64,000 nucleotides of DNA, from positions 1-64,000 of the forward strand of contig CAWDOY010000001.1 of the NCBI GenBank assembly GCA_963803975.1. Direction: 5' to 3'. Source of the DNA: an uncultured delta proteobacterium. GTDB lineage: Bacteria; Desulfobacterota; WTBG01; CAIYCZ01. Positions 1 through 64,000 of this stretch are shown here, piece after piece. The notes beneath the pieces were generated by a model. That model made no database searches and was not told where the DNA came from. It saw only the letters and a program-made list of their open reading frames with translations. A program made the position numbers and the translations under genes. The first letter of the stretch is position 1, and every line of letters starts with the position of its first letter.

Positions 1-1
1 T

Positions 2-811
2 AGCGCGGTGACAAAAAATATGGCAAAATTCCGCAATCATTATCACCTGCCCCACTCTCCCTATCAGAAGGTCTTCTATTATCCAAAATACGGCATCGGA
101 CAGTTGGCAAAGCTTATGGCTGATTATGTTGCCCGGCAGGGGGGCAAGATTGTCCTGCAGGCAGAGGTGGTAAAAATAGTTAACGATGCATCCGGTTTCA
201 GCGTCTATTCTCAAAACGGTGAATGCTTTAATGGTCAACAGATGATTTCGACGATGCCAATAAATGGGTTGCAGGAAATGCTGGTAAACGATTCTAATTC
301 TCAGGAGAAAAAACCAAAAGGAAATCTGGAATTCAGATCAGTGATTTTTATGTTTTTGGAGATTAACCGGCCAGCCGTGACCGACAATCACTGGATTTAT
401 TTTCCCGACAGAGAATGCATTTTCCAGAGGACAAGTGAATTTAAAAATTTCAGCCCGGCTATGTGTCCCGAGGATAAAGCAGGGGTGTGCATTGAAATTC
501 CCTGTGATTATCAAGACAATCTGTGGGGAATGAGTAATGATGCGCTGTATGAAAAAGTGATACAGCAGGCTGAAGAAGAAAGCTATTTAAAAAGGGAGTG
601 GGTGGACAACTACCACGTGGTTAAGGAACGACACGCTTACCCCACCTATGATTTGGCGTATGCTGAGAATTTAGCAAAAATCAGGGACTATATTGACAGC
701 TTCAATGGTCTATACAGCATAGGCAGGCAGGGCGCTTTCAAATATATAAATATTGATGAAGTGATGATGATGGGTTTCGAAGCAGCACAGAAGATCGGGC
801 GCTGCTCTTAG
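2..811 (+). CDS. FAD-dependent oxidoreductase (HemY/UDP-galactopyranose-mutase-like family), 5'-truncated by window edge
   Basis: FYYPKYGIGQL, ISTMP, HWIYFPD..FQR.SEFKNFS, AYPTY, IGRQGAFKYINID motifs; paralog of 5948-7346; frame open to window start. Confidence 0.8.
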   Translation, partial: SAVTKNMAKFRNHYHLPHSPYQKVFYYPKYGIGQLAKLMADYVARQGGKIVLQAEVVKIVNDASGFSVYSQNGECFNGQQMISTMPINGLQEMLVNDSNSQEKKPKGNLEFRSVIFMFLEINRPAVTDNHWIYFPDRECIFQRTSEFKNFSPAMCPEDKAGVCIEIPCDYQDNLWGMSNDALYEKVIQQAEEESYLKREWVDNYHVVKERHAYPTYDLAYAENLAKIRDYIDSFNGLYSIGRQGAFKYINIDEVMMMGFEAAQKIGRCS

Positions 812-851
812 ACTGGACAACGATATCCCGACATTGCACAGCATGCGGTAA

Positions 852-1541
852 TTATGGCTTGCGGCACAACACCTGATACTGGGCTCCGAATGGGAGCCGC
901 GCCAAAAATGGCTCAAAAATACGAAACCAGCTGAGAACCTTGGGGAAAACAAATAGGAAGGTAGTGTTTATAATCTCAAAACCACCTGCCTGAAGCAAGC
1001 GCCGCGCTTCCAGTGCAGAGACCGGCGTGGCATCCTTATCAAAGGGGATTTTTTTCATGATATAGCGTGCTCCCGGATTCCACGGATTGTTCTCCCACAG
1101 AGCAAAAAGTCCTTTTCTGCATAAAGCAGAAGAGATATAGCCTATGATTTCGGCCCGCTTGTCCGGGGCGATATGGTGAAATACCCCGTTACAAAACGCC
1201 AGATCAAAGCATCCGGCCGGTTGATATTCATCCATTAAGATGAATTGCGTATTAAGGGCGCTGTATTTTTCCCGGGCAACTTCTAATACTTTTGTGGATA
1301 TATCAATCCCCATCACTGACCGAACCCCCAGCAGATCAATAAAATAGGGGGTTGATGACCCGGTACCGCAACCGAAGTCCATAACCGAAAGACTGGTTGC
1401 ACCATTTTTCTGAAGCTCACGGGCCAGCCATTCGATCCGGCCACGAGCAAAAAAATCCCTGTCCTGGCCGGATATGCGAATCCCCCTTGTTAAAGCCTCA
1501 TCATATTCATGTGCATATCGATCAAATTCACGAAAATTCAT
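852..1541 (-). CDS. Class I SAM-dependent methyltransferase
   Basis: VMDFGCGTG motif I, GIDIS, FDLAFCNGVFHH; ENNPWNP motif typical of glycosylation-cluster methyltransferases. Confidence 0.85.
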   Translation of the reverse strand: MNFREFDRYAHEYDEALTRGIRISGQDRDFFARGRIEWLARELQKNGATSLSVMDFGCGTGSSTPYFIDLLGVRSVMGIDISTKVLEVAREKYSALNTQFILMDEYQPAGCFDLAFCNGVFHHIAPDKRAEIIGYISSALCRKGLFALWENNPWNPGARYIMKKIPFDKDATPVSALEARRLLQAGGFEIINTTFLFVFPKVLSWFRIFEPFLARLPFGAQYQVLCRKP

Positions 1542-1989
1542 CGCTACTCACAAAAAGGTGCACTGTCTGCCATGCGGAGTTTCTGGAAGAAGGCATTTCC
1601 TGTAGAGCAGCCTTTCCTTCAGAATCCGTGCTTAATCATTAAGCCGTCTATAAATACACCAGACGGTGAAAATTTAATACTATATTATTTTATAGTAGCC
1701 TTTCTTTTTTAGTATTCTACTGCAAAAAATATTTTGTGCAAGAGCCAGGTAGATTGTCTTAGAATTTCTATTGTAAAGATAATGAAAGTTTGAGAGATTA
1801 ATTGTATTTAATAAAACTGTAAGTGTGGACGGCAATAAAGTTTGCGTTCCCTGGTCAGGCGTTATTAAAACACCTGCAAGACGCTTTTTATAAAAATTAG
1901 AACCAGGAAAAAAGATTTAACAGGGGACACTAATACAGTACAGCTTCTTATAAGATTTTATCAGATAAAATCATCAACCAGAATTGCCC

Positions 1990-3940
1990 ATGCTTGCAAT
2001 TAAAAAACCTATCCTGCCGCCGATCACCGTAGTACTTTTTCTGTTTTTTTCCCTGGGGCTACTATATAATTTCGTTACACCCCTCTGGAACCCGCCTGAC
2101 GAGGAGCGGCACTTTGCCTATTGTGAATACATAGCACACAACCGCAGGCTCCCCGTTTACCGACCTGATTATGAGGGCAATATGGTGAGCATGGCATTTC
2201 ACCCGCCGCTCTATTATATAATAGGCGCGATGTTACTTAAAAATGACAGGGAATTGCTTGAGGAACAAATAGAGGTTAATGATGGCCCCGGCTTTAATCG
2301 CATGGTACCCCCACAAAACAGGGACGGTTCCGCATATTCTGGAAAGGTTCGCTCCGCACACCTGCTCAGACTATTCTCTTTGATAGTAAGCGGCATCACT
2401 ATTTTTCTGATTTATCGTACGGCTCTGATGCTGTTTCCTGATACGGCGGCTATCGCGCGCTTTGTTGCCATCCTGGTTGCCGCCATACCCCAGTTTTTAT
2501 ATACTTCTGCATCTATTTCCAATGAAAATCTGAACACGATGCTTTCCTCAGCCTATCTGCTGGCACTTCTTTATGTTCTCAGAGCGCCTTACCAGATTCG
2601 ATACCAGGTCATCAGCGGGGTTATCCTCGGCCTATGTTTACTGTCAAAGACAACGTCCATTATGTATCTGCCCGTTACGGTATGCCTTATATGCTGGCTG
2701 TCTTTTAAAGAAAAAAGAAATCCGATAGCACCGCTTGGCATCATAATCGGGACAGCTCTATTGCTGGGTGGCTGGTGGTATCTGCGAAACTGGTTCCTGC
2801 TCAATGATCCCACGCTTTCCAATACCGTTGCGGCGTTAAATTACTGGCATATCCGCAGTTCGAACCCCTCCTGGAGCGAAGTTATACAGATAGCGCACAA
2901 AACAGTCCTGACCTTTTTTGGTGGCTTTGGGTCGCCGCCGCTTCCTATCGCAGGGTATCATGTTGCGTTCTACGGTACTATTATTGTTGCCGGATGCATT
3001 GGATTTTTCCGGTACCTTTATGGCAGACAGTGGAATGAATTTCAAACTCAGGTCCTGGTGCTTTTTTTACTTTCGATACTGGGGGGGCTGGGGATCTATG
3101 TTTATATAAATATAAAATATATTGGTTTTTTTCTGGGCAGATACCTTTATATTGTTATGGCCCCTCTTGCCATAGTGACAGGTTCGGGATTTTATTTTGT
3201 TCTCCCTCAAAGGGTGCGGTCAGGAGTCTTGCGCGTTGTTTGCTTTTTAGCGATCATCTTGAATGTAATTGCTATCCTCACCATTTTGAAGCCTGCCTAT
3301 GCTGACCCGCTTCTCACCGCGGGAGTAGAACAGAAGCGTTTTTGCTGTTCAACCCGCTGCAATAAGCGGAAACACCCCCATCGGGCAGACCTTCATTGCT
3401 TCACAGAATAACCTTTGTTCTATTCGGGTAATGTTTTCCTGCAACAATAAAAACACCCGTGAGAACATTCAATTTTCCCTTAAAGAATGCGAAGGTGACA
3501 AAGAGATACTGTGCCAGATACGGTATCCTCTCCGTCAACTTGAAGACAATACGAGATATTTTTTTATTTTTCCGCCAATAGTAAATTCTCTCGGCAAGAA
3601 ATATGCGTTCTCTTTTTCGGTGCCTTCAACGACATCTGATTCAGGGGTTTCGCTCTTCTATGAAGTCGCTAACTGCTATGGGGATGGAGAAATGCTCATA
3701 AATGATGCCATGGTTCCCGGAGACCTGTATTTTACAACCTATCATTTTCGCGGTGATGTTCCGCACACAGACTGGCAGGGGATACGAGCAACCGTCATCC
3801 GGCAGGGGTGGTATATTACGATCCCTGAACTGCAACTCTATTACGAACGTGCAAAAGATTTCAGAGTCACAACTGCCACCCACGAAAAAATAATCCGGCT
3901 GGAGAGAGCCTTGTCTCACAAAAAAGCGCAAATGCAATAG
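1990..3940 (+). CDS. GT-C fold membrane glycosyltransferase (ArnT/PMT/DUF2142-like) with C-terminal soluble domain; frameshift near 3355-3410
   Basis: PPDEERH, HPPLYY, LRLFSL, SNENL, LLSK, GRYLY motifs and many TM segments; ORFs 1984-3411 and 3431-3940 join by homology to paralog 10482-12417. Confidence 0.8.
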
Positions 3941-3951
3941 GGTATATCGTT

Positions 3952-5598
3952 TTAACCAGGCTTCTTATAGTGCATGACATAGAGAAAGAACTTCTCGCCA
4001 CCAACAATGTCGTCATGAGATTCTGCGATTTTTATCAGCGGATATTCTGATATGTTTTTATTCAATTTGTGCAGATCAAAATTCAGAATGAGTAAAATGT
4101 CTTCTTTCCGCTGCTTCATTGATTCCCCTGCATCCTGAAACAGCTTTTCCAGATTGTTGCCAAAAAGCTCAACTCCAAAATCCGCTGTGCGACGCTTCTT
4201 TAGCTCCTGAATATCCATAATAATCGTTTTGTTGCTGTCGGCCAAAGGCCCGCGGACAATGATTGGGGGACAATAAATCTCTCTGTTCAGATAACCAGCT
4301 ACCGCACGCGTTGCAACATGTGAGTTGCCCATCATCGGCATATTTTCCATTCGGTGGTTTTTAATAAAATTTGCCGTCTCTTTACTTCCCGAAAAAGCAT
4401 AAAACAGATCAAAGCCGCCCGCTATAATTCCCGCGAAGAGCTGAGCAATAAAAATACCTGTAATTGCTTTATCCTTATGCTTTGAGCAGAAACTGCTCAA
4501 CCTGCTAAGGACTTTCCAGGAAGTCTTTCGGTCAGGGTAATACGTAGAAATCCATAAACACGCAATCAGTAGAATAAAGAGGTGCCCATAGTGCCGGAGA
4601 GTTCCAACGTAAAAAAATTTTACATAAACGATTGACAAGATTGCCAGGGTTCCGCATACATACAAACATAACGCAACAAGCTTGCGGGAAAACACCAGTA
4701 AAAAAAACCCCAGCAGGACAAGAGAGAAGACGAGTTGAACAGCTTCACTGCTAACTATATTCGTACCCCAGAAATCGTATTGAATAGCAGGGATTGGTAC
4801 ATATGACTTCCAGAGGGCTGTGATGACGTTCCCCAGATATCGCAAATCAATATTGGCATACCACTCATACGTTGCAACCCGTACCTGCCTATAATCCGGG
4901 GGGGGGGTGCATTCCAAAACAGAAAGCACCATACCAAGGACGAAGAGAGTTATTGCGGCTCCTGTTTTTCCTTTTTTTTGCGACAAATCCTTCCGCAACT
5001 GCCGGTCATAAATACATTCAAAAAATACCATGCATCCCAGGCATGCGCAGATAATCAAGGCAAAAAAATTCGTTTGCGCGAGGAGAAAAAGGATGCAGGA
5101 AAGCAACAGAAAATTTTTGTCCTTGGACGCCCGAAACAATCCACAAAAAGCAAAGATAAGCATGATACCTAAAGCATAGTTCCTGCTGATAATGCCGTAT
5201 TCATACAAGGGAAAGTAGCTCAAGATGAAAAGTAGTTTTTGCAGCCTGGTAAACGGCGAATATTTTAAAAAAATATACCCTGCGCCCGTAGCTAAGATCA
5301 AATGACAGATCTGCATCGCAACTGGCTGGGTGGTAAATCTTGTAATAATATATAATACGATGTACCAGAGGTAAGGATGTCCATCATACCTCATGTTATG
5401 ATATACGCTCGCAAGAGAAATGCTGTCTTTGGCATGAAGCCATGCCCGCATTTCATCACGCCACATCTCATGATTGAATAGCACCACACTGCCAAACACT
5501 ACAAAAGCCAGGAGAGAGAATGATATAAACGTATTATCACTTGATAAAAACGCAAATGTTGCTCTCGAACGAGCCCTTAGATCTTCCATGGTTAGCAT
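3952..5598 (-). CDS. Polytopic membrane protein, probable GT-C glycosyltransferase
   Basis: HEMWRDE, YDGHPYLWY, YEYGIISRNY motifs, about 11 hydrophobic segments, soluble C-terminus. Confidence 0.65.
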   Translation of the reverse strand: MLTMEDLRARSRATFAFLSSDNTFISFSLLAFVVFGSVVLFNHEMWRDEMRAWLHAKDSISLASVYHNMRYDGHPYLWYIVLYIITRFTTQPVAMQICHLILATGAGYIFLKYSPFTRLQKLLFILSYFPLYEYGIISRNYALGIMLIFAFCGLFRASKDKNFLLLSCILFLLAQTNFFALIICACLGCMVFFECIYDRQLRKDLSQKKGKTGAAITLFVLGMVLSVLECTPPPDYRQVRVATYEWYANIDLRYLGNVITALWKSYVPIPAIQYDFWGTNIVSSEAVQLVFSLVLLGFFLLVFSRKLVALCLYVCGTLAILSIVYVKFFYVGTLRHYGHLFILLIACLWISTYYPDRKTSWKVLSRLSSFCSKHKDKAITGIFIAQLFAGIIAGGFDLFYAFSGSKETANFIKNHRMENMPMMGNSHVATRAVAGYLNREIYCPPIIVRGPLADSNKTIIMDIQELKKRRTADFGVELFGNNLEKLFQDAGESMKQRKEDILLILNFDLHKLNKNISEYPLIKIAESHDDIVGGEKFFLYVMHYKKPG

Positions 5599-5947
5599 CC
5601 CGAGCTATGTCTTGTCTGAGTATTACGGCACGCAGATATTTCCGTTGACCCAGGGGGTATAACGATTGGCATTGCCAATCCGATATACATTATTTTATTT
5701 TTTAGCACAAGCCCCGACAGGAGATTTTTACTTTTGTCAATTCAGGTGGTATGGGTTTTTCTCTCTCAATTAGGGAGTGCGCCCCAAATGAGGCTTGGGA
5801 TAAAAGCAGAAAAAACTGCAGCCGCGTAATTGGGGAAAAGGGCCACTGCGGAACTCCAGCTAAAAACCGGATTGACTTTATTAATCTCTATGGTATTTTT
5901 AATATTCATTAATCCTGAGAAAATAATAAAGACAAAGGATTTGTTAC

Positions 5948-7346
5948 ATGGAAAACAAAAAAGTGGGCGTAATTATAGGCGCTGGTCCTGCTGGTCTGAG
6001 TGCAGCAGAAACCCTTTCGAAAAGCGATGTGCGGTTCACCGTCCTGGAAGCATGTGACCGCATCGGGGGCCTCTCCGCAACGGTAAAGCATAATGATTTT
6101 TATTTCGACATAGGCGCACATAGGTTTTTTACGAAAAATCCGGAGATAGACAAGTATGTGACCAATCTCCTGGGTGATGAGCAGATTTATGTTGATCGAT
6201 CCAGCAAAATGTTATTGAAGGGTAAGCTGTTGCATTACCCTTTGAAACCGTTAAACGCGCTGGTTGGTCTTGGAGTTCCGACTGTAACTGCAATCATCTT
6301 TGGTTATATTATCGAACGCCTGAAATTTAAGCATCAGGCTCCCGAAAGCCTTGAAGATCTGATAATCAGCCAGTTCGGAGCCCCTCTTTATAAATTCTTC
6401 TTTAAGATGTATACGGAAAAGGTATGTGGCATTGCATGCTCAAGAATATCAGCCCAATGGGGCGCGCAGAGAATAAAAGGGCTTTCACTGCGTACAGCCA
6501 TAATAGATGCTTTATGGGAAAACCGCAAAAAGGAAGCGGTGACGTGGGTTAAACAATTTGCCTATCCCCGGAAGGGATTCGGTGTTATCTGTGATAAAAT
6601 CGCCGAAGCGATAAAAGAACCAAATCGTCTGCTGTCTAATGCCCGTGCAACAGAGATTTTTCATAATGGAGAACGTATAACGGCTGTCGCCTACTCCGGC
6701 AAACAGGGAGAGGGAACGATAGAGAGTGATTTTGTTATATCCAGTATGCCTATCACTGAATTGGTTGCTTCACTCCGACCAGCTCCCCCTGATGAAATTC
6801 TTGAAGCAGCGCGCGGGCTAAATTACCGCGGCCTTGGTATGTGTTGCACTCATGTTTGACACGCCTTCCGTTACCGATCAAACATGGATTTATATACACG
6901 ATACACTGATCGATTTCGGCAGAATACATGAGCCGAAAAACTGGAGCCGCGATATGGCCCCAGCAGACAGATCCTGTGTGGTTTTTGAATATTTTTGTAA
7001 TGAAGGTGATGCGGTATGGAATGCTCCAGATGAAGAGCTTTTTGAAAAAACAAAACGCGCGCTCAAAAAATCACATATTGCACCTCATGCCGATGACAAA
7101 GTTTTTGACTTCAAGGTGGTAAGGGCAGCGAAAGCCTACCCCAGTTATGAAATCGGTTTCAGCCCGCGCCTCTTAAAGATACGGGACTATTTAAAAAGAT
7201 TCGAAAATCTCCAGCTGATTGGCAGGTTCGGTACTTACAAATACAACAATCTTGACCACTCCGTTGAAACGGGAATTATGAGCGCCCAAAATGTTTTGGG
7301 AGCAAACCATGACACATTCGAAGTCGATGCGCATATAATAGATTGA
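5948..7346 (+). CDS. FAD-dependent oxidoreductase (HemY/UGM-like family); frameshift near 6835
   Basis: GAGPAG dinucleotide motif, LEA..IGGL, FDIGAHRFF; second ORF has WIYIHD, AYPSY, IGRFGTYKYNNLDHS. Confidence 0.85.
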
Positions 7347-7382
7347 AGACAAGGCCTATGAAGAGATTCAACAGCAAGGCCT

Positions 7383-7454
7383 CAGGCAGAAGGAGGGCTC
7401 ACGACCTCCGACCTCTCACGCCAGCAAACGTACGGTTCCGTATACGGCGGTTCA
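7383..7454 (-). mobile_element. Degenerate group II (class IIC-like) intron 3' end (domains V-VI) remnant
   Basis: Minus strand reads TGAACCGCCGTATACGGAACCGTACGTTTGCTGGCGTGAGAGGTCGGAGGTCGTGAGCCCTCCTTCTGCCTG, resembling the IIC D5/D6 pattern GAACCGCCGTATACGGAACCGTACGTACGGTGGTGTGAGAGG; no RT ORF nearby. Confidence 0.7.
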
Positions 7455-7460
7455 TGAAGT

Positions 7461-7576
7461 ACTGAATCAGTAAGTAGGTTTGGGGTTCGAGTCCACGATC
7501 GCAAACAAGAAATTACAAGCACTTAGAATTTTCCTGGGCGCTTTTTTATTGTCCTCTGTATAGTAATTGTATAGTA
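7461..7576 (+). mobile_element. Putative decayed integrative-element attachment site (tRNA 3'-half-like sequence, hairpin, arm-type direct repeat)
   Basis: GGGGTTCGAGTCC T-arm-like motif, AAGCACTTAG..CTGGGCGCTTTTTT hairpin, TGTATAGTA-AT-TGTATAGTA direct repeat at 7557-7576. Confidence 0.4.
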
Positions 7577-7595
7577 GGTAGGAGGTGGAGCATAA

Positions 7596-7631
7596 TAAAA
7601 AGCGGAGTCAGTGATTAATCGACCCCGCTTT
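7596..7631 (-). terminator. Intrinsic terminator-like hairpin downstream of the CmcI-family gene
   Basis: AAAGCGGAGTC...GACCCCGCTTT stem with a T-tract on the minus strand. Confidence 0.5.
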
Positions 7632-7774
7632 ATACTTCAATTAGTACTTCTACTTTACTCAGTACTCATTTTCAAACTGCTCAATTCGCTCCCCGCATGC
7701 ACTGACCTATCAGAAATTTAAAATGTTGCATATCACACCCCATAAAGATTGCAGTCTACTTTGCCCATCCCTCA

Positions 7775-8590
7775 TTAATCATTTCTTTGTATTTTTTTCA
7801 AATACCCGGATGGATAAGATGTAAACAGCAACCGTTCTTTTGATTTGTCAACTTTAAAATCATGATTTTTTTCTAAAAACTCCTTCACTGCCTTCAGGGG
7901 ACCACCTTTTATTTTCTTACCAGGACAGTCTGCTGTATGTGTTTCAAGCCATTCCTCATTATCATCAATATAAGTATCCTGAACAATAAGATAACTACCT
8001 GGTGATACCAATTGAGAATAAAGAGTAATCTCATTCAGCACATGCTCATAACCATGGCATGAATCGAGTGTAACGAGGACTTTCTTGTTTTTAGTCTGTT
8101 CTTTTAATCGTTCAATCAAAGCAGGATCAACAGAATTTGATGTTATAAACTCAATGTAATTATCACTAATTTCTTTTACTGTATTATAAAGACGATCATT
8201 CTCTTTTATTAAATTATTGATAGCATCTATTCGTGGTTTAGTATCTATGTCGACAGTTATAACCTTTCCCTTATTGTTCACCTGCTTCAGAATAGTAGCA
8301 TAATACAGTGCAGAACCTCCACATAAAGTGCCAGTTTCAATAATAAAATCAGGCCTAATTTCAGCTATGATCTCCTGCGTTATCCACATGTCAGCAGGAT
8401 TTTGCATAAGAGGCAAACCCAAAAAGCGAGAACCAAACAGGACTGCCCAATTTTTAGTGGTGTAATCAATCCAATGATGAACAAATTTTCTAGTTATCTC
8501 GGAATCCCACAGGGTTTCTTTTGATTTTGATAAACAGGAAGATAATCCTATGAAGAGTAAAACCAAAGAAATTAATAATATTTTTTTCAT
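7775..8590 (-). CDS. CmcI/cephalosporin-hydroxylase-family O-methyltransferase with N-terminal lipoprotein signal
   Basis: QNPADMW..QEII..IRPDFIIETGT..GGSA, VITVDID, LDSCH, LVSPGSYLIVQDT, PSGYL; N-terminus MKKILLISLVLLFIGLSSC. Confidence 0.85.
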   Translation of the reverse strand: MKKILLISLVLLFIGLSSCLSKSKETLWDSEITRKFVHHWIDYTTKNWAVLFGSRFLGLPLMQNPADMWITQEIIAEIRPDFIIETGTLCGGSALYYATILKQVNNKGKVITVDIDTKPRIDAINNLIKENDRLYNTVKEISDNYIEFITSNSVDPALIERLKEQTKNKKVLVTLDSCHGYEHVLNEITLYSQLVSPGSYLIVQDTYIDDNEEWLETHTADCPGKKIKGGPLKAVKEFLEKNHDFKVDKSKERLLFTSYPSGYLKKIQRND

Positions 8591-8682
8591 TTTTTATTCT
8601 CCTTAATTTAAAGCTAAAAATAAACACTTAAACCGGCTTAATTATAATCCCCAATAGACATTACTTTTATCAGGACAATAAA

Positions 8683-10027
8683 TCAACTATAATTCCCCCT
8701 GATTAATCTCTGCCATAAAATAAATATTCCTACCCCAACTGCAACCACGCCAAGGGCAACGAGAGAGGGGAGTGTTTCTGTAATCAGGGTCGTTAGCATT
8801 ATGCAGAGTGATAGAATCAGATAAATGATTGGCACAACTGGAAAGAAAGGGACTTTAAATGGTCTATGGATCTCGGGGTTTTTATATCGCCAATAGACCA
8901 TGCCAAGAACAGCAAGAAACGGGAATATGCTTAATGCAAACCCCATATAAATAAGCATTTTCAGAATTGCATCAAAGCCGATGAATGTATAAAATACTCC
9001 TATTACCGTCTGTATTATAATCGCCACATAAGGCGTCTGATATTTTTTGCTGATCTTTTCAAGGGAATGGAAAATAGCTTTATCCTTTGCCATTGCATAA
9101 CAGACTCTGGGCCCAATCATCATCTGGACCGACACAGATGAGAGTAGAATTAGAACAATGCTTAGATTAAAATATGGAGATATATTATCCCCAAATAATT
9201 TTTTCGCAGCGAGGTTACCGATTGTATACTTGCCATCCGTCAATAATCTCCTGGCCGGTAGTGGACATAATAAAAACGACATTGATGGCAATGTAAATTA
9301 AAGTGATTAAAACCGCTGCAAAAAATAGCGCCCTGGGCAAATTTTTATCAGGATTCTTAATTTCACCTGCAATATAAGTAGTTCCATTCCATCCGGAATA
9401 TGCATACATTATTATTATCAGTGCGGCCCCATATTCAAGGATTGATTTTTGCCCTGGGGAGTCATAACTCATGATCAGCCTGTTTGATTGCTCCCAATCA
9501 ATTAAATAAAATCCTATGCTTATGAATAAAAATATAATTAGTAATTTCAGTACACTTAAAATGTTTTGAATAAAACTTCCCTTCTGTACACCGACAAGAT
9601 GAACAATACCGAATACCAATATAATCCCTGCAGCTAATAGTTTGGAATACCAATCCCCTATCAGCATCTCATTGGACGTTAGCTTGTTTATATAGTTGAC
9701 GGCAGTGATAGCTGACATGGCAGCAGCTAAAGAGAATCCAATAAGCAGAGAGATCCAGCCGGTAAGAAATGACGGTAGTAGCCCGTATATTTTTTTAAGA
9801 TAGATGTATTCGCCGCCATCATCAGGCCACATAGTTGAAAGTTCTGCATAGCAAAGTGATCCGGTAACAGCCATTAAGCCGCCGATGCCGAAAAGTATTA
9901 TTACAGACAATGCATTTCCGGTCATTTCCAGAACCTGACCAGTGGTCATAAATATACCAGTACCAATAACATCAGCTATGATGATTAATATTGCTGTCGT
10001 CAGCCCCAGCTGTCTTTTCAGCTCCAA
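8683..10027 (-). CDS. APC-family amino acid permease; frameshift near 9240
   Basis: IGTGIF, YAELSTMWPDDGGEYIYL, YAYSGWN..AGEIKNP.KNLPRAL, PRVCYAMA, RPFKVP motifs across two overlapping ORFs. Confidence 0.85.
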
Positions 10028-10336
10028 CTATTTTCTCCGCACTTAAAAATCATTGAAGGAGGTTCAGTTCTAGTTTTTTTAGTCCTGCAGCGCTCGTTAT
10101 TTTAACATTAGGCGATTTGTTTGATCAGAATAGAATGCAATAAGCGGGTATTCAGTTGAGTAGCGAGAAGCGGCTCCCCATCCTTAGATAAAAACAGGGT
10201 ATAACTGAGGGGAAAGAGTGTCAAGCATATAGTAAATGAGTAAATGTAGATTTTGGATTGCAAATAAAAGTCTCTGTCACCTTAGCCACCGATTCACCCG
10301 AACAACCCCTGCCCATATCCTGCAACGGACTTTTTA

Positions 10337-10365
10337 TTGACTCACAATAATCACCGGTCTATACT
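10337..10365 (+). promoter_or_regulatory. Sigma-70-type promoter for the 10482 gene
   Basis: TTGACT-N17-TATACT. Confidence 0.55.
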
Positions 10366-10481
10366 CCCTTAATCCGAAGGCAAGTCTCTAAAGTCTCTAT
10401 AAATTTATTGTGGCTTACACAAAGTATAACAAGCCGCAATAAATTTTATCTCTGAGCTCTGTTTGACATGGACAACTCAAA

Positions 10482-12417
10482 ATGAACAAAAAGTACACCC
10501 GCTATATTCCAACAGTTCTTTTTTTTATATTTGGTGTGTGTTATAATTATTTTACACCCTTGTTTACACCCCCTGACGAAGAACGACACTTTGCGTATGG
10601 CGAATACATTGCGCAAAAACACACTCTGCCGCCGTACAAATCTGCCCCTGAAGGCAGCAGTGTTCATATGGCATACCATCCCCCGTTGTATTACCTGATT
10701 TGCTCGCTTTTTTTTCCTGATGACCAGCGTTTACTGAAAGAAGAAATCTCTGTCAATGATGGCCCCGGCTATCGTCTCTTCACCCTTCCCCAAAAGGAAA
10801 CAGAGTTTCCCTATTCAGGGAAGGCCCGGACTGCCTATCTGCTCAGACTTCTTTCTTTGGTGTTAGGCGGGATAACTATATCGCTTATCTATTCTATTGC
10901 CCTGATGTTCTTCCCTGGAGACCAGCTGTTTGCTTCGGTAACGGCAATTTTTGTCGCTACCATTCCACAATTCCTTCACATCTCAGCTTCTATTTCAAAT
11001 GAGAACCTCAGCATAACCCTCTCTACAGCCTACCTCCTTGTGCTCCTGTACTACCTCAGGGAGCCTGCTCAACTCAAGTGGCAGGTCGGCGGCGGAATAC
11101 TCCTCGGGTTGTGTCTTCTCTCAAAAACATCCACAGTGTTCTATCTGCCGGTGACAACACTTTTTATTTTCTGGCTGTGTCTGCGAGACAGGAGAAATCC
11201 GCTCCCTCCTCTCGTTCTTATCCTTGGTACGGCTATCGTCGTTTCAGGGTGGTGGTTTTTCCGCAACTGGCTGATGTTCAATGACCCCGTATTCTCGAAA
11301 ACCTATGACATCTTAAATGTGTTCCATCGGCGAGATGTCCCACTTTCGCTGGACTATTTTAATACGGTGATCGAAAAAACGTTCACCACCTTCTTCGGTA
11401 TTTTCGGATCATTAGAATTTTCTCTTCCCGAATTTCACTTTGCAATCTATGGAATTATCATCCTGCTGAGCATTCTCGGGCTCTTTCTGTTATGGGCAAA
11501 AAAAGAGCTGTCGTCATCACAGGTTAATATGCTGGTCCTTTTTTTGCTTTTTATATCAGGGGCAACGGTAATGTATGGGTACATAAATATAAAATACACA
11601 GGCTTTTATTTAGGAAGGTATCTCTATGTGGTCATAGCACCTCTTGCGGTTATATTGATCATGGGTTTTCGGGCACTGTTTTTTCTTCGTTGGAGAAATC
11701 CTTCCCTGGTGGTGCTCTCGCTCATGTGCCTTATCTTAGCATTATATGTGCCCTTCAGGATTCTCAAACCTGCCTTTGCAGAACCTCGTCTCGCCTTGGG
11801 GGTGGATCAGTCTATGTTCTGCTGTTTCACGCCAGCAATCACCACCATAAGCCAGACTTTTGTCTCACCGGGCAACAAGTTATGTGCAATCCGGGCCATG
11901 TTTTCCTGTCAAGCCCAACGAACAAATGGAGATCTTGTGTTTGTGCTCAAGGAGACCGAAGGGCAGGGAAAAAGTTGTCCGTCAGATGCTGTACCCTATG
12001 AGAGAAACGATAAAAGGTATTGACAGGTGTTTCTTCATCTTCCCCCCCATTATGGATTCTCGCGGCAAGGAGTATCAGGTTTCTTTCAGTGCTCGGCCGG
12101 TATCTGCTGGCGAAGAAATATCTCTCGGGTATGATGCAAGCGATAGGTATCCAGGGGGAAGGATGTTCGTAAATGGAGAGCCGACAGAGGGTGATCTCTA
12201 TTTCAAGACGTACTGTTTTACCGGAGACCACCCGGAGACCGACTGGGAAGGGAGGCGGGAAGTCATCATAGATCAGATGTATGTGAGTGTGCGTGAATCT
12301 CAGCTCTACTCTGAAATGTCAGGAGAATTCAGAAAAAAAACTATAATCCACGAAAAATTGCTACGGGCAGAAAAGGCTTTCCAGAGAAGTAGCCCTTCCG
12401 AAGGGGTTTCCCCATAA
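10482..12417 (+). CDS. GT-C fold membrane glycosyltransferase (DUF2142/ArnT-like), paralog of 1990-3940; frameshift near 11970
   Basis: PPDEERHFAY, HPPLYY, SNENL, LLSKT, GRYLYV; C-terminal domain FFIFPPI..GDLYFKTY..TDWEG matches paralog; shift at GGGAAAAAG run. Confidence 0.8.
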
Positions 12418-12682
12418 ACAGTTGCTGGATGTGAAGATGATATGGGAGCCTTGTGAGTTATGGTCGTTTTTCTGCCTGTCTGGCGCCATTGACATTGTGC
12501 GTCCAGAGAAGGCTTTCAGCATAAATTAGCGGAAGTCCAAGTGTGTGAGCCCGTGGGTATCTATTTTACTCTATGGGCAAGCTATACTGCCAGATGAAAT
12601 ACCCCATCACCTGGTCCGCATCTTTTTAAAGCGCGCTTGAAGCTGCGAGGCATTGCGGATATCTCTCAGAATCGAGGAATAA

Positions 12683-14227
12683 ATGACCCGCAATACAGTT
12701 AGTATTATTATATTTTTAATAGTTGTTTCTATTCCTTTTATATTAATTGATTATGATCACTTTCCGTATTCGGACGGAGCTGAACATGGTGCAGCAGTAA
12801 GGGCTCTGGCAAAAAATTTGATTCACCCCGGTGATCCGATGCTTCATGCGGTTTCAGGAGCATCCGCACGGTATGTCCCCTCTATTTTTATAATGGCGCT
12901 TTTTATGAAAGTATCGGGGCTTGATGTGCTGGTTGTGCTTAAACTATTTGAAATTGTAGGCCTTGCCTTCTTCCTCATCTCTGCAGCTCTTTTTAGCAGT
13001 GCAATATTTTAGTGATAGAGGACAAGCGCCCTGGTCAATTGCCTGCCTGTTGTTTCTCTGGGGACTTGGCTGGACGGGCACTAATGCCTATATGTTTTCT
13101 GCAATTCTGTATACCGCTTATTATCCATCCGTGGTGTCCTTTTGCCTCGCATTACTTGCTTTATATTTTCAGCTTCGTTTCTTACGCAGTGAACGGCGCG
13201 CTTTTCTTGTCGGAGCAGTTCTTTCAGGCGCCATCTGCTTTGTCAATCACCCCCTAACCGGGGCCTTTTTCTTCATTTGTTCTGGACTTGCTCTATCTGG
13301 AAAGGGAGGGCATGAATAAAAAAGCTCTATCCTGTTATACCCTATCTATAATAACTGCCCTGTGCCTGACTGTTCTCTGGCCGTACTATAATTTCTTTGC
13401 TTCTTTAATGACCATTGCCTCTGGTGAGATGCAAAAAACTATGGACTACAGCCTCACCCGTGAATATCTCTATTCAAAGCCGCTGCTACGCTCAGGAGCT
13501 GCCCTCGCAGGTATTCCCATAGCGCTTTATTATCTCATGAAGAGACAATATTTATTATTATGGGGAGGAAGTTTACTGTTTGGCCTTTTATATCTATATG
13601 GGTTTTATAGTACTATCAGCCTTGCTGAGCGTTGTGTCTTTTTTATGCTGTGCCTTTTACAGATAGCGGCTTCCAGATTATGCCGTGAATGGTCTGCAAA
13701 AAATGCCTGGACGTCACAACACCTCGGTAATAAAATTTTTTTTACCTTTTTAGTCTTTCTTCTAGTCGGGGGGTATAGCAACACAGGCTGCGCTGGTATT
13801 CAAAGAATTTATAGCTCCTTCCTTTTCTTTTGCAGCAGGGTCGGCATTTCCCCGCTATGACAATCCCAATGCAATACAGGATGAGCTAAAGAAATATCTC
13901 AAGGATGGGGATGTGGTTTTATCTGACATCTATTCTTCATGGGCTGTTCCCGTCTATACCGGGGCTAAAATTGTTGCGCTCTTTCACACCGCCCCTCATG
14001 TAAAAGACAACATACAAAGAATTGCTGATGTCGAAGCCTTTTATGATGTCACAACGCCAAATTCCGTTAGAAATGAAATTTTAAAGAAGCACAGTGTTAC
14101 GCATGTCTTTTTTAATTTCAAGATTAACGGAAAAAAAACTGAACCGATTTTACTGGAGAATGGATATAGAGCTATTGTACGCACAGAATTGTTTTGTATT
14201 TTCTCAGTGCCATTATCTGAGGGATAA
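12683..14227 (+). CDS. Polytopic membrane protein, probable GT-C (arabinofuranosyltransferase-like); about 3 frameshifts
   Basis: Four consecutive same-strand ORFs; SDGAEH, YYPS, NHPLT motifs and C-terminal VLSD..S..VP.YTGAK.V soluble domain. Confidence 0.55.
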
Positions 14228-14324
14228 AAATAAGTAAAAATACGTAAAATTTAATGGTGGTATAAGCTCTTCTTCAGGGCAGGGCATATATAGGTGCGTT
14301 TATATAACAAGAGGATCTGCAAAA

Positions 14325-15953
14325 TTAATGGTCTTTCCTTTTGTAAATAAAAACTTTTTGCCCGACATACCCTTCAATATTCACCTCAGCGAACTTCCTG
14401 AAAAACGGGCGGGATCTATTGCTTTTATCCCACACGATACAATATTCGACGTTATATTTCTCGATTTCTTTGTCTACTTCACTGTCAGTCATATCCTCAG
14501 TTGATCCATAGATTTTTGATTTCAGGTGGTATGTCAGGAATAAAGATTCATACCAGTAGCTATCGCATATAAGTTTTGAGCCGGGAGGAATGTATTTTCT
14601 AATTGACAGGCTCTCGAGATATAGTGCTTTTCCAGTATTAAGATTCTGGTACAGGGCCTTCGCTGGTTCTATTGAAAATGAAGCTATAAAAGCAACAAGC
14701 AGGATAGTTTTATTTATTCTCGCCAAAGAATAACGCTGAAATATTCTATCAAGCACATGCCCCCCCATTAACACAAATAAAAAACATATGGGCATGAGAT
14801 ATCTTCCTTCAACCCCCACACTGCCAAAACAATACCCTGCTACGAAGGGCACGATGGCCAGAAGAAGAAATATCATTTCTCGGTCTGCAGCAAATTCTCT
14901 GGGACTGATAAGTAAAAACGCTAAATATCCGCAGCACAGGACAAAAGCCATTGGCGAAAAAGAAAATAATATCAACAGGCTCTGGGTCATATGGCGCGTG
15001 GAGAATCTTACCAGATGCTTGAATGCAGCAAGCGATGCAAAGGGGCTCCAGGGAATATGAACAGAACCTGATATAAAATAAGAGTACGGGTCGTCCCATA
15101 TGCTCACTGCTGAGTTGTCGGGAGGTTCTATAAAAAAGTTTATTTTCGGTGGCGGGATGGGGTTCATTGTTACATAGTTGGCATAAGCCGTAGTGGAAAA
15201 TGTAAACTTTCCGTATTTGTAACTTATAGCAGTGATATAGGGGCTGCTAATAAGTGTAAACAACGCAAGCGCACTCATAAAATTGAGCACCACTGTTTTT
15301 CTAAGGCGTGGGCTATTATTTTTCAGGTAAAGGATCGCATTCATTAGGGGGAAGTGATACAGAAAAAAAGGCAAATTGAAGTGTTTTGATAAATAGGCTA
15401 AACCACCCAGAACTCCACAGCAGATTCCCGGTTTGATGTTATAAGTATAGTCGCGGGCAAAAATAAAAACGAAATAAAAAAGCAGAAAGCATGTTTGAAG
15501 AGGATCCGGGCTGACGAAAGAGAAGCAAAAAGCGAGTACTATGGGTACCAAGGCAACCAGTATCGACATCCTGATTTTATTACTCAGTGAGAATGAAAAG
15601 CATAACAAGTGCATCGATATTATTATACCAATACCGGCGGCCAGGTTTATAAGTTTTACCGCCAGTGAGGGGTCTAATCCAACATATAAGAAGGGAACTA
15701 ACAGTATTGAATATAACGGACTCCAGTGACCTGTAATGGCATTATAGAAATCGCCTCGCAATAATTTTTGAGCGCTTAAGATATAAGAAATGCCATCAAC
15801 AGTTACCTGGTATTTGTAAAAGGGGAGCAGGATCACGCCCAGTATCCCATATAGTAGAAGCACTATAAGAAGAAAATTATTAGGCTTCGCAAACCAGGAC
15901 CTTTTATTTAATGGCATGTGGTTCATATAGCGGTACTCACGATTTCTCCCCAA
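14325..15953 (-). CDS. GT-C/ArnT-like membrane glycosyltransferase
   Basis: DGISY, HWSPLYS, SPDPL, LAYLSK, GRYLMP motifs; many TM segments; true start probably 15926 or 15917. Confidence 0.7.
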   Translation of the reverse strand: MGRNREYRYMNHMPLNKRSWFAKPNNFLLIVLLLYGILGVILLPFYKYQVTVDGISYILSAQKLLRGDFYNAITGHWSPLYSILLVPFLYVGLDPSLAVKLINLAAGIGIIISMHLLCFSFSLSNKIRMSILVALVPIVLAFCFSFVSPDPLQTCFLLFYFVFIFARDYTYNIKPGICCGVLGGLAYLSKHFNLPFFLYHFPLMNAILYLKNNSPRLRKTVVLNFMSALALFTLISSPYITAISYKYGKFTFSTTAYANYVTMNPIPPPKINFFIEPPDNSAVSIWDDPYSYFISGSVHIPWSPFASLAAFKHLVRFSTRHMTQSLLILFSFSPMAFVLCCGYLAFLLISPREFAADREMIFLLLAIVPFVAGYCFGSVGVEGRYLMPICFLFVLMGGHVLDRIFQRYSLARINKTILLVAFIASFSIEPAKALYQNLNTGKALYLESLSIRKYIPPGSKLICDSYWYESLFLTYHLKSKIYGSTEDMTDSEVDKEIEKYNVEYCIVWDKSNRSRPFFRKFAEVNIEGYVGQKVFIYKRKDH

Positions 15954-16048
15954 GAAAAATTAAGGGTCAGATATCTCTGTAGCATGTATTATGAAATTTA
16001 GGGTAGTATGCAGGAAAGATATGTTTTAGATAAAGTTTAACGAGTGTT

Positions 16049-16816
16049 TCATTTTATTATTTTCACACAAATATAAGCCCAGTTGCTTTGCGGTACAAAC
16101 TTCTTAGAAATTTTAATAATAGCATTACTTAAAAAAATGAAAAACCTGTTATACGCAAGGTTTGGGAAACCAACTGAGTAGTGAAAAATAACCCGGTAAA
16201 AATTTGAGGGCTCATACATAAAAAGTTCAAAATGCCCCAGAGTGGCAGCGAGATTGGCAATATTTTTTATATTTGAGGCAAGGAGTCCCCTCTCTGCTCT
16301 AATGGCCAGCGCTTGGAGAAAGAAACCCAGATTTCTTCCGTTTGCTTCCATAAAATACAAAACCCCTGCGTCTTTTAGTACGCGGAAGCTTTCATCTAAC
16401 ACTTTTTTTTGTAGATTTCCCGTATGGTGCAGGAGATCACGAAAAAAAACAAAGTCAAAGGTTCTATCTTTAAAAGGAAGCGAAGCAGCTGAAGCTGTTA
16501 TACCTGTAACATCTTTTAAATTCTGTTGACAAAATACTACCCTTTCATGAGAAAAGTCTACTCCGCAGATTTTTTGTTTTACCCCTAAATTTCGCAGAAG
16601 TGCAATGTTAGGCCCCTCCCCACAACCGCTTTCAAGTATGAGCGCATTATCTGGTAAGAGTTTAATATCATCCGCTAAGCTGGCTAAAATAAGACTTTCT
16701 TTAACAGAAACGTAGGGATTTTCTGTTCGCCACTTGAAATTTGCAACAAAAGGTTTTTTAAAATAACTTTTCTGAAATTCCTTTACATTATTGGCCATAG
16801 ATAGAGAGCTACGCAA
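16049..16816 (-). CDS. Class I SAM-dependent methyltransferase
   Basis: ILESGCGEG, GVDFS, LPFKDRTFDFVF..LLHH, RVLK. Confidence 0.85.
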   Translation of the reverse strand: MRSSLSMANNVKEFQKSYFKKPFVANFKWRTENPYVSVKESLILASLADDIKLLPDNALILESGCGEGPNIALLRNLGVKQKICGVDFSHERVVFCQQNLKDVTGITASAASLPFKDRTFDFVFFRDLLHHTGNLQKKVLDESFRVLKDAGVLYFMEANGRNLGFFLQALAIRAERGLLASNIKNIANLAATLGHFELFMYEPSNFYRVIFHYSVGFPNLAYNRFFIFLSNAIIKISKKFVPQSNWAYICVKIIK

Positions 16817-18268
16817 TCTTTAACTTTAAAAAAGCAACCCAACACATTCTGAGCATTATCCATGCATTCCGAAGCCTGCCAGTCATTTTGGTTTCCCCGG
16901 CTACACGACTTACATAGTGAACTGGTAATTCTACAATATGAAGGTTGTGTTTTGCAGCCCCGAATATCCAGTCATAGTCCCCCCATTTATCGATGGGGCC
17001 AAAATATTCCCGTGCTTCAATCAGCTTTGGATAATCTCTTCGAGGATCACTTTTGTTCCACATAACGTATCTTTAATCGGCTGCTCCAGAATAAAGGTAA
17101 AGAGCATCGCAAAAAGCTTATTGCCAAAAATGTTAGCGGTACGCATTGCCTGGTCTTCCATCGGATACAGTAAGCGGGAGCCGTTTATAAATTCGCCCTT
17201 GCCTTGGGTAATTAGTTCAAAAAATTCGGGTAACACTTCTGGCATCACAGTCATATCAGCATCAAGGATCATAAAGATATCATTTTGGGCTATTGCAAAA
17301 CCTTCCCGGCATGCTGCTCCTTTTCCAACACCTGGACCTTCAACTATGCGGATGTTTTTTTCGGGGTGGCGTATTATCTGTTCATTTATTTTTTGAGCTG
17401 TTGTGTCGGTAGATTTATCATCTACGAAAACAATTTCAGTTCCATTGCCCATTTCAGGTACCCGTTTTACAATATCCTCAATATTTTCCTCTTCATTCTT
17501 GCACGGAACAACAATACTCACAGTCATTTTCTGCAGGGGTATCAAACGGTATGAGTGGGCGAGCAATAATGTAGTAGGTAGCTCCGAGACGACGAAAGAG
17601 GGGCATTCTCACTAAAAGATTATTTAAACACTCAGAAAGCACAGGAATATATTTTGGCAACATAGTTCTGTAGCCTTCACGAACAACTGTAAAGTCAGCA
17701 GACTGGAGCAATCCATGGAAGTCCTGAGGAGAGAACCAATTTTGTGCTGGACTTTTAGGTCTCAACCCCAGAAGTGCACCGAATTCCAAGATTGGTTCCC
17801 AAAAATAATTGTAGGTAATGATAATAAGGCGCGACTCAGGTTTCATGACTTTCCATATGCTTTTCAGACACTCCTAATATCAATCATTTCAGTAATTGAG
17901 TTCACTGAAATGACAAAGTCAAATTTATCATTTAGCTGGTTTGTATCTTCAATGTCCATACTTTGAACGTCAAGTTGCGATAGAGTTTTCGTGCTTCTGC
18001 AATCATGTGCTTGCTGAAATCTATCCGACCCCATAGGCCGGGCCACATGGGCAAGCATGTGACCGACCCCACAGCCCACATCCAGCACACGTTTTTTGGG
18101 GCGGAATAACATTGCGATGACAGTCTTTATTTGGTGTAGTAGTAGCTGTTCTTATTAATCCATGTGCTGCTAGCGGGGGGCTTCGCGGTCGTAGAAAGCG
18201 CGGATTTTGTTTTTTCTCTTTTGGAGATATTCTGAATAGCCGTCTGCAGCGGTGATGTCGGTTGGCAT
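16809..18268 (-). CDS. Bifunctional methyltransferase-GT2 glycosyltransferase; multiple frameshifts
   Basis: N-terminal fragment VLDVGCGVG; C-terminal SIVVPCKNEE, VDDKSTD, ILDAD, DTLCGTK, WGDYD..FGAAK, ELPVHY; ATG at 18268. Confidence 0.75.
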
Positions 18269-18278
18269 GGTTGTCTGT

Positions 18279-19327
18279 CTATGAAAGCTTTTCCCGTTCA
18301 GCCGTTATTATCTCATCAATGATTTTTTCCAGGCTTTTAGTTATTTTCCAGCCGGGATAATGCGCTTTCAGCTTGCGCAGATCGCTTATGTAGCAGATGT
18401 GGTCACCCACGCGCGGCTCTTCAACATAGACCGTCTTCATCTCTCTGCCGAGGCGCTGCTGAATCATTGCAATACATTCAAGAACGGAGGCGTTGTTTTC
18501 CCGCCCTCCGCCCAGATTGTACACTTCGCCGGGCCGGGGGTTCTGAACAAAGGCGTCGAACGCACTAATGACATCAAAGCTGTGTATCTGATCGCGGACC
18601 TGTTTGCCCTTGTAGCCGATGATGGTATAGGTTTCGTTGCGCACGGCAACCTTTACCAGATACGAAAGGAATCCGTGCAGCGGCACGCCTGAATGGGCGC
18701 TGCCCGTCATGCAACCAGCCCGAAAAATACCTACCTTCATCCCAAAGTATTTACCATATTCTTGGCATAATATATCTGCAGAGGCCTTGCTTGCACCGAA
18801 CAGGCTGTGCAGGCAGTTATCAATCCGGCAGGTCTCGTTTATCCCGGGGTAATCTTCCTCCCGCGCATATTCCCAGCGGGTGGGCAGTTCCTTCACGGTA
18901 ACTTCATTGGGCGCATCTCCATAGACCTTGTTGGTACTGGCAAACACAAAAACTGAATTCGGCACTGTGGTCTGGCTGCCTCGAGCAGGTTTAGTGTACC
19001 GAGAGCATTTACTTCAAAATCGTCGAGCGGGCGGTCTTTTGCCAGGTCGTGGCTTGGCTGTGCTGCACAATGGATGATAATATCGGGCTTTTCCTTCCGG
19101 AACAGATCAAATATGGCAGCACGGTTGCGGATATCAATGTCCCGGTGGGAAAAATGCCTGCAGCTGTGCTGCAGCGTTTGCAGCATCCAGGTGGTATCAC
19201 CCGCAGGGCCGAAAAAATCACGGCGCATATTGTTATCAATGCCCAGGACAGAAGCCCCCTGTCTGTCATAATACAAAACCGCTTCAGACCCTACTAATCC
19301 ACTTGAGCCGGTGACAATAACTTTCAT
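18279..19327 (-). CDS. NAD-dependent epimerase/dehydratase (CDP-tyvelose-2-epimerase-like); frameshift near 18965
   Basis: [36 protein letters not shown]. Confidence 0.85.
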
Positions 19328-19630
19328 GGTATTCCTTCGCTGATTTAACATTATGGTAGCGTGTGCACTATGCATCGGAAGCAGGGGACACAAAAGTAAG
19401 GCCTCATTAATAAAAAAATATGGATTTACCAGACGATGAAAGCTTCCTGCACTTTAGATAAATACTCTATTTCCTCCTCTATGACAATCTTTTTTCAGCA
19501 GGTATGCGCCGGAGTCTTCCCTCGTGATGATTGCCCGGGAAGGGCTACTCACGAATAATGGCGGGCACGGGAAAATCATGCTTGACCCGGAAGCGAAAAT
19601 GAATGATATCAGTACGATGAGGATTTCCCG

Positions 19631-20809
19631 ATGAAAAAAATCTTATTTCCCATGCTATTAGTTTTTGTAATATATCTGTTTCTTGAGCTTTTTTCCTTCC
19701 TGGGGCTGGTGCTTCTTAAAAATATCCGGCATCTCGAATATAATCCGGTATTAACATCCTCTCTCTCCCCGTTAAGCAAAAAAACATTAGAGGATCTTGT
19801 TGCGGGTAAAACAACCTACCTTCTCCACAGCCCGGCATTGGGCTGGACCATAAAGCCAAACGGATACTGGGATAATTTATATCGGGCAAACTCCCAGAGC
19901 ATCCGGGCCGACCACGACTACCAGTTTTACCCGGACAATAATAAAATACGTATTACTACGTTTGGCGATTCATTTACCCATGGTGAAGAAGTAAAAAATG
20001 AATATACATGGCAGGAACAGTTGACCACGCTTTGTCCACAACTGGAAGTTATAAATTTTGGTGTAGGGGGGTATGGATTAGATCAGGCATTTCTCCGATA
20101 TAAAACCGAGGGGAAAATATATCATCCGCATATTGTTCTTATAGGATTTATGCAGGAGAATATTAACCGGACGGTCAATGTATTTCGTCCCTTTTATACG
20201 GAGGGCATTCCGCTAACAAAACCTCGTTTTATTTTACAGAATGATGCCTTAATTTTATTGCCTAATCCGTTGACAGATCTAACTGCTTGCAAAGAATTAC
20301 TAAATAACCCCGCACCGCTATTATCTCAATTGGGGGAAAACGATTTTCATTTTAGCGTGAGGAACAAAGCAAGTTTTTTTGATTTTTCTCCTTCATTTCG
20401 CATAATTAAATTGATCTATCAAACTCTCTATAAGCGGTATTATGATAAAAGCATTTATAAAAATGGGTATCTTAATTCAAAGGCAGAAGCATTTCTCATA
20501 ACAAGGAAGCTGTTTGATGAGTTTTATGCTGAAGCCCAACGCAATAATTCTTTGCCGATTATAGTATTATTCCCGTGTCGAGAGGATATTCAAAGGTACT
20601 TTAAAAATAAAACAAAAATTTATGCACCGCTGATTAACTATTTTGTTTCACAACATTACCGATTTATTGATCTCCTTGATGCATTTGAAAAGTATGCTCA
20701 ATCAGTCCCATTGAAAGATTTATTTGTGCAAGATCACTATTCGCCTTTGGGAAATTCAATCGTCGCACAATTTATTTTGGACTATCTTGAAGGAACATCG
20801 TTTTACTGA
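19631..20809 (+). CDS. Membrane-anchored SGNH/GDSL hydrolase-family protein
   Basis: N-terminal TM, FGDSFTHG block I, NFGVGGYG block II, DHYSPLGN block V. Confidence 0.8.
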   Translation: MKKILFPMLLVFVIYLFLELFSFLGLVLLKNIRHLEYNPVLTSSLSPLSKKTLEDLVAGKTTYLLHSPALGWTIKPNGYWDNLYRANSQSIRADHDYQFYPDNNKIRITTFGDSFTHGEEVKNEYTWQEQLTTLCPQLEVINFGVGGYGLDQAFLRYKTEGKIYHPHIVLIGFMQENINRTVNVFRPFYTEGIPLTKPRFILQNDALILLPNPLTDLTACKELLNNPAPLLSQLGENDFHFSVRNKASFFDFSPSFRIIKLIYQTLYKRYYDKSIYKNGYLNSKAEAFLITRKLFDEFYAEAQRNNSLPIIVLFPCREDIQRYFKNKTKIYAPLINYFVSQHYRFIDLLDAFEKYAQSVPLKDLFVQDHYSPLGNSIVAQFILDYLEGTSFY

Positions 20810-20884
20810 TAGACAGGTGATAAAAACAACTATTGCTCAAGATCAGAGTACCAGGCAGGGTGCTCAACGGAAGAAAATACCATA

Positions 20885-22402
20885 ATGGCTGCAGGCATTA
20901 TATTATCAGGCATTCTGCTGGTAAGGATTATACCGGTATTTTTTATTGCCTTTTTCAGCACCAAGGGATTTATTGACATCGGCCATGCCGACCCGCTTCT
21001 CTATTTCGGCGGTGCACAGGCAATTCTTGCCACCGGGGCCAATCCTTTTAATTTTTTCCCGCCCCTTAATTTCCTTTTCATTGCAGCATGTCTGTATCTC
21101 GACCACGGCAGCCCGCTTGTGCCCATAACTGCAATAGCAGTTGTTGGATGGCTTACCGTAGTAGGCATTTACCTTTTTACCAAAGAATTATTCAAAAATG
21201 AAAAAACAGCCCTTATTGCTGCTATAATTAGCGGCATGTATCCTGAGTTTATTTTTTTTGGAATCAGTTTTTATTCTGAAACACTGGCACTGTTCTGGAT
21301 TGTATGCTCGCTCTTGCTGCTGGTGAAATATTTTCGCGGAGCTAACTATTACCACCTTGTGTTCGCGGGGATGTTATGGGCGCTGGCATCGCAGACGAGG
21401 GCAGGGCTGAACTTTTTTGCGCTGTTTATCGGGGCTGTGATTCTGTTGCAGGGATTTAAAAAAGCGCGAAACCTGCAACTGCTCCCGACAGGGCTATTCC
21501 TTAGTTGTTTTTTCTTGACGTTTTTTGTTGTCGGCATTGCCGTACAACCAATTCATGGAGCATATGGTTTTAACTCAAATAACGGCATAGCTGCAGTCGC
21601 TCTCGGGGTAAATCGTATCATGACCCCCGGTACTGATTACGGGAATGTTAAAGGGAAATGTTTACTACGATATTGATATTTTATCCCACGAGAAGTGGCC
21701 AGCAGGAAGTTACGTTGACCCACTGGAAATAATTTCCATGGAAACAGTGCCGGCTGCGGAAAAACTTATAGCCTTTGTTCTGCAGGAGCCGTTTACCTAT
21801 ATAGCGAACTCATTCGGTAAGCTGAGTTGTTTCTGGTCTCCAGAGCACTACATCATAGACTTTCTTAAAAATGTGCTACAAAATTATAGCAGACTGATTG
21901 TTGACGGCATGTGTCTTATTCTGGTTCTGCTCTATGCAGGTATTGTGTGCGGGGGCATCTGGGGGGTATCCATCAGCCGGGATGCCTTGCGCCCGATTTT
22001 CATTATCTTAATAATGTACTTTTGCGTCCTGATTTTTTTCACGGTGGGTAATTCCCGCTTGCGCCTCCCGCTAATGCCGTTGTTTATGATCTATTGCGCA
22101 TATTTTATTATGCAGTTCAGAGATGGCTCCTGGAGGCGTGCTTTTTTAACTAAATGGGTTTTCATCCTTATTTTAATTTTCTGGGTAACAGCATTTATAA
22201 GTATCCGGAAATGCTACTCTCCCCGACAGAAATACAGGTGCAAAAGATAGAGCTCTGCAATCAACTGGGGTTCCCGAAAACAGCACTTTATCTTTACGAA
22301 AAAAATAAAAATTATATGTTTACAAATGACCAGAAGAAGCGCCTGGAAGCTGCCGAAGACGCTGCGAGGGAAAGGCTTTTGAGCGCGAACAAAGAACGCT
22401 GA
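20885..22402 (+). CDS. GT-C (PMT_2/ArnT-like) membrane glycosyltransferase; 2 frameshifts
   Basis: FPPL, YSETL, RLRLPLMP motifs; three overlapping same-strand ORFs. Confidence 0.7.
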
Positions 22403-22525
22403 GCGGTCTTTGTTGAAAAAAATTTACTTTTTCTGCAGAATAGACTAAAAGCATTATGTTCAGCATCCATAGCTTTACTAATAAATGGCGCATATTATGA
22501 TCGAAGGTGAGAGGGCCTATTCTAA

Positions 22526-23221
22526 ATGAGATTATCTAGTAGTAATTCCCGTTTATAACGAAAAAGAAACTATCCTGGACTTAATTACCCGGGTTAACAA
22601 TGTTCCCGTGGAAAAGGAAATTATCATTGTTGATGACTATTCTACTGATGGCACCAGAGAGGTCTTGAAAGACATTTTCTCACAGTAGTGTCAAAATTCT
22701 TTTACCACGAAACAAATCAGGGCAAGGGTGCTGCCCTGAGAACCGGATTTTCCCATGTCCAGGGTGATATCGTTATTATACAGGATGCTGATTTAGAGTA
22801 TAACCCTGATGAATATCCCCACCTCATTGCGCCTATCAGGGATGGCCACGCTGACGCGGTGTTTGGCTCACGCTTTTTGGGTGGCCCCCACCGGGTGCAT
22901 CTGTTCTGGCACTATGTAGGCAATACCCTGCTCACCACTTTGTCTAATATGTTTACCAATATTAATCTTACTGATATGGAAACCTGCTATAAAGCATTCA
23001 AGGCAAGCCTCCTGAAACAGTTCACCATTGAATCAGATCGGTTCGGCATTGAGCCGGAACTTACCGCGAAGTTTGCCCGGCTGAAATGCAGAATATATGA
23101 AGTCCCTATTTCCTACAGCGGGAGGGACTATACTGAAGGAAAAAAAATCGGCTGGAAAGATGGGCTTGCCGCAATCTACTGGATTATTTATTACAATCTT
23201 AAAAAAGAGCCTGCATCATAA
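22526..23221 (+). CDS. GT2 polyprenol-phosphate glycosyltransferase (DPM1/GtrB-like); 2 frameshifts in the 5' part
   Basis: [16 protein letters not shown] read upstream of the listed [34 protein letters not shown]...GKKI. Confidence 0.85.
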
Positions 23222-23534
23222 ATAGAAGCATTGTCTGCCCTGAAGGATAGTTCTCCCTTAAGCAGTCTTATTCTCTCACGTTCCCTCTCTTTTTAGCTGT
23301 CTGATACCTTCCACCCTTCTCACAGAGCCTCTCTTGCTGAAACAGCCCAACAGAGCGACCCCGGAAACCAACTTTTTTCTGCCGCGAAGGCAGCTCACCG
23401 CATCGTTCAGGACCGACTTTTCGCTTCACAAAAATATTTCCCCGAAGCGTCTTTTTTATATATACCTTGAAAACCGGTGAAGTACATAGTACTCATAATT
23501 ATATTAAAAAATCAGGGAAATCTCGCCACCTGCT

Positions 23535-24873
23535 ATGGATCGGTTCACGTGGTTAACAAATACCTGCAGCGGTTGCCTAGCAAGGGGTGCTTCTTTCATT
23601 GCCACCCTGCTCGCCTGTGCGCATCTCTCCGCCGGGCCGGCATGGAGCGGCACCATCGTGGCCCGGGATGATTTTGATTTCAGGCTGATGGTGAACGATC
23701 GCTTTCATACCTTCAATAAATTTTATGACTACGGCAATAACGACTTCAGCAGCTCCAGGAACTATCACATTACCTATATCAACCCGTATCTGAGCGCACG
23801 CCTGGGGCCGAATATGCGGGCAGTTCTTGAGCTGGAAACCGATCTTATTCTCGATCTTGATAACCGCCATGTCAGCGAGGATACCGAGGTAAGAAACGCC
23901 TATCTGCAATGCATGATCCCTTCTGTAAACTGGGTTTCATTTACCCTCGGCAGACAGGCCCTGCGCACCATTGACGGGTTGCTCTACGATTATAATGCAC
24001 CTGCTCTCAAAGCCTATGCTGATATCGAGCGGGGGTTTGATATGCCCCTGAAGACGCAGCTGTTTATTGCAAAGGTAAGCGACCGCAGTCCGTATTTTCA
24101 CAGCCAGCTTACCTATAATTTTTCCTTTCTGGAATCTATCACCCTTTCCTATGACTGGTTACGGGAGAACAATGACGGCATGGCGCGTATTTTTAACCGC
24201 CTGGACAGCGAGCAGCAGTTTGATTTTAAGAGCGACGGCACTATACAATGGTATTCATGTTCTGTGGAAAAATTTGTTGCTAAATTTCTGCTGAAGGCAA
24301 CAGCAATATATGAAAGAGGCTATGCCACACCTGCGGGAAAAGGGCCAGCCAGAAAGAAAGCTTAAAACAGAGGGATACCTTTTTTATGCAACCGCTGATT
24401 ACAGCTTCTCGAAAAAGCTGCTGGGCACTTTTTTTTGCTATCTTTCAAGCGGCGACCGTGATCCGTTGAAGGGCACCTTCACCACCTTTCTCGCCATTGA
24501 TCCCTACATTGACATAACCAGTATCTTTTTTAACGGAGGGTTTGATCGTCAGTTTTCATCGCGCAACCTGGGATTGAACGGCGTCCAGCTCAATGGAGTG
24601 GTAGCGCCCGGGGTGACGCTATACTATCGGCCCACACGACGGATGTCGCTGAAGGGTGTTTATGCCTATCTCATTACCCATAAAGGCGCGGGAGTAATGG
24701 GCAATACCTATGGCTGGGAAACAGATTTTATGGGTTCCTATGACATAAATGAGCACTGGCAGCTGATTGCGGAAGTTAATGTTTTTAGCCCCGGCCACTA
24801 CTTTAAAGAGCTGACCAACGGGGCAGATCATGTGTCGAGCGAGATACTTGCCGGCATAACATATAATTTTTAA
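23535..24873 (+). CDS. Outer-membrane beta-barrel protein (alginate-export-like); frameshift near 24320
   Basis: Signal peptide, LGRQ, SGD, GWETD, F.PG.YF motifs and terminal aromatic YNF. Confidence 0.6.
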
Positions 24874-24917
24874 TGTTTTATTAAATGGTTACATGATTGG
24901 TTCGGGAAAAATTTAAT

Positions 24918-24945
24918 AAAACTTTCAGATGAAACAGGTGTTTAA
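24918..24945 (+). promoter_or_regulatory. Candidate ECF-type autoregulatory promoter
   Basis: AAAACT-N16-GTTTAA just upstream of the sigma gene; same AAC/GTTTAA spacing at 27071-27098. Confidence 0.35.
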
Positions 24946-24967
24946 ATAAATAAGCATAGGACCATGC

Positions 24968-25549
24968 ATGGTTGAAGACCGGCACGCGCTACTGATGCTC
25001 AGGTTCCAGAGTGGAGATTCTGGCGCTTTCCATGAGCTGTACGAAGACTATAAATTTCCTTTGCTCAATTTCATATATCGCTTTTGCCAGGACCGGAGAG
25101 TTGCCGAAGAGCTTTGTCAAGAGGTGTTTATCAGGGTCTATAAGTCGGCGTCCTCCTATGAGGCCAAAGCAAAATTTTCAACCTGGCTTTACCGCATTGC
25201 TACCAATATATGTCTGAATGAATTGCGGAGCGGGAAGTATCAGTATGAGCTGGTCCCGTCATATTTGGATAAAAATGAGCCTGGTAAAGAGCCGCTCGGG
25301 TTTGAGGATACTGATCAAGCCAGAGCTGATGACGGCATGGAAGCCCGGGAACTCAATATTGCTGTAAGGCAGGCTATTGCCCAGCTCCCCAAAAAACAGC
25401 GGCTTGCGGTACTGTTCAGCATCTACCAGCAGCTCTCATACAAAGACATCGGGGAGCGTATTGGCTGTTCTGAAGGGGCGGTGAAATCGATGATACATCG
25501 CTCCAAGATATTTATTAAAAAGAAATTAAAGAAATACGTTGGTGATTAA
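24968..25549 (+). CDS. ECF RNA polymerase sigma-70 factor
   Basis: AEELCQEVF, FSTWLYRIATN, LPKKQR, LSYKDIG..GCSEGAVKS.IHR. Confidence 0.95.
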   Translation: MVEDRHALLMLRFQSGDSGAFHELYEDYKFPLLNFIYRFCQDRRVAEELCQEVFIRVYKSASSYEAKAKFSTWLYRIATNICLNELRSGKYQYELVPSYLDKNEPGKEPLGFEDTDQARADDGMEARELNIAVRQAIAQLPKKQRLAVLFSIYQQLSYKDIGERIGCSEGAVKSMIHRSKIFIKKKLKKYVGD

Positions 25550-25578
25550 CAAGAGCATTTGAAAATAGTTACACAAGG

Positions 25579-26085
25579 ATGCCTACTATGAGCAGGGATT
25601 GTAAAAAGATTCAAAACGACCTGACGGCGTATCTTGATGGAGAATTAGCCGGGAAGCAGTCGCTGTTTGTCTCCGGGCACTTGACAATCTGTCCGTCGTG
25701 CCGGCAGGAGCTCGAGACGCTCAGGCAGTCTCTGGCCCTGGTTCTGGAATGGAAAGATATAGAACCTTCAGCAGATTTTGACCGCGTCTTCTGGAAAAAG
25801 GTTGCTGCATATGAAGAGCGGCAAAGTAGAAAGCCGGGCATTTTCTCTCTGGTGTGGTCACTGTTAACGGCCAATTATATTGCCACGCCGGTTGCGCTGG
25901 CGCTGCTGCTGCTCATAACCTTTTTTCAGTCAAAGACCCCGCAGGAATTAGGTTTGCAAGATAAGTATATGATTATGCATGCGGATCTTTTTCTTAATAT
26001 GGATGTTATCGATAAGAAAGAGGCGCTGGAAAACTTTGAAGTTATAGAAGTGCTTGATGAACTTGAACAGGATTCCGTGCAGTGA
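25579..26085 (+). CDS. Zinc-binding (zf-HC2/ZAS) transmembrane anti-sigma factor
   Basis: AYLDGEL, HLTICPSC (HxxxCxxC), single TM; follows ECF gene. Confidence 0.9.
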   Translation: MPTMSRDCKKIQNDLTAYLDGELAGKQSLFVSGHLTICPSCRQELETLRQSLALVLEWKDIEPSADFDRVFWKKVAAYEERQSRKPGIFSLVWSLLTANYIATPVALALLLLITFFQSKTPQELGLQDKYMIMHADLFLNMDVIDKKEALENFEVIEVLDELEQDSVQ

Positions 26086-26324
26086 CATCTATGAGACCTA
26101 TCCTCATTTTTTTGCTGGCCCTGTTCTTTTGTATACATACGGCTTCTCAGGTGCCCGCGCGGGAACCTGAGAAGAACCTGAAGGATGAGCAGGCTATTGC
26201 CGAGCCTACTGAAGAGGATAAAGAGATCATCAGAAATCTCGAGGTAATAGAAAATCTGGACTGGCTGGCGGATACTGACCTTGAATTACTTGAAAATTTA
26301 GACCTTTTTTTAACGAACTCATAG
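26082..26324 (+). CDS. Small exported acidic protein
   Basis: Signal-like N-terminus; repeated (L/I)ENLD motif; overlaps anti-sigma stop. Confidence 0.55.
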   Translation: MTSMRPILIFLLALFFCIHTASQVPAREPEKNLKDEQAIAEPTEEDKEIIRNLEVIENLDWLADTDLELLENLDLFLTNS

Positions 26325-26335
26325 GAATTACAACC

Positions 26336-26998
26336 ATGCGTACACGTAACCGTCATTGTTTATTACTGGTAGCCTTCTGCTACTTTGCAGCCGTGTCATG
26401 GATTGACTGCACCGGAGTTTTTACCGGCAATGCGGTCCTGGCACAGGAGCAATTGCCTCAGGACAATCTTGCAAAATGGAAGTCAATGAGCCGTGAAGAG
26501 CGCGAGCGCCTGCGGCAGAACTATAGCATCTGGAAGAACTTTTCTGCTACCGATAAGCAGAAGCTTTCCCAGAAACTGCATGACTTCAAGCGGCTGTCGC
26601 GGGATGATCAGAAACGGGTGCGCGATAACTTCGGACTCTTTAAGGATATGGACCCGGTGCAGCAGAATGTTATTTTGAAGCGCTATCAAAAGTGGATGCA
26701 GCTTTCTGAGGACCAGCGCAGTTTGCTCATGGATCGTTACAAGCTGCTACAGGACATGCATCCAGAGGAGCAGGCGCGTTTTTATGAAAATTATGACATG
26801 TGGAAACGCCTCTCTGATCAGGGCAAACAAGAGCTTATAACGAAATGGAGCTCCCTCTCCACGGAACAACGAAAAGCTTTTCTCAGAAAATGGACCAAGG
26901 TTGACGCCAAGGAGCAGAGAGAAGCTATAAAAAAGATGATTAAAAAAATTCGCCGGAGAAAGCTCGACACCAGCACACCCGGTCAGCCGCAACAGTAA
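26336..26998 (+). CDS. DUF3106-like helical repeat exported protein
   Basis: Signal peptide and repeats of W/F..LS.EE/DQ..R. Confidence 0.75.
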   Translation: MRTRNRHCLLLVAFCYFAAVSWIDCTGVFTGNAVLAQEQLPQDNLAKWKSMSREERERLRQNYSIWKNFSATDKQKLSQKLHDFKRLSRDDQKRVRDNFGLFKDMDPVQQNVILKRYQKWMQLSEDQRSLLMDRYKLLQDMHPEEQARFYENYDMWKRLSDQGKQELITKWSSLSTEQRKAFLRKWTKVDAKEQREAIKKMIKKIRRRKLDTSTPGQPQQ

Positions 26999-27024
26999 TG
27001 ACTGCAGCTTCCGGGTATGCAGCC

Positions 27025-27068
27025 CAGGGCAGCGCCTTGCAAAAGAAGTGCTGCCCTGTATTTTTTTT
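27025..27068 (+). terminator. Intrinsic terminator of the ECF operon
   Basis: CAGGGCAGCGC...GTGCTGCCCTG stem followed by a T8 tract. Confidence 0.8.
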
Positions 27069-27140
27069 ACGCAACCCCGAAGGCTTTAATGGGTTTAATT
27101 AATCATGAATAATTATATAAATGTATTAAGAACAATAAGC

Positions 27141-27593
27141 ATGAAAAAACTATTTTTTTACTTGAATAGTGCTTTTTTTATACTCCTTTTAGCTGCAGTC
27201 CCGCTGAGCGCTGAAATAAGGGCTGAAGGGCAGGGCATGGTATGGGCGCGGGGAAATGGAAGCATTGAAATTCAAGGAGGCAGTACCGTAGATATAACCG
27301 GGAACGGCCTTTTGAAAGTGAATAAGGAAGCTTCTTGTGACCTGGTAGAAGGAACCGGAGAAAAACTGATAACCGATACGGACGGAATTCTCTACATCAA
27401 CTTTGATGGCAGGGCTAAAGTCAGCGGAGAAAACATTGCTCTTGAGTTTAATGGTGCCAATATTGTGCTCAATGCCAAAGGCACTGGTGTTGTTACCTTC
27501 AAAGGAGTAGGAATATATGTAGTGGGTCTATCCATAGGATACTGGTATCCCTTTGAGAAGACCATCATCACCTTCACCGCATCCCCGGAATAG
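27141..27593 (+). CDS. Exported glycine-rich beta-strand hypothetical protein
   Basis: Signal peptide MKKLFF..PLSA; AxGxG repeats. Confidence 0.55.
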   Translation: MKKLFFYLNSAFFILLLAAVPLSAEIRAEGQGMVWARGNGSIEIQGGSTVDITGNGLLKVNKEASCDLVEGTGEKLITDTDGILYINFDGRAKVSGENIALEFNGANIVLNAKGTGVVTFKGVGIYVVGLSIGYWYPFEKTIITFTASPE

Positions 27594-27751
27594 TAATGGA
27601 TAAACCCGTAGATTATATAACTGTTTGAATACATTCCACCCCTTAAGCTCCCTTTTGTATTGTACCCCTTCCGCGCATCATCTGCTTTTATAATTGACAA
27701 GCACTCAGCTTTTTCCTTATGCTTTTCCTGCAACATCATCAGAGATGGTAT

Positions 27752-29077
27752 ATGAAGAAGGAAAAGCCGTTTAGAATTGCTCTTGCCACCCTCGGTTGCA
27801 AGGTAAATTATTGTGACTCTGCTGCCATGGGTGCATCGCTCATTCATGGAGGGTTTGAGATAGTGCCGCCTGCCGGCACGGCAGATGCGTATATTATTAA
27901 TACCTGTACGGTAACAGAAAAGACCGATGCCCAGTCCCGCCAGCTTATCCGCCGCGCGTTAAAAGCAAATCCCAGTGCCCATGTCATTGTGACCGGCTGT
28001 TACGCGCAGCACGCGCCTGATGCAATCGCCACTATTTCAGACCGGATTCACATACTGGGCAACCCGGACAAAACCGCACTATTGTCCTATGTAAATAAAA
28101 TTCTTGAGGAAAGGAAACGGGTGTTCAGCGTCACTGACAGCGGCAGTGAAACGTCGTTCAGCACAGCAGCGCTGCCGCGCTTTTCTGACCGCACCCGGGC
28201 CTTTCTTAAAATTCAGGATGGCTGTAACAACAGCTGTTCCTACTGTATAGTGCCACGGGTGCGCGGACCCGGCAGAAGCCTGTCATGCTCTGAGGTGCTG
28301 CAGCACTCGACTGTTCTTGCGCAATCAGGTTATCGGGAAATGGTGTTAACCGGGATTCATCTGGGTGCTTATGGCAGTGACCTCAATCCTCCGGTAACCT
28401 TTTTTGACCTTTTAAAGAGTCTGACTGCTGATAAAAACCTTTCAACGATGCGCATTCGCTTGAGCTCTATTGAGCCTCAGGAAATTTCTGATGAGCTCAT
28501 AGCCTTTCTCTCCCGCACCGAGCAGGTCTGCCCCCATCTCCACATACCGCTTCAAAGCGGCGATGAGAATGTATTAAAAAAGATGAACAGGAACTATACC
28601 CCTTCTTTTTTTAAAGCGCTCGTTGAAAAGCTGCTCTCCGCCATCCCCTCGGTAAACGTCGGCATTGATGTGATTGCGGGGTTCCCGGGTGAGTCAGAGG
28701 CCCAGTTTCAAAACACCCGGTGCTTCATACAGGATCTTCCCATAGGATACCTGCATGTATTCCCCTATTCACGAAGACCCGGAACGCCTGCAGCCGAATG
28801 GAGCGATCAGGTTCCTGAAAAGATAAAAAAGGAGCGGACAGCATTGCTCCGGGAAGAATCACTCAAAAAAAAGGCGCGCTTTTACTCCTCGTTCCTGCAG
28901 CAGGAGCTGCAGGTGCTGATAGAGGCAAAGCGCGATCGGGACAGCGGCCTCCTGAAAGGATTTTCCCGGAACTATATTCCGGTCCTGGTAGCAGGCGGCA
29001 ATGAATTAGTGGGGAAAGAGATAACCGTAAGGGTTATCGAGGTGAGAGAATCCGAGGTATATGGTGAACAAGTGTAG
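27752..29077 (+). CDS. mtaB: tRNA t6A37 methylthiotransferase MtaB
   Basis: TLGCKVN, INTCTVT, TGCYAQ, KIQDGCNNSCSYC, LTGIHLG, HVFPYS.RPGT.A. Confidence 0.92.
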   Translation: MKKEKPFRIALATLGCKVNYCDSAAMGASLIHGGFEIVPPAGTADAYIINTCTVTEKTDAQSRQLIRRALKANPSAHVIVTGCYAQHAPDAIATISDRIHILGNPDKTALLSYVNKILEERKRVFSVTDSGSETSFSTAALPRFSDRTRAFLKIQDGCNNSCSYCIVPRVRGPGRSLSCSEVLQHSTVLAQSGYREMVLTGIHLGAYGSDLNPPVTFFDLLKSLTADKNLSTMRIRLSSIEPQEISDELIAFLSRTEQVCPHLHIPLQSGDENVLKKMNRNYTPSFFKALVEKLLSAIPSVNVGIDVIAGFPGESEAQFQNTRCFIQDLPIGYLHVFPYSRRPGTPAAEWSDQVPEKIKKERTALLREESLKKKARFYSSFLQQELQVLIEAKRDRDSGLLKGFSRNYIPVLVAGGNELVGKEITVRVIEVRESEVYGEQV

Positions 29078-29145
29078 AAATCTTCATCGCAGTGATCGCT
29101 GATGAAATAATTTTAGAGGATTGAGAAGCATTCAGGTTACAGAGT

Positions 29146-29182
29146 TCAACTCTCAACTCTTCAACTCCTGAACTCCTCAACT
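29146..29182 (+). repeat. Short tandem repeat, about 5 x T(C/G)AACTC(C/T)
   Basis: TCAACTC TCAACTCT TCAACTCC TGAACTCC TCAACT between convergent mtaB and ald. Confidence 0.7.
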
Positions 29183-29208
29183 GTATTTTGTGTGCTCTGC
29201 GGTAATTT

Positions 29209-30309
29209 TTATAACGGCTCACAGGGCAGGCCGAAGGCCTCGCATACTTGCGGGCAGGTAACTTTGCCCTGAAAAAGATTAACCCCTTTTGCAAGAGCTG
29301 AATTTTCTGCTGCAGCTTTCGTGATGCCCTTATCGGCAAGCTCCAGACCAAACGGCAGCGCCGCCTGTGACAAGGCATAGGTTGAAGTCAGGGGTACTGT
29401 GCCGGGAAGATTAGTTATACAGCAGTGTACCACGCCCTCGTCAATATAAAAGGGGGCGCTGTGCGTTGTGGGGCGGGAAGTTTCAATGCACCCGCCCTGA
29501 TCTATCGAGACATCAACGATTGCCGCGCCTTTTTTCATTTTTCCAACCATTTCCCGGGTAATCAGCCGTGGAGCCCTGGCTCCGGGAATTAATACGGTCC
29601 CGATTACCAGATCAGCGTCCTCCAGGAGCTGCTCAACAGCTTTTTTTGCTGACAGCATGACGGTCAGTCGTTCCTTGAATGCCTGCCGCGCCCTCTCAAG
29701 AACTTTAGTGTTTACATCAAGCAGAAAGACCTGCGCGCCCATTCCCAAAGCCACTGAACAGGCACCCAAGCCTGCGGTCCCGCCCCCCAGTATCACCACC
29801 CGTGCCGGGGCTACCCCCGCTGCGCCGCCGAGGAGAACACCCCGCCCGCCGTGTACGGCCTCCAAAGCCTGAGCTCCGAATTGTACCGAGAGCTTCCCGG
29901 CGATTTCGCTCATGGGCCTCAGGATCGGGAGGCTGCCATCCGCAATCTGCACGGTCTCATAGGCTACTCCTATCACTTTGTTTTCAATCAGACGTTTGGT
30001 GAGTTCATAGTCTGCCGCTAAATGAAGAAAGGTGTAAATAATCTGGCCTTCCCGCATGAGGGAAAATTCCGGGCCAATGGGCTCCTTCACTTTTACAATC
30101 ATCTCCGCCCGGCTCCAGACCTCCCGGGCTGTTTCCGCTATTTGGGCCCCTGCCTGAACATACTCTGCATCAGAAATGGAGCTGCCGCTGCCGGCTGTTT
30201 TTTCAATGAGCACCTGATGACCGTGCCGGACATAGTCGGCCACACATGCGGGAGTCACGGAAACCCGGTTTTCTCCGGCTTTAATTTCTTTGGGAATACC
30301 GATGAGCAT
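29209..30309 (-). CDS. ald: Alanine dehydrogenase
   Basis: [45 protein letters not shown]. Confidence 0.95.
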
Positions 30310-30621
30310 GATAACACCTTAAGGAGCCTGGCAGCTGTCAGCGTTCAGCCAGACGTTGTAATGAACGACGAAAGAAAACGGCCATCCGTTCGCGATTAAA
30401 CCCCTCTGTATCTCCCTTGCCATTAAGAGCAGTATCGCAGCCTGTTATTACCCTTTTTACTACCCCCTTTCAAGGGTAGTACCCTTTTTCCGCCATTCAG
30501 CTCCCGGCCCGCATAGACGAGATAGGCGGGGAGCTTCAATAGTTTTAAAGGGTGCTGTTGTCCCCGAACGTCGATTGAGTCAAACAAATTACTCGTTATT
30601 CGTCACGTATCACTCGTCACT

Positions 30622-32280
30622 CTATCTCGTCAACGGCTTATACTTGATGCGATGCGGTTGATCCGCCTCTATCCCCAGCCGTTTGCGCTTGTCCTCCTCG
30701 TAGTCCGAGAAATTGCCATCGAACCATGTCACCTGACTGTCGCCCTCAAAGGCCAGGATGTGCGTCGCCACGCGATCAAGAAACCAGCGATCGTGGCTGA
30801 CGACGACCGCGCAGCCCGCAAATTCTTCCAACGCTTCTTCCATCGCCCGCAGCGTGTTCACATCCAGATCGTTGGTCGGCTCATCCAGCAGAATCACGTT
30901 CGCGCCTTCTTTGAGCATCCTGGCCAGATGCACGCGGTTGCGCTCACCGCCGGACAGCGCGCCCACTTTCTTCGACTGATCCGTGCCGAGGAAGTTGAAA
31001 CTTGCCACATAGGCGCGCGAGTTCAATGTGCGATTGCCCAGCGTCAACGTTTCCTGGCCGCCGGATATTTCCTCCCACACATTCTTGTCGGCGTGCAGCG
31101 TGTCACGGCTTTGATCGACGTAGCCCAGCTTAACCGTCTCGCCGATTTTGAACGTGCCGCTATCCGGTTCCTCGGCCTTGATGATCATCTTCAAGAGCGT
31201 GGTCTTTCCCGCGCCGTTCGGCCCGATCACGCCAACGATGCCGCCGGGCGGCAGCGAAAAATCGAGATTCTCGAACAGCACGCGGTCGCCATACGCTTTG
31301 CTCACGCCTTTGGCTTCGATCACCACATCGCCCAGGCGCGGGCCGTTGGGGATAAGGATCTCCAAATCGTCGCGGTACTTTTCGTATTCCTGGCTGAGCA
31401 GTTTTTCATAGGCATTGACGCGCGCTTTGCCTTTGGCCTGCCGCGCCTTCTGCGACATGTGAATCCATTCGAGTTCGCGTTTCAGCGTCTTTTGCCGCTT
31501 GGAGTCGGTCTTCTCTTCCAGCGCCAGCCGCTGCTGCTTCTGCTCCAGCCACGATGAGTAATTGCCTTTCCACGGAATGCCAGAGCCGCGATCGAGTTCC
31601 AGAATCCAGCCGGCCACATTGTCCAGAAAATACCGATCGTGCGTTACGGCGATCACGGTGCCTTTATAATCCTGCAGGTGCTTCTCCAGCCACTGCACTG
31701 ATTCAGCGTCGAGGTGATTGGTCGGCTCGTCCAGCAGGAGAATATCCGGTTCGGTGAGGAGCAGGCGGCACAGCGCCACCCGGCGACGCTCGCCGCCCGA
31801 CAGGATTGCAATCGGCGTATCGCCGGGCGGACAGCGCAGCGCGTCCAGCGCCTGATCGAGCCGGCTGTCCAGCGTCCACGCGTCGTGCTTGTCCAGGTAC
31901 TCCTGCAGGCGCGCCTGCTCTTCGATGAGCGCGTCGTAATCGGCATCCGGCTCGGCAAACTTCGCGTTGACCTCTTCATACTGCTTCATCGCGTCCGCCA
32001 TCGGATGTACGGCTTCCTTCACCGTCATGGCGTTGTCAAGCTGCGGTTCCTGCTCTAACAGGCCGCGCGTATATCCCTTGGTCAGCATGGTCTCGCCGAG
32101 ATACTCGTCTTCGACGCCGGCCATGATCTTGAGCAGCGTACTTTTACCTGATCCGTTCAGGCCCAGAACGCCGATCTTTGCGCCGTAGAAAAAGCCCAGC
32201 GAAATATCGCGCAGCACCTGTTTATTCGGCGGATACATCTTGCCAACGCGCACCATGGAATAGATGACTTGATCGGTCAT
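30622..32280 (-). CDS. ettA: Energy-dependent translational throttle ABC-F protein EttA
   Basis: GAKIGVLGLNGSGKST, two ABC domains, ELEWI, RQAKGKAR, C-terminal PHRIKYK.L. Confidence 0.95.
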   Translation of the reverse strand: MTDQVIYSMVRVGKMYPPNKQVLRDISLGFFYGAKIGVLGLNGSGKSTLLKIMAGVEDEYLGETMLTKGYTRGLLEQEPQLDNAMTVKEAVHPMADAMKQYEEVNAKFAEPDADYDALIEEQARLQEYLDKHDAWTLDSRLDQALDALRCPPGDTPIAILSGGERRRVALCRLLLTEPDILLLDEPTNHLDAESVQWLEKHLQDYKGTVIAVTHDRYFLDNVAGWILELDRGSGIPWKGNYSSWLEQKQQRLALEEKTDSKRQKTLKRELEWIHMSQKARQAKGKARVNAYEKLLSQEYEKYRDDLEILIPNGPRLGDVVIEAKGVSKAYGDRVLFENLDFSLPPGGIVGVIGPNGAGKTTLLKMIIKAEEPDSGTFKIGETVKLGYVDQSRDTLHADKNVWEEISGGQETLTLGNRTLNSRAYVASFNFLGTDQSKKVGALSGGERNRVHLARMLKEGANVILLDEPTNDLDVNTLRAMEEALEEFAGCAVVVSHDRWFLDRVATHILAFEGDSQVTWFDGNFSDYEEDKRKRLGIEADQPHRIKYKPLTR

Positions 32281-32325
32281 GAAAAATCTCCGTTAAAAGT
32301 GATGAGTTTAAAGTGAAGGGTTCAG

Positions 32326-32460
32326 TTACGGCAGAGGCACATGGTTTAACAGGTGTTCAAGACCGATCGCATAAGTCGGAATATCTTCGCGAATGCCGTG
32401 TGAAGTCCGCTGCTGCGGCACCATCGTCGTAACTAACAGAATGATCTGGGTCAACAATTG
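32326..32460 (-). pseudogene. 3' fragment of a gene, possibly a four-helix-bundle protein
   Basis: Reads QLLTQIILLVTTMVPQQRTSHGIREDIPTYAIGLEHLLNHVPLP*; no convincing start; family call from memory only. Confidence 0.3.
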
Positions 32461-32664
32461 CAGCCGGTGATTCCCGACTTTATACATGGCATAACAATGG
32501 GCGCTGGGTCCCCTTTAACCCCCGCCAAATCCAATTGCCCTTTGCCGTCCGAAAAGAATAATAGAAATGCTCTTTGGCTTTATTTTCATTCTGCGGTGAG
32601 ATGGTTGCCGAAATCATTCGAGCCATGCGTTGCAGGCCTACTCTGCTTGAAAACCCTTTAGCCG

Positions 32665-32735
32665 GATTTCGGGAGCCTTGCATCTGTGCATTTTTGACCA
32701 GCCCGGGAAAAACAACTTTTTCAACAACCTGTCAG
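32665..32735 (+). repeat. Partial (right-half) copy of the MITE-like repeat at 56322
   Basis: GATTTCGGGAGCCTTGCATCTGTGCATTTTTGACCAGCC..ACTTTTTCAACAACCTG aligns with 56409-56478. Confidence 0.75.
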
Positions 32736-32781
32736 TCTCTTAATGTCTGCACTATTTTACACCAGCCAGATTTACCGGTCA

Positions 32782-33186
32782 TTATGAATGCTGATCCTGC
32801 TTTTCCCTAATTATCCTCTGCACATGTTCATAAAAATCCACTACCCTGCGAAGCATTTCGGGGCGGTCAAGGTTCGGCTCGTTGGAGTCGAACAGGTCAT
32901 AGCGCATCTGCACTGCAAAAGGGTTAAGCTCGATAAGGTTTTCGAATTGAAAGACACCGCAGCCTTAATCCTGAAGCATCAGAAACAACTGCTGAAGATC
33001 ATGGGTGCGTCCATAATTCCCCCCGGTAAGGATTATCCATGCCTTCAGGGATTTTTCCACTGCCTGTTGAGCATGAAAGCCGAATATTTCGTCGTCAGCA
33101 GAATCAGGGTCAATAAGCGACCGCAGGGCCTTTATGTCTTTTGCGGCCAGGGTTTGCATCATCACGGCCTGCTCAGGCACGCTCAT
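32782..33186 (-). pseudogene. HEPN-domain protein with in-frame TAA at 32965-32967
   Basis: FHAQQAVEKSLKA, THDL; after the stop the same frame continues ..LNPFAVQMRY..QHS*. Confidence 0.8.
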
Positions 33187-33505
33187 ATAAAACTCTCCCT
33201 TCTTTTAACGCATGGGAAATGACGTGGTTGCCGGCTGTTCGCCACTTTTCGATTTCCTCCGCAGTATACACCAGAAAATCCTTTGCAACCCGGTAGGCAC
33301 CGAGAAGCTTCCAGAGCCGGGTCATTTCAGCGCGGCGGCTTCGCTGGGCATTGAAAGGACCATCCTCAACCACCAGGAAATCGAGGTCTGAGTCGGCGCT
33401 TGCAGCGCCGCGGACATGCGAACCAAAGAGAATGACTTTACGGGGGTTGACCTCTCTGACAATTTTGTCAGTCATTTCCTGAAGTATATCTTCGGTTATA
33501 TGCAT
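33173..33505 (-). CDS. Minimal nucleotidyltransferase (MNT) antitoxin
   Basis: ILFGSHVRG..DSDLDFLVV, EGRVLYE; overlaps HEPN start. Confidence 0.88.
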   Translation of the reverse strand: MHITEDILQEMTDKIVREVNPRKVILFGSHVRGAASADSDLDFLVVEDGPFNAQRSRRAEMTRLWKLLGAYRVAKDFLVYTAEEIEKWRTAGNHVISHALKEGRVLYERA

Positions 33506-33574
33506 TGTGAGTACCTCCGTTATTGTCGCTAAATTCAATTGCTAATAATCAAACGTTACAATAAACACCGGGCC

Positions 33575-33675
33575 TATCTTAAAAAGCGGTTTATCTTCAC
33601 TCATATGCTGATACCCTCACGATAAACATTGCTGATAAAGGCGGATTCCCGAAGGGGACTGTTTTTTAAATTCGC
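33575..33675 (-). pseudogene. Remnant of a third MNT-HEPN junction
   Basis: NSPLRESAFISNVYREGISI* (MNT C-terminus) with ATGA overlap at 33601-33604 into MSEDKPLFK. Confidence 0.5.
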
Positions 33676-33702
33676 CCCTCATGTATGACCGATCATATTT
33701 TG

Positions 33703-34110
33703 CTATTCATCAAGCTTCTTTAGTTCGATTCCTAAAACGCTCTCAAGCTCTTTGATACATATTTCAGCTTTTGCAATCCACTCCGGCACTTTATCATGTT
33801 CAAAGTGAACAAAATCTCCATAATCGCTTTTCTGCCTGAAATCAAACATGACAGAATAGAATTTGCCGGTCTCTACGCTGACCTTGCCGGTTTTGACAAA
33901 GTGCTCATTGAACATTGCCCTTACGCCACTATGCTTTGCAGATGCCAGATCAAAAGCAGCAAGCAGGGCAGACACCTCATAAAACAGGGAATAATAGATA
34001 CGATTCACCGCAGAATATAAACTGTTTTCACGGTAAAGAATTTTTGCATCCTGCAGTGTTTCCTGCGCCCGTTTTCTTCTATAGGTGAGCAACTCATTTT
34101 TCTGGTTCAT
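33703..34110 (-). CDS. HEPN-domain protein (UPF0332-like)
   Basis: AVNRIYYSLF, KHSGV, RQKSDY. Confidence 0.88.
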   Translation of the reverse strand: MNQKNELLTYRRKRAQETLQDAKILYRENSLYSAVNRIYYSLFYEVSALLAAFDLASAKHSGVRAMFNEHFVKTGKVSVETGKFYSVMFDFRQKSDYGDFVHFEHDKVPEWIAKAEICIKELESVLGIELKKLDE

Positions 34111-34433
34111 ACTACAATCCCCTCATTTTTTATGCTTTGATAGATTGGCATGCACATACACTGTGGTGATTTCCAGAAAGCCCTGGAATACACGATAATT
34201 CCAAAAATCACATTGCAGTTGAGCTCAACATCATAGGCAAGATTAAAAATTTCCTCCTCGATAGAATTGGTTACTTCTAAGGGGACAAGAACAAGAATGT
34301 CTATATCAGATAAGGAACCATACTCACCACGAGCTGCTGAACCAAAAAGATGCAGTTCTGTCGCTGTACCAAATTTTATTATCAATCTTTTTTTCAGCTC
34401 AAGAATGGCTTCTTGTATCTTTTTACTTTCCAT
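34107..34433 (-). CDS. Minimal nucleotidyltransferase (MNT) antitoxin
   Basis: LFGSAARG..SDIDILV, IKNEGIVV; ATGA overlap with HEPN. Confidence 0.88.
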   Translation of the reverse strand: MESKKIQEAILELKKRLIIKFGTATELHLFGSAARGEYGSLSDIDILVLVPLEVTNSIEEEIFNLAYDVELNCNVIFGIIVYSRAFWKSPQCMCMPIYQSIKNEGIVV

Positions 34434-34625
34434 ATGCGCGCTTTCCATTTGATTGTCAAAGATTGCGGAAGGTTGTTTTAAACAAGGAATATGCGTGATG
34501 AGTATATGATTAAAACATTGGTGTGTCAAAGAAAAAGCAAGAAATATGAATTAGTTTGGGCTGCTGCAGGGAGCCTTTTAGCTTGCTAAAGAAAGAGGCC
34601 TGTGGTAAAAATTTTAACCTTAAAT

Positions 34626-34685
34626 CCCTCACTCCCGTATCAAGTACGGGACAGGCTTGATCCGCTCCCGAAAGGGGAGAGGAGA
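34626..34685. repeat. REP-like palindromic element in the leuS leader
   Basis: TCCCGTA-TCAAG-TACGGGA hairpin nested inside CCCTCAC...CTCCCGAAAGGGGAGAGG. Confidence 0.45.
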
Positions 34686-34733
34686 TTTAATTTTTATAGC
34701 TGGGTCTCATATAGTTAAAGGATTTTACAGGAT

Positions 34734-37313
34734 ATGGACAAGGTATATGCTGCGCACGGGATAGAAGAAAAGTGGCAGCAGTTCTGGGAACAGAATAAGA
34801 TATTCAAGGTCATCGAAGACGCGCAGAAGAAAAAGTATTATCTCCTGGAGATGTTTCCCTATCCTTCGGGCCGCATCCATATGGGCCACGTGCGCAACTA
34901 CACCATCGGTGACGTGGTGGCGCGCTTCATGATGATGCGGGGCTATAATGTCCTGCACCCCATGGGCTGGGACGCCTTCGGCATGCCGGCGGAAAACGCG
35001 GCCATCCAGAGCAACACCCACCCGCACGAGTGGACCTACAAAAACATTGACACCATGCGCGGCCAGCTGAAGCGCATGGGCTTCAGCTATGACTGGGACC
35101 GGGAGCTTGCGACCTGCGACCTCAGCTACTACAAGTGGGAGCAGTGGCTGTTCCTGAAGATGCTTGAGCGGGACCTGGTGTATCGCAAAAAATCTTTTGT
35201 GAACTGGTGCGAGTCATGCCAGACGGTGCTCGCCAACGAGCAGGTGGAAAACGGCTCGTGCTGGCGCTGCAAGAACGAGGTCACCCAGAAGGAGCTTTCC
35301 CAGTGGTTTTTTCGCATCACCAAATATGCTGATGAGCTGCTCGCATCGCTTGACACGCTTACCGGCTGGCCGGAGCGCGTGGTCACCATGCAGCGCAACT
35401 GGATCGGCAGAAGCTATGGCACGGAGATAGCCTTTGCGCTGGAAAATTCATCCGAGAAGATAACCGTTTTTACCACCCGGCCTGATACCCTGTACGGCGC
35501 AACGTTCATGAGCCTCGCGCCGGAGAACCCTTTGGCGCTCAAGCTTGCGGAAGGCACGCCCCAGCACGAAAGCGTGCAGTCATTCATCGAGCGGATTTTG
35601 AAGCAGGACAAGACCGTGCGCACAGCCGAAGACCTGGAGAAGGAGGGCGTGTTCACCGGCGCCTACTGCATCAACCCGGTGAGCGGTTTCAGGATGCCCG
35701 TCTATGTGGCGAATTTTGTTCTCATGGAATACGGCACTGGCGCGGTCATGGCAGTGCCGACCCATGACCAGCGGGATTTTGAATTTGCTAAAAAATACGG
35801 CCTTGATCTAATCGTTGTCATCCAGCCCGAGGGCGAGACGCTTGACCCGAAGACCATGACCCAGGCCTATGTGGAAGAGGGCATCATGGTCAACTCGCAG
35901 CAGTTCAACGGCACAAAAAATACCGCGGCCATGGAAAAGATTACCGCGCATCTTGAACAAAAGGGCCTCGGCAAAAAAGCGGTGAACTACCGCTTGAAGG
36001 ACTGGGGCATTTCCCGGCAGCGCTACTGGGGAAATCCCATCCCCGTTATCTACTGTGACTCTTGCGGCATCGTGCCGGTGCCGGAAAAGGACCTGCCGGT
36101 GGTGCTGCCCAAAGATGTGGCATTTACCGGCATTGGGCAGTCGCCGCTGGCAAGATCCCCCGGCTTTGTGAATACGGAGTGCCCGCGCTGCGCAAAGCCC
36201 GCCCGGAGGGAGACCGACACCATGGACACCTTCGTGGAATCATCCTGGTATTTTGAGCGCTATGCCTGCCCTGATTATGATACGGGGCCGCTTGATGCGG
36301 CAAAGGTACAATACTGGATGCCGGTTGACCAGTATATCGGCGGCATTGAGCATGCGGTGCTGCATCTTCTCTACGCGCGGTTTTTTACCAAGGTGCTGCG
36401 CGACCTGGGGCTGGTCCAGGTGGATGAGCCGTTTGTGAACCTCCTCACCCAGGGCATGGTGTGCAAGGAGACGCAGCGCTGCGGGACGCATGGCTGGCTC
36501 TACCCCGAAGACGCGGAGAACGGCGTCTGCAAACAGTGCGGCAGTCCCGTGCAAATGGGAAGAATAGAGAAGATGTCCAAATCAACCAGGAACGTGATTG
36601 ACCCGGAGCAGCTCATAGAGAAATACGGAGCTGACACGGCGCGCCTCTTCTGTTTGTTTGCCGCGCCGCCGGAAAGGGATCTGGAGTGGAGCGACCAGGG
36701 GGTTGAGGGCGCGTACCGCTTCCTGTCCCGGGTGTGGCGGCTGGTGGCGGAATACCGGGAGGAGCTGGCAACGGCAAACCCCGTTGTTTCAGGTGACGTA
36801 ACAGAAGCGGCGATACGGGAGCTGCGGAGGAAAACCCACCAGACGATTAAAAAAGTTACTGAAGACATCGCCGAGCGGTTTCATTTTAATACTGCGATCA
36901 GCGCGGTGATGGAGCTGGTAAACCAACTCTACCAGTTTGACCCGCGACAGATACAGAACCCGCAGGCATGGTCAGCCCTGCGGGAGGCAGTAGAAGCCGT
37001 GATACTGCTGCTTGCTCCCATGGTGCCGCACCTCTGCGAAGAGCTGTGGCGCGAGCTGGGCGGAAGCGGCAGCATTATCCAGAAGCCGTGGCCCTCCTTT
37101 GACCCGGTAATCGCAGAGGCCGAGGAAGCGGTGATTGTTATTCAGGTCAATGGCAAGCTGCGGGGGCAGCTCACTGTCAGCGCCAGGGCTTCAGCGGAAG
37201 AGATTCAAGAGCAGGCCATGGCCTGCGAAAAAGTTCAGCCGTGGATTTCCGGCAAACAGATAAAAAAGATAATCACCGTGCCGGGCAAACTTATAAATAT
37301 AGTGGTCATATAA
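34734..37313 (+). CDS. leuS: Leucine--tRNA ligase
   Basis: MFPYPSG.IHMGH (HIGH), [26 protein letters not shown]. Confidence 0.98.
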
Positions 37314-37315
37314 AG

Positions 37316-37840
37316 ATGAAAACAAGACAGCTCTTTTTAAAATGCACGATTGTTATGATACTGCTTGCAGCAGCAGGCTGCGGCTACCGGCTGGCGGGCA
37401 GAGATAATCCCCTGCTTGGCGGCATCAACACTATTGCCATTCCCTATTTTAAAAATGAGACCTTTGAGGCGGGTGCCGAGTCAGCATTTACCCGGGCTTT
37501 TGCCGATCAATTTATTCAGAGCAAACGGCTTCAGGTGGTGAGCGTTGACAGGGCGGATGTGATTCTCCGGGGGACCATAAAGACTATCCGGGAAGAGATT
37601 ATCTCCTATAACAAGAATGACAAGGCCATGGAGTACCGGGTGTACGTGACCCTTGATCTGGCTTTGGAAAAGCGGGATACGGGAGAAGTTCTGTGGAAAC
37701 GCAAGCGGCTCAGGCATAACGAGGAATACCAGGTGAGCAATGATATTATGGTTACTGAGACCGGTAAAAACGTGGCCCTGGAGAAAGTGGCAAAAGACCT
37801 GGCCAAGCGGGTAGAGGAAAGTATTATACAGGGATTTTAA
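37316..37840 (+). CDS. lptE: LPS-assembly lipoprotein LptE family
   Basis: Lipobox AAGC-GYRL; leuS-lptE-holA synteny. Confidence 0.85.
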   Translation: MKTRQLFLKCTIVMILLAAAGCGYRLAGRDNPLLGGINTIAIPYFKNETFEAGAESAFTRAFADQFIQSKRLQVVSVDRADVILRGTIKTIREEIISYNKNDKAMEYRVYVTLDLALEKRDTGEVLWKRKRLRHNEEYQVSNDIMVTETGKNVALEKVAKDLAKRVEESIIQGF

Positions 37841-37872
37841 CCGCGCTGGATGCATTACGTAAAGAGTGGGCT

Positions 37873-38907
37873 ATGGCTATAACACAGGATGCTCTGAAAA
37901 AGCAGATCGCTGCGGGGAAATTTGCTCCCCTGTACTGTTTTTACGGGCAGAATATACTGCGCATCGAAGAAACCGTCAGCTCCCTGCAGGCGGCTCTGTG
38001 CCCCTCCGGCTGTTCGGAATTTGACTGTAACAGCTTTGATGCAGAACTGCACACCCCTGCTGAGATACTGAACGCAGCGCAGACGCTGCCCCTGCAGGCG
38101 GCAATGCGCCTGGTAGTAGTGAAACGGGCCGATGTTTTTAAAGCAGCGCAGTGGGAAGTATTTCACCGGTATCTGGGGAAACCCGCAAAGCGTACCTGCC
38201 TTGTTTTTATTATCAATGCGGAGAAGCTCAGCTTCAGCGGCAAGCTTCAGGCGCTCTTTGATACAGCGGGTGTCATGGTCAGCTTTGAAGCCCGGAAGAA
38301 AGACGCGCTCGATCAGGCAATCAGAGAGTACCTCGCCCGGTGCGGAAAAAAAATATCTCCGGATGCACTGCAGCTCATTATCGACACCCTGGGCGCTGAA
38401 TCTGCAATGCTCTACCAGGAGCTTGAGAAGCTGGCGCTTTACTGCGGGGACCGGGCGGGCATTCGGCGGGATGATGCGGCTGCCGTATTATCAGGAGCTG
38501 AGCAGCACAATGTCTTTCAGCTGGTGGAAGCAATCGGCATGGGTGATACCCGGGCCTCCCTGCAGCGGTTAACTGCGCTGATGGAAAGCGGGATGGAGCC
38601 CCTGCCCATCCTGGGCATGATTTCCCGTCAGTTCCGGCTGCTGGCAGTGGTGCGGGACGCGCTGGAGCAGGGCGGAAAGACCGCTGAAGTTATGACGATG
38701 CTTAAAGAATTTGATAAAAAAGTAAGCAGAGGGAGGGGCAATTTTTATCCGCCCGCGGTTGAGCGTCTCATGAGGCAGGCACGAACATGGTCCCGGAGAA
38801 AAATTTCCCGGGCATTTGAAAAGCTTGCATTCACCGACGCTCTTCTTAAATCGAGCCGGATTGATAAAAAGCTTATTTTAGAGCATCTTATCCTGCAGCT
38901 TGCATAA
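37873..38907 (+). CDS. holA: DNA polymerase III subunit delta
   Basis: PLYCFYG, AQTLP, ELEKLALY, FQLVEAI; synteny. Confidence 0.92.
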   Translation: MAITQDALKKQIAAGKFAPLYCFYGQNILRIEETVSSLQAALCPSGCSEFDCNSFDAELHTPAEILNAAQTLPLQAAMRLVVVKRADVFKAAQWEVFHRYLGKPAKRTCLVFIINAEKLSFSGKLQALFDTAGVMVSFEARKKDALDQAIREYLARCGKKISPDALQLIIDTLGAESAMLYQELEKLALYCGDRAGIRRDDAAAVLSGAEQHNVFQLVEAIGMGDTRASLQRLTALMESGMEPLPILGMISRQFRLLAVVRDALEQGGKTAEVMTMLKEFDKKVSRGRGNFYPPAVERLMRQARTWSRRKISRAFEKLAFTDALLKSSRIDKKLILEHLILQLA

Positions 38908-38926
38908 CCGGGCGAGGCTCTCCCGG

Positions 38927-39190
38927 TCAGGCCAGGGAGTTTGCCCGTTTGGTGAGCCGGGAAATTTTTCGTGAAGCGGTCTTTTTGTGAATGACGCCTT
39001 TAGCAGCTGTTCTGGCAATAGTAGCTGTGGTTGCCCGCAAAGCTTTCTGCGTTGCCGGCTTGTCTTTGCTCTCTACTGCATCAGAGAGGGTTTTCATGCT
39101 GGTCTTCATTTGTGAGCGAACGATGCGGTTGCGCAGCCGCCGCTTCTGATTTTGCCGGTGTCTTTTAAGTGCTGATTCGTGTGTTGCCAA
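38927..39190 (-). CDS. rpsT: 30S ribosomal protein S20 (TTG start)
   Basis: SALKRHRQ..RRLRN, KGVIHKKTASRKISRL. Confidence 0.97.
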   Translation of the reverse strand: MATHESALKRHRQNQKRRLRNRIVRSQMKTSMKTLSDAVESKDKPATQKALRATTATIARTAAKGVIHKKTASRKISRLTKRANSLA

Positions 39191-39226
39191 TGGTGTCTCC
39201 TTTTGGTAAAAATTTCATAGGGCGCC

Positions 39227-39255
39227 ATACTAACTATTTTTGCCTGTATTGTCAA
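39227..39255 (-). promoter_or_regulatory. Sigma-70 promoter of rpsT
   Basis: Minus strand TTGACA-N17-TAGTAT. Confidence 0.6.
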
Positions 39256-39263
39256 GCGTTTAT

Positions 39264-39797
39264 ATGGAAATCTCCTACACCTGTTTTGAAACACCGTGGG
39301 GATGGTGCGGGCTGGTCAGGGGCAGTGCCGGGCTGCTGAGAATCTTTCTTCCTGAACCTGACCGGGCACTGCTTGAGGATAAGATCCGTACCGGGTATCC
39401 CCTGTTTTCCGAAGACGCTCCCGCAGAGCTTGCGCAGGAACGGGAAGCCCTGCAGAGCTATTTTTCCGGAGGCAACCCCGCTTTTTCATTCCCGCTTGAT
39501 TTCGCGGGAGCAACGCCTTTTCAGAAAGCGGTATGGAAGGCGGTGCGGAAAATTCCCTATGGCCAGGTGAGAACCTACCAGTGGGTCTCAAAACAGATAA
39601 AAAATCTTCACTCAATGAGAGCAGCAGGCAATGCCCTGGGCCGGAATCCGTTCCCGATAGTGATCCCTTGTCACCGGGTCATACGGGAAGATGGCCTTTT
39701 GGGGGGATTTTCAGCTCCTATGGGACTGCAGATGAAGGCAGCGCTTCTGGAGCTTGAGGGCATTACGCTGGAACCGTATCAGTTGAAGTTTGCATGA
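39264..39797 (+). CDS. ogt: Methylated-DNA--protein-cysteine methyltransferase
   Basis: TPFQ..VW..IPYG, NPFPIVIPCHRVI active site. Confidence 0.9.
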   Translation: MEISYTCFETPWGWCGLVRGSAGLLRIFLPEPDRALLEDKIRTGYPLFSEDAPAELAQEREALQSYFSGGNPAFSFPLDFAGATPFQKAVWKAVRKIPYGQVRTYQWVSKQIKNLHSMRAAGNALGRNPFPIVIPCHRVIREDGLLGGFSAPMGLQMKAALLELEGITLEPYQLKFA

Positions 39798-39827
39798 CCA
39801 GCTCACAGAGTAAACAGGGAGCGTTGA

Positions 39828-41171
39828 ATGTCAGACCACGTGATCGAATGGAATGCGGTAGAAAAGGAAGCAGTAGAGCTTTTGAGCCGCTACATTCAAA
39901 TAAATACCATAAACCCGCCCGGCAATGAAATTGAGGGAGCACGGTTTCTTCAAAAGGTTTTAGCCACAGAGGGTATTCCCTGCGAGGTGTTTGAATCTGA
40001 CCAGGGCCGCGGCAGTCTTATAACGCAATTTTCCGGCTCAGGCAGCATCCCGGAGATTATCCTGCTGCATCATATTGACGTGGTTCCGGTAGAAGAGGAT
40101 AAATGGGAGCATCCGCCGCTATCGGGGGTTGTGCTCAATGGTGAAATCTGGGGGCGGGGGGCGCTTGACTGCAAGTCCCTGGGCATCATGCAGCTTATGG
40201 CCTTTGTTCTGCTGAAGCGGCAGGGCTTCTCCCCGGAACAGCGCATCGTCCTTGCAGCAACAGCCGACGAAGAGGCAGGCAGCGTTAAAGGCGCGGAATG
40301 GCTGATGCAGCACGTTCCCGAAAAGCTAAACGCTCGCTGGGTGATAAACGAAGGCGGGGGGCTGGGACTCAAGACCGGGCAGAGCAACCTGCATTTCTGC
40401 CAGGTTGCGGAAAAGGGCGTGTGCTGGGTGCGCATTACCTTTCAGGGAAAGCCGGGCCATGGCTCGCTGCCCCATGACCGCAACTGCGTGGTGGAAATGG
40501 CGAAAGCCATTGAAGCGCTGGCAGAGCATCGCTCGCCTTTTATCGTTACCGAGCCGGCAGAACAATTTATCTCCGGCATTGCCCGCGAACAGGGATACAT
40601 GCCTGCCGCAGAGTTCATGAAGCTGCTTGACCCGGCCCAGGCAGAAGCCGTGCTTGCTGCCATTCCCGAGCCGGTCCTGCAGCTGGTCCTCAATGCCTGC
40701 CTGCGCAATACCTTTACGCCGACGGTGACCAAAGCCGGCAGCAAAACCAATGTCATCCCGGGTGAATGCTTCTGTGAAATAGATTGCCGGATGCTGCCCG
40801 GCACAACACCCGAAGATATGGTCATGACCATTGAGCAGGTGCTCCGGGCAAAAGGATGCAGGAACTTTTCTATAGAGATTCTGCACTCCTCAATTCCCAC
40901 TGCATCAGCAACCAGCACGCCGCTCTACCGCCTGTTTGAAAGCACGCTGAAAAAGCATGACCCTAAAGCGCAGTTAATCCCTTACATGTCTTCAGGCGCC
41001 ACTGATTCGCGATTTTTCCGGGAGCGGGGTATCGTGGCCTACGGCATGCAGATGGAGTCATCGTTGACGTCCATGGAGCGCATGCACGGCCATAATGAGC
41101 GCATTGCCATAGAGAACCTGCTGCTGGGGATACAGGTGCTCTATGATACGCTGCAGGAGTTCTGCAAATAG
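39828..41171 (+). CDS. M20/M25/M40 family metallopeptidase (DapE/ArgE-like)
   Basis: HIDVVP, WGRGALDCK, ADEEAG, NEGG, HGS, ATDSRF, HGHNERI. Confidence 0.9.
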   Translation: MSDHVIEWNAVEKEAVELLSRYIQINTINPPGNEIEGARFLQKVLATEGIPCEVFESDQGRGSLITQFSGSGSIPEIILLHHIDVVPVEEDKWEHPPLSGVVLNGEIWGRGALDCKSLGIMQLMAFVLLKRQGFSPEQRIVLAATADEEAGSVKGAEWLMQHVPEKLNARWVINEGGGLGLKTGQSNLHFCQVAEKGVCWVRITFQGKPGHGSLPHDRNCVVEMAKAIEALAEHRSPFIVTEPAEQFISGIAREQGYMPAAEFMKLLDPAQAEAVLAAIPEPVLQLVLNACLRNTFTPTVTKAGSKTNVIPGECFCEIDCRMLPGTTPEDMVMTIEQVLRAKGCRNFSIEILHSSIPTASATSTPLYRLFESTLKKHDPKAQLIPYMSSGATDSRFFRERGIVAYGMQMESSLTSMERMHGHNERIAIENLLLGIQVLYDTLQEFCK

Positions 41172-41292
41172 CCACGGGCCTTTTTTCAATTGACTTATGC
41201 GGTGTTTGTTTTAAAAATAAATGCAGTGGAGCGGGAAAGAAACCTTTCTCTGCGTCCTCTGCGGTTTCATTACCTTTCGTTAAGGGGGTTAT

Positions 41293-42093
41293 ATGATTGG
41301 AAAACAGATTCGGTTAGAGCGTATCATTAATAGAAATTCGAGAAAGTCAGTGATTATCCCCATGGATCACGGGGTGACCATAGGCCCGGTGCCCGGTCTC
41401 ATTGACATGAAGAAGACCGTTGACGCCATTGCCGAAGGCGGCGCCAACGCCATCGTGATGCACAAGGGCCTGGTTGCCAACGGCCACCGCGGAAGCGGTA
41501 AAGACGTGGGTCTCATCATCCATCTGTCCGCCAGCACCAAGCTGGCACCGGACCCTAACGCGAAAATGCTCGTGTGCACGGTGGAGGAAGCAGTGCGGTT
41601 CGGCGCTGACGCGGTCTCCATTCATATCAACATCGGCGCTGATGATGAGAAAGACATGCTGCGGGATTTTGGCTATGTGTCGCGTGAAGCGCAATCCTGG
41701 GGCATGCCGCTGCTGGCCATGATGTATACCCGGGGCAAGAAGATAAAAAATGAATATGATGTGAGCGTGGTTAAGCACGCGGCGCGGGTCGGAGCCGAGC
41801 TGGGGGCGGATATTGTCAAAGTTCCCTACACCGGGTCTCCGGCAACGTTCCGCGAGGTTGTCGAGGGCAGTTTTGTGCCGGTGGTTATAGCAGGCGGAGA
41901 AAAGATGGAAACCGATGAAGATATTCTGAACATGGTCAAAGGCTCTCTTGATGCCGGGGGAGCGGGAGTTTCCATCGGCCGCAACGCCTTTCAGCACCAC
42001 GCGCCGGAGCGGATCGTAAAGGCAATAAGCCTCCTGGTGCATGAAGACAGCTCAATAAAAGAGGCTCTTAAACTGTTGAAGGAAAAAAGATGA
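41293..42093 (+). CDS. 2-amino-3,7-dideoxy-D-threo-hept-6-ulosonate synthase (AroA'-type, DhnA-class aldolase)
   Basis: [30 protein letters not shown]; adjacent to DHQ synthase II. Confidence 0.88.
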
Positions 42094-43082
42094 AACAAAT
42101 CTGGGTCAAAGTTGATCCCTGGGATAAGGACATTGCCATTGCCGCCCTTGAGAGCGGTGCCGAGGCCCTGGTGCTGCCGCCGGGCCACAGCGCTGAGGCA
42201 AAAAAGTTCGGCGTCATCCGCACCATAGCAGCAGATGGCGATCTGAAGCCGGGGACGGATGTTTTCATGGTTGATATAGCCTCAAAAGAAGATGAGCAGC
42301 GGATAGCGCGGCTTGCCCCGGACAAGCCGGTGATGGTAACAACGCGGGACTGGACCATCATTCCCCTGGAGAATCTTATCGCCCAGCGGCAGAATATTTT
42401 TCTTGAGGTGGCAACGCTTGCCGATGCCCGGACCGCACTGGCAATTCTGGAACGGGGAGTTGACGGCATTGTTATCAACAACCGGGATGAGGCTGAGCTG
42501 CGAAAGATTATCGCGGCGCTCAAGGAAGAAGGGGAACAGCTGTGTCTGGCGGAAGCAGCAATCACCCGGGTGCTGCCGCTTACCATGGGGGACCGGGTAT
42601 GCATTGATACCTGCTCGTCAATGGGCCTTGGAGAGGGAATGCTCATTGGCAACAGCAGCAGCGGCATGTTTCTGGTGCACGCGGAGTCAATTGAAAACCC
42701 GTACGTGGCGCCGCGGCCGTTCCGGGTGAATGCCGGGCCCGTGCACGCCTATGTCAGGGTTCCAGGCGGCACGACGCGCTATCTCTCAGAACTGAAAGCC
42801 GGGGACCCGGTGCTCATTGTAACCAGCGAGGGAAAGACCGAACAGGCAGTGGTGGGGCGGGTTAAAATAGAGAAGCGGCCCCTGGTGTTCATCGAAGCAG
42901 CTGTAAAGGACAGGATTTTTTCCGCAATCCTGCAGAATGCCGAGACCGTGCGTCTTACCGCGCCCGGCGGCACCCCGGTATCTGTTGTTGAACTCAGCCG
43001 GGGAACTAAAGTCCTGGTGCTGGTGGAAGCGGCCGGCCGGCATTTCGGCATGAAGGTGGAAGAATCAATAGAAGAAAAGTAG
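42090..43082 (+). CDS. 3-dehydroquinate synthase II (AroB'-type)
   Basis: [51 protein letters not shown]. Confidence 0.92.
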
Positions 43083-43110
43083 CGCATTTCCCGCAAGCAC
43101 GCACCTTCAG

Positions 43111-43131
43111 GGCCCGTTCAATGAACGGGCC
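43111..43131. repeat. Palindrome, terminator- or REP-like
   Basis: GGCCCGTTCA-A-TGAACGGGCC. Confidence 0.55.
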
Positions 43132-43182
43132 GTATGAGATATAAATAATAACCTTCCAACGCATAATTATTCCTTTTATATC

Positions 43183-46125
43183 ATGGCGTTGCAGAATGTA
43201 TCCCCCCAGTGGAGATCTTTTTTGGTGCGGTTTATTTTACCAACCGCCATCACCATCGCCCTGTTTTTAACTTCCATTTTTTCTATCGTTATTCCCACCA
43301 TTGAGAAAAACAGCCTGGACCGCAAGCGGGAGATGATCCGCGAACTGACCAACTCAGCCTGGAACATTCTGGCGAAACTGGAGAACGATGTGCGGCTGGG
43401 GGTGCTGACCAGGGAGCAGGCCCAGAAGCAGGCCATTGACCAGATCCGCAACCTGCACTACGGCCAGGAGATGAAGGACTACTTCTGGATCAACGACATG
43501 CACCCGCGCATGGTTATACACCCGTACCGCACCGACCTGAACGGCAAGGATTTAAGCGACTACCAGGACCCGAACGGGAAACGGGTGTTCGTGGAATTTG
43601 TCAACGTGGTCAAAAAAGAGGGCTCCGGTTTTGTCAATTATATGTGGCAGTGGAAGGATGATAAAGCCCGCATTGTACCTAAAATCTCGTATGTCAAAGG
43701 ATTTGCGCCGTGGGGATGGATCATCGGCACCGGGATTTACATTGAAGACGTGAAGGCGGAAATTGCCCTGCTGATTCGCAATGTCATTGAGATCTCGCTG
43801 TTCATCCTGGTGGTCATGGCAGTGCTGCTGGCAACCATTATTATTCAGAGCTTCAGAACCGAGCAGCAGCGGCGCATTGCGGAGCAGGCGCTGCAGGAGT
43901 CTGAAGTGAAATACCGCACCCTGGTTGAGTCTGCTGCTGAAGGCATGCTTATGGCGCTCGAGGGCAGGTATATGTATGCCAACCAGACCATAGCAGCGCT
44001 GCTTGAATACAGCCAGGACGAGTTTTCGCAGATGCCCGTCCAGGAAATTTTCGTGCAGACACCAGCTCATCCCAGCTACCGGCACCTGCAGAATTTCATG
44101 GCGGGAAAGCCGCTTCCCGAAAGGTTTGAAGCGCAGTTGAAAACCAAATCAGGGGGCAGCAGGGATGTCATATTGTCCACATCCCCGATTGTTATCGGGG
44201 GCCGGGCAGGCTTTATCGTGGTTGCAACAGATATAACCCAGCGCAAGCAGGCCGAGGACGCGTTAGGTGTGAGCGAAGAAAAGTTTCGTACTCTGGCAAA
44301 CAACCTCAATGTCGGGCTGTTCAGGAGGACCATTGGCGACAGCCCGAAATTTATCGAGGTAAACCCGGCGCTGGTCTCGCTGCTTGGTTATGACAGCAAG
44401 GAAGAACTTCTTTCTATCTCAGCGGTCGATTTGTATGTTAATCCGGACGACCGGAAGAAATTTGAGCCAAAAGTCGAGCCGCAGGTTTCAAAAAGAGAAA
44501 TTAAAAGAGAAATTGTCAAGCTCAAGAAAAAAGACGGGACATTTTTTTTCTCCTCCATCTGGGCTGTTGTCATTAAAGATGAAGACGGGAATCCGCACTA
44601 TGTTGATGGGATTCTCGAAGACATAACAGACCTTAAATCCAGAGAAGAAGAGCAGGAACGCCTCCTTTCAGAAATGCAGGCGGCTTTGCTTTTTTTTAAC
44701 CAGCCGATAGAAAGCCTGCAGGTACAGGACGCCGTAGTATGTTCGCCCGCCACCAGCATTGCAGCGGCGGTATCCTTACTGGAGCAGCGGGAAACCGACG
44801 TCCTGTTGATACGAGATAACCAGGAAAACAATGTCGGGGTCATTACCGATCTGGACTTGAGAAAAAATGTTATGGCTAAAGGATGTCATCTGGATAAGCC
44901 CGTTTCAAGCATCATGAGTTCCCCCGTCATATCCATGTCCTGCAACTCGTGTATTTTTGAGGCCGGTCTTCTGATGGAGCAAAAACACATTTCCCATCTA
45001 TTTGTGACCAATAATCATGACCGTATTATTGGCGTGATTCGCAGTGACCACATCAGCGCAATTCAAAAATATTCTCCCACGATTCTTCTGCGGGATATCA
45101 ATAACGCCAAAGCTCCCCATGACATCATTGAGCACAATGCAGAACTCCCGTATCTTATCAATACCGTAATCAATAGCGGCGCAAAACCTCAATATATTAA
45201 TCATCTGACAACCATTATTGTAGATGCCGTGCTGCAAAAATTCATAGATTTTGCCATTCAGGAGCTTGGCATTCCTCCCGCCAGATTTACTTTTATAATT
45301 TTCGGCAGCGAGGGGCGTCAAGAGCAGACGCTGAGAACCGATCAGGATAATGCCATCATCTATGAAGATGTGCCGCCGGAGGCTGAGGAATCGGTGCAGG
45401 GGTATTTCCTGAATCTGGGGCAGCGGGTCTGCGGCTGGCTGCATCAGGCAGGGTATTCCTACTGCGAGGGAAACAATATGGCGCAAAATCCGCAATGGTG
45501 CCAGCCACTCTCTACCTGGAAGCGATATTTCAGTGAATGGATTGCCAACGGCACGGCAGAAGATCTGCTGAAAGCGAAAATCTTTTTTGATTTCAGAGGC
45601 GCTTATGGTGAACAGACTTTTGTGCAGCTGTTGCGAAAACATTTACATACGGTCATAGGGCAGAACCCGCGTTTTTTCCAATTGCTGGCAAGAAACGTGC
45701 TTCAGCTGAGCCCTCCCATAGGTTTCTTCGGGAATTTTGTTGTAGAATCGGTGGGAGAAAACAAGAAAGCTTTTGACATAAAAAGCTCCATGATGCCGAT
45801 TGTCGATTATGCAAGAATTTATGCGCTGCAGCATAACATAGCGGCGACCAATACCTTTGAACGATTAAAGCAGCTGTATGAACGCAACCTTCTTTCGCAG
45901 CAAAATTATCAGGAGATGATACAGGCATACAGCTATCTGATGCAGACCCGTCTTTGCACGCAGGCAGAGGCCATCATGCAGGGGAATAAACATCCCGATA
46001 ACTATGTCAGTCCCAGAAAACTGACCTACATTGAGCGCAAATTGCTAAAAGAGATATTTGCTCAAACAAAAAATTTTCAGGCGCGATTGAGCTATGACTT
46101 TACCGGACAGATGGGCGGTGTTTAA
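43183..46125 (+). CDS. Membrane sensor: TM-sCache_2-TM-PAS-PAS-CBS pair-DUF294 nucleotidyltransferase-DUF294_C
   Basis: YFWIND..MVIHP..Y.W Cache motifs; two PAS/PAC ending DITQRK and DITDLK; CBS GVITDLDL..IMSSPV; GSEGRQEQTLRTDQDN; C.GN.MAQNPQW, IFFDFR, DIK..PIVD.AR, NT.ERL. Confidence 0.88.
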   Translation: MALQNVSPQWRSFLVRFILPTAITIALFLTSIFSIVIPTIEKNSLDRKREMIRELTNSAWNILAKLENDVRLGVLTREQAQKQAIDQIRNLHYGQEMKDYFWINDMHPRMVIHPYRTDLNGKDLSDYQDPNGKRVFVEFVNVVKKEGSGFVNYMWQWKDDKARIVPKISYVKGFAPWGWIIGTGIYIEDVKAEIALLIRNVIEISLFILVVMAVLLATIIIQSFRTEQQRRIAEQALQESEVKYRTLVESAAEGMLMALEGRYMYANQTIAALLEYSQDEFSQMPVQEIFVQTPAHPSYRHLQNFMAGKPLPERFEAQLKTKSGGSRDVILSTSPIVIGGRAGFIVVATDITQRKQAEDALGVSEEKFRTLANNLNVGLFRRTIGDSPKFIEVNPALVSLLGYDSKEELLSISAVDLYVNPDDRKKFEPKVEPQVSKREIKREIVKLKKKDGTFFFSSIWAVVIKDEDGNPHYVDGILEDITDLKSREEEQERLLSEMQAALLFFNQPIESLQVQDAVVCSPATSIAAAVSLLEQRETDVLLIRDNQENNVGVITDLDLRKNVMAKGCHLDKPVSSIMSSPVISMSCNSCIFEAGLLMEQKHISHLFVTNNHDRIIGVIRSDHISAIQKYSPTILLRDINNAKAPHDIIEHNAELPYLINTVINSGAKPQYINHLTTIIVDAVLQKFIDFAIQELGIPPARFTFIIFGSEGRQEQTLRTDQDNAIIYEDVPPEAEESVQGYFLNLGQRVCGWLHQAGYSYCEGNNMAQNPQWCQPLSTWKRYFSEWIANGTAEDLLKAKIFFDFRGAYGEQTFVQLLRKHLHTVIGQNPRFFQLLARNVLQLSPPIGFFGNFVVESVGENKKAFDIKSSMMPIVDYARIYALQHNIAATNTFERLKQLYERNLLSQQNYQEMIQAYSYLMQTRLCTQAEAIMQGNKHPDNYVSPRKLTYIERKLLKEIFAQTKNFQARLSYDFTGQMGGV
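43315..43610 (+). repeat. 296-bp near-identical repeat, copy 1 (Cache domain core)
   Basis: Matches 47341-47636 with about 10 substitutions counted by eye and no indels. Confidence 0.92.
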
Positions 46126-46884
46126 TTGATACTGGTAACCTCTGATACGCACTGTTATTACGATACCATCAATCAGCAGGTCGAATATGCCGAGGCGGTC
46201 CTGAACAATGCGATCTCCTGCGTCATTCATCTGGGAGACTTCGGGATTTATAAAGCCAATCTGCATGAATACTTCATCAGGAAGGGCAAGCGGTTTATCC
46301 GGCCGGTATATTTCATAGAAGGTAATCACGAGGACTTTCAGGCCTTCCCCCGGCTCACGGAAAAATACCGGGATTTTTTCACCTACCTCCCGCGGGGAAC
46401 CGTCCACACCCTGGATGGCTACCGCTTTCTGGCGCTCGGCGGGGCAGCCTATATGGATTCTTTCAACACGCAGAAGGGGGCGATCATCACAGATGCCAAT
46501 ATTAATCAGTGCCTTTCAATCCCTCGGGATGCCGTTGATATTATTCTTACCCATGACTGTCCGAACGGGATCGGCGTGCCGAATACGCCGGGGCTTGATT
46601 ATTATGGCGCAACCGGTTTTCCCCGAAGCGACGAACTGGGGGCTCATTTTAAGCCGCGACTGTGGCTGTTCGGCCATCATCACAAGCTCTTTGAATACGG
46701 GGATGCCTGTACGCGGTACTACGGTCTTGGCGACACCTGGAAGGGATTCGGCCTTTTAGATGCAGATTATCAGTTCAGGATTGTGATGCACCAGATTGCA
46801 TGGGAGCGCCCGCCCCTTATTGAAAGACTGCTGATAAAGCTCAAAATCATCAGGCCGGACCGGCCCCCGGTCAGCATCGAGTGA
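46126..46884 (+). CDS. Calcineurin-like metallophosphoesterase
   Basis: SDTH, HLGDFG, EGNHE, THD, FGHHH motifs; TTG start directly after upstream stop. Confidence 0.88.
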   Translation: MILVTSDTHCYYDTINQQVEYAEAVLNNAISCVIHLGDFGIYKANLHEYFIRKGKRFIRPVYFIEGNHEDFQAFPRLTEKYRDFFTYLPRGTVHTLDGYRFLALGGAAYMDSFNTQKGAIITDANINQCLSIPRDAVDIILTHDCPNGIGVPNTPGLDYYGATGFPRSDELGAHFKPRLWLFGHHHKLFEYGDACTRYYGLGDTWKGFGLLDADYQFRIVMHQIAWERPPLIERLLIKLKIIRPDRPPVSIE

Positions 46885-47048
46885 TGTTTTTTAAAACAGA
46901 AACCCTTAATCAGTCCCACCTGGTTATTCAACCTCGCACCCTCTGAGCCCTGCAAATTTTTTCTTTTTTATCCCGGCTTGAACGAGACAGTTTTTGTATT
47001 TTAAAATAATTTTATTTCATTATGGCTATCGCGCCATGAAACCGGCCA

Positions 47049-47077
47049 TTGACACGACGGTCTCTTTAGCATATATA
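47049..47077 (+). promoter_or_regulatory. Sigma-70 promoter for the kinase-regulator-peptidase operon
   Basis: TTGACA-N17-TATACT. Confidence 0.7.
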
Positions 47078-47208
47078 CTCATTCTGTTTGTCCCCAGCCG
47101 CCTGGATGGTGCAGGGGTGCACCCGGGGTATCAGGCCAGCGCTGAGGGTATTGTAACACGAACTAAAACACGCACGGCAATCTACAGCATCAGTTTTTTC
47201 AAAACGTC

Positions 47209-48660
47209 ATGACAGCCCAGCAGCTACCTTTTCACTGGAAATCCTTTGGCATGAGGATTATTCTTCCCACCATCCTCACCATCGCGCTTTTCATCCTGGC
47301 GCTGTTTATGTTTATCATTCCCACCATTCAAAAAAACAGTCTGGACCGCAAGCGGGAGATGATCCGCGAGCTGACCAACTCAGCCTGGAACATTCTGGCG
47401 AAACTGGATAACGATGTGCGGCTGGGGGTGCTGACCAGGGAGCAGGCCCAGAAGCAGGCCATTGACCAGATCCGCAGCCTGCACTACGGCCAGGAGATGA
47501 AGGACTACTTCTGGATCAACGACATGCAACCGCGCATGGTCATACACCCGTACCGCACGGACCTGAACGGCAGGGATTTAAGCGACTACCAGGACCCGAA
47601 CGGGAAGAGGGTGTTTGTGGAATTTGTCAACGTGGTGAAGAAGGACGGCTTCGGCTATGTTGACTATTTGTGGCAGGACCGCGACAATAAAAATCTCGTT
47701 GTGCCTAAAATCTCCTATGTGAAGGGGTTTGCACCCTGGGGCTGGATTATCGGCACCGGGATTTACATTGACGACGTTCAGGCGGAAATCGCCCTGCTGA
47801 TCCGCTCCGTCATGAGGATTTCAGGGGTTATTCTGCTGCTGATGCTGCTGCTGCTCGCAAGCATTATCCGGCAGAGCTACCGCACCCAGAAACAGCTGTG
47901 GGTTGAAGAAGAGGAGCTTAAAAAAACCCAGGCCAGCCTGGCATTTGCAGAAAAAATGGCGTCCCTGGGAAAGCTCTCGGCAATGGTCGCCCATGAAATC
48001 AATAATCCTCTTTCAGGAATTCTATCCTATGCCAAACTCTCATCCCGATATCTGAGCAAAGCTACCGGTGACACTGAAACCGCGGCAGAGATCAATAATA
48101 ACCTCTCTTTTATCGCTGCCGAGGCCAAACGTTGCGGAGACATCGTCAAAAACCTGCTGCAGTTTGCAAAACGGGCTTCAGGGGAAGTGAAAGAGACGCA
48201 TCTCAATGAAATAGTTGATGTAAGCATGCAAGTGATTGCCCACAGCGTCAAGATGAAAAACCTGGAGCTCAAAAAACAGCTGGGCCAGGGAGACGACCTG
48301 ATTCAATGCGATGCAGGCGCCATTCAGCAGATCCTTATCGCCATGATTGTTAATTCCATAGAATCGTCATCACCCGGGGGGACCATTATTGCCCGCACTG
48401 ACTATAATGATGCGGCGTGCGTTCGGATCGCGTTGAAGGATTTTGGGGCGGGAATTGCCCCTGACGTGCTGCCGCACATATTTGAGCCTTTTTTCTCCAC
48501 AAAAGAATCAAATAAGAGCATGGGGCTGGGGCTGTCGGTGGTATACGGCATTGTCCAGCGGCACGGCGGTACCATCAGCGTGGATTCGCGCGCGGGCGCG
48601 GGTACCGAGTTTGTCATCACCCTCCCCCGCACACAACAGACCGCTGCCAACCAAACGTAA
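47209..48660 (+). CDS. sCache_2 sensor histidine kinase (NtrB-like)
   Basis: TM-Cache-TM; EKMASLG..VAHEINNPL H-box; N, DFGAGI, FEPFFSTK, GLGL boxes. Confidence 0.93.
   Translation: MTAQQLPFHWKSFGMRIILPTILTIALFILALFMFIIPTIQKNSLDRKREMIRELTNSAWNILAKLDNDVRLGVLTREQAQKQAIDQIRSLHYGQEMKDYFWINDMQPRMVIHPYRTDLNGRDLSDYQDPNGKRVFVEFVNVVKKDGFGYVDYLWQDRDNKNLVVPKISYVKGFAPWGWIIGTGIYIDDVQAEIALLIRSVMRISGVILLLMLLLLASIIRQSYRTQKQLWVEEEELKKTQASLAFAEKMASLGKLSAMVAHEINNPLSGILSYAKLSSRYLSKATGDTETAAEINNNLSFIAAEAKRCGDIVKNLLQFAKRASGEVKETHLNEIVDVSMQVIAHSVKMKNLELKKQLGQGDDLIQCDAGAIQQILIAMIVNSIESSSPGGTIIARTDYNDAACVRIALKDFGAGIAPDVLPHIFEPFFSTKESNKSMGLGLSVVYGIVQRHGGTISVDSRAGAGTEFVITLPRTQQTAANQT
47341..47636 (+). repeat. 296-bp near-identical repeat, copy 2 (Cache domain core)
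   Basis: Matches 43315-43610. Confidence 0.92.
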
Positions 48661-48677
48661 TAAAGGAGTTTTGCACG

Positions 48678-50021
48678 ATGAAACCAGCCGACATAGGAAT
48701 CCTTATTGTTGATGATGAAGCTTCGGTACGGGATGCTCTCTATAAATGGTTTAAATTTGACGGATACCGCGTAGATACGGCTGAAGAAGCCACCAGCGCG
48801 CTTAAAAAGCTTCAGGAGGATTCCTGGGAGATTGTTCTGCTGGATATTAAAATGCCGGGCATGGACGGGCTGGAACTGCAGCGGCAAATAAAAAAGATTG
48901 ATAAGGACATTATAACTATTATCATTACCGCCTTTGCCTCAGTTGATACCAGCATCCAGGCGCTCAAAGAGGGAGCGTTTGATTACATTGTCAAACCCAT
49001 CGACCCTGATGATATGAGCCATCTCATCAGGAATGCAGTTGAACAGAGACGGCTGCTTACTGAAAACATGCAGCTGCGGCAGCAGATTGAGGAAATCTCC
49101 TACCCGGATGAGATTGTGGGAGAAAGCCCGGCACTTAAAAAGGTCATGGATAAGGTTGCCACGGTCGCGCAGACCGATTCAACCGTCATGATCCGCGGAG
49201 AAAGCGGCACCGGGAAGGAACTGATCGCACGGGCTATCCACAGCAACAGCAACCGCAGGTATTTTCCTATCATTACCATCAATTGCGGGTCCTATGCGGA
49301 AGGGCTGCTGGAAAGCGAACTTTTCGGCCATGAAAAGGGGGCCTTCACCGGGGCGCTGTACCGGAGACGGGGCAAGCTGGAAATGGCCGACAAAGGAACC
49401 ATATTTTTGGATGAGATCGGCAATATCGGGGAGAAGATGCAAATGGATCTGCTGCGGGTAATTGAAACGCGGCAGTTCACCCGGCTGGGAGGCGATAAGC
49501 TTATCAGCGTTGATTTCAGGATTATCAGCGCAACCAACAAGGACCTGGAAAAGGCGGTCAGGGAAGGAAGCTTTCGTGAAGACCTGTATTACCGGCTCAA
49601 TGTTTTTTCCATAACCCTGCCGCAGCTGCGTGAGCGAAAATCAGATATTGCGCTGATAGCACGGTTTTTCGTGAATAAATATTCCCAGTCGATGAATAAA
49701 ACTGTTACCGATCTTTCTCCCGAAACGCTGGATATGCTCATGAAATACCACTGGCCGGGAAACATCCGGGAGCTGCGGAACGTTATTGAGCGGGCGATGG
49801 TGGGTGCGCGGGGTCCCCGCATTGAAGTATCCGATCTCGCTTTTCCCTTTCATCCTTCCTCAAAACTGTCAAGCGAAGAGACCCTGGAGGCAGTGGAAAA
49901 AAATCATATCAAAGATATTCTGGATCGCACCGGGGGCAATGTCGCTCAGGCTGCAGGCATCCTCAAGATCAGCCGGCTTACCCTGTATAATAAAATAGGA
50001 AAATACCGGTTAAAAAAATGA
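48678..50021 (+). CDS. Sigma-54-dependent response regulator (NtrC/AtoC family)
   Basis: Receiver IVDDE..LLDIKMP; GESGTGKE, ESELFGHEKGAFTGA, FLDEIG, FREDLYYRL, WPGNIREL; Fis HTH. Confidence 0.95.
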   Translation: MKPADIGILIVDDEASVRDALYKWFKFDGYRVDTAEEATSALKKLQEDSWEIVLLDIKMPGMDGLELQRQIKKIDKDIITIIITAFASVDTSIQALKEGAFDYIVKPIDPDDMSHLIRNAVEQRRLLTENMQLRQQIEEISYPDEIVGESPALKKVMDKVATVAQTDSTVMIRGESGTGKELIARAIHSNSNRRYFPIITINCGSYAEGLLESELFGHEKGAFTGALYRRRGKLEMADKGTIFLDEIGNIGEKMQMDLLRVIETRQFTRLGGDKLISVDFRIISATNKDLEKAVREGSFREDLYYRLNVFSITLPQLRERKSDIALIARFFVNKYSQSMNKTVTDLSPETLDMLMKYHWPGNIRELRNVIERAMVGARGPRIEVSDLAFPFHPSSKLSSEETLEAVEKNHIKDILDRTGGNVAQAAGILKISRLTLYNKIGKYRLKK

Positions 50022-50042
50022 TAGTGCTGCCGCGCCGATAGT

Positions 50043-50570
50043 ATGTTCTATATCTACATCGTGCCCATCAGCGGACAGGGACTCGGCTGTATTGAAGAAT
50101 TGCAGCGCTGCGTTGAGCATGCCTTTGGCGTCAAGACGAAATGCCGCGCCTTTAACGTCAACCTGCCGGACACCTTCGACCCCCACAGAAAACAGTACAA
50201 CTCCTCTCTTATCCTGCGGCAGTTAATTGCCGCGCCCCCAGCGGATGCATACAAAATTCTGGGGATTACCGGCATGGATCTTTTTATTCCCATACTCACC
50301 TATGTTTTCGGCGAGGCACAGCTTGACGGCATCGGGGCGGTGGTTTCGCTGCACCGGCTCAACAATCAGTTTTACGGTTTGCCGGAAGACCCCGGCCTGA
50401 TGCATGACCGGCTCCTGAAAGAGGCAGTGCATGAGCTGGGGCACACCTTCGGGCTGCTCCACTGCTTTCATCCCGGCTGCGTACTTAACGCATCCACCTA
50501 TGTGGAGGACATTGATCAGAAGTCGCGCGAACTTTGTTTCACCTGCCGGGAGACCATCAGATTGAAGTAA
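50043..50570 (+). CDS. Archaemetzincin-family Zn-dependent peptidase
   Basis: RKQY, DLF.P.LTYVFGEA, KEAVHELGHTFGLLHC...C, D.K...C..C. Confidence 0.9.
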   Translation: MFYIYIVPISGQGLGCIEELQRCVEHAFGVKTKCRAFNVNLPDTFDPHRKQYNSSLILRQLIAAPPADAYKILGITGMDLFIPILTYVFGEAQLDGIGAVVSLHRLNNQFYGLPEDPGLMHDRLLKEAVHELGHTFGLLHCFHPGCVLNASTYVEDIDQKSRELCFTCRETIRLK

Positions 50571-50649
50571 GGTTCAGGGGGCGGAACATCAGTGGAGGGG
50601 TGGCAGAGGTATGGCGTGCCAGATAGGATTTTGTATGACAGCCGCCAGC

Positions 50650-51453
50650 TTATGGCACGGTCTTTGTTGTTAAGCAGTTTTCCGGAGAAGGGCAATTCTC
50701 GCTCCGGGATAAAGAGTCTATTATCTGATAGTACTGCTCCGCGCTGAGAAGCTCGGCAAGAGAATTTATTTTCACCCCCCCATCCTGCATGGTGGGGCCG
50801 AGGTCGTTCGATGAGTGCTGCAGCATTGCCGTGCCCGCTGCAGTCAGTTCCTGGTGCTTCTGCTGGTACCAGGCGAGAGCCTTTTTGCCGAACAGCAGGT
50901 TCCGCAGGTCATGTTCAAGGGTTGCGGGCTTTACGGTGACCATCCACCCCTCATCCCAGGGGTCGCTCATTATCAGCTCAGGTTCCTTTTGCAGCCGCTT
51001 GTTTATCAGCTGGATGGTTCCGGTAAGCGGTGCAATAACCGGTATGATATGGTGTTCCTGAATTATGTGCGCGCAGCATTCCCCCTGGCGTATCATCTCG
51101 CCTTCCTGCGGCAGAACTACTGCTTTCAACCGAACCATCAGCCGGGTCAGCACATCATCAATGCCAATCCGGACATTTTCCGGGTCCTCAACTTTTACCC
51201 AGCAGTGACCGGGATGATAAAAGAGCGACCAGCGCAGATGGAGAGAGGCATCCGGCACTGAAGAGAGCTCTTCCCCGGTCCCGGCTTCCTGCCGGGAATC
51301 CTCTGCTGCGGCCTCATTGCGCATCACCTGATCAAACATGCAGGTTTCGCACCGGTAGTCACGGGCGCAGAGCTTATAGGAGATCAGGCCGGTGGTCATC
51401 CAGACGCATCTTTTTTCTTCTTCCGGAATCAGATGACACTCTTTTTTGCTCAT
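50650..51453 (-). CDS. GcvH-like protein lacking the lipoyl lysine, with N-terminal Cys4 motif
   Basis: FYHPGHCWV, VRIGID, APLTG..IN..L..PELI.SDPW.EGW H-protein fold; ESVK position reads IQEH; CVWM..G..SYKLC..DY.C..C. Confidence 0.82.
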   Translation of the reverse strand: MSKKECHLIPEEEKRCVWMTTGLISYKLCARDYRCETCMFDQVMRNEAAAEDSRQEAGTGEELSSVPDASLHLRWSLFYHPGHCWVKVEDPENVRIGIDDVLTRLMVRLKAVVLPQEGEMIRQGECCAHIIQEHHIIPVIAPLTGTIQLINKRLQKEPELIMSDPWDEGWMVTVKPATLEHDLRNLLFGKKALAWYQQKHQELTAAGTAMLQHSSNDLGPTMQDGGVKINSLAELLSAEQYYQIIDSLSRSENCPSPENCLTTKTVP

Positions 51454-51590
51454 AGACTTGCAACCGTATTCAGCCGGGTTGTGATAAACAGACATGTATG
51501 TATAGTAGCGTTTTTGTTAACAGCCCTGAAAAGTTTTATAATATATCCCGTGTGTTCGATCTCTCCTGTTTTTTCTGGGCGTTCAGGAGA

Positions 51591-51624
51591 TGCGGCCCCG
51601 CACCGTAGATGGGGCGGGGCCGCA
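51591..51624 (-). terminator. GC-rich stem-loop downstream of the OFA transporter
   Basis: 11-bp stem TGCGGCCCCGC/GCGGGGCCGCA; no clear U-tract. Confidence 0.5.
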
Positions 51625-51631
51625 GGGGTGA

Positions 51632-52963
51632 TTACTTATCCTTTTTTTCTATTTTTTCACCACCGTCAGCCATGGTAAAACCCAACTGGGGTTCAAATAT
51701 GACGCCGGCGGGAACAGTGGCAGGCTTGGATGCTTTCATGGAGAAGGTCAGCCCGGCTCCCACAATGAGCATAATCGCAGCTATCAGAAAGGATGAGCTG
51801 AAACTTCCGGTGTTTGTTTGCAGCATCTGGGATACCCTGCTCATGACAAACCCGCCAATCCCCCAGGCCGTGAACATGATTCCATAGTTAATGCCGAACG
51901 ACTTGAGCCCCCACAGATCCTTGGTGAGAGACGGAAACAGGGACAGGTTTGATCCATAGTTAAAGCCGATAAACGTTGCCAGCAACAGCATCAGGACTGC
52001 ACTCGGGTGCTCTGCGCCGACCAGCGGGATGGCGGCAAGCATAAGCACTGCCTGGAACAGAAGCATCATCAGCATCGTATAATTTCTGCCGATTTTGTCG
52101 GATAATATGCCGGCTATAATGCGGCCGCCGGCATTGCCCACCGCCATGATGGCCACTGCCAGGAATGCTGCATTGGGCATGCTCTTCTTTGCCATGCCGG
52201 CGATGCTGCTGATAACCATCAGTCCCACGCCAGCACCGATGAAATAGATAAACCAGAGCACATAAAAGTTGGCTGACTTCATCATTTGTGCGGGAGTGGC
52301 ATCAACGCTCAACGCGGATTTTTTAACGGCTCCCTTTTTGTTCTGTGTCGCAGCTTCAGGCACATAGCCCTGCGGAGGATTAACCAGCAGCAGGGAAAGC
52401 CCGCACACCACGACAAGAAAAGCAACGCCAAACAGCATCATTGAATTATTGATGCCCATGGTTTTTAAGAGATACTCGGACAGGGGCGCGATATAAACTG
52501 ATGCGAGCCCGAAACCAGCCACCACCAGCCCTGCAATCAAGCCGGTTTTTGCCGGAGGGAACCATTTCAGGGCCGGCGGCGTTGCCGCGGAATAGCCGAA
52601 ACCGATCCCCGCTCCGGCCAGCACGCCGAACCCCAGAAGCCATGCTGCGTAACTATTGGACTGAGAACACAGCAGCAACCCGATCGCCACGAGAATGCCG
52701 CCGATAAAAGCAGTTATGCGCGGCCCAACCTTATCCTGACACTTGCCGGCAATGATCATTGAGAATGCAAAACAGAGACAGCAAACAGAGTACGGGTCAT
52801 TCATCTGCGCTGCACTCCAGCTGAAGATGCCGTCTTTTGCCTCAATTGATTTTGCTATGGAGCCCTTGAAAATACTCCAGGTATACAGAATGCCAAGGGC
52901 AAGGTTAATGCCGGTTCCTGCGAATGTTACCATCCATCCTTTGTTTTTTACTGCCTGTGTCAT
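51632..52963 (-). CDS. OFA-family MFS transporter (oxalate/formate antiporter-like)
   Basis: LGILYTWS.F, QDKVGPR, G.G.G.GY, KWFP..TGL..G, N..GR...G.LSDKIGR, NYG..FTAWG; about 12 TMs. Confidence 0.9.
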   Translation of the reverse strand: MTQAVKNKGWMVTFAGTGINLALGILYTWSIFKGSIAKSIEAKDGIFSWSAAQMNDPYSVCCLCFAFSMIIAGKCQDKVGPRITAFIGGILVAIGLLLCSQSNSYAAWLLGFGVLAGAGIGFGYSAATPPALKWFPPAKTGLIAGLVVAGFGLASVYIAPLSEYLLKTMGINNSMMLFGVAFLVVVCGLSLLLVNPPQGYVPEAATQNKKGAVKKSALSVDATPAQMMKSANFYVLWFIYFIGAGVGLMVISSIAGMAKKSMPNAAFLAVAIMAVGNAGGRIIAGILSDKIGRNYTMLMMLLFQAVLMLAAIPLVGAEHPSAVLMLLLATFIGFNYGSNLSLFPSLTKDLWGLKSFGINYGIMFTAWGIGGFVMSRVSQMLQTNTGSFSSSFLIAAIMLIVGAGLTFSMKASKPATVPAGVIFEPQLGFTMADGGEKIEKKDK

Positions 52964-53052
52964 ACTTCCTCCTTTTGTTTATGAACTTCTGCTGCCGTCA
53001 ATAGGGTCTATAAATAAATACACGAACCCTTATATTTTTCAGACTTTCTTTT

Positions 53053-53068
53053 ATCAATATCCATGCCA
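53053..53068 (-). promoter_or_regulatory. Candidate sigma-54 (-24/-12) promoter of the OFA transporter
   Basis: Minus strand TGGCATGGATATTGAT versus consensus TGGCACG-N4-TTGC(A/T); correct spacing, -12 GA variant. Confidence 0.55.
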
Positions 53069-53323
53069 TAGGCAAGGGAATGCCGCTCATGAGAAAATAA
53101 CTAAAAATACAAAATAAAATCAAATAGTTGGAATGATTATGGATAGGCAACAAAATAAACAGATAAAGATAAATTACAGCCCTAATGTTCAATAATTAAA
53201 CATAAAAAAACTGCTTCCGCGATTAAAATTAATTCTAAAGCTAATTCAAATGATTAGACGGAGCTTGCGTGTTCACATATTAAACACCATGATGTTAAAT
53301 TTATGAACTTTTGTATTTTGGCC

Positions 53324-53352
53324 TTGACATTGATGGAATATTTGAATATAAA
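53324..53352 (+). promoter_or_regulatory. Sigma-70 promoter for DUF485-actP
   Basis: TTGACA-N17-TATAAA. Confidence 0.55.
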
Positions 53353-53423
53353 ATCCCATTAATTTAAAGCAAGTAAAGATTTATTAAGCAAAGTAAGCAC
53401 TATAGATAAATAAGGAGGAGACT

Positions 53424-53692
53424 ATGGCACACGGACCAACGACACAATGGGGAGAGGACAAAGCGTCAGAGTACAAGTCAAAGCTCGGGGTGTATCTGTT
53501 TATTTTTTATACTTTAGTGTATGCCGGCTTTATAATCATAAACGTAGTGAGTCCCAAACTGATGGGAGTAAAAGTGATTTAGGCCTTAATCTGGCAGGCG
53601 TGTACGGGTTCGGTCTGATTCTACTGGCTATCGTTATGGGACTTATTTACAACTACCTCTGTTCACAAAAGGAATATGCAGTTAATAAATAG
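53424..53692 (+). CDS. DUF485 (YjcH-like) small membrane protein; frameshift near 53580
   Basis: AGGAGG RBS; MAHGP..KSKLGVYLFIFY..YAGFI..PKLM then LGLNLA..GFGLI..GLIYN; precedes actP-like gene. Confidence 0.75.
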
Positions 53693-53707
53693 CAAGGAGA
53701 CTGAGCA

Positions 53708-55609
53708 ATGATTTATGCAGCTTCGCCGTTCGCAATCGGCTTGTTTATCGCGTTTGTGTTATCTGTTCTCGGGATTTCGTCGTATTTTGCCAAGAAGACG
53801 CAGTCATCAAAAGGGTATTATGCGGCCGGTGGAACCATTCACTGGGGTGTCAACGGCATAGCGTTTGCCGGTGATTATCTTTCTGCCGCCTCATTTCTGG
53901 GAATCTGCGGGATGATCGCATTTGACGGTTATGACGGATTTCTGTATTCCATAGGGTATCTTGCTGGCTGGGTTGTGGCCTTGTTTGTGGTGGCAGAACC
54001 CCTGAAGCGTTTCGGTAAATATACGTTTACCGACGCGCTTGATTATAAATTCGGTTCCAAGGGAATACAGCTCACCGCAGCCATCAGCACCCTTGTTGTT
54101 TCCCTGTGCTATCTGGTGCCGCAGATGGTCGGCGCCGGCGACCTGGTTACTCCGCTGCTGGGATTTCCCCATTATGTCGGGGTTATCATGGTTGGCGCTA
54201 TTGTTATATTCATCGTGGCGACAGCCGGCATGACCTCAACAACGTATGTTCAATTTATAAAAGGCGGCCTCCTGATCGTTTTTTCCACAATTCTTACCAT
54301 CTGCGTTTTCAATAACGGTATTTCAAAGAAACCTTCAGAAAATTACCACGAGTTTAAAGCACTGAAAGCTGTTGCCGCAGGAGGAGCTATTACTGCAGTT
54401 GAGGACACGTCCTATAAAATCGCCGGTGAATTTAAAGATAAAAAGGGACAGTTTGTAAAGCTTGAAAAAGACGGCATTAATTCATGGTGGAAGGCCGGTG
54501 AAAAAAATGGGGCGCCGGTGCTTGAAGAAGCACTCTCGCTCACGACTCGCGCGGACGGCACCAAGCTCTACAATGGCGAGCCCAAAGAAGCGCGGAAGTT
54601 TTTCCAGGTCGGCAGCGCAAGCAAGATTATTGTGGATGGCCAGGAAGTTGACAAGACCGGCGGCCTGGGTCCGTTTCAGTTCCTTGAGACTTTGGAATCA
54701 AGCGAGATTGTCCGTTTCGGCAAGGCAGCTATCAGCGACGGCAAAGACAAGGTTTCAGTCTTTTATCAGAACCCGACTTCCGGAAAAGATATCATGCGCC
54801 CCGGGCTGAAATTTAAAGTGGATAAGGGCTCTGATTTCATGTCAAAACTTAATTTCGTGTCCCTTATGATCGCCCTGTTTTTCGGCACCTCCGCACTTCC
54901 GCACATCCTCATCCGCTATTACACGGTCCCCAGCCCGAAAGACGCGCGCAAATCAACCATTGTTGCCATCGGCTCCATCGGTTTTTTCTACATCCTCACC
55001 CTGTTCATGGGCCTGGGGGCAATGGTCTCCGGCGTCATTGACCTTGAGAGCAGCAACATGTCGGCGCCGCTGCTCGCAAAATATTTCGGCACCGCCCTTT
55101 TTGCCATAATATCCGCAATCGCTTTCGCGACGGTTCTTGGTACGGTGAGCGGCCTGATTGTCGCCGCCTCAGGAGCAGTGGCACATGACCTGATGTCAAA
55201 TTTTTTAGGCATTGAAATGACCGATCAGGGCCAGGTTAAGGCAGGGAAAATTTCGGCAGTTGTTGTCGGCTGTATCGCAATACTGCTGGGCATACTCTGC
55301 AAGGGAATGAACGTATCGTTTCTCGTAGGCCTTGCGTTTGCCGTGGCCGCATCCGCCAATCTGCCGGCAATCATCATGCTGCTGTTCTGGAAAAAAACGA
55401 CCTCTAAAGGGATTGCCGCTTCCATTGTAGTAGGCATGGTATCAGCGCTGGGGATGATTCTGCTCTCTCCCAGCACCTATGCGGACATTTATGGCCTGCC
55501 TGCTACACAGGCCCCCATTCCCCTTGATAACCCCGGCATCATATCGATACCGCTCAGTTTTATAACGCTGGTGGTGATTTCACTGGTGACACAGAAGCAG
55601 GCGAAATAA
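53708..55609 (+). CDS. actP: Cation/acetate symporter ActP-like (SSS family) with large hydrophilic insertion
   Basis: NGIAFAGDYLSAASFLG, AEPL..GKYT..D, QMVGAG, GT.ALPHIL.RYYTVP..ARKS, AFATVL.TV.GL, AASANLP. Confidence 0.88.
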   Translation: MIYAASPFAIGLFIAFVLSVLGISSYFAKKTQSSKGYYAAGGTIHWGVNGIAFAGDYLSAASFLGICGMIAFDGYDGFLYSIGYLAGWVVALFVVAEPLKRFGKYTFTDALDYKFGSKGIQLTAAISTLVVSLCYLVPQMVGAGDLVTPLLGFPHYVGVIMVGAIVIFIVATAGMTSTTYVQFIKGGLLIVFSTILTICVFNNGISKKPSENYHEFKALKAVAAGGAITAVEDTSYKIAGEFKDKKGQFVKLEKDGINSWWKAGEKNGAPVLEEALSLTTRADGTKLYNGEPKEARKFFQVGSASKIIVDGQEVDKTGGLGPFQFLETLESSEIVRFGKAAISDGKDKVSVFYQNPTSGKDIMRPGLKFKVDKGSDFMSKLNFVSLMIALFFGTSALPHILIRYYTVPSPKDARKSTIVAIGSIGFFYILTLFMGLGAMVSGVIDLESSNMSAPLLAKYFGTALFAIISAIAFATVLGTVSGLIVAASGAVAHDLMSNFLGIEMTDQGQVKAGKISAVVVGCIAILLGILCKGMNVSFLVGLAFAVAASANLPAIIMLLFWKKTTSKGIAASIVVGMVSALGMILLSPSTYADIYGLPATQAPIPLDNPGIISIPLSFITLVVISLVTQKQAK

Positions 55610-55641
55610 AGAAAAGAGATTGTCTAAAGCAACTTTGGGGT

Positions 55642-55680
55642 AGAAAGGCAGGGCCTGATCCGGGCGCTGCCTTTCTTTTT
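55642..55680 (+). terminator. Intrinsic terminator after actP
   Basis: AGAAAGGCAG...CTGCCTTTCT stem followed by T-tract. Confidence 0.75.
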
Positions 55681-55745
55681 ATAGGGAAGATTTAAATTGC
55701 TAAAACCCTTGACACTGTAAGCCCGAGCATATAGGGTTTATACCC

Positions 55746-56324
55746 ATGGACCATACCTGCAAAGCTCGTCTCAAAGAACTCCTGATCGAAAAGTCCGTAA
55801 AATACAGCGACACTCCGGTGTTCAAGCTTGCATCGGGGAGGATGAGCGATTTTTATGTCGATTGCCGGAAGGTTACCCACAACGCTGAAGGAAAGTATCT
55901 GATCGGGAATATGATTTTTGATCTGATACAGGCGCTTCCCGTAGATGCCATCGGCGGGCTGACCATGGGAGCTGACCCCATTGCCTCTGCGGTTGCCTAT
56001 ACCGCGTTTCTCAATAAAAAGAAGATCAACTCTTTTGTCATCAGAAAAGAGCGCAAGGAGCACGGTCTGAAAAAACTTGTTGAAGGCGATGTGCAGCCAG
56101 GCGACCGGGTGGTAATCGTAGACGATGTTATAACGACCGGCGGGTCCACCATCAGGGCCATTGAGGCCGCCCGCGAAGAAGGGCTTGAGGTGGTAAAAGC
56201 AGTCGTGCTGGTTGACCGCGAGGAAGGCGGCAGAGAAGAGATCGTAAAGTATATTTCTTCAGTCGAGGCACTTTTTACCAAAACTGAATTGATGGAAGCA
56301 TATAGAAAAGCCCGCGGCGTTTAG
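55746..56324 (+). CDS. pyrE: Orotate phosphoribosyltransferase
   Basis: FKLASG..S.FYVD, GGLTMGADP, RKERKEHG, VVIVDDVITTGGS, VDREEG. Confidence 0.95.
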   Translation: MDHTCKARLKELLIEKSVKYSDTPVFKLASGRMSDFYVDCRKVTHNAEGKYLIGNMIFDLIQALPVDAIGGLTMGADPIASAVAYTAFLNKKKINSFVIRKERKEHGLKKLVEGDVQPGDRVVIVDDVITTGGSTIRAIEAAREEGLEVVKAVVLVDREEGGREEIVKYISSVEALFTKTELMEAYRKARGV

Positions 56325-56478
56325 CAGGCTGTTGAAAAACACCCATCTGCTGCGTTGCGCTTATCCTTCGTCATTGCGACGTACTGAAAAGTACGCCTCA
56401 TTCCTCTTGATTTCGCGCGCCTTGCATCTGGATATTTTTGACCAGCCTGTAAAAGACTACTTTTTCAAAAACCTGCTG
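56322..56478 (+). mobile_element. MITE-like non-autonomous repeat with terminal inverted repeats
   Basis: Left AGCAGGCTGTTGAAAAA versus right-end reverse complement AGCAGGTTTTTGAAAAA (15/17); internal second IR TTTTTGACCAGCCTG; partial copies at 32665 and 63107. Confidence 0.75.
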
Positions 56479-56501
56479 GACGCGGGGGGAGGGCAGGCGC
56501 G

Positions 56502-57167
56502 TCAGGATTTTTCCCCGGTCTGCAGCCACTGATAAAAAAGATCCGCTGCCAGCCATTCCCAGCGGCACAGCGGGTTATCAGGCAGCCACAGGCTCTGCAC
56601 CACCGGAGGTTCCCCTTCTTTCTCCATAATCCACGTGTAATAGGGGAAACGACTGCACACCAGGCGGGTTGACCGGGGCGGCACTACTTCTTCCCGTTCC
56701 ATGAAAAACCAGGTCAGCACCCAGAGCACTTCTCCCACCGGGCTGAACCTCCAGGTCACTTCCTCCTGAACGGTTTCTCTGTTCATCCCCTGCAGCTGTT
56801 CCAGTAAAAGAGGAATGATATGGTGCCAGGCTTCCGCACCGGTCTCGTGGCGCACGGCCTGCTCTATAATTTTCCTTTTCCCTTCGAGCGGGATAAGATT
56901 TAAATCACTGATAATAAACTTATGAATGTCCTGCAGCGCGAGATTGAGGTCCGGCTGCTGAGAGAGCTTTATGGCGGGCAGGTCATCGAGTGCCCGGGCG
57001 ACAATTCCCTCTGCCTGGTAGTGGTTAAACAATTCGCGCACCCAGGCATTCAAACAATAGCCTTTTTCAGGCGGCAGCAGTTCCTGCGGAAGGCTGTATT
57101 CCCCCCGTGCCTTGAAATCCTCGTACATTTTTTGAATCAGTGAAGATGCCATTGTTTCTCCTGTCAT
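56502..57167 (-). CDS. Hypothetical protein
   Basis: 221-aa ORF downstream of the radical SAM trio on the same strand; no family recognised. Confidence 0.55.
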   Translation of the reverse strand: MTGETMASSLIQKMYEDFKARGEYSLPQELLPPEKGYCLNAWVRELFNHYQAEGIVARALDDLPAIKLSQQPDLNLALQDIHKFIISDLNLIPLEGKRKIIEQAVRHETGAEAWHHIIPLLLEQLQGMNRETVQEEVTWRFSPVGEVLWVLTWFFMEREEVVPPRSTRLVCSRFPYYTWIMEKEGEPPVVQSLWLPDNPLCRWEWLAADLFYQWLQTGEKS

Positions 57168-57236
57168 TAGTTATGCATGCTGTTACTGCACGGGGTAAAT
57201 AGGGATGGCACGTGTTCTTGACATGATGACCGTTTT

Positions 57237-58742
57237 TCAGGAGGAGCCGAACCCAAAGCTCATGAGACGCTCGCGTATTTTAGTTTTAAATGTTGGAAGA
57301 GCAATTTTAATCGTGAGCAGCAGGTTGTAATTAAAAGCTTTCAGCATAAGGTAGAAATAAGATACGGGTTCAATAAAAATCACGATGAAAAAATATAAAA
57401 TAGCAAGCACTGATTTTGCAATCAGTTTTTCTCTGTTCCGTACAAAATAGTCTATCATGGGTGATGTAATCAGCGGAGAAATCCTCACCAGTTTATTCAA
57501 ATACGTGGGCTGGTAGTTAAAATAATTTCTGATCCCCAGATCAAGGGAACCCATTTTTTCGTGAAGCAGGTCAAAAATCTCCGTACCTTTATAGAAGGTG
57601 AGGGTAAAGAGCTGAAGCTGAAAAGGCTTGCGCACGTTCTGCAGGACGCGCACGGTGTTCAACGCATCCTCCTCTGTTTCAAACGGATTATCGAGGATGA
57701 CATCGTAGTATCCGCTAATGCCGTATTTCCGCACGATGTCGGTTGCCTCTAAAAATTTTTCATTGGATACATGACGGTGATATACTTCCCGGTTGATCCG
57801 TTCACTTCCTGACTGCAGCCCCATCGTTACCCAGGCAAGACCTGCCGGCTTCAGGGTCTTTACCTTCTCTTCGGTCAGGTGGAGCGGTGTTGAGCGCACA
57901 ATGAACGGCCGGGCTATCCACTTTTTATAATCGCCGACGAATTCCTCATGCCACTCTCTGCTGTGGGCCAGGAAACAGTCATCATGAATATTCACCAGGA
58001 TAATGCCAGGGAACTGTTTTATGACCGAGCGCAGCTCTTCAATCACATTGCCCGGGGATCTCTTTCTGATTTTTTTTGTGCCGTAAAGCCGGGATAAAAA
58101 TGAATTGCAGCAGTATGCGCAGGAAAACGGGCACCCCCGGGAGGTTATCATATTATATGCCTTGCCGTCATAGCGGGTATACTGCCTGAAAAGCTTCATG
58201 TCCATGGCGAGGATTTTGCCTCCATGGTAGACATAGGAATGAGCCGGCAAGTGTTCAGGGAACGGGATCCGGTCCAGATCATCTATAAGCGGGCGGAGCG
58301 GATTTTTTGTTATCCCTGAGTCATCTTTAAAAGCTATGTTGTTGATGTGTGCGATGCCGGCATTTTTTTCCAGTGCGCGCGCTATCTCCAGGACGGTCTC
58401 TTCCCCTTCACCAATACAGACCATATCAGCATACTCAAGACACTCTTCAGGGCTTATGGTGGGATGTATGCCGCCAACCAGAAACGGTATATCAGGATAC
58501 CGCGCTTTGACGCTTTTGCCGATATAGGCGGCAAACGGGGCTTCATAACTCATAAACCCGCAGCCAATTAACTGCGGCTGATACGATGCAATAAAATCGA
58601 GCAGGGGGTCTTGAACATTTTGGGTATGCGAGGGAATGAAAAGAATGGCTGACTGATGGCCCTCCTGCAGCAGGCTGGCATGCAGGTATTTAACCCCGAA
58701 ATTTTCAGTCGTTGGCAACAGGGATAGGAGAAGAATTTTCAT
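57237..58742 (-). CDS. B12-binding radical SAM protein
   Basis: GGIHPT, IGEGE, SRGCPFSCAYC, HDD.F, GLQSGS. Confidence 0.9.
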   Translation of the reverse strand: MKILLLSLLPTTENFGVKYLHASLLQEGHQSAILFIPSHTQNVQDPLLDFIASYQPQLIGCGFMSYEAPFAAYIGKSVKARYPDIPFLVGGIHPTISPEECLEYADMVCIGEGEETVLEIARALEKNAGIAHINNIAFKDDSGITKNPLRPLIDDLDRIPFPEHLPAHSYVYHGGKILAMDMKLFRQYTRYDGKAYNMITSRGCPFSCAYCCNSFLSRLYGTKKIRKRSPGNVIEELRSVIKQFPGIILVNIHDDCFLAHSREWHEEFVGDYKKWIARPFIVRSTPLHLTEEKVKTLKPAGLAWVTMGLQSGSERINREVYHRHVSNEKFLEATDIVRKYGISGYYDVILDNPFETEEDALNTVRVLQNVRKPFQLQLFTLTFYKGTEIFDLLHEKMGSLDLGIRNYFNYQPTYLNKLVRISPLITSPMIDYFVRNREKLIAKSVLAILYFFIVIFIEPVSYFYLMLKAFNYNLLLTIKIALPTFKTKIRERLMSFGFGSS

Positions 58743-58785
58743 GTATCGGCTTTATGTAGTAGAACGGATTGCAAGGGAAAAAGCG

Positions 58786-60327
58786 TCAAACGGTTTTGAC
58801 GTGCCCGGTTTTTTTATTTAATCCAGGCCGCGGAAAAAGCGTCCGTATCCTGTCTGCCAGTTTTTTTCGTGCAAACAGCCGGTACCGGGCCATAAAGTTA
58901 GCCGCATCAACATCATATTCCTTGTGCCGGTCAAGCAGACGCGAAATGCTGTGGGCAAGCATGCCCAGGTCCGGAAAAACCTTGTAGATCCTGGCCCGGA
59001 TGAGAGCTCTGTTCAGCCATTTGGGAAGAGCAAGGAGCACCACCAGATAGGTTTGAATCCGGGCGAAGTTTTTTATCGTAATGGTGCCGCCCTGGATAAA
59101 GGAGCGGGCGGTGAGGCCCTCATTTATCTCTTCCACGTCCCGGGGCGTGAGCATCTTATGCTCCATGGCTATATCTATAATCTTGGTGCGCGGGAAATAG
59201 CGCAGGAAATAGAGGCTGAGACGGTTGGGCCGGGTCTCATTATAAAACGAGAGCATGTTGACCAGGTCATCCTCAGTCTGCGTGGGAAGGCCCAGCATAT
59301 TTTCACAGATTGCATGAATGCCGGCACTGCGCAGCAGCAGGATCGCGCTTCTCACCTTCTCGTTGCTTTCCCTGCGGTTGAGGATGTTTTTTTTCAGCTC
59401 TTCGTTGAGGGACTGAACACCCATAATCGCCTGCCAGCAGTTTGCCTCCTTGAGCCGTGCCACAGACTCTTCATCGATGAAATTAACATGAATGCAGGCG
59501 GTGAATGGCAGATTTATATCTTTCTTATAGCCATCCAGAAATTCAAAAAGCCATTTCTTGTCGCTGATTAATATTTCATCCCAGAAATGCACCGCGGAAA
59601 AATTATAGGTTGCTTTTGCCCAGCGCAGTTCTGCAAGGACATTTTCCGGACTTCTCCGGCGCATGAATCTGCCCTTGCCGGGATAGATTATATCCTTGTA
59701 GAGAGAGTTGTTGCAGAACGTGCATTTATTTACGCATCCCCGGCTGGTAATAGTTATGTAGCCCTCTGCAAAGAAGGGCAGCTTGTCATAAAAGATGCCT
59801 TTATCCGGGAACGGCAGCGCGTCAAGGTCTTCGATGAGCGGCCGCACCTCATTCTTGAACACCTCTGTTCCGTTTTTCGCCCAGATGTTGGGAATGGTGC
59901 GGCAGATGGCTGGATTTCCCAGGTTGTCTGCAAGGTCAACCAGCGCCCCCTCACCTTCTCCCACTACTATATAATCTACTGACGGCTGCCTGATAACATA
60001 GTCCGGCACCGAGGACGGGTGCACACCGCCAAACACAATGGGAACCTGCAGGGCCTTTTTTATCCGGTCAGCAAGGCGTACTGCCCAGGGATAATTATCA
60101 GACACCACTGAAAAGGCAACCAGGTCAGGCTTACAGGATTTCAATTCGGTAATGATATCTTCAGTGTAGTCAAAAAATTTATGCAGTCGTTTATAATAGA
60201 GAAAGGTATCGTTGAAGAGCTGCGGGTCAAAGCACAGCGAGCACTTGTGCCCGGCCTGTTTGAGGGCAGTAGCAAGGTACTCTATGGCAAGTGTTTCACA
60301 TGCAGATGATACAAAGACAATATGCAT
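58786..60327 (-). CDS. B12-binding radical SAM protein
   Basis: GGVHPS, VGEGE, SRGCVNKCTFC, WDE, GVQS. Confidence 0.9.
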   Translation of the reverse strand: MHIVFVSSACETLAIEYLATALKQAGHKCSLCFDPQLFNDTFLYYKRLHKFFDYTEDIITELKSCKPDLVAFSVVSDNYPWAVRLADRIKKALQVPIVFGGVHPSSVPDYVIRQPSVDYIVVGEGEGALVDLADNLGNPAICRTIPNIWAKNGTEVFKNEVRPLIEDLDALPFPDKGIFYDKLPFFAEGYITITSRGCVNKCTFCNNSLYKDIIYPGKGRFMRRRSPENVLAELRWAKATYNFSAVHFWDEILISDKKWLFEFLDGYKKDINLPFTACIHVNFIDEESVARLKEANCWQAIMGVQSLNEELKKNILNRRESNEKVRSAILLLRSAGIHAICENMLGLPTQTEDDLVNMLSFYNETRPNRLSLYFLRYFPRTKIIDIAMEHKMLTPRDVEEINEGLTARSFIQGGTITIKNFARIQTYLVVLLALPKWLNRALIRARIYKVFPDLGMLAHSISRLLDRHKEYDVDAANFMARYRLFARKKLADRIRTLFPRPGLNKKTGHVKTV

Positions 60328-60436
60328 TACTATTAATAACCTTTTTCGGATTGAAACGGCGGCTGGTAATGCGCGGGTTTCGATAACCGTAAAATGTTCA
60401 GGGCTAATCTACCCCGGTTCAGCATTCTGTAAGGGC

Positions 60437-61945
60437 TTATTTTAGCAATTTGCTTTTCACCAATCCCCTGAGCGCAGCTTCATAACGGGTGCCTTCGATA
60501 AACTTGTTTAATCTCCTCCGCACGATATCTCCAAAGCCATAGCCAACCACGTTCAGCCCGGCCCGGATGGTATTGCCAATGCTTCTGGGACTGGTGATAA
60601 ATTTAAAGACATAGCGGGCAATCACCTGTGGCCGCAGATAAAATTTCCGGTACATTTTCCGGTGGTTATTTATGAGATCCTGCTTGGTGAGCCCGGCGGG
60701 GATAAAAGCCGGTTCCCAGAAGCCGAGCTTTTTCCAGTCGCGCTCGAATTGGCCATACTGTTCAGCTGTTTTAAAAAGTTCCGCTCCCGGCATGGGGGTA
60801 CAAAAGGTTACATGAAAGTCTCTGAGGCCGCTTTCAGTAATAAACCGGGTTGTCTTTGCCATCGTCTCCAAAGTTTCGCCGGGGCAGCCGATCATGAAAT
60901 AGCCCCGTGAGTGAATTCCTGCTTCATTGGTTTTCCGGATCATTTCCGCAACTTTTTCTATGGTGGTCCTCTTTTTGAGATTATCCAGTATCTTCTGGTC
61001 GGCACTTTCAATGCCATAGGCAATCTGCCAGCACCCGGCGCGTTTTATGAACCTGAAGAAATCGTCGGGCATGATATCGGTTCTTGCCAGGCAGGACCAG
61101 CTGAGTTTGTAGTTCCTTCTGAGGATTTCTTCACAGATTTTGGTCACCCGCTTTCTATCAAGCAGGAAGTTGTCGTCGTAAAACATAATATCCCGGATGC
61201 CATAGACTTTCACCAGATGGTCAATCATCTCAATAGTGTTTTCAGCGCTGTGGCTCCGGTATTTTTCACCCATAAAGGGGCGGGCGCAGAAGGTACAGGT
61301 CCCGTTGCAGCCCCGTGAGGTAAGCAGTGTTGAGGACGGCAGCTGATAATAACTATGGGGTGATGGCTTGTAATATTTTGGCAGCGAGGGTATCAGGTCC
61401 CAGGCCGGGAACGGCAATGCATCCAGGTTTTCTATGTTGGCCCGGGGCGCGGAAAGAAGGACCTCAGCTCCTTTACGGTAGGCAATGCCCGGAATATCGC
61501 TGATAGCCCCGCCATTTTTATAGCAGGTTATTATCTCGGGGACCGTATATTCGCCTTCATTCAAAACCCCGATGTCAAATTCCTTAAACTCCTGCAGTGT
61601 TTCTGCCGGGAGAGAGGAAACATGGGGGCCTCCGATAAGAATGGGAACGGTAATGCCCTGCTTTTTTATTGCCGCTGCCAGTTCCCCTGCCCGCGTTATT
61701 GAGACGGTGGAAGCAGTTATGCCTATTAGTTCAGCATTGGCTTTGGCAATTTCTGTTAGGGTCCGGGGCAGGTCCATATCAAAGGCAGGCGCATCAAGGA
61801 TCTGCACGCTATAGCTTACCTGTCTCACTGTTGCCGCAATATAACAGAGACCCAGAGGCGGTGCCTGGCTGCCGACAGATGCAAAGCTCCCATAACGCTC
61901 TTCAAGGGTTATGGGAGGATTAATGAGCAATAAATCTTTTTTCAT
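60437..61945 (-). CDS. B12-binding radical SAM protein (BchE/HpnP-like superfamily)
   Basis: PPLGL.YIAA, GGPHVS, EGE, SRGCNGTCTFC, YDDNF, GIES, FMIG.PGET, TPMPG. Confidence 0.92.
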   Translation of the reverse strand: MKKDLLLINPPITLEERYGSFASVGSQAPPLGLCYIAATVRQVSYSVQILDAPAFDMDLPRTLTEIAKANAELIGITASTVSITRAGELAAAIKKQGITVPILIGGPHVSSLPAETLQEFKEFDIGVLNEGEYTVPEIITCYKNGGAISDIPGIAYRKGAEVLLSAPRANIENLDALPFPAWDLIPSLPKYYKPSPHSYYQLPSSTLLTSRGCNGTCTFCARPFMGEKYRSHSAENTIEMIDHLVKVYGIRDIMFYDDNFLLDRKRVTKICEEILRRNYKLSWSCLARTDIMPDDFFRFIKRAGCWQIAYGIESADQKILDNLKKRTTIEKVAEMIRKTNEAGIHSRGYFMIGCPGETLETMAKTTRFITESGLRDFHVTFCTPMPGAELFKTAEQYGQFERDWKKLGFWEPAFIPAGLTKQDLINNHRKMYRKFYLRPQVIARYVFKFITSPRSIGNTIRAGLNVVGYGFGDIVRRRLNKFIEGTRYEAALRGLVKSKLLK

Positions 61946-62350
61946 ATATTTAATTATTTTAATATGTATTTATTATATAGGCAAATCTTATTTGCGGATT
62001 TTTCTCTGTTCTGCTTTTATAATTTACCACTCTCTCCAGACTCCTATCATCTTTCGGAACAAAAAATATTTTTTTAAAGAAATCCTTTTTGCAAGACCAG
62101 AGATTGCTCTTTATAACAGTTTTCGATGAAATTTGTTGTTATTATTAATACCATAAAAACAAGTATCAGTACATACTACTTTTTAATCAAAAGCCGGGGC
62201 GTTATATAATAGACACCATGAAAAAAGCAGCTGAGGAAAATGGTTGAATAAAAAAGCAGTCAGGATATTATTAAAATTATGCAGGCCAATTAAATTTTTT
62301 AGCCCCATTGAGGTTTCTCCCTTCTCAGAGAGATGAACAGGAGCGGTGCA

Positions 62351-63145
62351 ATGCAGATAGCAGGTGTTCACGAGCTGGCAATAGCAAACACAAAAGTATT
62401 CGTCATTCAAGCGCAACAAAACGTGCTGGTTGATACCGGTTCCGGGCCTCTGCATGATGAGGTTATTGCCTTTCTGGAAAAGACTGGTTTTGCCTTTGAG
62501 AGTGAAGAGCAAAAAAAATTGATGAAGGAGGGGGCTTATGAAACGATTATCAGGTTTCTGCGGGAGAAAAAAATAACCATAGATGCCATCATCTGCACGC
62601 ACTGCCACAGCGACCATACCGGCAACTTAAAACAGCTGAAGGAATATCTCCAGGTGCCGGTTGCCCTGCACGGGCTTGACATCCCGGTCGTTGAGGGCAG
62701 GGAGCAGCCTGCGCCGCCGGCCTTTATCCCGCCGGAGATTCTTCAATACCTGAAGACTGTACCCTGCGCTGTTGAGCACGCTTTGCAGGACGGGGAGTTT
62801 TTTTGCGAAGACCTTCAGGTTATCCATGTGCCCGGCCATACCCCGGGGAGCATCTGTCTGCTCTACAAGAACCAGGCGCTCATAACCGGCGACTGTGTCA
62901 TAGGTAAAAGCACGGGTTTCCCCGCGCCGGGCAGGGATGAATTAAATCCCCCGGTTAAAATGTACAGCAGGGACTATGACCAGGCGGTGAAAAGCCTGCA
63001 CAAACTTCTTGCATATGATTTTGATGCACTATTACCCAGCCACGGCGCTTCACTCCGGGAAAAGGGAAAAGGAGCAGCTTATCACCATGCTGCAGAAACT
63101 ATAACAACAGCCTGGGAGAAAACCACTTTTTCAACAACCGGTTAA
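62351..63145 (+). CDS. MBL-fold metallo-hydrolase; true end probably near 63104 after a homopolymer frameshift
   Basis: LVDTG, THCHSDHTG, PGHTPG, TGD, PSHG. Confidence 0.85.
   Translation: MQIAGVHELAIANTKVFVIQAQQNVLVDTGSGPLHDEVIAFLEKTGFAFESEEQKKLMKEGAYETIIRFLREKKITIDAIICTHCHSDHTGNLKQLKEYLQVPVALHGLDIPVVEGREQPAPPAFIPPEILQYLKTVPCAVEHALQDGEFFCEDLQVIHVPGHTPGSICLLYKNQALITGDCVIGKSTGFPAPGRDELNPPVKMYSRDYDQAVKSLHKLLAYDFDALLPSHGASLREKGKGAAYHHAAETITTAWEKTTFSTTG
63107..63143 (+). repeat. Right-end fragment of the MITE-like repeat
   Basis: ACAGCCTGGGAGAAAACCACTTTTTCAACAACC versus CCAGCCCGGGAAAAACAACTTTTTCAACAACC at 32698. Confidence 0.6.
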
Positions 63146-63168
63146 AAATATAATTAAGGGGGAGCCTT

Positions 63169-63853
63169 ATGGGAAATGAGAATCAGATTGTCGCAATAGC
63201 CGGTGCTACCGGCAGAACAGGCCGGCTCATCGTACAGGAGCTGGCAGCCAGAGGTTATAACGTGCGGGCGCTGGTCCGCTCTGCTGCAGCCGCGTCTATT
63301 CAGCAGCAGAAGGGGATTGAGCTGGCGGAAGCTGATCTTTCCTCTACCGGAGTCGCTTGAGCGGACGCTCGAGGGAGCGGCGTTTCTTATCAGCGCCATC
63401 GGCTCAAAGAAGCCGTTCAGCGCCAGGGAAAACAATGCGGTTGACAACATGGGTAATCAGAACCTGGCCAGGGCAGCCTTGAAAAAGGGCCTGCAGCACA
63501 TGGTGGTCATCTCCTCCATTGGCACGGGGGACAGCAGATATGCCATTAGCTTTATGTTCAGGCTGCTTATGACCCCGGTGCTCAGGATGAAAGAAAAGTC
63601 AGAGGCGTTTATCCGGGGCTGCGGCATAAGTTATACTATTATCCGTCCCGGCGGCTTATCAGACAGAGAACTCACCGGGAAGGTGGCATTCGGCGAGGGC
63701 GGGAAAATATCGGGCATGGTCAGCAGGCAGGAGATTGCCCGGGTGTGCGTTGACGCGCTGAGCACGCCATCCATGAAAAACAGAACCCTTGAGGTCATCG
63801 ATGCCGCAACCCTGAAAGACGAGCACCGCCAGTTTATGGTAGAGGTGAAATAA
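63169..63853 (+). CDS. NAD(P)-binding atypical SDR (NAD_binding_10); frameshift near 63345
   Basis: IAGATGRTG, ALVRS; VD..GN.NL, ISSIG, YTIIRPGGL, VSRQEIA. Confidence 0.85.
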
Positions 63854-63888
63854 AATGTTCAATCTGTTTTTAAAGGCCGGTTTTTATT

Positions 63889-64000
63889 ATGTCCAAACAC
63901 TCCCATGAATTTGTTGAACACTATGAGGGGCTGATCGGTTTTGGCCTTGACCGTGAAACGGATGAGAACACGGTTGTATGCTATTTGCAGAAATTCTCTG
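63889..64000 (+). CDS. Small conserved cytoplasmic protein, truncated by window end
   Basis: MSKHSHEFVEHYEGLIGFGLDRETDENTVVCYLQKFS, open to the window edge. Confidence 0.5.
   Translation, partial: MSKHSHEFVEHYEGLIGFGLDRETDENTVVCYLQKFS

Follow-up and report, generated by a model that had tools for sequence, protein, structure and literature searches.

A 12.4-kb region of an uncultured delta proteobacterium combines two separately conserved modules with closely similar Cache sensor domains

Our analysis revealed that a 12.4-kb region in the genome of an uncultured delta proteobacterium is composed of two separately conserved modules and a transporter pair, rather than of a single pathway. The region is located in a 64,000-nucleotide stretch of contig CAWDOY010000001.1 (assembly GCA_963803975.1), referred to here as the window. 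Module A consists of a Cache-PAS-PAS-CBS-DUF294 membrane receptor with a nucleotidyltransferase (NTase) part, directly followed by a metallophosphodiesterase (MPE). Module B consists of a Cache-domain kinase, a sigma-54 regulator and an archaemetzincin, which face an operon for an MFS transporter and a GcvH-like protein. On balance we favor the explanation that the region is an island in which two independent modules, each widely conserved, respond to a common external signal, with both branches acting as proposed below. Both modules belong to widespread gene sets that are not known to have been studied. A first-pass annotation, made from the sequence alone, had proposed one single system, which does not agree with our neighborhood comparison, where the modules are conserved separately and lie apart in several genomes. 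Its gene inventory was largely sustained: Pfam and NCBIfam profile searches found all nine genes, but the MFS transporter is not of the OFA type and the frame of the DUF485 gene is broken. The features are as follows.

43183..46125, plus strand: receptor nucleotidyltransferase, 980 aa (Pfam sCache_2 1.3e-41, two PAS, CBS pair, DUF294 2.8e-45, DUF294_C 7.8e-44)
43306..43613, plus strand: Cache core copy 1, putatively gene-converted stretch (96.1% identity to 47332-47639)
46126..46884, plus strand: metallophosphodiesterase, 252 aa (Pfam Metallophos 7.7e-15)
47209..48660, plus strand: sensor histidine kinase, 483 aa (Pfam sCache_2, HisKA, HATPase_c)
47332..47639, plus strand: Cache core copy 2 (nucleotide comparison with copy 1)
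48678..50021, plus strand: NtrC-type sigma-54 response regulator (Pfam REC, Sigma54_activat, HTH_8)
50043..50570, plus strand: archaemetzincin (M54 zinc protease), 175 aa (Pfam Peptidase_M54; NF033823)
50650..51495, minus strand: GcvH-like protein (Pfam GCV_H domain, residues 93-206, 73.7 bits)
51632..52963, minus strand: SfMCT-type monocarboxylate MFS transporter (Pfam MFS; NF049980)
53053..53068, minus strand: sigma-54-type -24/-12 promoter (TGGCAT-N5-TTGA), located some 90 nt before the start of the MFS gene
53424..53692, plus strand: DUF485 (YjcH-like) gene, broken by one missing base in the assembly
53708..55609, plus strand: ActP/MctC-like sodium:solute symporter (SSS), 633 aa (Pfam SSF in two stretches)

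The NTase of module A is composed of a transmembrane segment, a periplasmic sCache_2 domain, a second transmembrane segment, two PAS domains, a CBS pair, DUF294 and DUF294_C, the two transmembrane segments being identified directly from the sequence. Pfam scores were 154 bits (cut-off 21) and 149.4 bits (cut-off 22.5) for DUF294 and DUF294_C and 44.3 bits (cut-off 24) for CBS; no cNMP_binding domain was matched by Pfam in the protein, whose N-terminal half is taken up by the transmembrane segments, sCache_2 and the two PAS domains. The pol-beta motif, defined as G-[SG]-x9-13-D-x-[DE] plus a third acidic residue, is present as G708-S709-x10-D720-x-D722 with D803, and these residues are invariant in 16 orthologues and also in 43 sequences. 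An AF2 model of residues 502-980 (pLDDT 88.9) was aligned by VIA-align to GlnE-N (1V4A; Z 26.2, 326 residues, rmsd 4.6), GlnE-C (3K7D; Z 25.8, 303 residues, rmsd 3.0) and DrrA (6YX5_B; Z 24.0, 299 residues, rmsd 3.7), with Foldseek E values of 5e-10 to 3e-9. The aligned part covers the NTase domain and the helical DUF294_C domain. These three were the sole non-CBS structures in the best 50 of 974 VIA-align rows, a list of re-ranked Foldseek matches that are mostly CBS chains and one that is compatible with other transferase classes. The model suggests that the enzyme part is shaped like protein AMPylases of the GlnE/DrrA fold. GlnE and DrrA/SidM of Legionella have the NTase plus helical domain fold in common with our protein, including a G-S-x10-D-x-D motif, at a sequence identity of 12-13%. 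In GlnD, an NT and an HD domain together provide an add-and-remove logic, which the NTase/MPE pair resembles with the remover being a separate MPE. Different from GlnE, DrrA and GlnD, the NTase described here takes its input from outside the cell.

The same core of CBS pair, DUF294 and DUF294_C is found in PP_0354 of P. putida and in Pflu5625. PP_0354/PP_0353 is reported to be an operon of a cNMP-CBS-DUF294 protein and an RNase T-like exonuclease within the CrbS/R (MxtR/ErdR) acetate regulon, and operons of this type are linked to actP/yjcH and to the use of acetate, pyruvate and propionate (PMC5715377, PMC9927547, 10.64898/2026.09.07.749794). These loci resemble ours in that a gene for a phosphodiester hydrolase is placed next to the DUF294 enzyme. 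They differ in the input, PP_0354 being soluble and cNMP-binding whereas our NTase is a receptor that has two TM segments, a Cache domain in the periplasm and two PAS domains, and in the partner enzyme, which is a DEDD exonuclease for PP_0354 and a metallophosphodiesterase here (PHP or HD in relatives). Deletion of the soluble Pseudomonas homologue PP_0354 is reported to give mild phenotypes only (10.64898/2026.09.07.749794).

The TTG start of the MPE gene abuts the TAA stop of the NTase gene. All calcineurin-like motifs (D-x-H, G-D, G-N-H-[ED], H and G-H-x-H) were found in the MPE (Pfam 56.3 bits, cut-off 21.5), and residues D7, H9, G37, D38, G66, N67, H68, E69, H143, G183, H184, H185 and H186 are invariant in 38 sequences. 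The MPE adjoins the NTase in 12 of 12 judgeable loci of the same order, and 29 of 35 full-length NTase relatives from many phyla have a phosphoesterase either as a fusion or as a direct neighbor. These partners come from three unrelated superfamilies, namely MPE (downstream in 9, upstream in 6), PHP (fused in 10, upstream in 3) and HD (GAF-HD, upstream in 1). No phosphoesterase was visible in the other 6 of the 35, two of whose loci end right after the NTase gene. An ActP-like SSS transporter was found within 10 kb of the NTase in 31 of the 35 relatives, in line with the link between DUF294 and SSS transporters pointed out in the first-pass annotation, and DUF485 in 20 of 35. In genomes G001-G003 the NTase-MPE pair is located beside unrelated genes, without a transporter nearby.

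The earlier suggestion that the two enzymes are writer and eraser of a reversible nucleotidylation fits the modeled GlnE/DrrA fold and the phosphoesterase partners of the relatives. The DUF294 enzyme might instead respond to a carboxylate by making or extending either a signal nucleotide or the 3' end of an RNA (e.g. a 2'-5' or cyclic oligonucleotide), and the phosphoesterase would degrade this product. The MPE model (pLDDT 91.7) speaks for this alternative and counts against our main reading, since its best fold match is Dbr1, a 2'-5' RNA phosphodiesterase (2.3e-12, TMq 0.68), with the cNMP phosphodiesterases MPPED2 and Rv0805 and also SbcD/Mre11 among the best folds. The partner families MPE, PHP and GAF-HD, as well as the RNase T-like partner of the soluble Pseudomonas form, all include nucleases or oligonucleotide, cyclic-nucleotide or cyclic-dinucleotide phosphodiesterases, and the pair has no conserved protein neighbor in G001-G003. 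However, it is the protein (de)AMPylases GlnE-N, GlnE-C and DrrA that align to the NTase at Z 24-26 over about 300 residues (in the best 50 of 974 rows), and we regard a nucleotide signal or RNA product as unlikely.

In our preferred reading of module A, the ligand would act through the two PAS domains, gated by a nucleotide-sensing CBS pair, to control the GlnE/DrrA-like transferase. As fold and gene pairing suggest, this transferase may modify a cytoplasmic protein with an NMP, AMP being the likeliest, which the co-translated metallophosphodiesterase would strip off again. Judged by conserved neighborhood, the best candidate target is either a carboxylate-activating enzyme or the carboxylate importer DUF485/SSS; since the modules are separable, the substrate of the NTase may also lie outside the locus. 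The relatives without a phosphoesterase, the lack of a transporter beside the pair in G001-G003 and the mild phenotypes of the PP_0354 deletion count against this reading. A tentative extension, which we put forward as possible, is that Cache-DUF294 proteins are a class of transmembrane receptors whose output is protein AMPylation, and not phosphorylation, methylation or cyclic-nucleotide synthesis, by which a component of carboxylate uptake is tagged. Acetate, propionate or lactate outside the cell would bind the Cache domain, the conserved cytoplasmic tail of DUF485 (H-x-P...G-x-D-x-A-x-x-Y-K) would be one candidate site, and a phosphodiesterase reserved for this task, which is of the MPE, PHP, HD or DnaQ type according to the lineage, would reset the tag. 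If this were true, the sensor would in this island have been copied onto a sigma-54 kinase, with one ligand setting both the activity and the synthesis of the transporter.

Both modules carry a Cache sensor domain. Best matches of the Cache domain in the PDB search were Adeh_3718 (4K08, 2.8e-38) and PscD (5G4Y, 3.5e-37). The pocket of PscD is reported to consist of Y90, W92, H103, F126, Y143, W145 and K156 (PMC5062169). All seven are kept in the NTase as Y100, W102, H113, F136, Y153, W155 and K167, which are invariant across 16 orthologues, and the Cache domain of the kinase retains the same seven (Y, W, H, F, Y, W, K), whereas Met129 of PscD is replaced by Phe. Both domains are thus predicted to carry the pocket of known C2/C3-carboxylate (acetate, propionate, pyruvate, glycolate) sensors, in keeping with the carboxylate-type sensor of the earlier annotation. 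The locus proteins thus resemble the sCache_2 carboxylate chemoreceptors PscD, McpP and Adeh_3718 (match E about 1e-37, all seven pocket residues kept) but differ from them in the outputs, which are here a kinase and a nucleotidyltransferase.

It had also been noticed that the NTase and the kinase have the same Cache domain. The two proteins are indeed 67% identical over 278 aa and 88% identical over Cache residues 40-200. On the nucleotide level, a 308-nt Cache core (43306-43613 versus 47332-47639) is 96.1% identical, while its flanks are only 53-80% identical, and this near-identity points to gene conversion between the two domains. In the Cache tree, the kinase domain of this genome pairs with its own NTase domain (support 0.976), outside the clade of 8 other kinases, and genome G012 shows a second such within-genome grouping (support 0.999); the domains have been homogenised at least twice. 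It might be argued that the modules are merely juxtaposed and answer different signals, with an ancestral domain alone in common and the island having no common function. In favor of this, the modules lie apart in several genomes, and at other loci of the phylum the sensor domains of the module B cassette are different ones. Against it stand a Cache identity of 66-88% in 9 of 9 genomes with both proteins, the repeated homogenisation, the same seven ligand-contacting residues in both domains and the carboxylate transporters adjoining each module, and we hold such a juxtaposition to be quite improbable. The earlier idea of one ligand with two outputs appears probable from these sequence comparisons, particularly with the Cache domains homogenised within this genome.

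Module B shows the features of an NtrC-type sigma-54 two-component system: a regulator with REC, an AAA+ domain containing GAFTGA in the translation, and HTH_8, together with a -24/-12 promoter at the target. The pattern TGG[CT]A[CT]-N5-TTG[AT] was matched once in front of the MFS gene, always at the same position, in each of the 10 genomes, compared to a background of 49 further matches in 608,254 positions; the -12 element is without the usual C of GC in all ten promoters. The unit of kinase, regulator and archaemetzincin faces the genes for the GcvH-like protein and the MFS transporter in 10 genomes. The best NCBIfam model for the regulator was AtoC (460 bits) and the Cache region matched the MctS model (103-105 bits), these scores being far under the equivalog cut-offs of 714 and 700. 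AtoS/AtoC and the rhizobial MctS/MctR exert sigma-54 two-component control of carboxylate uptake, and here the target is an adjacent transporter as well; unlike in those systems, an archaemetzincin is added to the operon and a GcvH-like protein to the target operon. The ligand would act through the kinase on the sigma-54 regulator, which at the conserved promoter would turn on the operon encoding the SfMCT-type MFS protein and its GcvH-like companion. The kinase thereby probably switches on a lactate-type transporter. A palindrome, TGTTTA-N-TAAACA, is visible in the upstream regions of the MFS operon.

The MFS gene, the first of this operon, had been taken for an OFA transporter. The protein passes the model for the L-lactate MFS transporter SfMCT (NF049980, 419.2 bits, cut-off 320) and fails both OFA models, with 233.2 against 374.85 for the OFA subfamily (TIGR00890) and 162.8 against 335 for the oxalate/formate antiporter (TIGR04259). 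Structure matches in the PDB agree with this (SfMCT 6G9X 6.2e-48 versus OxlT 7.3e-27). The carboxylate-binding residues of SfMCT, an L-lactate/H+ symporter of Syntrophobacter fumaroxidans (PMC6573034), are shared, with Y119, N276, R280, Y331 and F359 aligned to Y124, N277, R281, Y336 and F364 of our protein. SfMCT L145, F335 and C362 are replaced by Phe, Leu and Trp, and the proposed proton site H250, D257, D378 and Y383 by S, K, T and F; with these residues altered, substrate and coupling may differ from SfMCT.

The archaemetzincin (NF033823, 156.4 bits, cut-off 145) is encoded by the only M54 gene of the genome and is apparently co-transcribed with the two-component system, the gap being 21 nt. 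Its HExxHxxGxxH and Cys4 sites (H130, E131, H134, G137, H140; C141, C146, C165, C168) are invariant in 17 sequences. The GcvH-like protein, which likely starts at Met15 (51453), has a Cys4 motif, an H-protein fold and a conserved tail, GPTMQDGG; C30, C43, C49, C52, D238 and G239 are invariant, and G233 and T235 occur in at least 90% of the alignment rows. It passes the Pfam fold domain only, scoring below the GcvH equivalog models (TIGR00527 63.2 versus 115.85; NF002270 72.3 versus 117). The description "lipoyl-less" applies to this copy, which has His at the lipoyl-lysine position, but not to the whole group: 16 relatives show K, H, N, E, R or G at this site, and 7 of the 9 closest orthologues have Lys (alignment A7). 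Complex prediction for the archaemetzincin and the GcvH-like protein gave a median score of 0.74 in 3 runs, with 0.00 for the best of 3 controls; the score is the model's own confidence, and among reference cases 116 of 157 solved complexes but also 2 of 215 mismatched pairs attain this mark, counts that hold only roughly here since own alignments were used. At least 85% of the contacts recur between runs, the partner pLDDT is at least 67, and residues 230-243 of the GcvH-like tail are placed at the H130/E131/H134/H140 site. In this model the catalytic cleft would take up the conserved C-terminal loop, at which the protease probably cuts the GcvH-like protein. Docking and co-encoding suggest that the protease/H-fold pair serves sigma-54 two-component systems of this class as an accessory. 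The papers listed by a literature search on the cassette do not contain the word "archaemetzincin".

The GcvH-like gene travels with module B. In the phylum, the cassette adjoins GcvH-like genes in 11 of 14 loci, and a DUF294 gene is absent from 11 of 11 loci bearing the cassette (kinase, sigma-54 regulator, archaemetzincin, GcvH-like); outside the present locus, its kinases differ in their sensor domains, and genes for a ferredoxin and an NrfD-type membrane pair are part of the target operon. Conversely, only one of the 35 NTase loci from other genomes has the GcvH-like cassette, cassette and NTase-MPE pair are on different contigs in G001-G003, and genomes G012 and G014, which have module A, gave no GcvH-like match at E <= 1e-15. 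The GcvH-like protein is therefore unlikely to be the NMP-ylation target that had been proposed for it, all the more as the protease is predicted to act on it. The ADP-ribosylation system of SirTM, macrodomain and GcvH-L, on which that proposal was modeled, differs in its sirtuin and macrodomain neighbors, as Pfam matched neither SIR2 nor Macro in the 20 ORFs scanned (37.9-60.3 kb).

The block itself is probably a horizontally acquired island for the use of short monocarboxylates. The distance between DHQS and pyrE is 1.7 kb in another genome of the family, where the space holds only an MFS gene, and in a comparison within the genus the flanks are 91-95% identical and the MFS remnant only 74-77%. 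Apparently the entire block was gained as a unit, and its genes lie side by side in this genome and in 7 related ones. A single pathway of all nine genes, with the GcvH-like protein reversibly NMP-ylated through NTase and MPE by analogy to SirTM/macrodomain, would agree with this adjacency, the apparent joint acquisition and the common sensor, but is very improbable given the segregation of the GcvH-like gene with kinase, regulator and archaemetzincin, the missing sirtuin and macrodomain, and an unconserved lipoyl-lysine position in a protein whose conserved feature is a tail predicted to dock into the protease.

The transporter pair follows at the end of the region. The symporter, earlier named ActP, belongs to the SSF family (Pfam 232.6 bits) but scores below the NCBIfam cut-offs for MctC (448.2 versus 670) and ActP (409.4 versus 750 and 333.1 versus 1099), and contains an insertion of roughly 170 aa behind its sixth transmembrane segment. 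In the preceding DUF485 gene, the reading frame is interrupted where a base is missing at 53578-53580, and in 4 of 4 public runs every contig bridging the site has one extra base. The 81-aa ORF from which DUF485 had first been read is of mixed frame and matches no Pfam family. With PF04341 (cut-off 28), the N-terminal fragment scored 17.1 and the C-terminal fragment gave no match, while the intact orthologue in L080 scored 28.7.

The stretch 43183-55609 is filled by nine genes, and the domain list drawn up for it in the first-pass annotation was borne out by Pfam and NCBIfam. We describe the block by its gene content, conservation, intact catalytic residues, folds and promoter motif. The genes and their flanks are:

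43183-46125 (+): Cache-PAS-PAS-CBS-DUF294 nucleotidyltransferase (NTase), 980 aa; two hydrophobic segments around sCache_2, then two PAS domains, a CBS pair, DUF294 and DUF294_C
46126-46884 (+): metallophosphoesterase (MPE), 252 aa; TTG start directly after the NTase TAA stop
consecutive after the MPE, gaps of 17 and 21 nt: Cache histidine kinase, NtrC-type sigma-54 regulator, archaemetzincin
minus strand, converging on these three: MFS transporter and 281-aa GcvH-like protein
divergent from the MFS gene: DUF485 gene and, at 53708-55609 (+), a 633-aa sodium:solute symporter (SSS)
flanks, housekeeping: aldolase and dehydroquinate synthase II (DHQS) upstream, pyrE downstream

Downstream of pyrE, at 56502-60327 (-), are a 221-aa ORF matching no family and a tandem pair of B12-binding radical SAM genes encoding 501 and 513 aa. 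The genome holds a single DUF294 gene and a single M54 gene, both inside the block.

All nine genes had at first been taken for one carboxylate-sensing system. Comparison of 35 NTase loci and of the genomes of the window's order argues instead for two separable modules, the NTase-MPE pair (module A) and the kinase, regulator and archaemetzincin facing the MFS/GcvH-like operon (module B). The NTase architecture itself is common: of the 120 best among 2254 hits (protein clusters of ~975 aa, with source names from several phyla), almost all carry the complete set of domains, with identities as low as 44%. From the genome collection 75 NTase-like loci were fetched, and 35 were kept in which the match starts ahead of residue 60 and extends past residue 900; the 40 set aside held mostly the CBS-DUF294 part behind another N-terminus, together with a few cut full-length copies.

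Table. Genes and domains accompanying the NTase in 35 full-length loci
SSS transporter within 10 kb, E <= 1e-5: 31/35
SSS transporter at E <= 1e-60: 23/35
DUF485: 20/35
sigma-54 regulator: 3/35
archaemetzincin: 1/35
GcvH-like gene: 1/35
MPE directly downstream of the NTase: 9/35
MPE directly upstream of the NTase: 6/35
PHP domain fused to the NTase N-terminus: 10/35
separate PHP gene directly upstream of the NTase: 3/35
GAF-HD protein directly upstream of the NTase: 1/35

The expected tie between DUF294 proteins and SSS transporters was recovered, an SSS gene lying within 10 kb in 31/35 full-length relatives. The GcvH-like protein, previously counted as part of the NTase system, drops out of it, with its gene in just one of the 35 loci. 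Where no MPE follows the NTase, the genes 3' of it are mutually unrelated; of 13 ORFs examined around the NTase, small for the most part and just downstream, ten had no family match, two were DUF485 and one was TerC, and DUF6915 was not seen.

Within the window's order (21 genomes, 17 of them from the sister family; 18 regions fetched) a full-length NTase occurs in 12/17 sister-family genomes, counting copies split by contig ends or frameshifts, and in 0/3 other genomes of the window's own family. Genome G020, of the same genus, gave no NTase match with this query, but its completeness is 91% and its contigs break off within the locus. The MPE adjoins the NTase in all 12 order loci in which the NTase 3' end is present, and kinase, regulator and archaemetzincin facing the GcvH-like and MFS genes are intact in 10 genomes. 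In genomes G001, G002 and G003 the module B unit and the NTase-MPE pair lie on different contigs, the pair being surrounded by cell-wall and sugar genes. G012 and G014 hold the NTase, MPE, DUF485 and SSS genes, with no GcvH-like match in either genome at E <= 1e-15. One genome, G007, carries two NTase-MPE-DUF485-SSS copies (contigs C29 and C30, loci L086 and L087), one of them with the full island; the frameshifts riddling both copies are probably assembly errors.

New here is that the whole block was probably acquired as one island. In G019, of the same family, 1.7 kb separate DHQS from pyrE; the one gene in that gap encodes an MFS protein and has 72% DNA identity with the MFS gene of the window. 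In G020 the flanking sequence matches the window at 91-95% identity, but the MFS gene in which its two contigs end reaches just 74-77%. These two comparisons indicate that a resident MFS locus was either displaced by the window's 12.6-kb block or received it as an insertion. The gene order from kinase to SSS is the same as in sister-family genomes G015 and G016. Relatives from the window's family (L111:1166-2560 (-); contig ends in L109 and L110) have a solitary SfMCT-like MFS gene in the interval from DHQS to pyrE, with neither kinase nor regulator beside it.

The claim that NTase and kinase carry the same Cache domain held up well, with 88% identity over residues 40-200. A 308-nt core of the two domains is 96.1% identical in DNA, with flanks of 53-80%; among the nine genomes with both proteins the Cache domains are 66-88% identical. 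A tree was built from 24 Cache domains of the order: eight kinase domains form one clade, the window's kinase domain pairs with the NTase domain of its own genome (support 0.976), and, as a second case, a kinase Cache domain in G012 is nearly identical to the G012 NTase domain (support 0.999). Judged from these sequences, the window and G012 cases look like two independent within-genome homogenisations, and the joining of two modules through one gene-converted sensor is likewise new. A sensor that gene conversion holds identical on two different output proteins is a clean natural example of a shared signal, here connected to transcriptional as well as post-translational control of how anaerobic sediment bacteria take up organic acids. 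G012 and G014 encode a longer Cache-PAS kinase (L081:5-1876 (-), 624 aa; L094:8658-10904 (-), 749 aa) in place of the 483-aa type; in L094 a sigma-54 regulator follows the kinase and no archaemetzincin was found.

The Cache domain matches the solved carboxylate sensors Adeh_3718 (4K08, 2.8e-38) and PscD (5G4Y, 3.5e-37). PMC5062169 lists Y90, W92, H103, F126, Y143, W145 and K156 as PscD pocket residues, gives measured binding of glycolate, acetate, propionate and pyruvate to PscD, and reports acetate in Adeh_3718. All seven pocket residues are present in both the NTase and the kinase when aligned to PscD, and they are invariant in the NTase family (16 orthologues, 45-83% identical), whereas PscD Met129 is Phe in the window's Cache domain. 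A C2/C3 monocarboxylate would be the expected ligand of both Cache domains.

As cited in PMC5715377, Aravind and Koonin predicted DUF294/COG2905 proteins to be signalling nucleotidyltransferases in 1999, and a September 2026 preprint (10.64898/2026.09.07.749794) describes them as still without a known substrate. Soluble cNMP-CBS-DUF294 proteins of Pseudomonas, with an RNase T-like partner, are given as CrbS/R (MxtR/ErdR) targets linked to actP, and as lacking a known function, in three sources (PMC5715377, PMC9927547, 10.64898/2026.09.07.749794). Our search of open-access papers and bioRxiv found, among the matches listed, no paper on the Cache-receptor form of DUF294 or on the archaemetzincin/GcvH-like cassette, nor, by family name, on DUF294 function. 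With the receptor form, the probable class of ligand, the probable type of reaction, an enzyme dedicated to reversing it and a few candidate targets can be named, and the old DUF294 question thereby becomes testable with a handful of purified proteins.

The catalytic motif of the NTase is intact in the alignments. An AlphaFold model of residues 502-980 (pLDDT 88.9) matched GlnE-N, GlnE-C and DrrA (Foldseek 5e-10 to 3e-9; VIA-align Z 26.2, 25.8 and 24.0 over ~300 residues), all other rows among the VIA-align matches listed being CBS proteins; a PDB sequence search with the CBS-DUF294 part returned CBS proteins only. A phosphoesterase is fused or adjacent to the NTase in 29/35 loci, and two of the remaining six end just after the NTase gene. 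Searches with phmmer alone recovered the MPE in 9/35, the divergent MPEs and all PHP domains being found by Pfam on upstream ORFs or N-terminal extensions. Such swapping of the partner among unrelated hydrolase folds would be expected if the reverse reaction is essential, and is reminiscent of GlnD with its NT and HD domains. One more PHP-fused protein, the eleventh, comes from a locus that was set aside (L053), and in a cyanobacterial MAG a GAF-HD (HD_5) gene lies directly upstream of the Cache-DUF294 gene (L024:8678-9865 (+)), a third type of phosphohydrolase partner.

The model of the window's MPE (pLDDT 91.7) has Dbr1, MPPED2, Rv0805 and SbcD/Mre11 as closest folds, and Dbr1 (E = 0.03) was the sole match in a PDB sequence search. 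These structural relatives are nucleotide phosphodiesterases rather than PPP-type protein phosphatases, and the fold is consistent with removal of a 5'-NMP from a phosphodiester. The fold fits an oligonucleotide substrate equally well. If the pair performs reversible NMP-ylation, as the first-pass annotation had proposed, the NTase branch would add NMP to a cytoplasmic protein, the MPE would take it off, and the CBS pair would bring in energy charge as an input.

By gene neighbourhood, our best guess for the NMP-ylation target is the carboxylate importer. The SSS had been named ActP; it is indeed ActP/MctC-like, but its score falls under both the ActP and the MctC cut-offs of NCBIfam. A ~170-aa insert without a Pfam match (protein residues ~205-375) separates its SSF halves after six hydrophobic segments and, on our reading of the topology, should be periplasmic. 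SSS orthologues of 630-700 aa beside NTase genes of other phyla appear to have this insert, and those of 520-570 aa are without it. The DUF485 N-terminal tail, M-x-H-x-P-x4-G-x-D-x-A-x2-Y-K, is conserved in ~13/19 NTase-linked orthologues from several phyla and is missing from the most distant copies (L057, L072). The window's DUF485 gene lacks one base at 53578-53580 when compared with four orthologues, which puts its two halves in different frames. In four of four public metagenome runs (four studies; contigs over 53200-54000) every contig bridging 53578-53580 carries one additional C or G, so that related populations have an intact DUF485 gene; whether the window's break comes from misassembly or is peculiar to its strain cannot be told from these contigs.

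The MFS transporter had been assigned to the OFA group. Of the NCBIfam models it fails both for oxalate/formate and passes the one for SfMCT, 'L-lactate MFS transporter', and it is nearer to solved SfMCT (6.2e-48) than to OxlT (7.3e-27). Set against the binding residues and proposed proton site given in PMC6573034, the carboxylate-binding Y119, N276, R280, Y331 and F359 of SfMCT are kept, whereas L145, F335 and C362 are changed and the proposed proton site is missing.

Also new is the MFS transporter as the probable sigma-54 target. Upstream of it, exactly one match to TGG[CT][AG][CT]-N5-[TC]TG[CAT][ATC] on the correct strand was found in 10/10 genomes, with ~60-120 nt between it and the start codon in the upstream sequences shown; as background, the motif has 59 matches on two strands in 304,127 bp (19 regions), 10 of which are these sites. 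Their -12 element reads TTGA or TTGT, the usual C being absent. Genomes G014 and G012 have no module B; in them it is DUF485-SSS that is preceded by a perfect TGGCAT-N5-TTGC[AT]. The promoter is visible solely through comparison of orthologous upstream regions: the consensus TGGCAC-N5-TTGC with 2 mismatches was not enriched over the whole window (55 found vs 72 expected), and neither the sigma-70 scan (19 vs 14.8) nor the terminator scan (12 vs 15.1) exceeded shuffles. Through the kinase branch, the lactate-type transporter and the GcvH-like protein would be transcribed more strongly. Most MFS loci have, ~130 nt further upstream, a candidate activator site noted by eye, a TGTTTA-N-TAAACA-type palindrome. 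Upstream of DUF485 we also read TTGACA-17-TATAAA by eye; it is absent from the sigma-70 list because the scan rule needs T at the last position.

We know of no natural substrate of the archaemetzincin family, and no paper on archaemetzincin surfaced among the matches listed from open-access papers and bioRxiv. For the window's archaemetzincin and GcvH-like protein, complex prediction gave a median of 0.74 over three runs (best of three controls 0.00), a mark reached by 116/157 solved complexes and 2/215 mismatched pairs, a calibration that is only rough since our own alignments were used. The runs showed at least 85% contact agreement and a partner pLDDT of at least 67. The predicted interface sets the protease edge strand (82-94) and zinc site (H130, E131, H134, H140) against the GcvH-like tail (230-243), with Met236 contacting E131, H134 and H140. 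The model thus predicts binding, which is not proof of cleavage; the archaemetzincin would bind the tail and probably trim it. Among 16 GcvH-like proteins four Cys and the D-G of the tail motif G-P-T-[ML]-Q-D-G-G are invariant, the G and T of this motif are conserved in no fewer than 90% of rows, and the lipoyl-lysine position is variable; the ESM Atlas returned GcvH-family clusters only. Together, the conserved tail pairing and the strong docking prediction offer a concrete candidate archaemetzincin substrate.

Of 301 phylum genomes searched, 88 had GcvH-like matches, and 14 loci were fetched (the 12 best by score and coverage and two tandem arrays). Kinase, sigma-54 regulator and archaemetzincin lie beside the GcvH-like gene in 11/14, with a DUF294 gene in none of these 11 and with kinases that match the window's over the catalytic half only; the other three are one locus of just 3.1 kb and the two tandem arrays, without the cassette. 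By ORF sizes, 7/11 loci (L095, L097-L102; e.g. L095:1443-5401) show the order ferredoxin-sized, NrfD-sized, GcvH paralogue and Cys-motif GcvH-like gene, and Pfam confirmed Fer4_11 and NrfD in both loci scanned (L095, L099). This apparent ferredoxin/NrfD/GcvH operon has no catalytic subunit in sight. Inside the cassette of L101 (9176-11833 (-)) is an 886-aa acetyl-CoA synthetase (ACAS_N, AMP-binding, AMP-binding_C) with a C-terminal GcvH domain.

Follow-up and report, generated by a model that had tools for sequence, protein, structure and literature searches.

A transmembrane receptor that joins a carboxylate-type Cache sensor to a predicted GlnE-like nucleotidyltransferase domain, with an abutting phosphoesterase and a linked ActP-like transporter

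In this study, the gene at 43183..46125 on the plus strand of the window (the whole 64,000-nucleotide stretch of DNA that was analysed) was found to encode a 980-residue transmembrane receptor that combines a carboxylate-type Cache sensor with a DUF294 output. It is a single open reading frame without an internal stop codon, and it is the sole DUF294 gene of the genome. We tentatively believe that the receptor and the phosphoesterase encoded directly behind it form a carboxylate-regulated writer/eraser pair that nucleotidylates a transporter, and this is the best model that we can offer.

The domain order obtained from Pfam and hydropathy was TM-sCache_2-TM-PAS-PAS-CBS pair-DUF294-DUF294_C, all on the plus strand. 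The sCache_2 domain (residues 46-195, E 1e-41; 43318..43767) is flanked by hydrophobic 19-residue windows starting at residues 11-23 and 192-209. Both hydrophobic regions are helical in the predicted structure, giving predicted TM helices at 43216..43296 (about residues 12-38) and 43780..43848 (about residues 200-222). Two PAS domains (residues 244-351 and 366-483; 43912..44631) and the CBS pair (44704..45072) are followed by DUF294 (residues 654-791, E 3e-45) and DUF294_C (residues 829-973, E 8e-44), which form the output at 45142..46101. The scores of PF03445 (154 bits, cut-off 21) and PF10335 (149 bits, cut-off 22.5) were both above the curated cut-offs. Family conservation showed no conserved His or Cys in the two PAS domains, which are likely to act as a signal relay. 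Pfam found no cNMP_binding match in the 980-residue protein. The original prediction, a membrane receptor with a DUF294 output in which a Cache/PAS input stands where soluble DUF294 proteins (COG2905) have their cNMP domain, was confirmed. An architecture count among homologues had been proposed as a check, and it showed that Cache and DUF294 are joined in 119 of the 120 homologues listed. In total, 90 receptor genes in 86 loci were collected, and relatives span 8 phyla.

The top solved relatives of the Cache domain were Adeh_3718 (4k08, acetate-bound) and PscD (5g4y), and the rmsd between the Cache model and Adeh_3718 4k08 was 0.9. Aligned with 5g4y and 4k08, the domain keeps each of the seven residues with which PscD contacts the carboxylate (Y100, W102, H113, F136, Y153, W155, and K167), and these contacts were present in 86-90 of the 90 receptor Cache domains. 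Judging from these residues, we are highly confident that the sensor would bind a C2-C3 carboxylate of the acetate type. The TM-sCache_2-TM input and the seven contacts are common to the sCache_2 carboxylate receptors PscD, Adeh_3718, and McpP and the kinase MctS, whereas the output here is a nucleotidyltransferase-like domain and not a chemotaxis or kinase domain.

It had also been predicted that the CBS pair integrates the external ligand with the adenylate energy state. The putative ligand could be narrowed to C2-C3 carboxylates; the energy part fared poorly. One of two GhhTxxD-type motifs is conserved (G552 in 89/92, T555 in 88/92, D558 in 86/92), and the second is degenerate, with H623 at that position in the window protein. 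We take the GhhT/SxxD-type motif to be the ribose-phosphate (nucleotide) motif of adenylate-sensing CBS pairs. Mean conservation was 0.78 for Cache, 0.69 for the catalytic domain, and 0.50, the lowest value, for CBS, and profile search detected no CBS in 12 of the 90 receptor genes or in 13 of the 120 listed homologues. Since no other part is as poorly conserved and 12 of 90 genes do without it, the CBS pair is a weak candidate for an adenylate energy sensor; it may be an optional modulator, dispensable in the family.

The catalytic motif occupies residues 708-723 (45304..45351). Residues 708-722 read GSEGRQEQTLRTDQD, and the GSxGRxE..DQD motif is intact, as had been predicted for a Pol-beta-type enzyme. 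G708, S709, R712, E714, D720, D722, and N723 were invariant in 121/121, and the motif was matched in 89 of the 90 more diverse receptor genes, the exception (L057) lacking one motif Asp. By sequence, the DUF294 part had no solved relative, all PDB matches falling on CBS. The structure prediction suggested alongside the original prediction yielded an output-domain model of the GlnE/DrrA class (pLDDT 94.9). Its best fold matches were the N-terminal domain of GlnE (Z 27.7, rmsd 2.7, 303 residues aligned), the C-terminal domain of GlnE (Z 26.3), and DrrA (Z 25.1); the next row stood at 12.0, and other nucleotidyltransferases reached at most 9.1. The three top matches had an rmsd of 2.7-3.7 over approximately 300 residues, and the Pol-beta core and the GlnE-type C-terminal helical bundle were both present in the predicted model. 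The predicted fold and the GSxGRxE..DxD motif are common to GlnE (1v4a, 3k7d), GlnD, and the AMPylase domain of Legionella DrrA (6yx5). In contrast to these, the receptor (12% identity) has a single catalytic domain of Pfam family DUF294 under a membrane receptor input. No Pfam or NCBIfam match to the GlnE or GlnD_UR_UTase profiles, or to the duplicated or ACT/HD domain set of GlnE or GlnD proper, was obtained, and the receptor loci show no recurring glnA, PII, or nitrogen genes, their context being carboxylate uptake. We believe that the output domain is very probably active as a catalyst, and its product is likely to be a tagged protein rather than a small molecule.

The TTG start of a 252-residue calcineurin-like metallophosphoesterase, the candidate eraser (46126..46884, plus strand; PF00149, 56 bits, cut-off 21.5), immediately follows the receptor stop codon, and its five metal motifs are intact (DTH7, GDFG37, GNHED66, THD142, and GHHH183). 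A phosphoesterase-family gene was adjacent or fused in 68 of the 90 receptor genes (50 of the 62 with 1.5 kb flanks and 33 of the 36 with 6 kb flanks), related loci among the 90 making these neighbour counts non-independent. The expected rate of a Metallophos neighbour is approximately 1% (15 Metallophos genes in the 4.25 Mb genome, gene number estimated). No recognised phosphoesterase stands beside 22 of the 90. The partners include three calcineurin-like families that are mutually 25-31% alike, AP_endonuc_2 barrels (CbiR phosphodiesterase match below cut-off), PHP proteins (two adjacent, two fused), and three GAF-HD-GYP-like HD proteins of one clade. A writer/eraser pairing of receptor and phosphoesterase is quite probable, and GlnD and GlnE likewise pair a writer with an eraser. 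The soluble relatives have a DEDDh nuclease partner in 13 of 31 loci; tblastn of the present genome with one DEDDh domain query gave no match at E 1e-8. RNA and small nucleotides are also substrates of the DEDDh, calcineurin-like, HD, and AP-endonuclease folds. The apparent 955-residue receptor-phosphoesterase fusion in L114 proved to be an overlapping frame, and a 297-residue neighbour in Elusimicrobiota loci was rejected as an eraser since it resembles an outer-membrane barrel. DUF6915 had no informative PDB or PHROG match.

Further along the plus strand, a TM-sCache_2-TM histidine kinase (47209..48660) has a sensor domain 89% identical to that of the receptor and, by this resemblance, likely senses the same ligand. 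It is followed on the plus strand by an AtoC-like sigma-54 response regulator (48678..50021; Pfam/NCBIfam) and an archaemetzincin (Peptidase_M54; 50043..50570), and on the minus strand by a GcvH-like protein with a Cys-rich N-terminus (50650..51495) and an L-lactate-type MFS transporter (51632..52963; SfMCT model, above cut-off). The archaemetzincin and GcvH-like genes are linked in close relatives only. Scans for promoters, terminators, and the sigma-54 consensus gave matches at chance level only. A DUF485 (YjcH-like) small transporter subunit (53424..53692, plus strand) is frameshifted near 53579 in the assembly and in frame in a run X1 contig (depth 6.6 of 10.9). It precedes a 633-residue ActP/MctC-like sodium:solute symporter (53708..55609, plus strand), the candidate target, which scored below the NCBIfam cut-offs for ActP and MctC. 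This sole SSS gene of the genome lies 7.6 kb from the sole DUF294 gene.

ActP-like SSS genes were found near 51 of the 90 receptor genes and near 27 of the 36 that are well flanked, the remaining 9 of 36 having none nearby. The linked symporters form three subtypes that are 22-42% identical, and in L006, L007, and L009 a DUF485/DUF4212 gene and an ActP-type symporter gene adjoin the receptor-phosphoesterase pair. SatP was near 3 of the 90. A Tyr at 37 or 38 was present in 48/48 linked symporters, a feature that SSS transporters commonly show. Among the 48, no acceptor residue specific to the transporters stood out, and an N-terminal Tyr was not common to the linked small subunits. We lean slightly towards the transporter as the target. 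It is likely that the phosphoesterase and the ActP-type transporter give the system its logic. Both partners had been missed by the original prediction.

The soluble COG2905 proteins (cNMP_binding-CBS pair-DUF294-DUF294_C; PP_0354/PP_0353 of P. putida, Pflu5625 of P. fluorescens) have the output, the motif, the CBS pair, a phosphoesterase partner, and the ActP-type link in common with the receptor. An RNase T-like nuclease and yjcH-actP are adjacent to them. In contrast, the receptor spans the membrane, has PAS domains and an outside carboxylate-type Cache where those proteins have the cNMP domain, is partnered by calcineurin-like, AP_endonuc_2, PHP, or HD proteins rather than DEDDh, and can lose CBS. 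Among the classical COG2905 features, the locus at 43183..46125 has the linked DUF485/DUF4212 gene and symporter, but neither the soluble cNMP architecture nor an adjacent DEDDh gene, Metallophos standing there instead. In the literature searched, we found no signal and no measured activity, product, or target for any DUF294/COG2905 member, soluble or receptor form, and in the mainly open-access literature neither a Cache-DUF294 receptor nor a nucleotidyltransferase as transmembrane-receptor output was found.

Control of AmtB by GlnK through GlnD uridylylation is an analogue for the control of a transporter by a reversible nucleotide tag. Unlike GlnK-AmtB, the receptor loci are without a PII-like adaptor, and the receptor would take its signal from the outside. 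In the tabulated part of one study, amtB-DUF294-dnaQ operons of Geobacillus and Anoxybacillus appear mostly in rows listing no glnK (PMC3412718). Excerpts of other studies describe mutants. With pyruvate, for example, the P. putida mutants in yjcH, actP-I, and the nuclease gene PP_0353 were impaired, but the mutant in the DUF294 gene PP_0354 was not (PMC9927547; bioRxiv 10.64898/2026.09.07.749794). On propionate, the PP_0353 and PP_0354 mutants grew less well, but the actP-I and yjcH mutants did not (bioRxiv 10.64898/2026.09.07.749794, excerpts). DUF4212 subunits cofit with a nearby RNase T-domain gene (bioRxiv 10.1101/072470, excerpts). We infer that the pyruvate pattern and the DUF4212 cofitness are what silencing of the transporter by an unopposed writer would produce, but the propionate phenotypes are not explained by a transporter-only target. 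The mutant data published for the soluble version in Pseudomonas and Shewanella partly fit our best model.

In our best model, the outside Cache domain would bind acetate-type acids, the PAS domains would relay the signal inward, and the GlnE/DrrA-like domain on the inside would tag a protein with a nucleotide (AMP or UMP). The most likely protein is the ActP-type importer encoded nearby or the small subunit of that importer, and erasure of the tag would fall to the phosphoesterase that abuts the receptor. We speculate that the tag turns high-affinity uptake off, plausibly when the outside acid is plentiful, and that the eraser keeps uptake on. The twin Cache kinase and the sigma-54 regulator would, in this lineage, add a parallel transcriptional response to the ligand of the receptor. 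It is quite possible that these genes represent a one-component membrane receptor class whose signal is a reversible nucleotidylation, in place of phosphorylation, methylation, or a known cyclic nucleotide. In such a class, outside acetate would switch a GlnE-like enzyme that tags and gates the importer of acetate, and six or more unrelated types of phosphoesterase, perhaps with the His/Asp-rich DUF6915 domain as well, would have been recruited as erasers. If true, a function would be assigned to the whole COG2905/DUF294 family, whose members are widespread and lie within the well-studied CrbS/R (MxtR/ErdR) acetate regulon. Should the symporter be the target, sediment anaerobes and many other phyla would possess a post-translational switch that turns acetate uptake on and off. 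Because the ligand of the receptor form can be predicted, its catalytic fragment is soluble, a candidate eraser is paired with it, and the possible targets are few, the question is directly testable.

GlnE tags a metabolic enzyme. With sensor and writer/eraser unchanged, the protein tagged here may be a soluble one that carries out or regulates acid metabolism (such as acetyl-CoA synthetase or a transcription factor) instead of the transporter, which we consider unlikely. Acs adjoins the receptor in L004 and L060, and an AcuC-type deacetylase does so in L008; the propionate phenotypes of PP_0353 and PP_0354 in the available excerpts do not track ActP-I; and Price et al. speculate, in the excerpted text, that the nuclease is needed for symporter expression (bioRxiv 10.1101/072470). 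However, compared with the ActP-like symporters (51 of 90), Acs was near just 4 of 86 loci by clustering and 3 of 90 genes by profile, and was rejected as a conserved neighbour on these counts. The two best Acs matches of the genome sit on other contigs, and clustering of the 86 loci revealed no other soluble gene conserved across phyla.

Other Pol-beta enzymes make messengers, and soluble members contain cNMP-binding domains. The output may make a diffusible cyclic or oligo-nucleotide messenger, by which the transporter or a regulator is gated and which the phosphoesterase degrades, like a receptor cyclase with its phosphodiesterase. Interchangeable unrelated phosphoesterases suit a protein adduct no better than a small molecule. 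Nevertheless, the three clear structural neighbours (Z 25-28) are protein nucleotidyltransferase domains, and no conserved messenger-binding protein recurs in the receptor loci; we regard a messenger as a minority possibility.

Addition of nucleotides to RNA (e.g., transporter mRNA or tRNA), trimmed by a nuclease-type partner, appears very improbable. In the classical system the partner is a DEDDh protein that resembles RNase T, and the available excerpts speculate on mRNA decay (PMC9927547) and place DUF294_C within the HEPN superfamily (PMC3710099). According to the same excerpts, however, the GlnD/GlnE/DUF294_C group is without the conserved HEPN motif (PMC3710099). The fold searches ranked no RNA nucleotidyltransferase near the top (TUTase at E 0.08 or worse), and the partner in receptor loci is mostly calcineurin-like, not DEDDh.

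We give very little credence to the output being a remover, or a nucleotide-binding scaffold without catalysis, that regulates the transporter by direct contact. The top fold match, the N-terminal domain of GlnE (Z 27.7 versus 26.3), removes AMP rather than adding it, which counts against the writer model, and L057 has lost a motif Asp. Against this, the catalytic motif is near-invariant, and a constant hydrolase partner suits a writer, not a remover or scaffold.

The original prediction had itself raised an assembly chimera produced by the Cache repeat, which recurs in the kinase gene, and such a chimera can practically be dismissed: the fusion is kept in 119 of the 120 homologues listed and in the 90 receptor genes of 86 loci, most related loci have no second Cache gene, so that the repeat does not explain the fusion, and 9 of 40 related genomes hold full-length single matches. 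Frameshifts are present elsewhere in the assembly, and among the matches listed for runs X1 and X3 no contig spans the whole repeat. The contigs nevertheless extend from the unique end of the Cache into the catalytic domain: in run X1, which may be the source sample, one contig with 5 differences covers 43715-45719, and those of run X3 cover 43581-43736, 43715-44594, and 44626-46274. In RNA run X19, contigs cover 43581-44579 of the receptor gene and none the catalytic domain, which says nothing for or against expression. The repeat itself (43291..43590, plus strand) is 96% identical to 47317-47616 over 300 nt and likely reflects recent gene conversion with the kinase gene.

The receptor gene (43183..46125, +) is a single reading frame of 980 aa, in which Pfam recognised sCache_2 (residues 46-195), two PAS domains and a CBS pair, DUF294 (residues 654-791) and DUF294_C (residues 829-973). 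The Cache domain is bracketed by two hydrophobic helices, and the Pfam scan of the 980 aa gave no match to a cNMP domain. The original prediction of a transmembrane receptor with a DUF294 output, in which a Cache/PAS input takes the place of the cNMP domain, thus holds. Judged by its domains, the receptor is a member of the DUF294 family, and the window's genome (98% complete) has no other DUF294 gene; the receptor is not a classical COG2905 protein, because its input is of the Cache/PAS type. No description of the Cache-DUF294 architecture was found in the literature searched, and the receptor is a new form of a DUF294 kind that is known but not yet characterised.

The comparison covered 143 loci (68 from genomes, 74 from metagenomes and the window; L069 was excluded as a copy of the window), which hold 90 receptor genes in 86 loci, counting the window. 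The architecture count suggested earlier found two PAS domains with CBS in 43 of the 90, one PAS with CBS in 35 and one PAS without CBS in 12. The 50 genes with a recorded phylum cover 8 phyla. Bacteroidota contribute the most (23), followed by Thermodesulfobacteriota (8) and Ignavibacteriota (7). The distribution is patchy, because a full-length match was found in 9/40 related genomes (several others hold the receptor in pieces) but in 0/3 genomes of the window's own family.

The catalytic-type motif (residues 708-722), which had been called intact, is present; G708, S709, R712, E714, T716, D720, Q721, D722, N723 and A724 were invariant in 121/121 sequences, and the motif was matched by 89/90 receptor genes of the more diverse set. 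Residues 632-980 were modelled confidently (pLDDT 94.9), and this structure prediction, also suggested earlier, resembles GlnE and DrrA, with Z scores of 27.7 and 26.3 for the two GlnE domains and 25.1 for DrrA, each aligned across some 300 residues, against 12.0 for the following row; Foldseek was concordant. GlnE and DrrA enzymes transfer nucleotides onto or off protein tyrosines. The output is predicted from the model to have a fold of the GlnE/DrrA class, which alone does not establish the reaction, and the receptor is neither GlnE nor GlnD. In an excerpt of PMC3710099, the C-terminal domains of GlnD/GlnE are grouped with DUF294_C. The proposed adenylate energy sensing through the CBS pair is a weak reading: one GhhTxxD-type motif is conserved, whereas the second is degenerate, CBS is the least conserved receptor region, and it was undetected in the 12/90 receptors mentioned. 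Energy sensing is possible there and would not be central.

The solved structures nearest to the receptor Cache are Adeh_3718 and PscD, and the Cache model overlaid 4k08 with an rmsd of 0.9. Excerpts of PMC5062169 report that PscD binds acetate, glycolate, propionate and pyruvate, name seven ligand contacts, and caution that affinities can differ despite identical pockets. All seven contacts (7/7) are present in the window receptor, and 86-90 of the 90 family members retain them, which makes some C2-C3 carboxylate the likely ligand.

A calcineurin-like metallophosphoesterase gene (46126..46884, +) with intact metal motifs begins on the base right after the receptor stop. The genome holds 15 metallophosphoesterase genes, so chance adjacency would be about 1%. 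A phosphoesterase-type gene was adjacent (no more than 700 nt away) or fused in 68/90 receptor genes; the figures are 50/62 where each flank is 1.5 kb or longer and 33/36 where each is 6 kb or longer. The calcineurin-like partners form three families (25, 17 and 8 genes) with a mutual similarity of just 25-31% (E 0.002 or worse); the others are an AP_endonuc_2 barrel (11 genes), PHP (2 adjacent, 2 fused N-terminally) and HD (3 weak cases of a single clade), the HD cases and one calcineurin-like partner (L114) being labelled by hand. Seven of the 22 receptor genes without a recognised phosphoesterase have a DUF6915-like domain in this slot, adjacent (loci L017:10587-10922, L026, L037) or fused (L032:2504, L047:3055-5637, L088:2075, L090:3818-6604). 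This domain of 110 aa has invariant His/Asp residues, is a candidate metal-dependent hydrolase, and has mostly viral look-alikes; every long protein found to carry it (71/71) is a Cache-DUF294 receptor, and cultured marine bacteria are among the sources. A quick tree of 75 labelled rows (7 states), in which many branches are weak, requires at least 12 switches of partner type. In contrast to these partners, soluble DUF294 relatives have a DEDDh nuclease in 13/31 loci. Because unrelated hydrolases were recruited repeatedly, we infer that the output's product holds a phosphodiester bond needing reversal. In 11 loci (L073:3120-5276, L119:605-2761 and related), soluble DUF294 proteins have two cNMP-binding domains and neighbour a 718-aa protein (PAS-like region, C-terminal DEDDh) and a single-domain response regulator, often with another SSS type nearby; here the regulated half may be the predicted eraser.

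An ActP-like symporter lies in the locus of 51/90 receptor genes (27/36 well-flanked), the window being searched over 10 kb downstream and the others over 8 kb. Subtypes are ActP/MctC-like with DUF485, longer MctC-like with DUF485, and VC_2705-type with DUF4212, and a probable porin often accompanies them. The single SSS gene of the window's genome is 7.6 kb from the receptor; in close relatives it adjoins the receptor-phosphoesterase pair. The window's DUF485 gene (53424-53692) is frameshifted, probably by assembly error, because a contig of sequencing run X1 has it in frame (depth 6.6 of 10.9) and the assembly's two Acs matches shift frame as well (contigs C47 ~103530 and C52 ~32730); these suggest scattered indel errors. 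At L034:2921-3685 and in 12 further loci, the VC_2705-type symporter is followed by a membrane-anchored TPR-like protein of 250 aa and a probable porin of 400-440 aa that carries no annotation. Genes for the acetate/succinate channel SatP (YaaH family) occur near receptors at L023:17600, L045:7281 and L090:2414; the one in L045 lies immediately upstream of the receptor, and that locus has no ActP. L031, L032, L047 and L088 (Desulfobacter and a metagenome) have two or three consecutive DUF294 genes, of receptor form plus a soluble form in three loci; DUF3360 or DUF2333 lies nearby, as does a dynamin-like gene, and there is no ActP.

By analogy, the receptor most likely works like the GlnE/GlnD writer-eraser system, wired to a carboxylate receptor. 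In our best model, to which we give slightly less than an even chance, an outside carboxylate would bind Cache, the signal would travel via TM2 and PAS to the output, the output would nucleotidylate the symporter complex and lower uptake, and the phosphoesterase would undo this. Eraser loss should then mimic transporter loss and writer loss be nearly silent, the pattern on pyruvate: in excerpts of PMC9927547, P. putida mutants of the nuclease PP_0353 and of actP-I were impaired and that of the soluble DUF294 protein PP_0354 was not, and excerpts of bioRxiv 10.64898/2026.09.07.749794 agree, with yjcH impaired too. On propionate, however, the latter excerpts report impaired PP_0353 and PP_0354 mutants and unimpaired actP-I and yjcH mutants, which does not fit transporter nucleotidylation, and its authors call the function of PP_0353/PP_0354 unclear. 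Also against the best model, no specific acceptor residue emerged from the linked symporters and small subunits compared. The propionate result favours a nucleotidylated target other than the transporter, an unlikely reading since acetyl-CoA synthetase is near the receptor in just 4/86 loci. That the output makes a diffusible nucleotide is also unlikely. RNA editing by the receptor-phosphoesterase pair is very improbable, and an output acting as remover or scaffold slightly more so. Other excerpts describe cofitness of a nearby RNase T-domain gene with DUF4212 subunits (bioRxiv 10.1101/072470), the soluble P. fluorescens Pflu5625 in the CrbS/R regulon with no acetate phenotype (PMC5715377), and Geobacillus amtB-DUF294-dnaQ operons (PMC3412718); the mention in PMC9973855, as excerpted, amounts to a COG list entry.

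In the window's lineage, the twin Cache kinase, a sigma-54 regulator and a lactate-type MFS gene may form a parallel transcriptional arm. This histidine kinase gene lies 4 kb downstream and repeats the receptor's Cache region at 96% identity over 300 nt. In DNA the two Cache domains are 90% identical to each other, whereas no other receptor Cache in the comparison exceeds 81%, suggesting that the repeat arose by local gene conversion; the pattern recurs in L003 (86%) and is absent in L004, L007 and L009. An assembly chimera through this repeat, spanned entirely by none of the independent-run contigs compared, is hardly conceivable, because receptor genes recur across loci and 119/120 best listed homologues (best 120 of 2254) join Cache and the nucleotidyltransferase domain, 104/120 with CBS and the C-terminal domain as well. 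Contigs of independent runs reach from the unique Cache end into the catalytic domain, and on these comparisons the fusion is real. The archaemetzincin gene and the GcvH-like gene at 50043-51495, the latter encoding a Cys-rich N-terminus, accompany the Cache kinase and the sigma-54 regulator among close relatives, and each occurs in 4 receptor loci. From translations, 33173-34529 holds small genes resembling minimal nucleotidyltransferase and HEPN toxin-antitoxin-type modules, and the minus strand at 57237-61945 has three B12-binding radical SAM-like genes in tandem.

Follow-up and report, generated by a model that had tools for sequence, protein, structure and literature searches.

A peptide shared by a transporter tail and a lipoyl-less GcvH-fold protein is a probable recognition tag of a sigma-54-linked gene cassette

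The peptide LGxTMADGG, carried by the tail of a monocarboxylate transporter and by small membrane proteins, is very probably a recognition peptide that is read by a protein of the same gene cassette. At the sequence level, it strictly reproduces GxTMxDGG, the loop that is best conserved in a lipoyl-less GcvH-fold family. The parts of the cassette are known folds, while the tag and the gene cluster are undescribed, and the tag was always found within such a cluster. In our best guess, candidate readers rank as the archaemetzincin, then the GcvH-like barrel, then the kinase or activator; the archaemetzincin is put forward tentatively, as a reading with a little less than an even chance. We infer the tag binder, any cleavage, the ligand and the direction of feedback. 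The window, meaning the whole stretch of 64,000 nucleotides analysed here, contains the following features.

43183-46125, plus strand: sCache_2-PAS-CBS-DUF294 protein (domain match), a neighbour and not a constant cassette member
47209-48660, plus strand: sensor histidine kinase with an sCache_2 input domain (domain match)
48678-50021, plus strand: sigma-54-dependent response regulator, REC-AAA-HTH (domain match)
50043-50570, plus strand: archaemetzincin (peptidase M54), convergent with the GcvH-like gene (NF033823, 156 > 145)
50650-51495, minus strand: lipoyl-less GcvH-fold protein, 281 aa, with an N-terminal Cys4 motif, an H-protein barrel (PF01597, 93-206) and a C-terminal DGG extension
50776-50802, minus strand: internal copy LGPTMQDGG, GcvH-like residues 232-240, in a predicted exposed loop (pLDDT 58-63, conservation)
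51340-51408, minus strand: Cys4 motif C30-C43-C49-C52 (homologue conservation)
51632-52963, minus strand: SfMCT-type (SLC16-like) monocarboxylate MFS transporter, 443 aa, first gene of the operon (NF049980, 419 bits)
51659-51685, minus strand: tag core LGFTMADGG, transporter residues 427-435 (conservation in 67 tagged tails)
53053-53068, minus strand: sigma-54-type -24/-12 element with one mismatch, 105 nt upstream of the transporter start

Two unrelated neighbouring genes encode closely matching peptides

On the minus strand, positions 50767-50805 of the GcvH-like gene read DLGPTMQDGGVKI and positions 51650-51688 of the transporter gene read QLGFTMADGGEKI. An earlier note on this DNA had described a peptide shared by these two unrelated neighbours, and we confirmed it at these positions: nine of the 13 residues are identical, five of those nine through different codons, and DNA identity is 23/39. 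The family profiles of the two proteins align over these 16 columns only and have nothing else in common, and a profile of the tag matched the GcvH-like loop with 95% probability (E 3e-8). Taken alone, the match of this single pair is moderately rare. The best ungapped 13-mer, with a score of 9, was equalled in 1 of 1000 shuffles of the transporter, so a genome with thousands of neighbour pairs could contain a few such matches. The 4.25 Mb source genome has 54,180 six-frame ORFs, and the pattern search that the earlier note had suggested found G.T[ML].DGG in only two of them, the neighbours described here, against an expected count of 0.30. It is therefore the context that excludes chance, since the motif is unique to this gene pair genome-wide and recurs in homologues of both proteins.

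Conservation and carriers of the tag

The motif was found in 120 of 121 GcvH-like homologues, the remaining one being truncated. Orthologous transporter tails, to which the earlier note had pointed, also carry it: 65 of 121 transporter homologues have the motif and 2 more have one-residue variants. Across 67 tagged transporter tails, conservation is 100% for L, G, M, A, G, G, E and K and 99% for T and D, within an extended consensus that runs from about P425 to K437. The linker N-terminal to the tag is variable, the tag itself is invariant, and each degenerate tag codon shows synonymous variation among 13 distinct transporter tails. Silent codon change together with an invariant tag after a variable linker bears out the protein-level selection claimed in the earlier note. 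On a transporter tree built without the tail, the tag was gained or lost in about three steps, at least two of them forced, which means that the transporter counts represent few events and not many.

A scan of GTDB genomes for LGxTMA[DN]GG gave at least 122 stretches, 80 of them with flanks. The distinct matches among the 80 flanked stretches listed were 55 tails of small single-helix proteins, 3 MFS tails, 3 NrfD tails, 2 GcvH-like proteins, 3 other C-termini, 8 internal matches and 7 matches outside ORFs. The tag occurred in Acidobacteria, deltaproteobacteria, Ignavibacteriae, Bacteroidota, Kryptoniota and Myxococcales (a few taxon labels look inconsistent). A profile search gave 158 proteins. 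The 120 listed all carry LGxTMADGG and have a median length of 88 aa, and no Pfam domain was found in any of these 120. Both searches were seeded with the motif and their strictness is partly built in, a bias of which the transporter set is free. The tag is portable, being borne by SfMCT-type MFS transporters, NrfD subunits and small single-helix proteins in several phyla. When all loci fetched were searched by profile for divergent tags on further proteins, the only matches were chance-like or were broken GcvH-like pieces. Two tag proteins matched no family model in Pfam or NCBIfam, a third had one sub-threshold Pfam match, and the ESM Atlas held nothing for a tag protein at 0.9 or above.

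Among 95 single-helix carriers, 85 are richer in K/R after the helix, and MFS termini are intracellular according to the accessible part of PMC6573034. Together, these points place the tag on the cytoplasmic side, in agreement with the cytoplasmic C-tail assumed in the earlier note. A protein made of one helix and a tag can do no more than present the peptide, which would make its reader a protein of the cytoplasm.

Tail tags are followed by 5 to 34 residues after the GG. Ubiquitin-like or Pup-type tags carry GG or GGE at the extreme C-terminus, and a terminal Gly-Gly tag of this type was rejected since the GG is non-terminal here; a terminal GG would be possible only after a cut. A "TDGG" habit may exist in haloarchaea; the literature search on it gave nothing relevant.

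A GcvH-fold protein and a transporter, each with additions to a known family

The GcvH-like protein shares the H-protein barrel of GcvH (PF01597, TIGR00527) and GcvH-L (TIGR03077, PDB 5a35). Its core, modelled on 145 rows, has this fold at a pLDDT of 89.4 and superimposes on 1dxm (VIA Z 22.8, rmsd 1.5, 131 residues aligned) and on 5a35 (Z 15.3); the full-length model on 40 close rows reached a pLDDT of 53. Fold searches, which barely covered the C-terminal extension, returned H-proteins only. Unlike GcvH, the window protein lacks the lipoyl-lysine, whose position is His148 (the column holds G 31, D 21, R 11 and K 10% in 145 rows), and it falls below four GcvH-type cut-offs: 72.3 against 117 for NF002270, 63.2 against 115.85 for TIGR00527, 35.9 against 144 for GcvH-L TIGR03077 and 38.3 against 150 for GcvH_rel_desulf NF045810. 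It further differs in its Cys-rich N-terminus, in a C-terminal helix-loop-helix with the DGG motif, and in gene settings that are signalling cassettes and not glycine cleavage operons. In 40 homologues, C43, C49 and C52 are invariant and C30 is conserved in at least 90%, which makes a metal or Fe-S site probable. The start may be Met15 (51453), as homologues of 267 aa exist. Clusters in the ESM Atlas matching the protein were hypothetical or GcvH-named only.

The family extension consists of a long helix, the motif loop and two short C-terminal helices. In 145 members, the loop residues are D 96%, G 100% and G 97%, with Thr at 61%, and variants end in SGG, TGG, AGG or DGE. The DGG loop is the least confident internal segment of the model (pLDDT 58-63) and yet its most conserved part, as expected for a segment that is read in trans. 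Mean-field covariation on 393 sequences (effective 286) ranked some pairs between the loop and the first strand at 12-127, next to conserved-column artefacts. The family comprises soluble members, which have Cys-rich N-termini, and members that a single helix anchors in the membrane. Fusions of the loop-bearing domain to acetyl-CoA synthetase and to HdrA-MvhD also occur, as do fusions to a HisKA histidine kinase in two database proteins known from protein records only. An apparent NrfD-GcvH fusion in locus L062 was discarded, as it consists of different frames that overlap.

The earlier note had labelled the transporter as OFA, a name that does not hold: the protein scores below both OFA models (TIGR00890, 233 < 374.85; TIGR04259, 163 < 335) and passes the SfMCT L-lactate transporter model NF049980 (419 against a cut-off of 320), an equivalog cut-off. 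Residues 23-412 align with SfMCT of Syntrophobacter fumaroxidans (PDB 6g9x), and the carboxylate-site residues Y119, N276, R280 and Y331 have counterparts in Y124, N277, R281 and Y336. Unlike SfMCT, the window protein has Ser253 in place of the proton-site His250, which is needed for transport, Leu340 in place of F335, and a 30-residue tagged tail beyond the aligned region. Because of the two substitutions, the substrate and coupling of the transporter are candidates only.

The tag tracks the GcvH-like family and the archaemetzincin

Of 80 transporter loci, 62 were usable (a complete end and 700 bases downstream), and none of the 18 dropped had a visible tag. GcvH-like and archaemetzincin genes adjoin the transporter in 10/10 tagged loci, four of the ten being near-identical, against a GcvH-like gene in 0/52 untagged loci. 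The earlier note had proposed looking for such co-occurrence and had held that its lack with the GcvH-like family would speak against a shared role; the tag in fact tracks both the GcvH-like family and the archaemetzincin. Among the 61 tail tags in the listed GTDB scan, a GcvH-like gene lay in the locus of 55 and within 300 bp of 52, and a protease gene lay inside the 12-kb tag locus of 16. Only 1 of 15 internal or non-ORF matches had a GcvH-like neighbour, and that one is a true tag with a longer tail. Of the 6 tail tags scored without a GcvH-like gene, 2 precede one that is cut or broken; among the four remaining genomes, three keep extended GcvH-like genes and the protease elsewhere, and the fourth, G324, has neither.

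In the 42 genomes of the host class, extended GcvH-like proteins and archaemetzincin were found in an identical set of 19, one weak protease match in G202 being set aside, and all 13 tag genomes are among these. Six of the 19 cassette-bearing genomes have no strict tag, and the same holds for many Hdr-linked cassettes. Across the 301 genomes of the host phylum, the protease was present in 75 of the 80 with a top GcvH-like match (61 within 8 kb) and in 33 of the 221 without one. Tag genomes with no protease in the locus, mostly from other phyla, had one elsewhere in 42/46 cases, compared with 65/201 sampled Acidobacteriota, and one of the 4 initially without a match gave a partial match on a later search; in these counts some records entered by two search routes and the genomes are related, which overstates independence. 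The tag is unchanged from the window to Acidobacteria, over a range in which the adjacent GcvH-like proteins are ~20% identical and the proteases 37-41%.

Operon layouts and a sigma-54-type element

Three layouts were found near a kinase-regulator-protease operon. The first has a tag protein, a Cys-rich GcvH-like protein and a Qrc-like module; the second has a tag protein, a 4Fe-4S protein, NrfD with or without a tag, and two GcvH-like genes; the third, that of the window, has the tagged transporter and one GcvH-like gene. The window layout corresponds to an NrfD-type operon with the upstream block swapped for the transporter. In loci L084 and L183, a membrane-anchored GcvH-like protein occupies the slot that the single-helix tag protein takes in L064, L071, L186, L188 and L189. 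From this slot swap, the tag may be the working end kept from an anchored GcvH-like protein.

Judged by promoter patterns, the tagged gene usually seems to head an operon behind a sigma-54-type promoter. The scoring used the general -24/-12 consensus, and in the window alone its pattern occurs at chance level (21 vs 27). Across loci, the regions ahead of tagged transporters, window included, contain a sigma-54-type element in 8 of 9 cases, 97-120 nt upstream. A score of at least 10/12 was reached by 4/9 tagged and 0/21 untagged transporter regions, and by 16/64 single-helix tag genes against 0.4 expected. Scans for sigma-70 promoters and terminators stayed at chance level. Contigs from RNA libraries cover the region, one of 3.6 kb spanning 49359-52978; they cross genes on both strands and so give no guide to transcription.

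Candidate readers of the tag

The possible readers in the window cassette are the GcvH-like barrel, the protease, the kinase and the activator. The window archaemetzincin keeps an intact HExxHxxGxxH motif and Cys4, the two zinc motifs that it shares with AmzA (M54), and its catalytic residues are invariant in 49/49 cassette-linked homologues. The protease gene lay between the kinase and sigma-54 regulator genes in 12/12 loci inspected, a fixed position beside a kinase and a sigma-54 activator that sets it apart from described archaemetzincins and of which we found no printed account. Archaemetzincins are found across archaea and bacteria and also in humans. In a solved member of the family, the cleft is occluded and the S1' pocket small, the enzyme was inactive on standard substrates, and the natural substrate or partner of AmzA was not known as of 2012, as far as the accessible text of PMC3427221 goes. 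In Myxococcus xanthus, the available part of PMC8156234 describes CarG as an inactive archaemetzincin fold that acts as a protein-binding subunit in gene regulation. A CarG-type, non-proteolytic assignment was rejected for the window protein, which, unlike CarG, retains the catalytic Glu131 and scores 89 bits on NF033824 against a cut-off of 250.

In the circuit that we propose, the kinase would sense a small carboxylate and activate the sigma-54 regulator, which would turn on the transporter-GcvH-like operon. The archaemetzincin would normally engage the GcvH-like loop, by binding or clipping it, and the tag on newly made membrane protein would tether the protease or compete for it, giving the circuit a feedback proportional to the amount of membrane protein made. 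Single-helix carriers without a recognised domain fit such tethering or competition. The protease is favoured as reader by its exact co-inheritance with the loop-bearing family in the host class together with its retained catalytic residues, by its being about twice as conserved as the GcvH-like neighbours across the range of the unchanged tag, and by its family, in which the cleft is narrow and for which the accessible part of PMC3427221 gives no known substrate. Several observations speak against it. The tag gene is a much more frequent neighbour of the GcvH-like gene (52/61 within 300 bp) than of the protease gene (16/61, 12-kb locus), cassettes without a strict tag exist (6/19 class genomes and many Hdr-linked ones), 4/46 tag genomes at first had no protease match, G324 has neither protease nor extended GcvH-like protein, and 33 phylum genomes have the protease and no top-scoring GcvH-like match. 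The groove of the solved archaeal enzyme is acidic and hydrophobic, a character that the accessible text of PMC3427221 takes to favour basic substrates, whereas the tag core is acidic. A complex prediction with the GcvH-like core, the archaemetzincin and the 33-residue tail gave scores of 0.28 and 0.00, against a mark of 0.32, with controls unfolded, and has no bearing on binding either way. The complete account, in which cassette archaemetzincins are sequence-specific GxTMxDGG readers that clip or hold the GcvH-like loop, and in which a grafted optimal copy couples membrane-protein supply to the sigma-54 circuit, is possible but stays on the doubtful side.

The same doubtful standing applies to docking of the tag in the groove of the Cys-rich GcvH-like barrel, where it would displace the barrel's own or a partner's loop and recruit a soluble metal-bearing regulator to the transporter or redox complex. 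The close linkage just cited, with 2 of the 6 exceptions preceding a cut or broken copy, argues for it, and internal copies of docking motifs are often autoinhibitory. So do the anchored GcvH-like proteins in the tag-protein slot of L084 and L183 and the fusions of the domain to acetyl-CoA synthetase, HdrA-MvhD and a histidine kinase. However, an identical tag precedes GcvH-like proteins that are only about 20% identical to one another, the monomer model does not pack the loop against the barrel with confidence, and covariation between loop and barrel is weak and noisy. Docking of both tag and loop on the sensor kinase or the sigma-54 activator, with the tagged protein as an MgrB/PspBC-like feedback regulator, is unlikely: the tagged gene mostly heads its operon, behind a sigma-54-type element, both proteins are conserved cassette members and GcvH-like-HisKA fusions occur in two database proteins (protein records only), but kinase input domains vary from cassette to cassette and nothing sets these two proteins apart from the protease gene between or beside them. 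Since kinase and regulator travel with the protease, co-inheritance cannot tell the three apart.

A functionless or locally structural remnant, left when a transporter replaced an older tagged gene, would suit both the window layout, which resembles NrfD-type operons with the upstream block replaced, and the few gain or loss steps on the transporter tree. It is largely refuted by purifying selection (invariant residues, free synonymous change, a variable linker before them), tag loss accompanies cassette loss in the same family (G035, L216), and a dedicated single-helix protein family bears the tag; we regard it as highly improbable. Least probable of all is modification of the motif Thr or Asp by the neighbouring DUF294 nucleotidyltransferase, as the earlier note had suggested, or by another side-chain-modifying enzyme. 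A DUF294 gene lies within about 7 kb in the window and two close relatives, and Thr and Asp are 99% conserved in transporter tails. Against this, DUF294 occurred in 0/80 listed tag-scan loci and 2/20 long cassette loci and was looked for without success in the 19 kb surrounding the L194 tagged transporter; some tags have Asp replaced by Asn or Thr by Ala, and GcvH-like loops have Thr in 61% and replace Asp by Ser, Thr or Ala. No modifiable side chain is invariant, which argues against nucleotidylation or phosphorylation.

Relation to known systems

No description of the tag motif, the GcvH-like family or the cassette was found in the literature searched, mostly without subscription papers and bioRxiv supplements. 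Among the archaemetzincin and peptidase M54 papers listed, judged by titles or the start of abstracts, none dealt with the cassette, and the available parts of papers on Thi4 and MtxX name archaemetzincin solely as a structural relative or neighbour. The papers listed for "DGG motif" were unrelated, and the motif strings gave none. If the archaemetzincin is the reader, the tag would be the first natural substrate of its family and a new portable bacterial control tag; it offers the substrate question a specific nine-residue candidate, testable by one peptide assay. Whatever the reader, the system points to an undescribed coupling by which anaerobes living in sediments and peat soils would link transport and respiration with gene control. 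The motif also serves as a marker by which true GcvH can be told from a large group mis-annotated as "glycine cleavage H protein".

MgrB, LiaI and PspB/PspC are small membrane feedback regulators of two-component or sigma-54 systems. By analogy, tag proteins may work like these regulators while being members of none of their families. They share the small single-helix architecture with the C-terminus inside and the first position in the operon of an adjacent regulator, and they differ in that the active element would be a short peptide, which is also present on transporters and NrfD and is mirrored in a soluble partner. The NrfD and 4Fe-4S subunits of tag operons resemble HmcC/HybB or pass the QrcD model (580 > 570), as in the Hmc, HybAB and Qrc membrane redox modules. 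Unlike these modules, tag operons also contain a tag protein and GcvH-like genes, and their NrfD tail is sometimes tagged; in the window the transporter stands in place of the redox module.

Fusions and shared sensor regions

The loop-bearing GcvH-like domain was found joined to acetyl-CoA synthetase, HdrA-MvhD or a histidine kinase in various proteins, and so has the look of a regulatory domain that moves between proteins. These fusions are encoded at the loci L183:6173-8806, L184:7047-9938 and L190:6604-9522, and also occur as the proteins P0244, P0048, P0294 and P0347. A further locus (L199:6233-10717) carries, ahead of an HdrA-like gene, three receiver-domain-GcvH fusions; all three are without the DGG extension and are a separate kind of non-canonical H-protein.

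In the window, the N-terminal sCache_2 sensor regions of the DUF294 protein (43183-46125) and of the kinase (47209-48660) are closely alike. This similarity suggests a duplicated sensor serving two outputs.

Other genes of the window

Other features of the window were as follows.

41293-43082: class I aldolase and 3-dehydroquinate synthase II
53447-55609: small membrane ORF and ActP/MctC-like sodium:solute symporter, divergent from the tagged transporter
57237-61945: a row of three ORFs in whose sequences radical-SAM-like CxxxCxxC motifs can be read

An ActP/MctC-like symporter was also found near tagged transporters at L192, L193, L245 and L252, and this recurrence points to a carboxylate-uptake island. 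The class I aldolase and 3-dehydroquinate synthase II constitute an archaeal-type entry to shikimate synthesis.

Orphan tags, rearranged loci and damaged genes

An orphan tag protein is encoded at L106:5955-6278 in genome G324. No extended GcvH-like gene and no archaemetzincin turned up in this genome, which reflects either an incomplete assembly or a true exception. At L107:4900-5945, the GcvH-like gene that comes after a tag gene is reduced to its Cys-rich start and runs into a kinase fragment; this stretch is a rearranged remnant. Elsewhere, the GcvH-like gene is split in genome G547 (G547:C17), and stops lie within the GcvH-like and protease matches of genome G571 (G571:C2). The split gene and the stops represent either decay or assembly error.

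At L069:6454-7128, a gene for a Rex-type redox-sensing repressor adjoins an orphan tag gene. The record titles of this locus (Enterobacteriaceae) and of L133 (Arcobacter) are both at odds with gene content, which in L133 follows an Acidobacteria-type layout.
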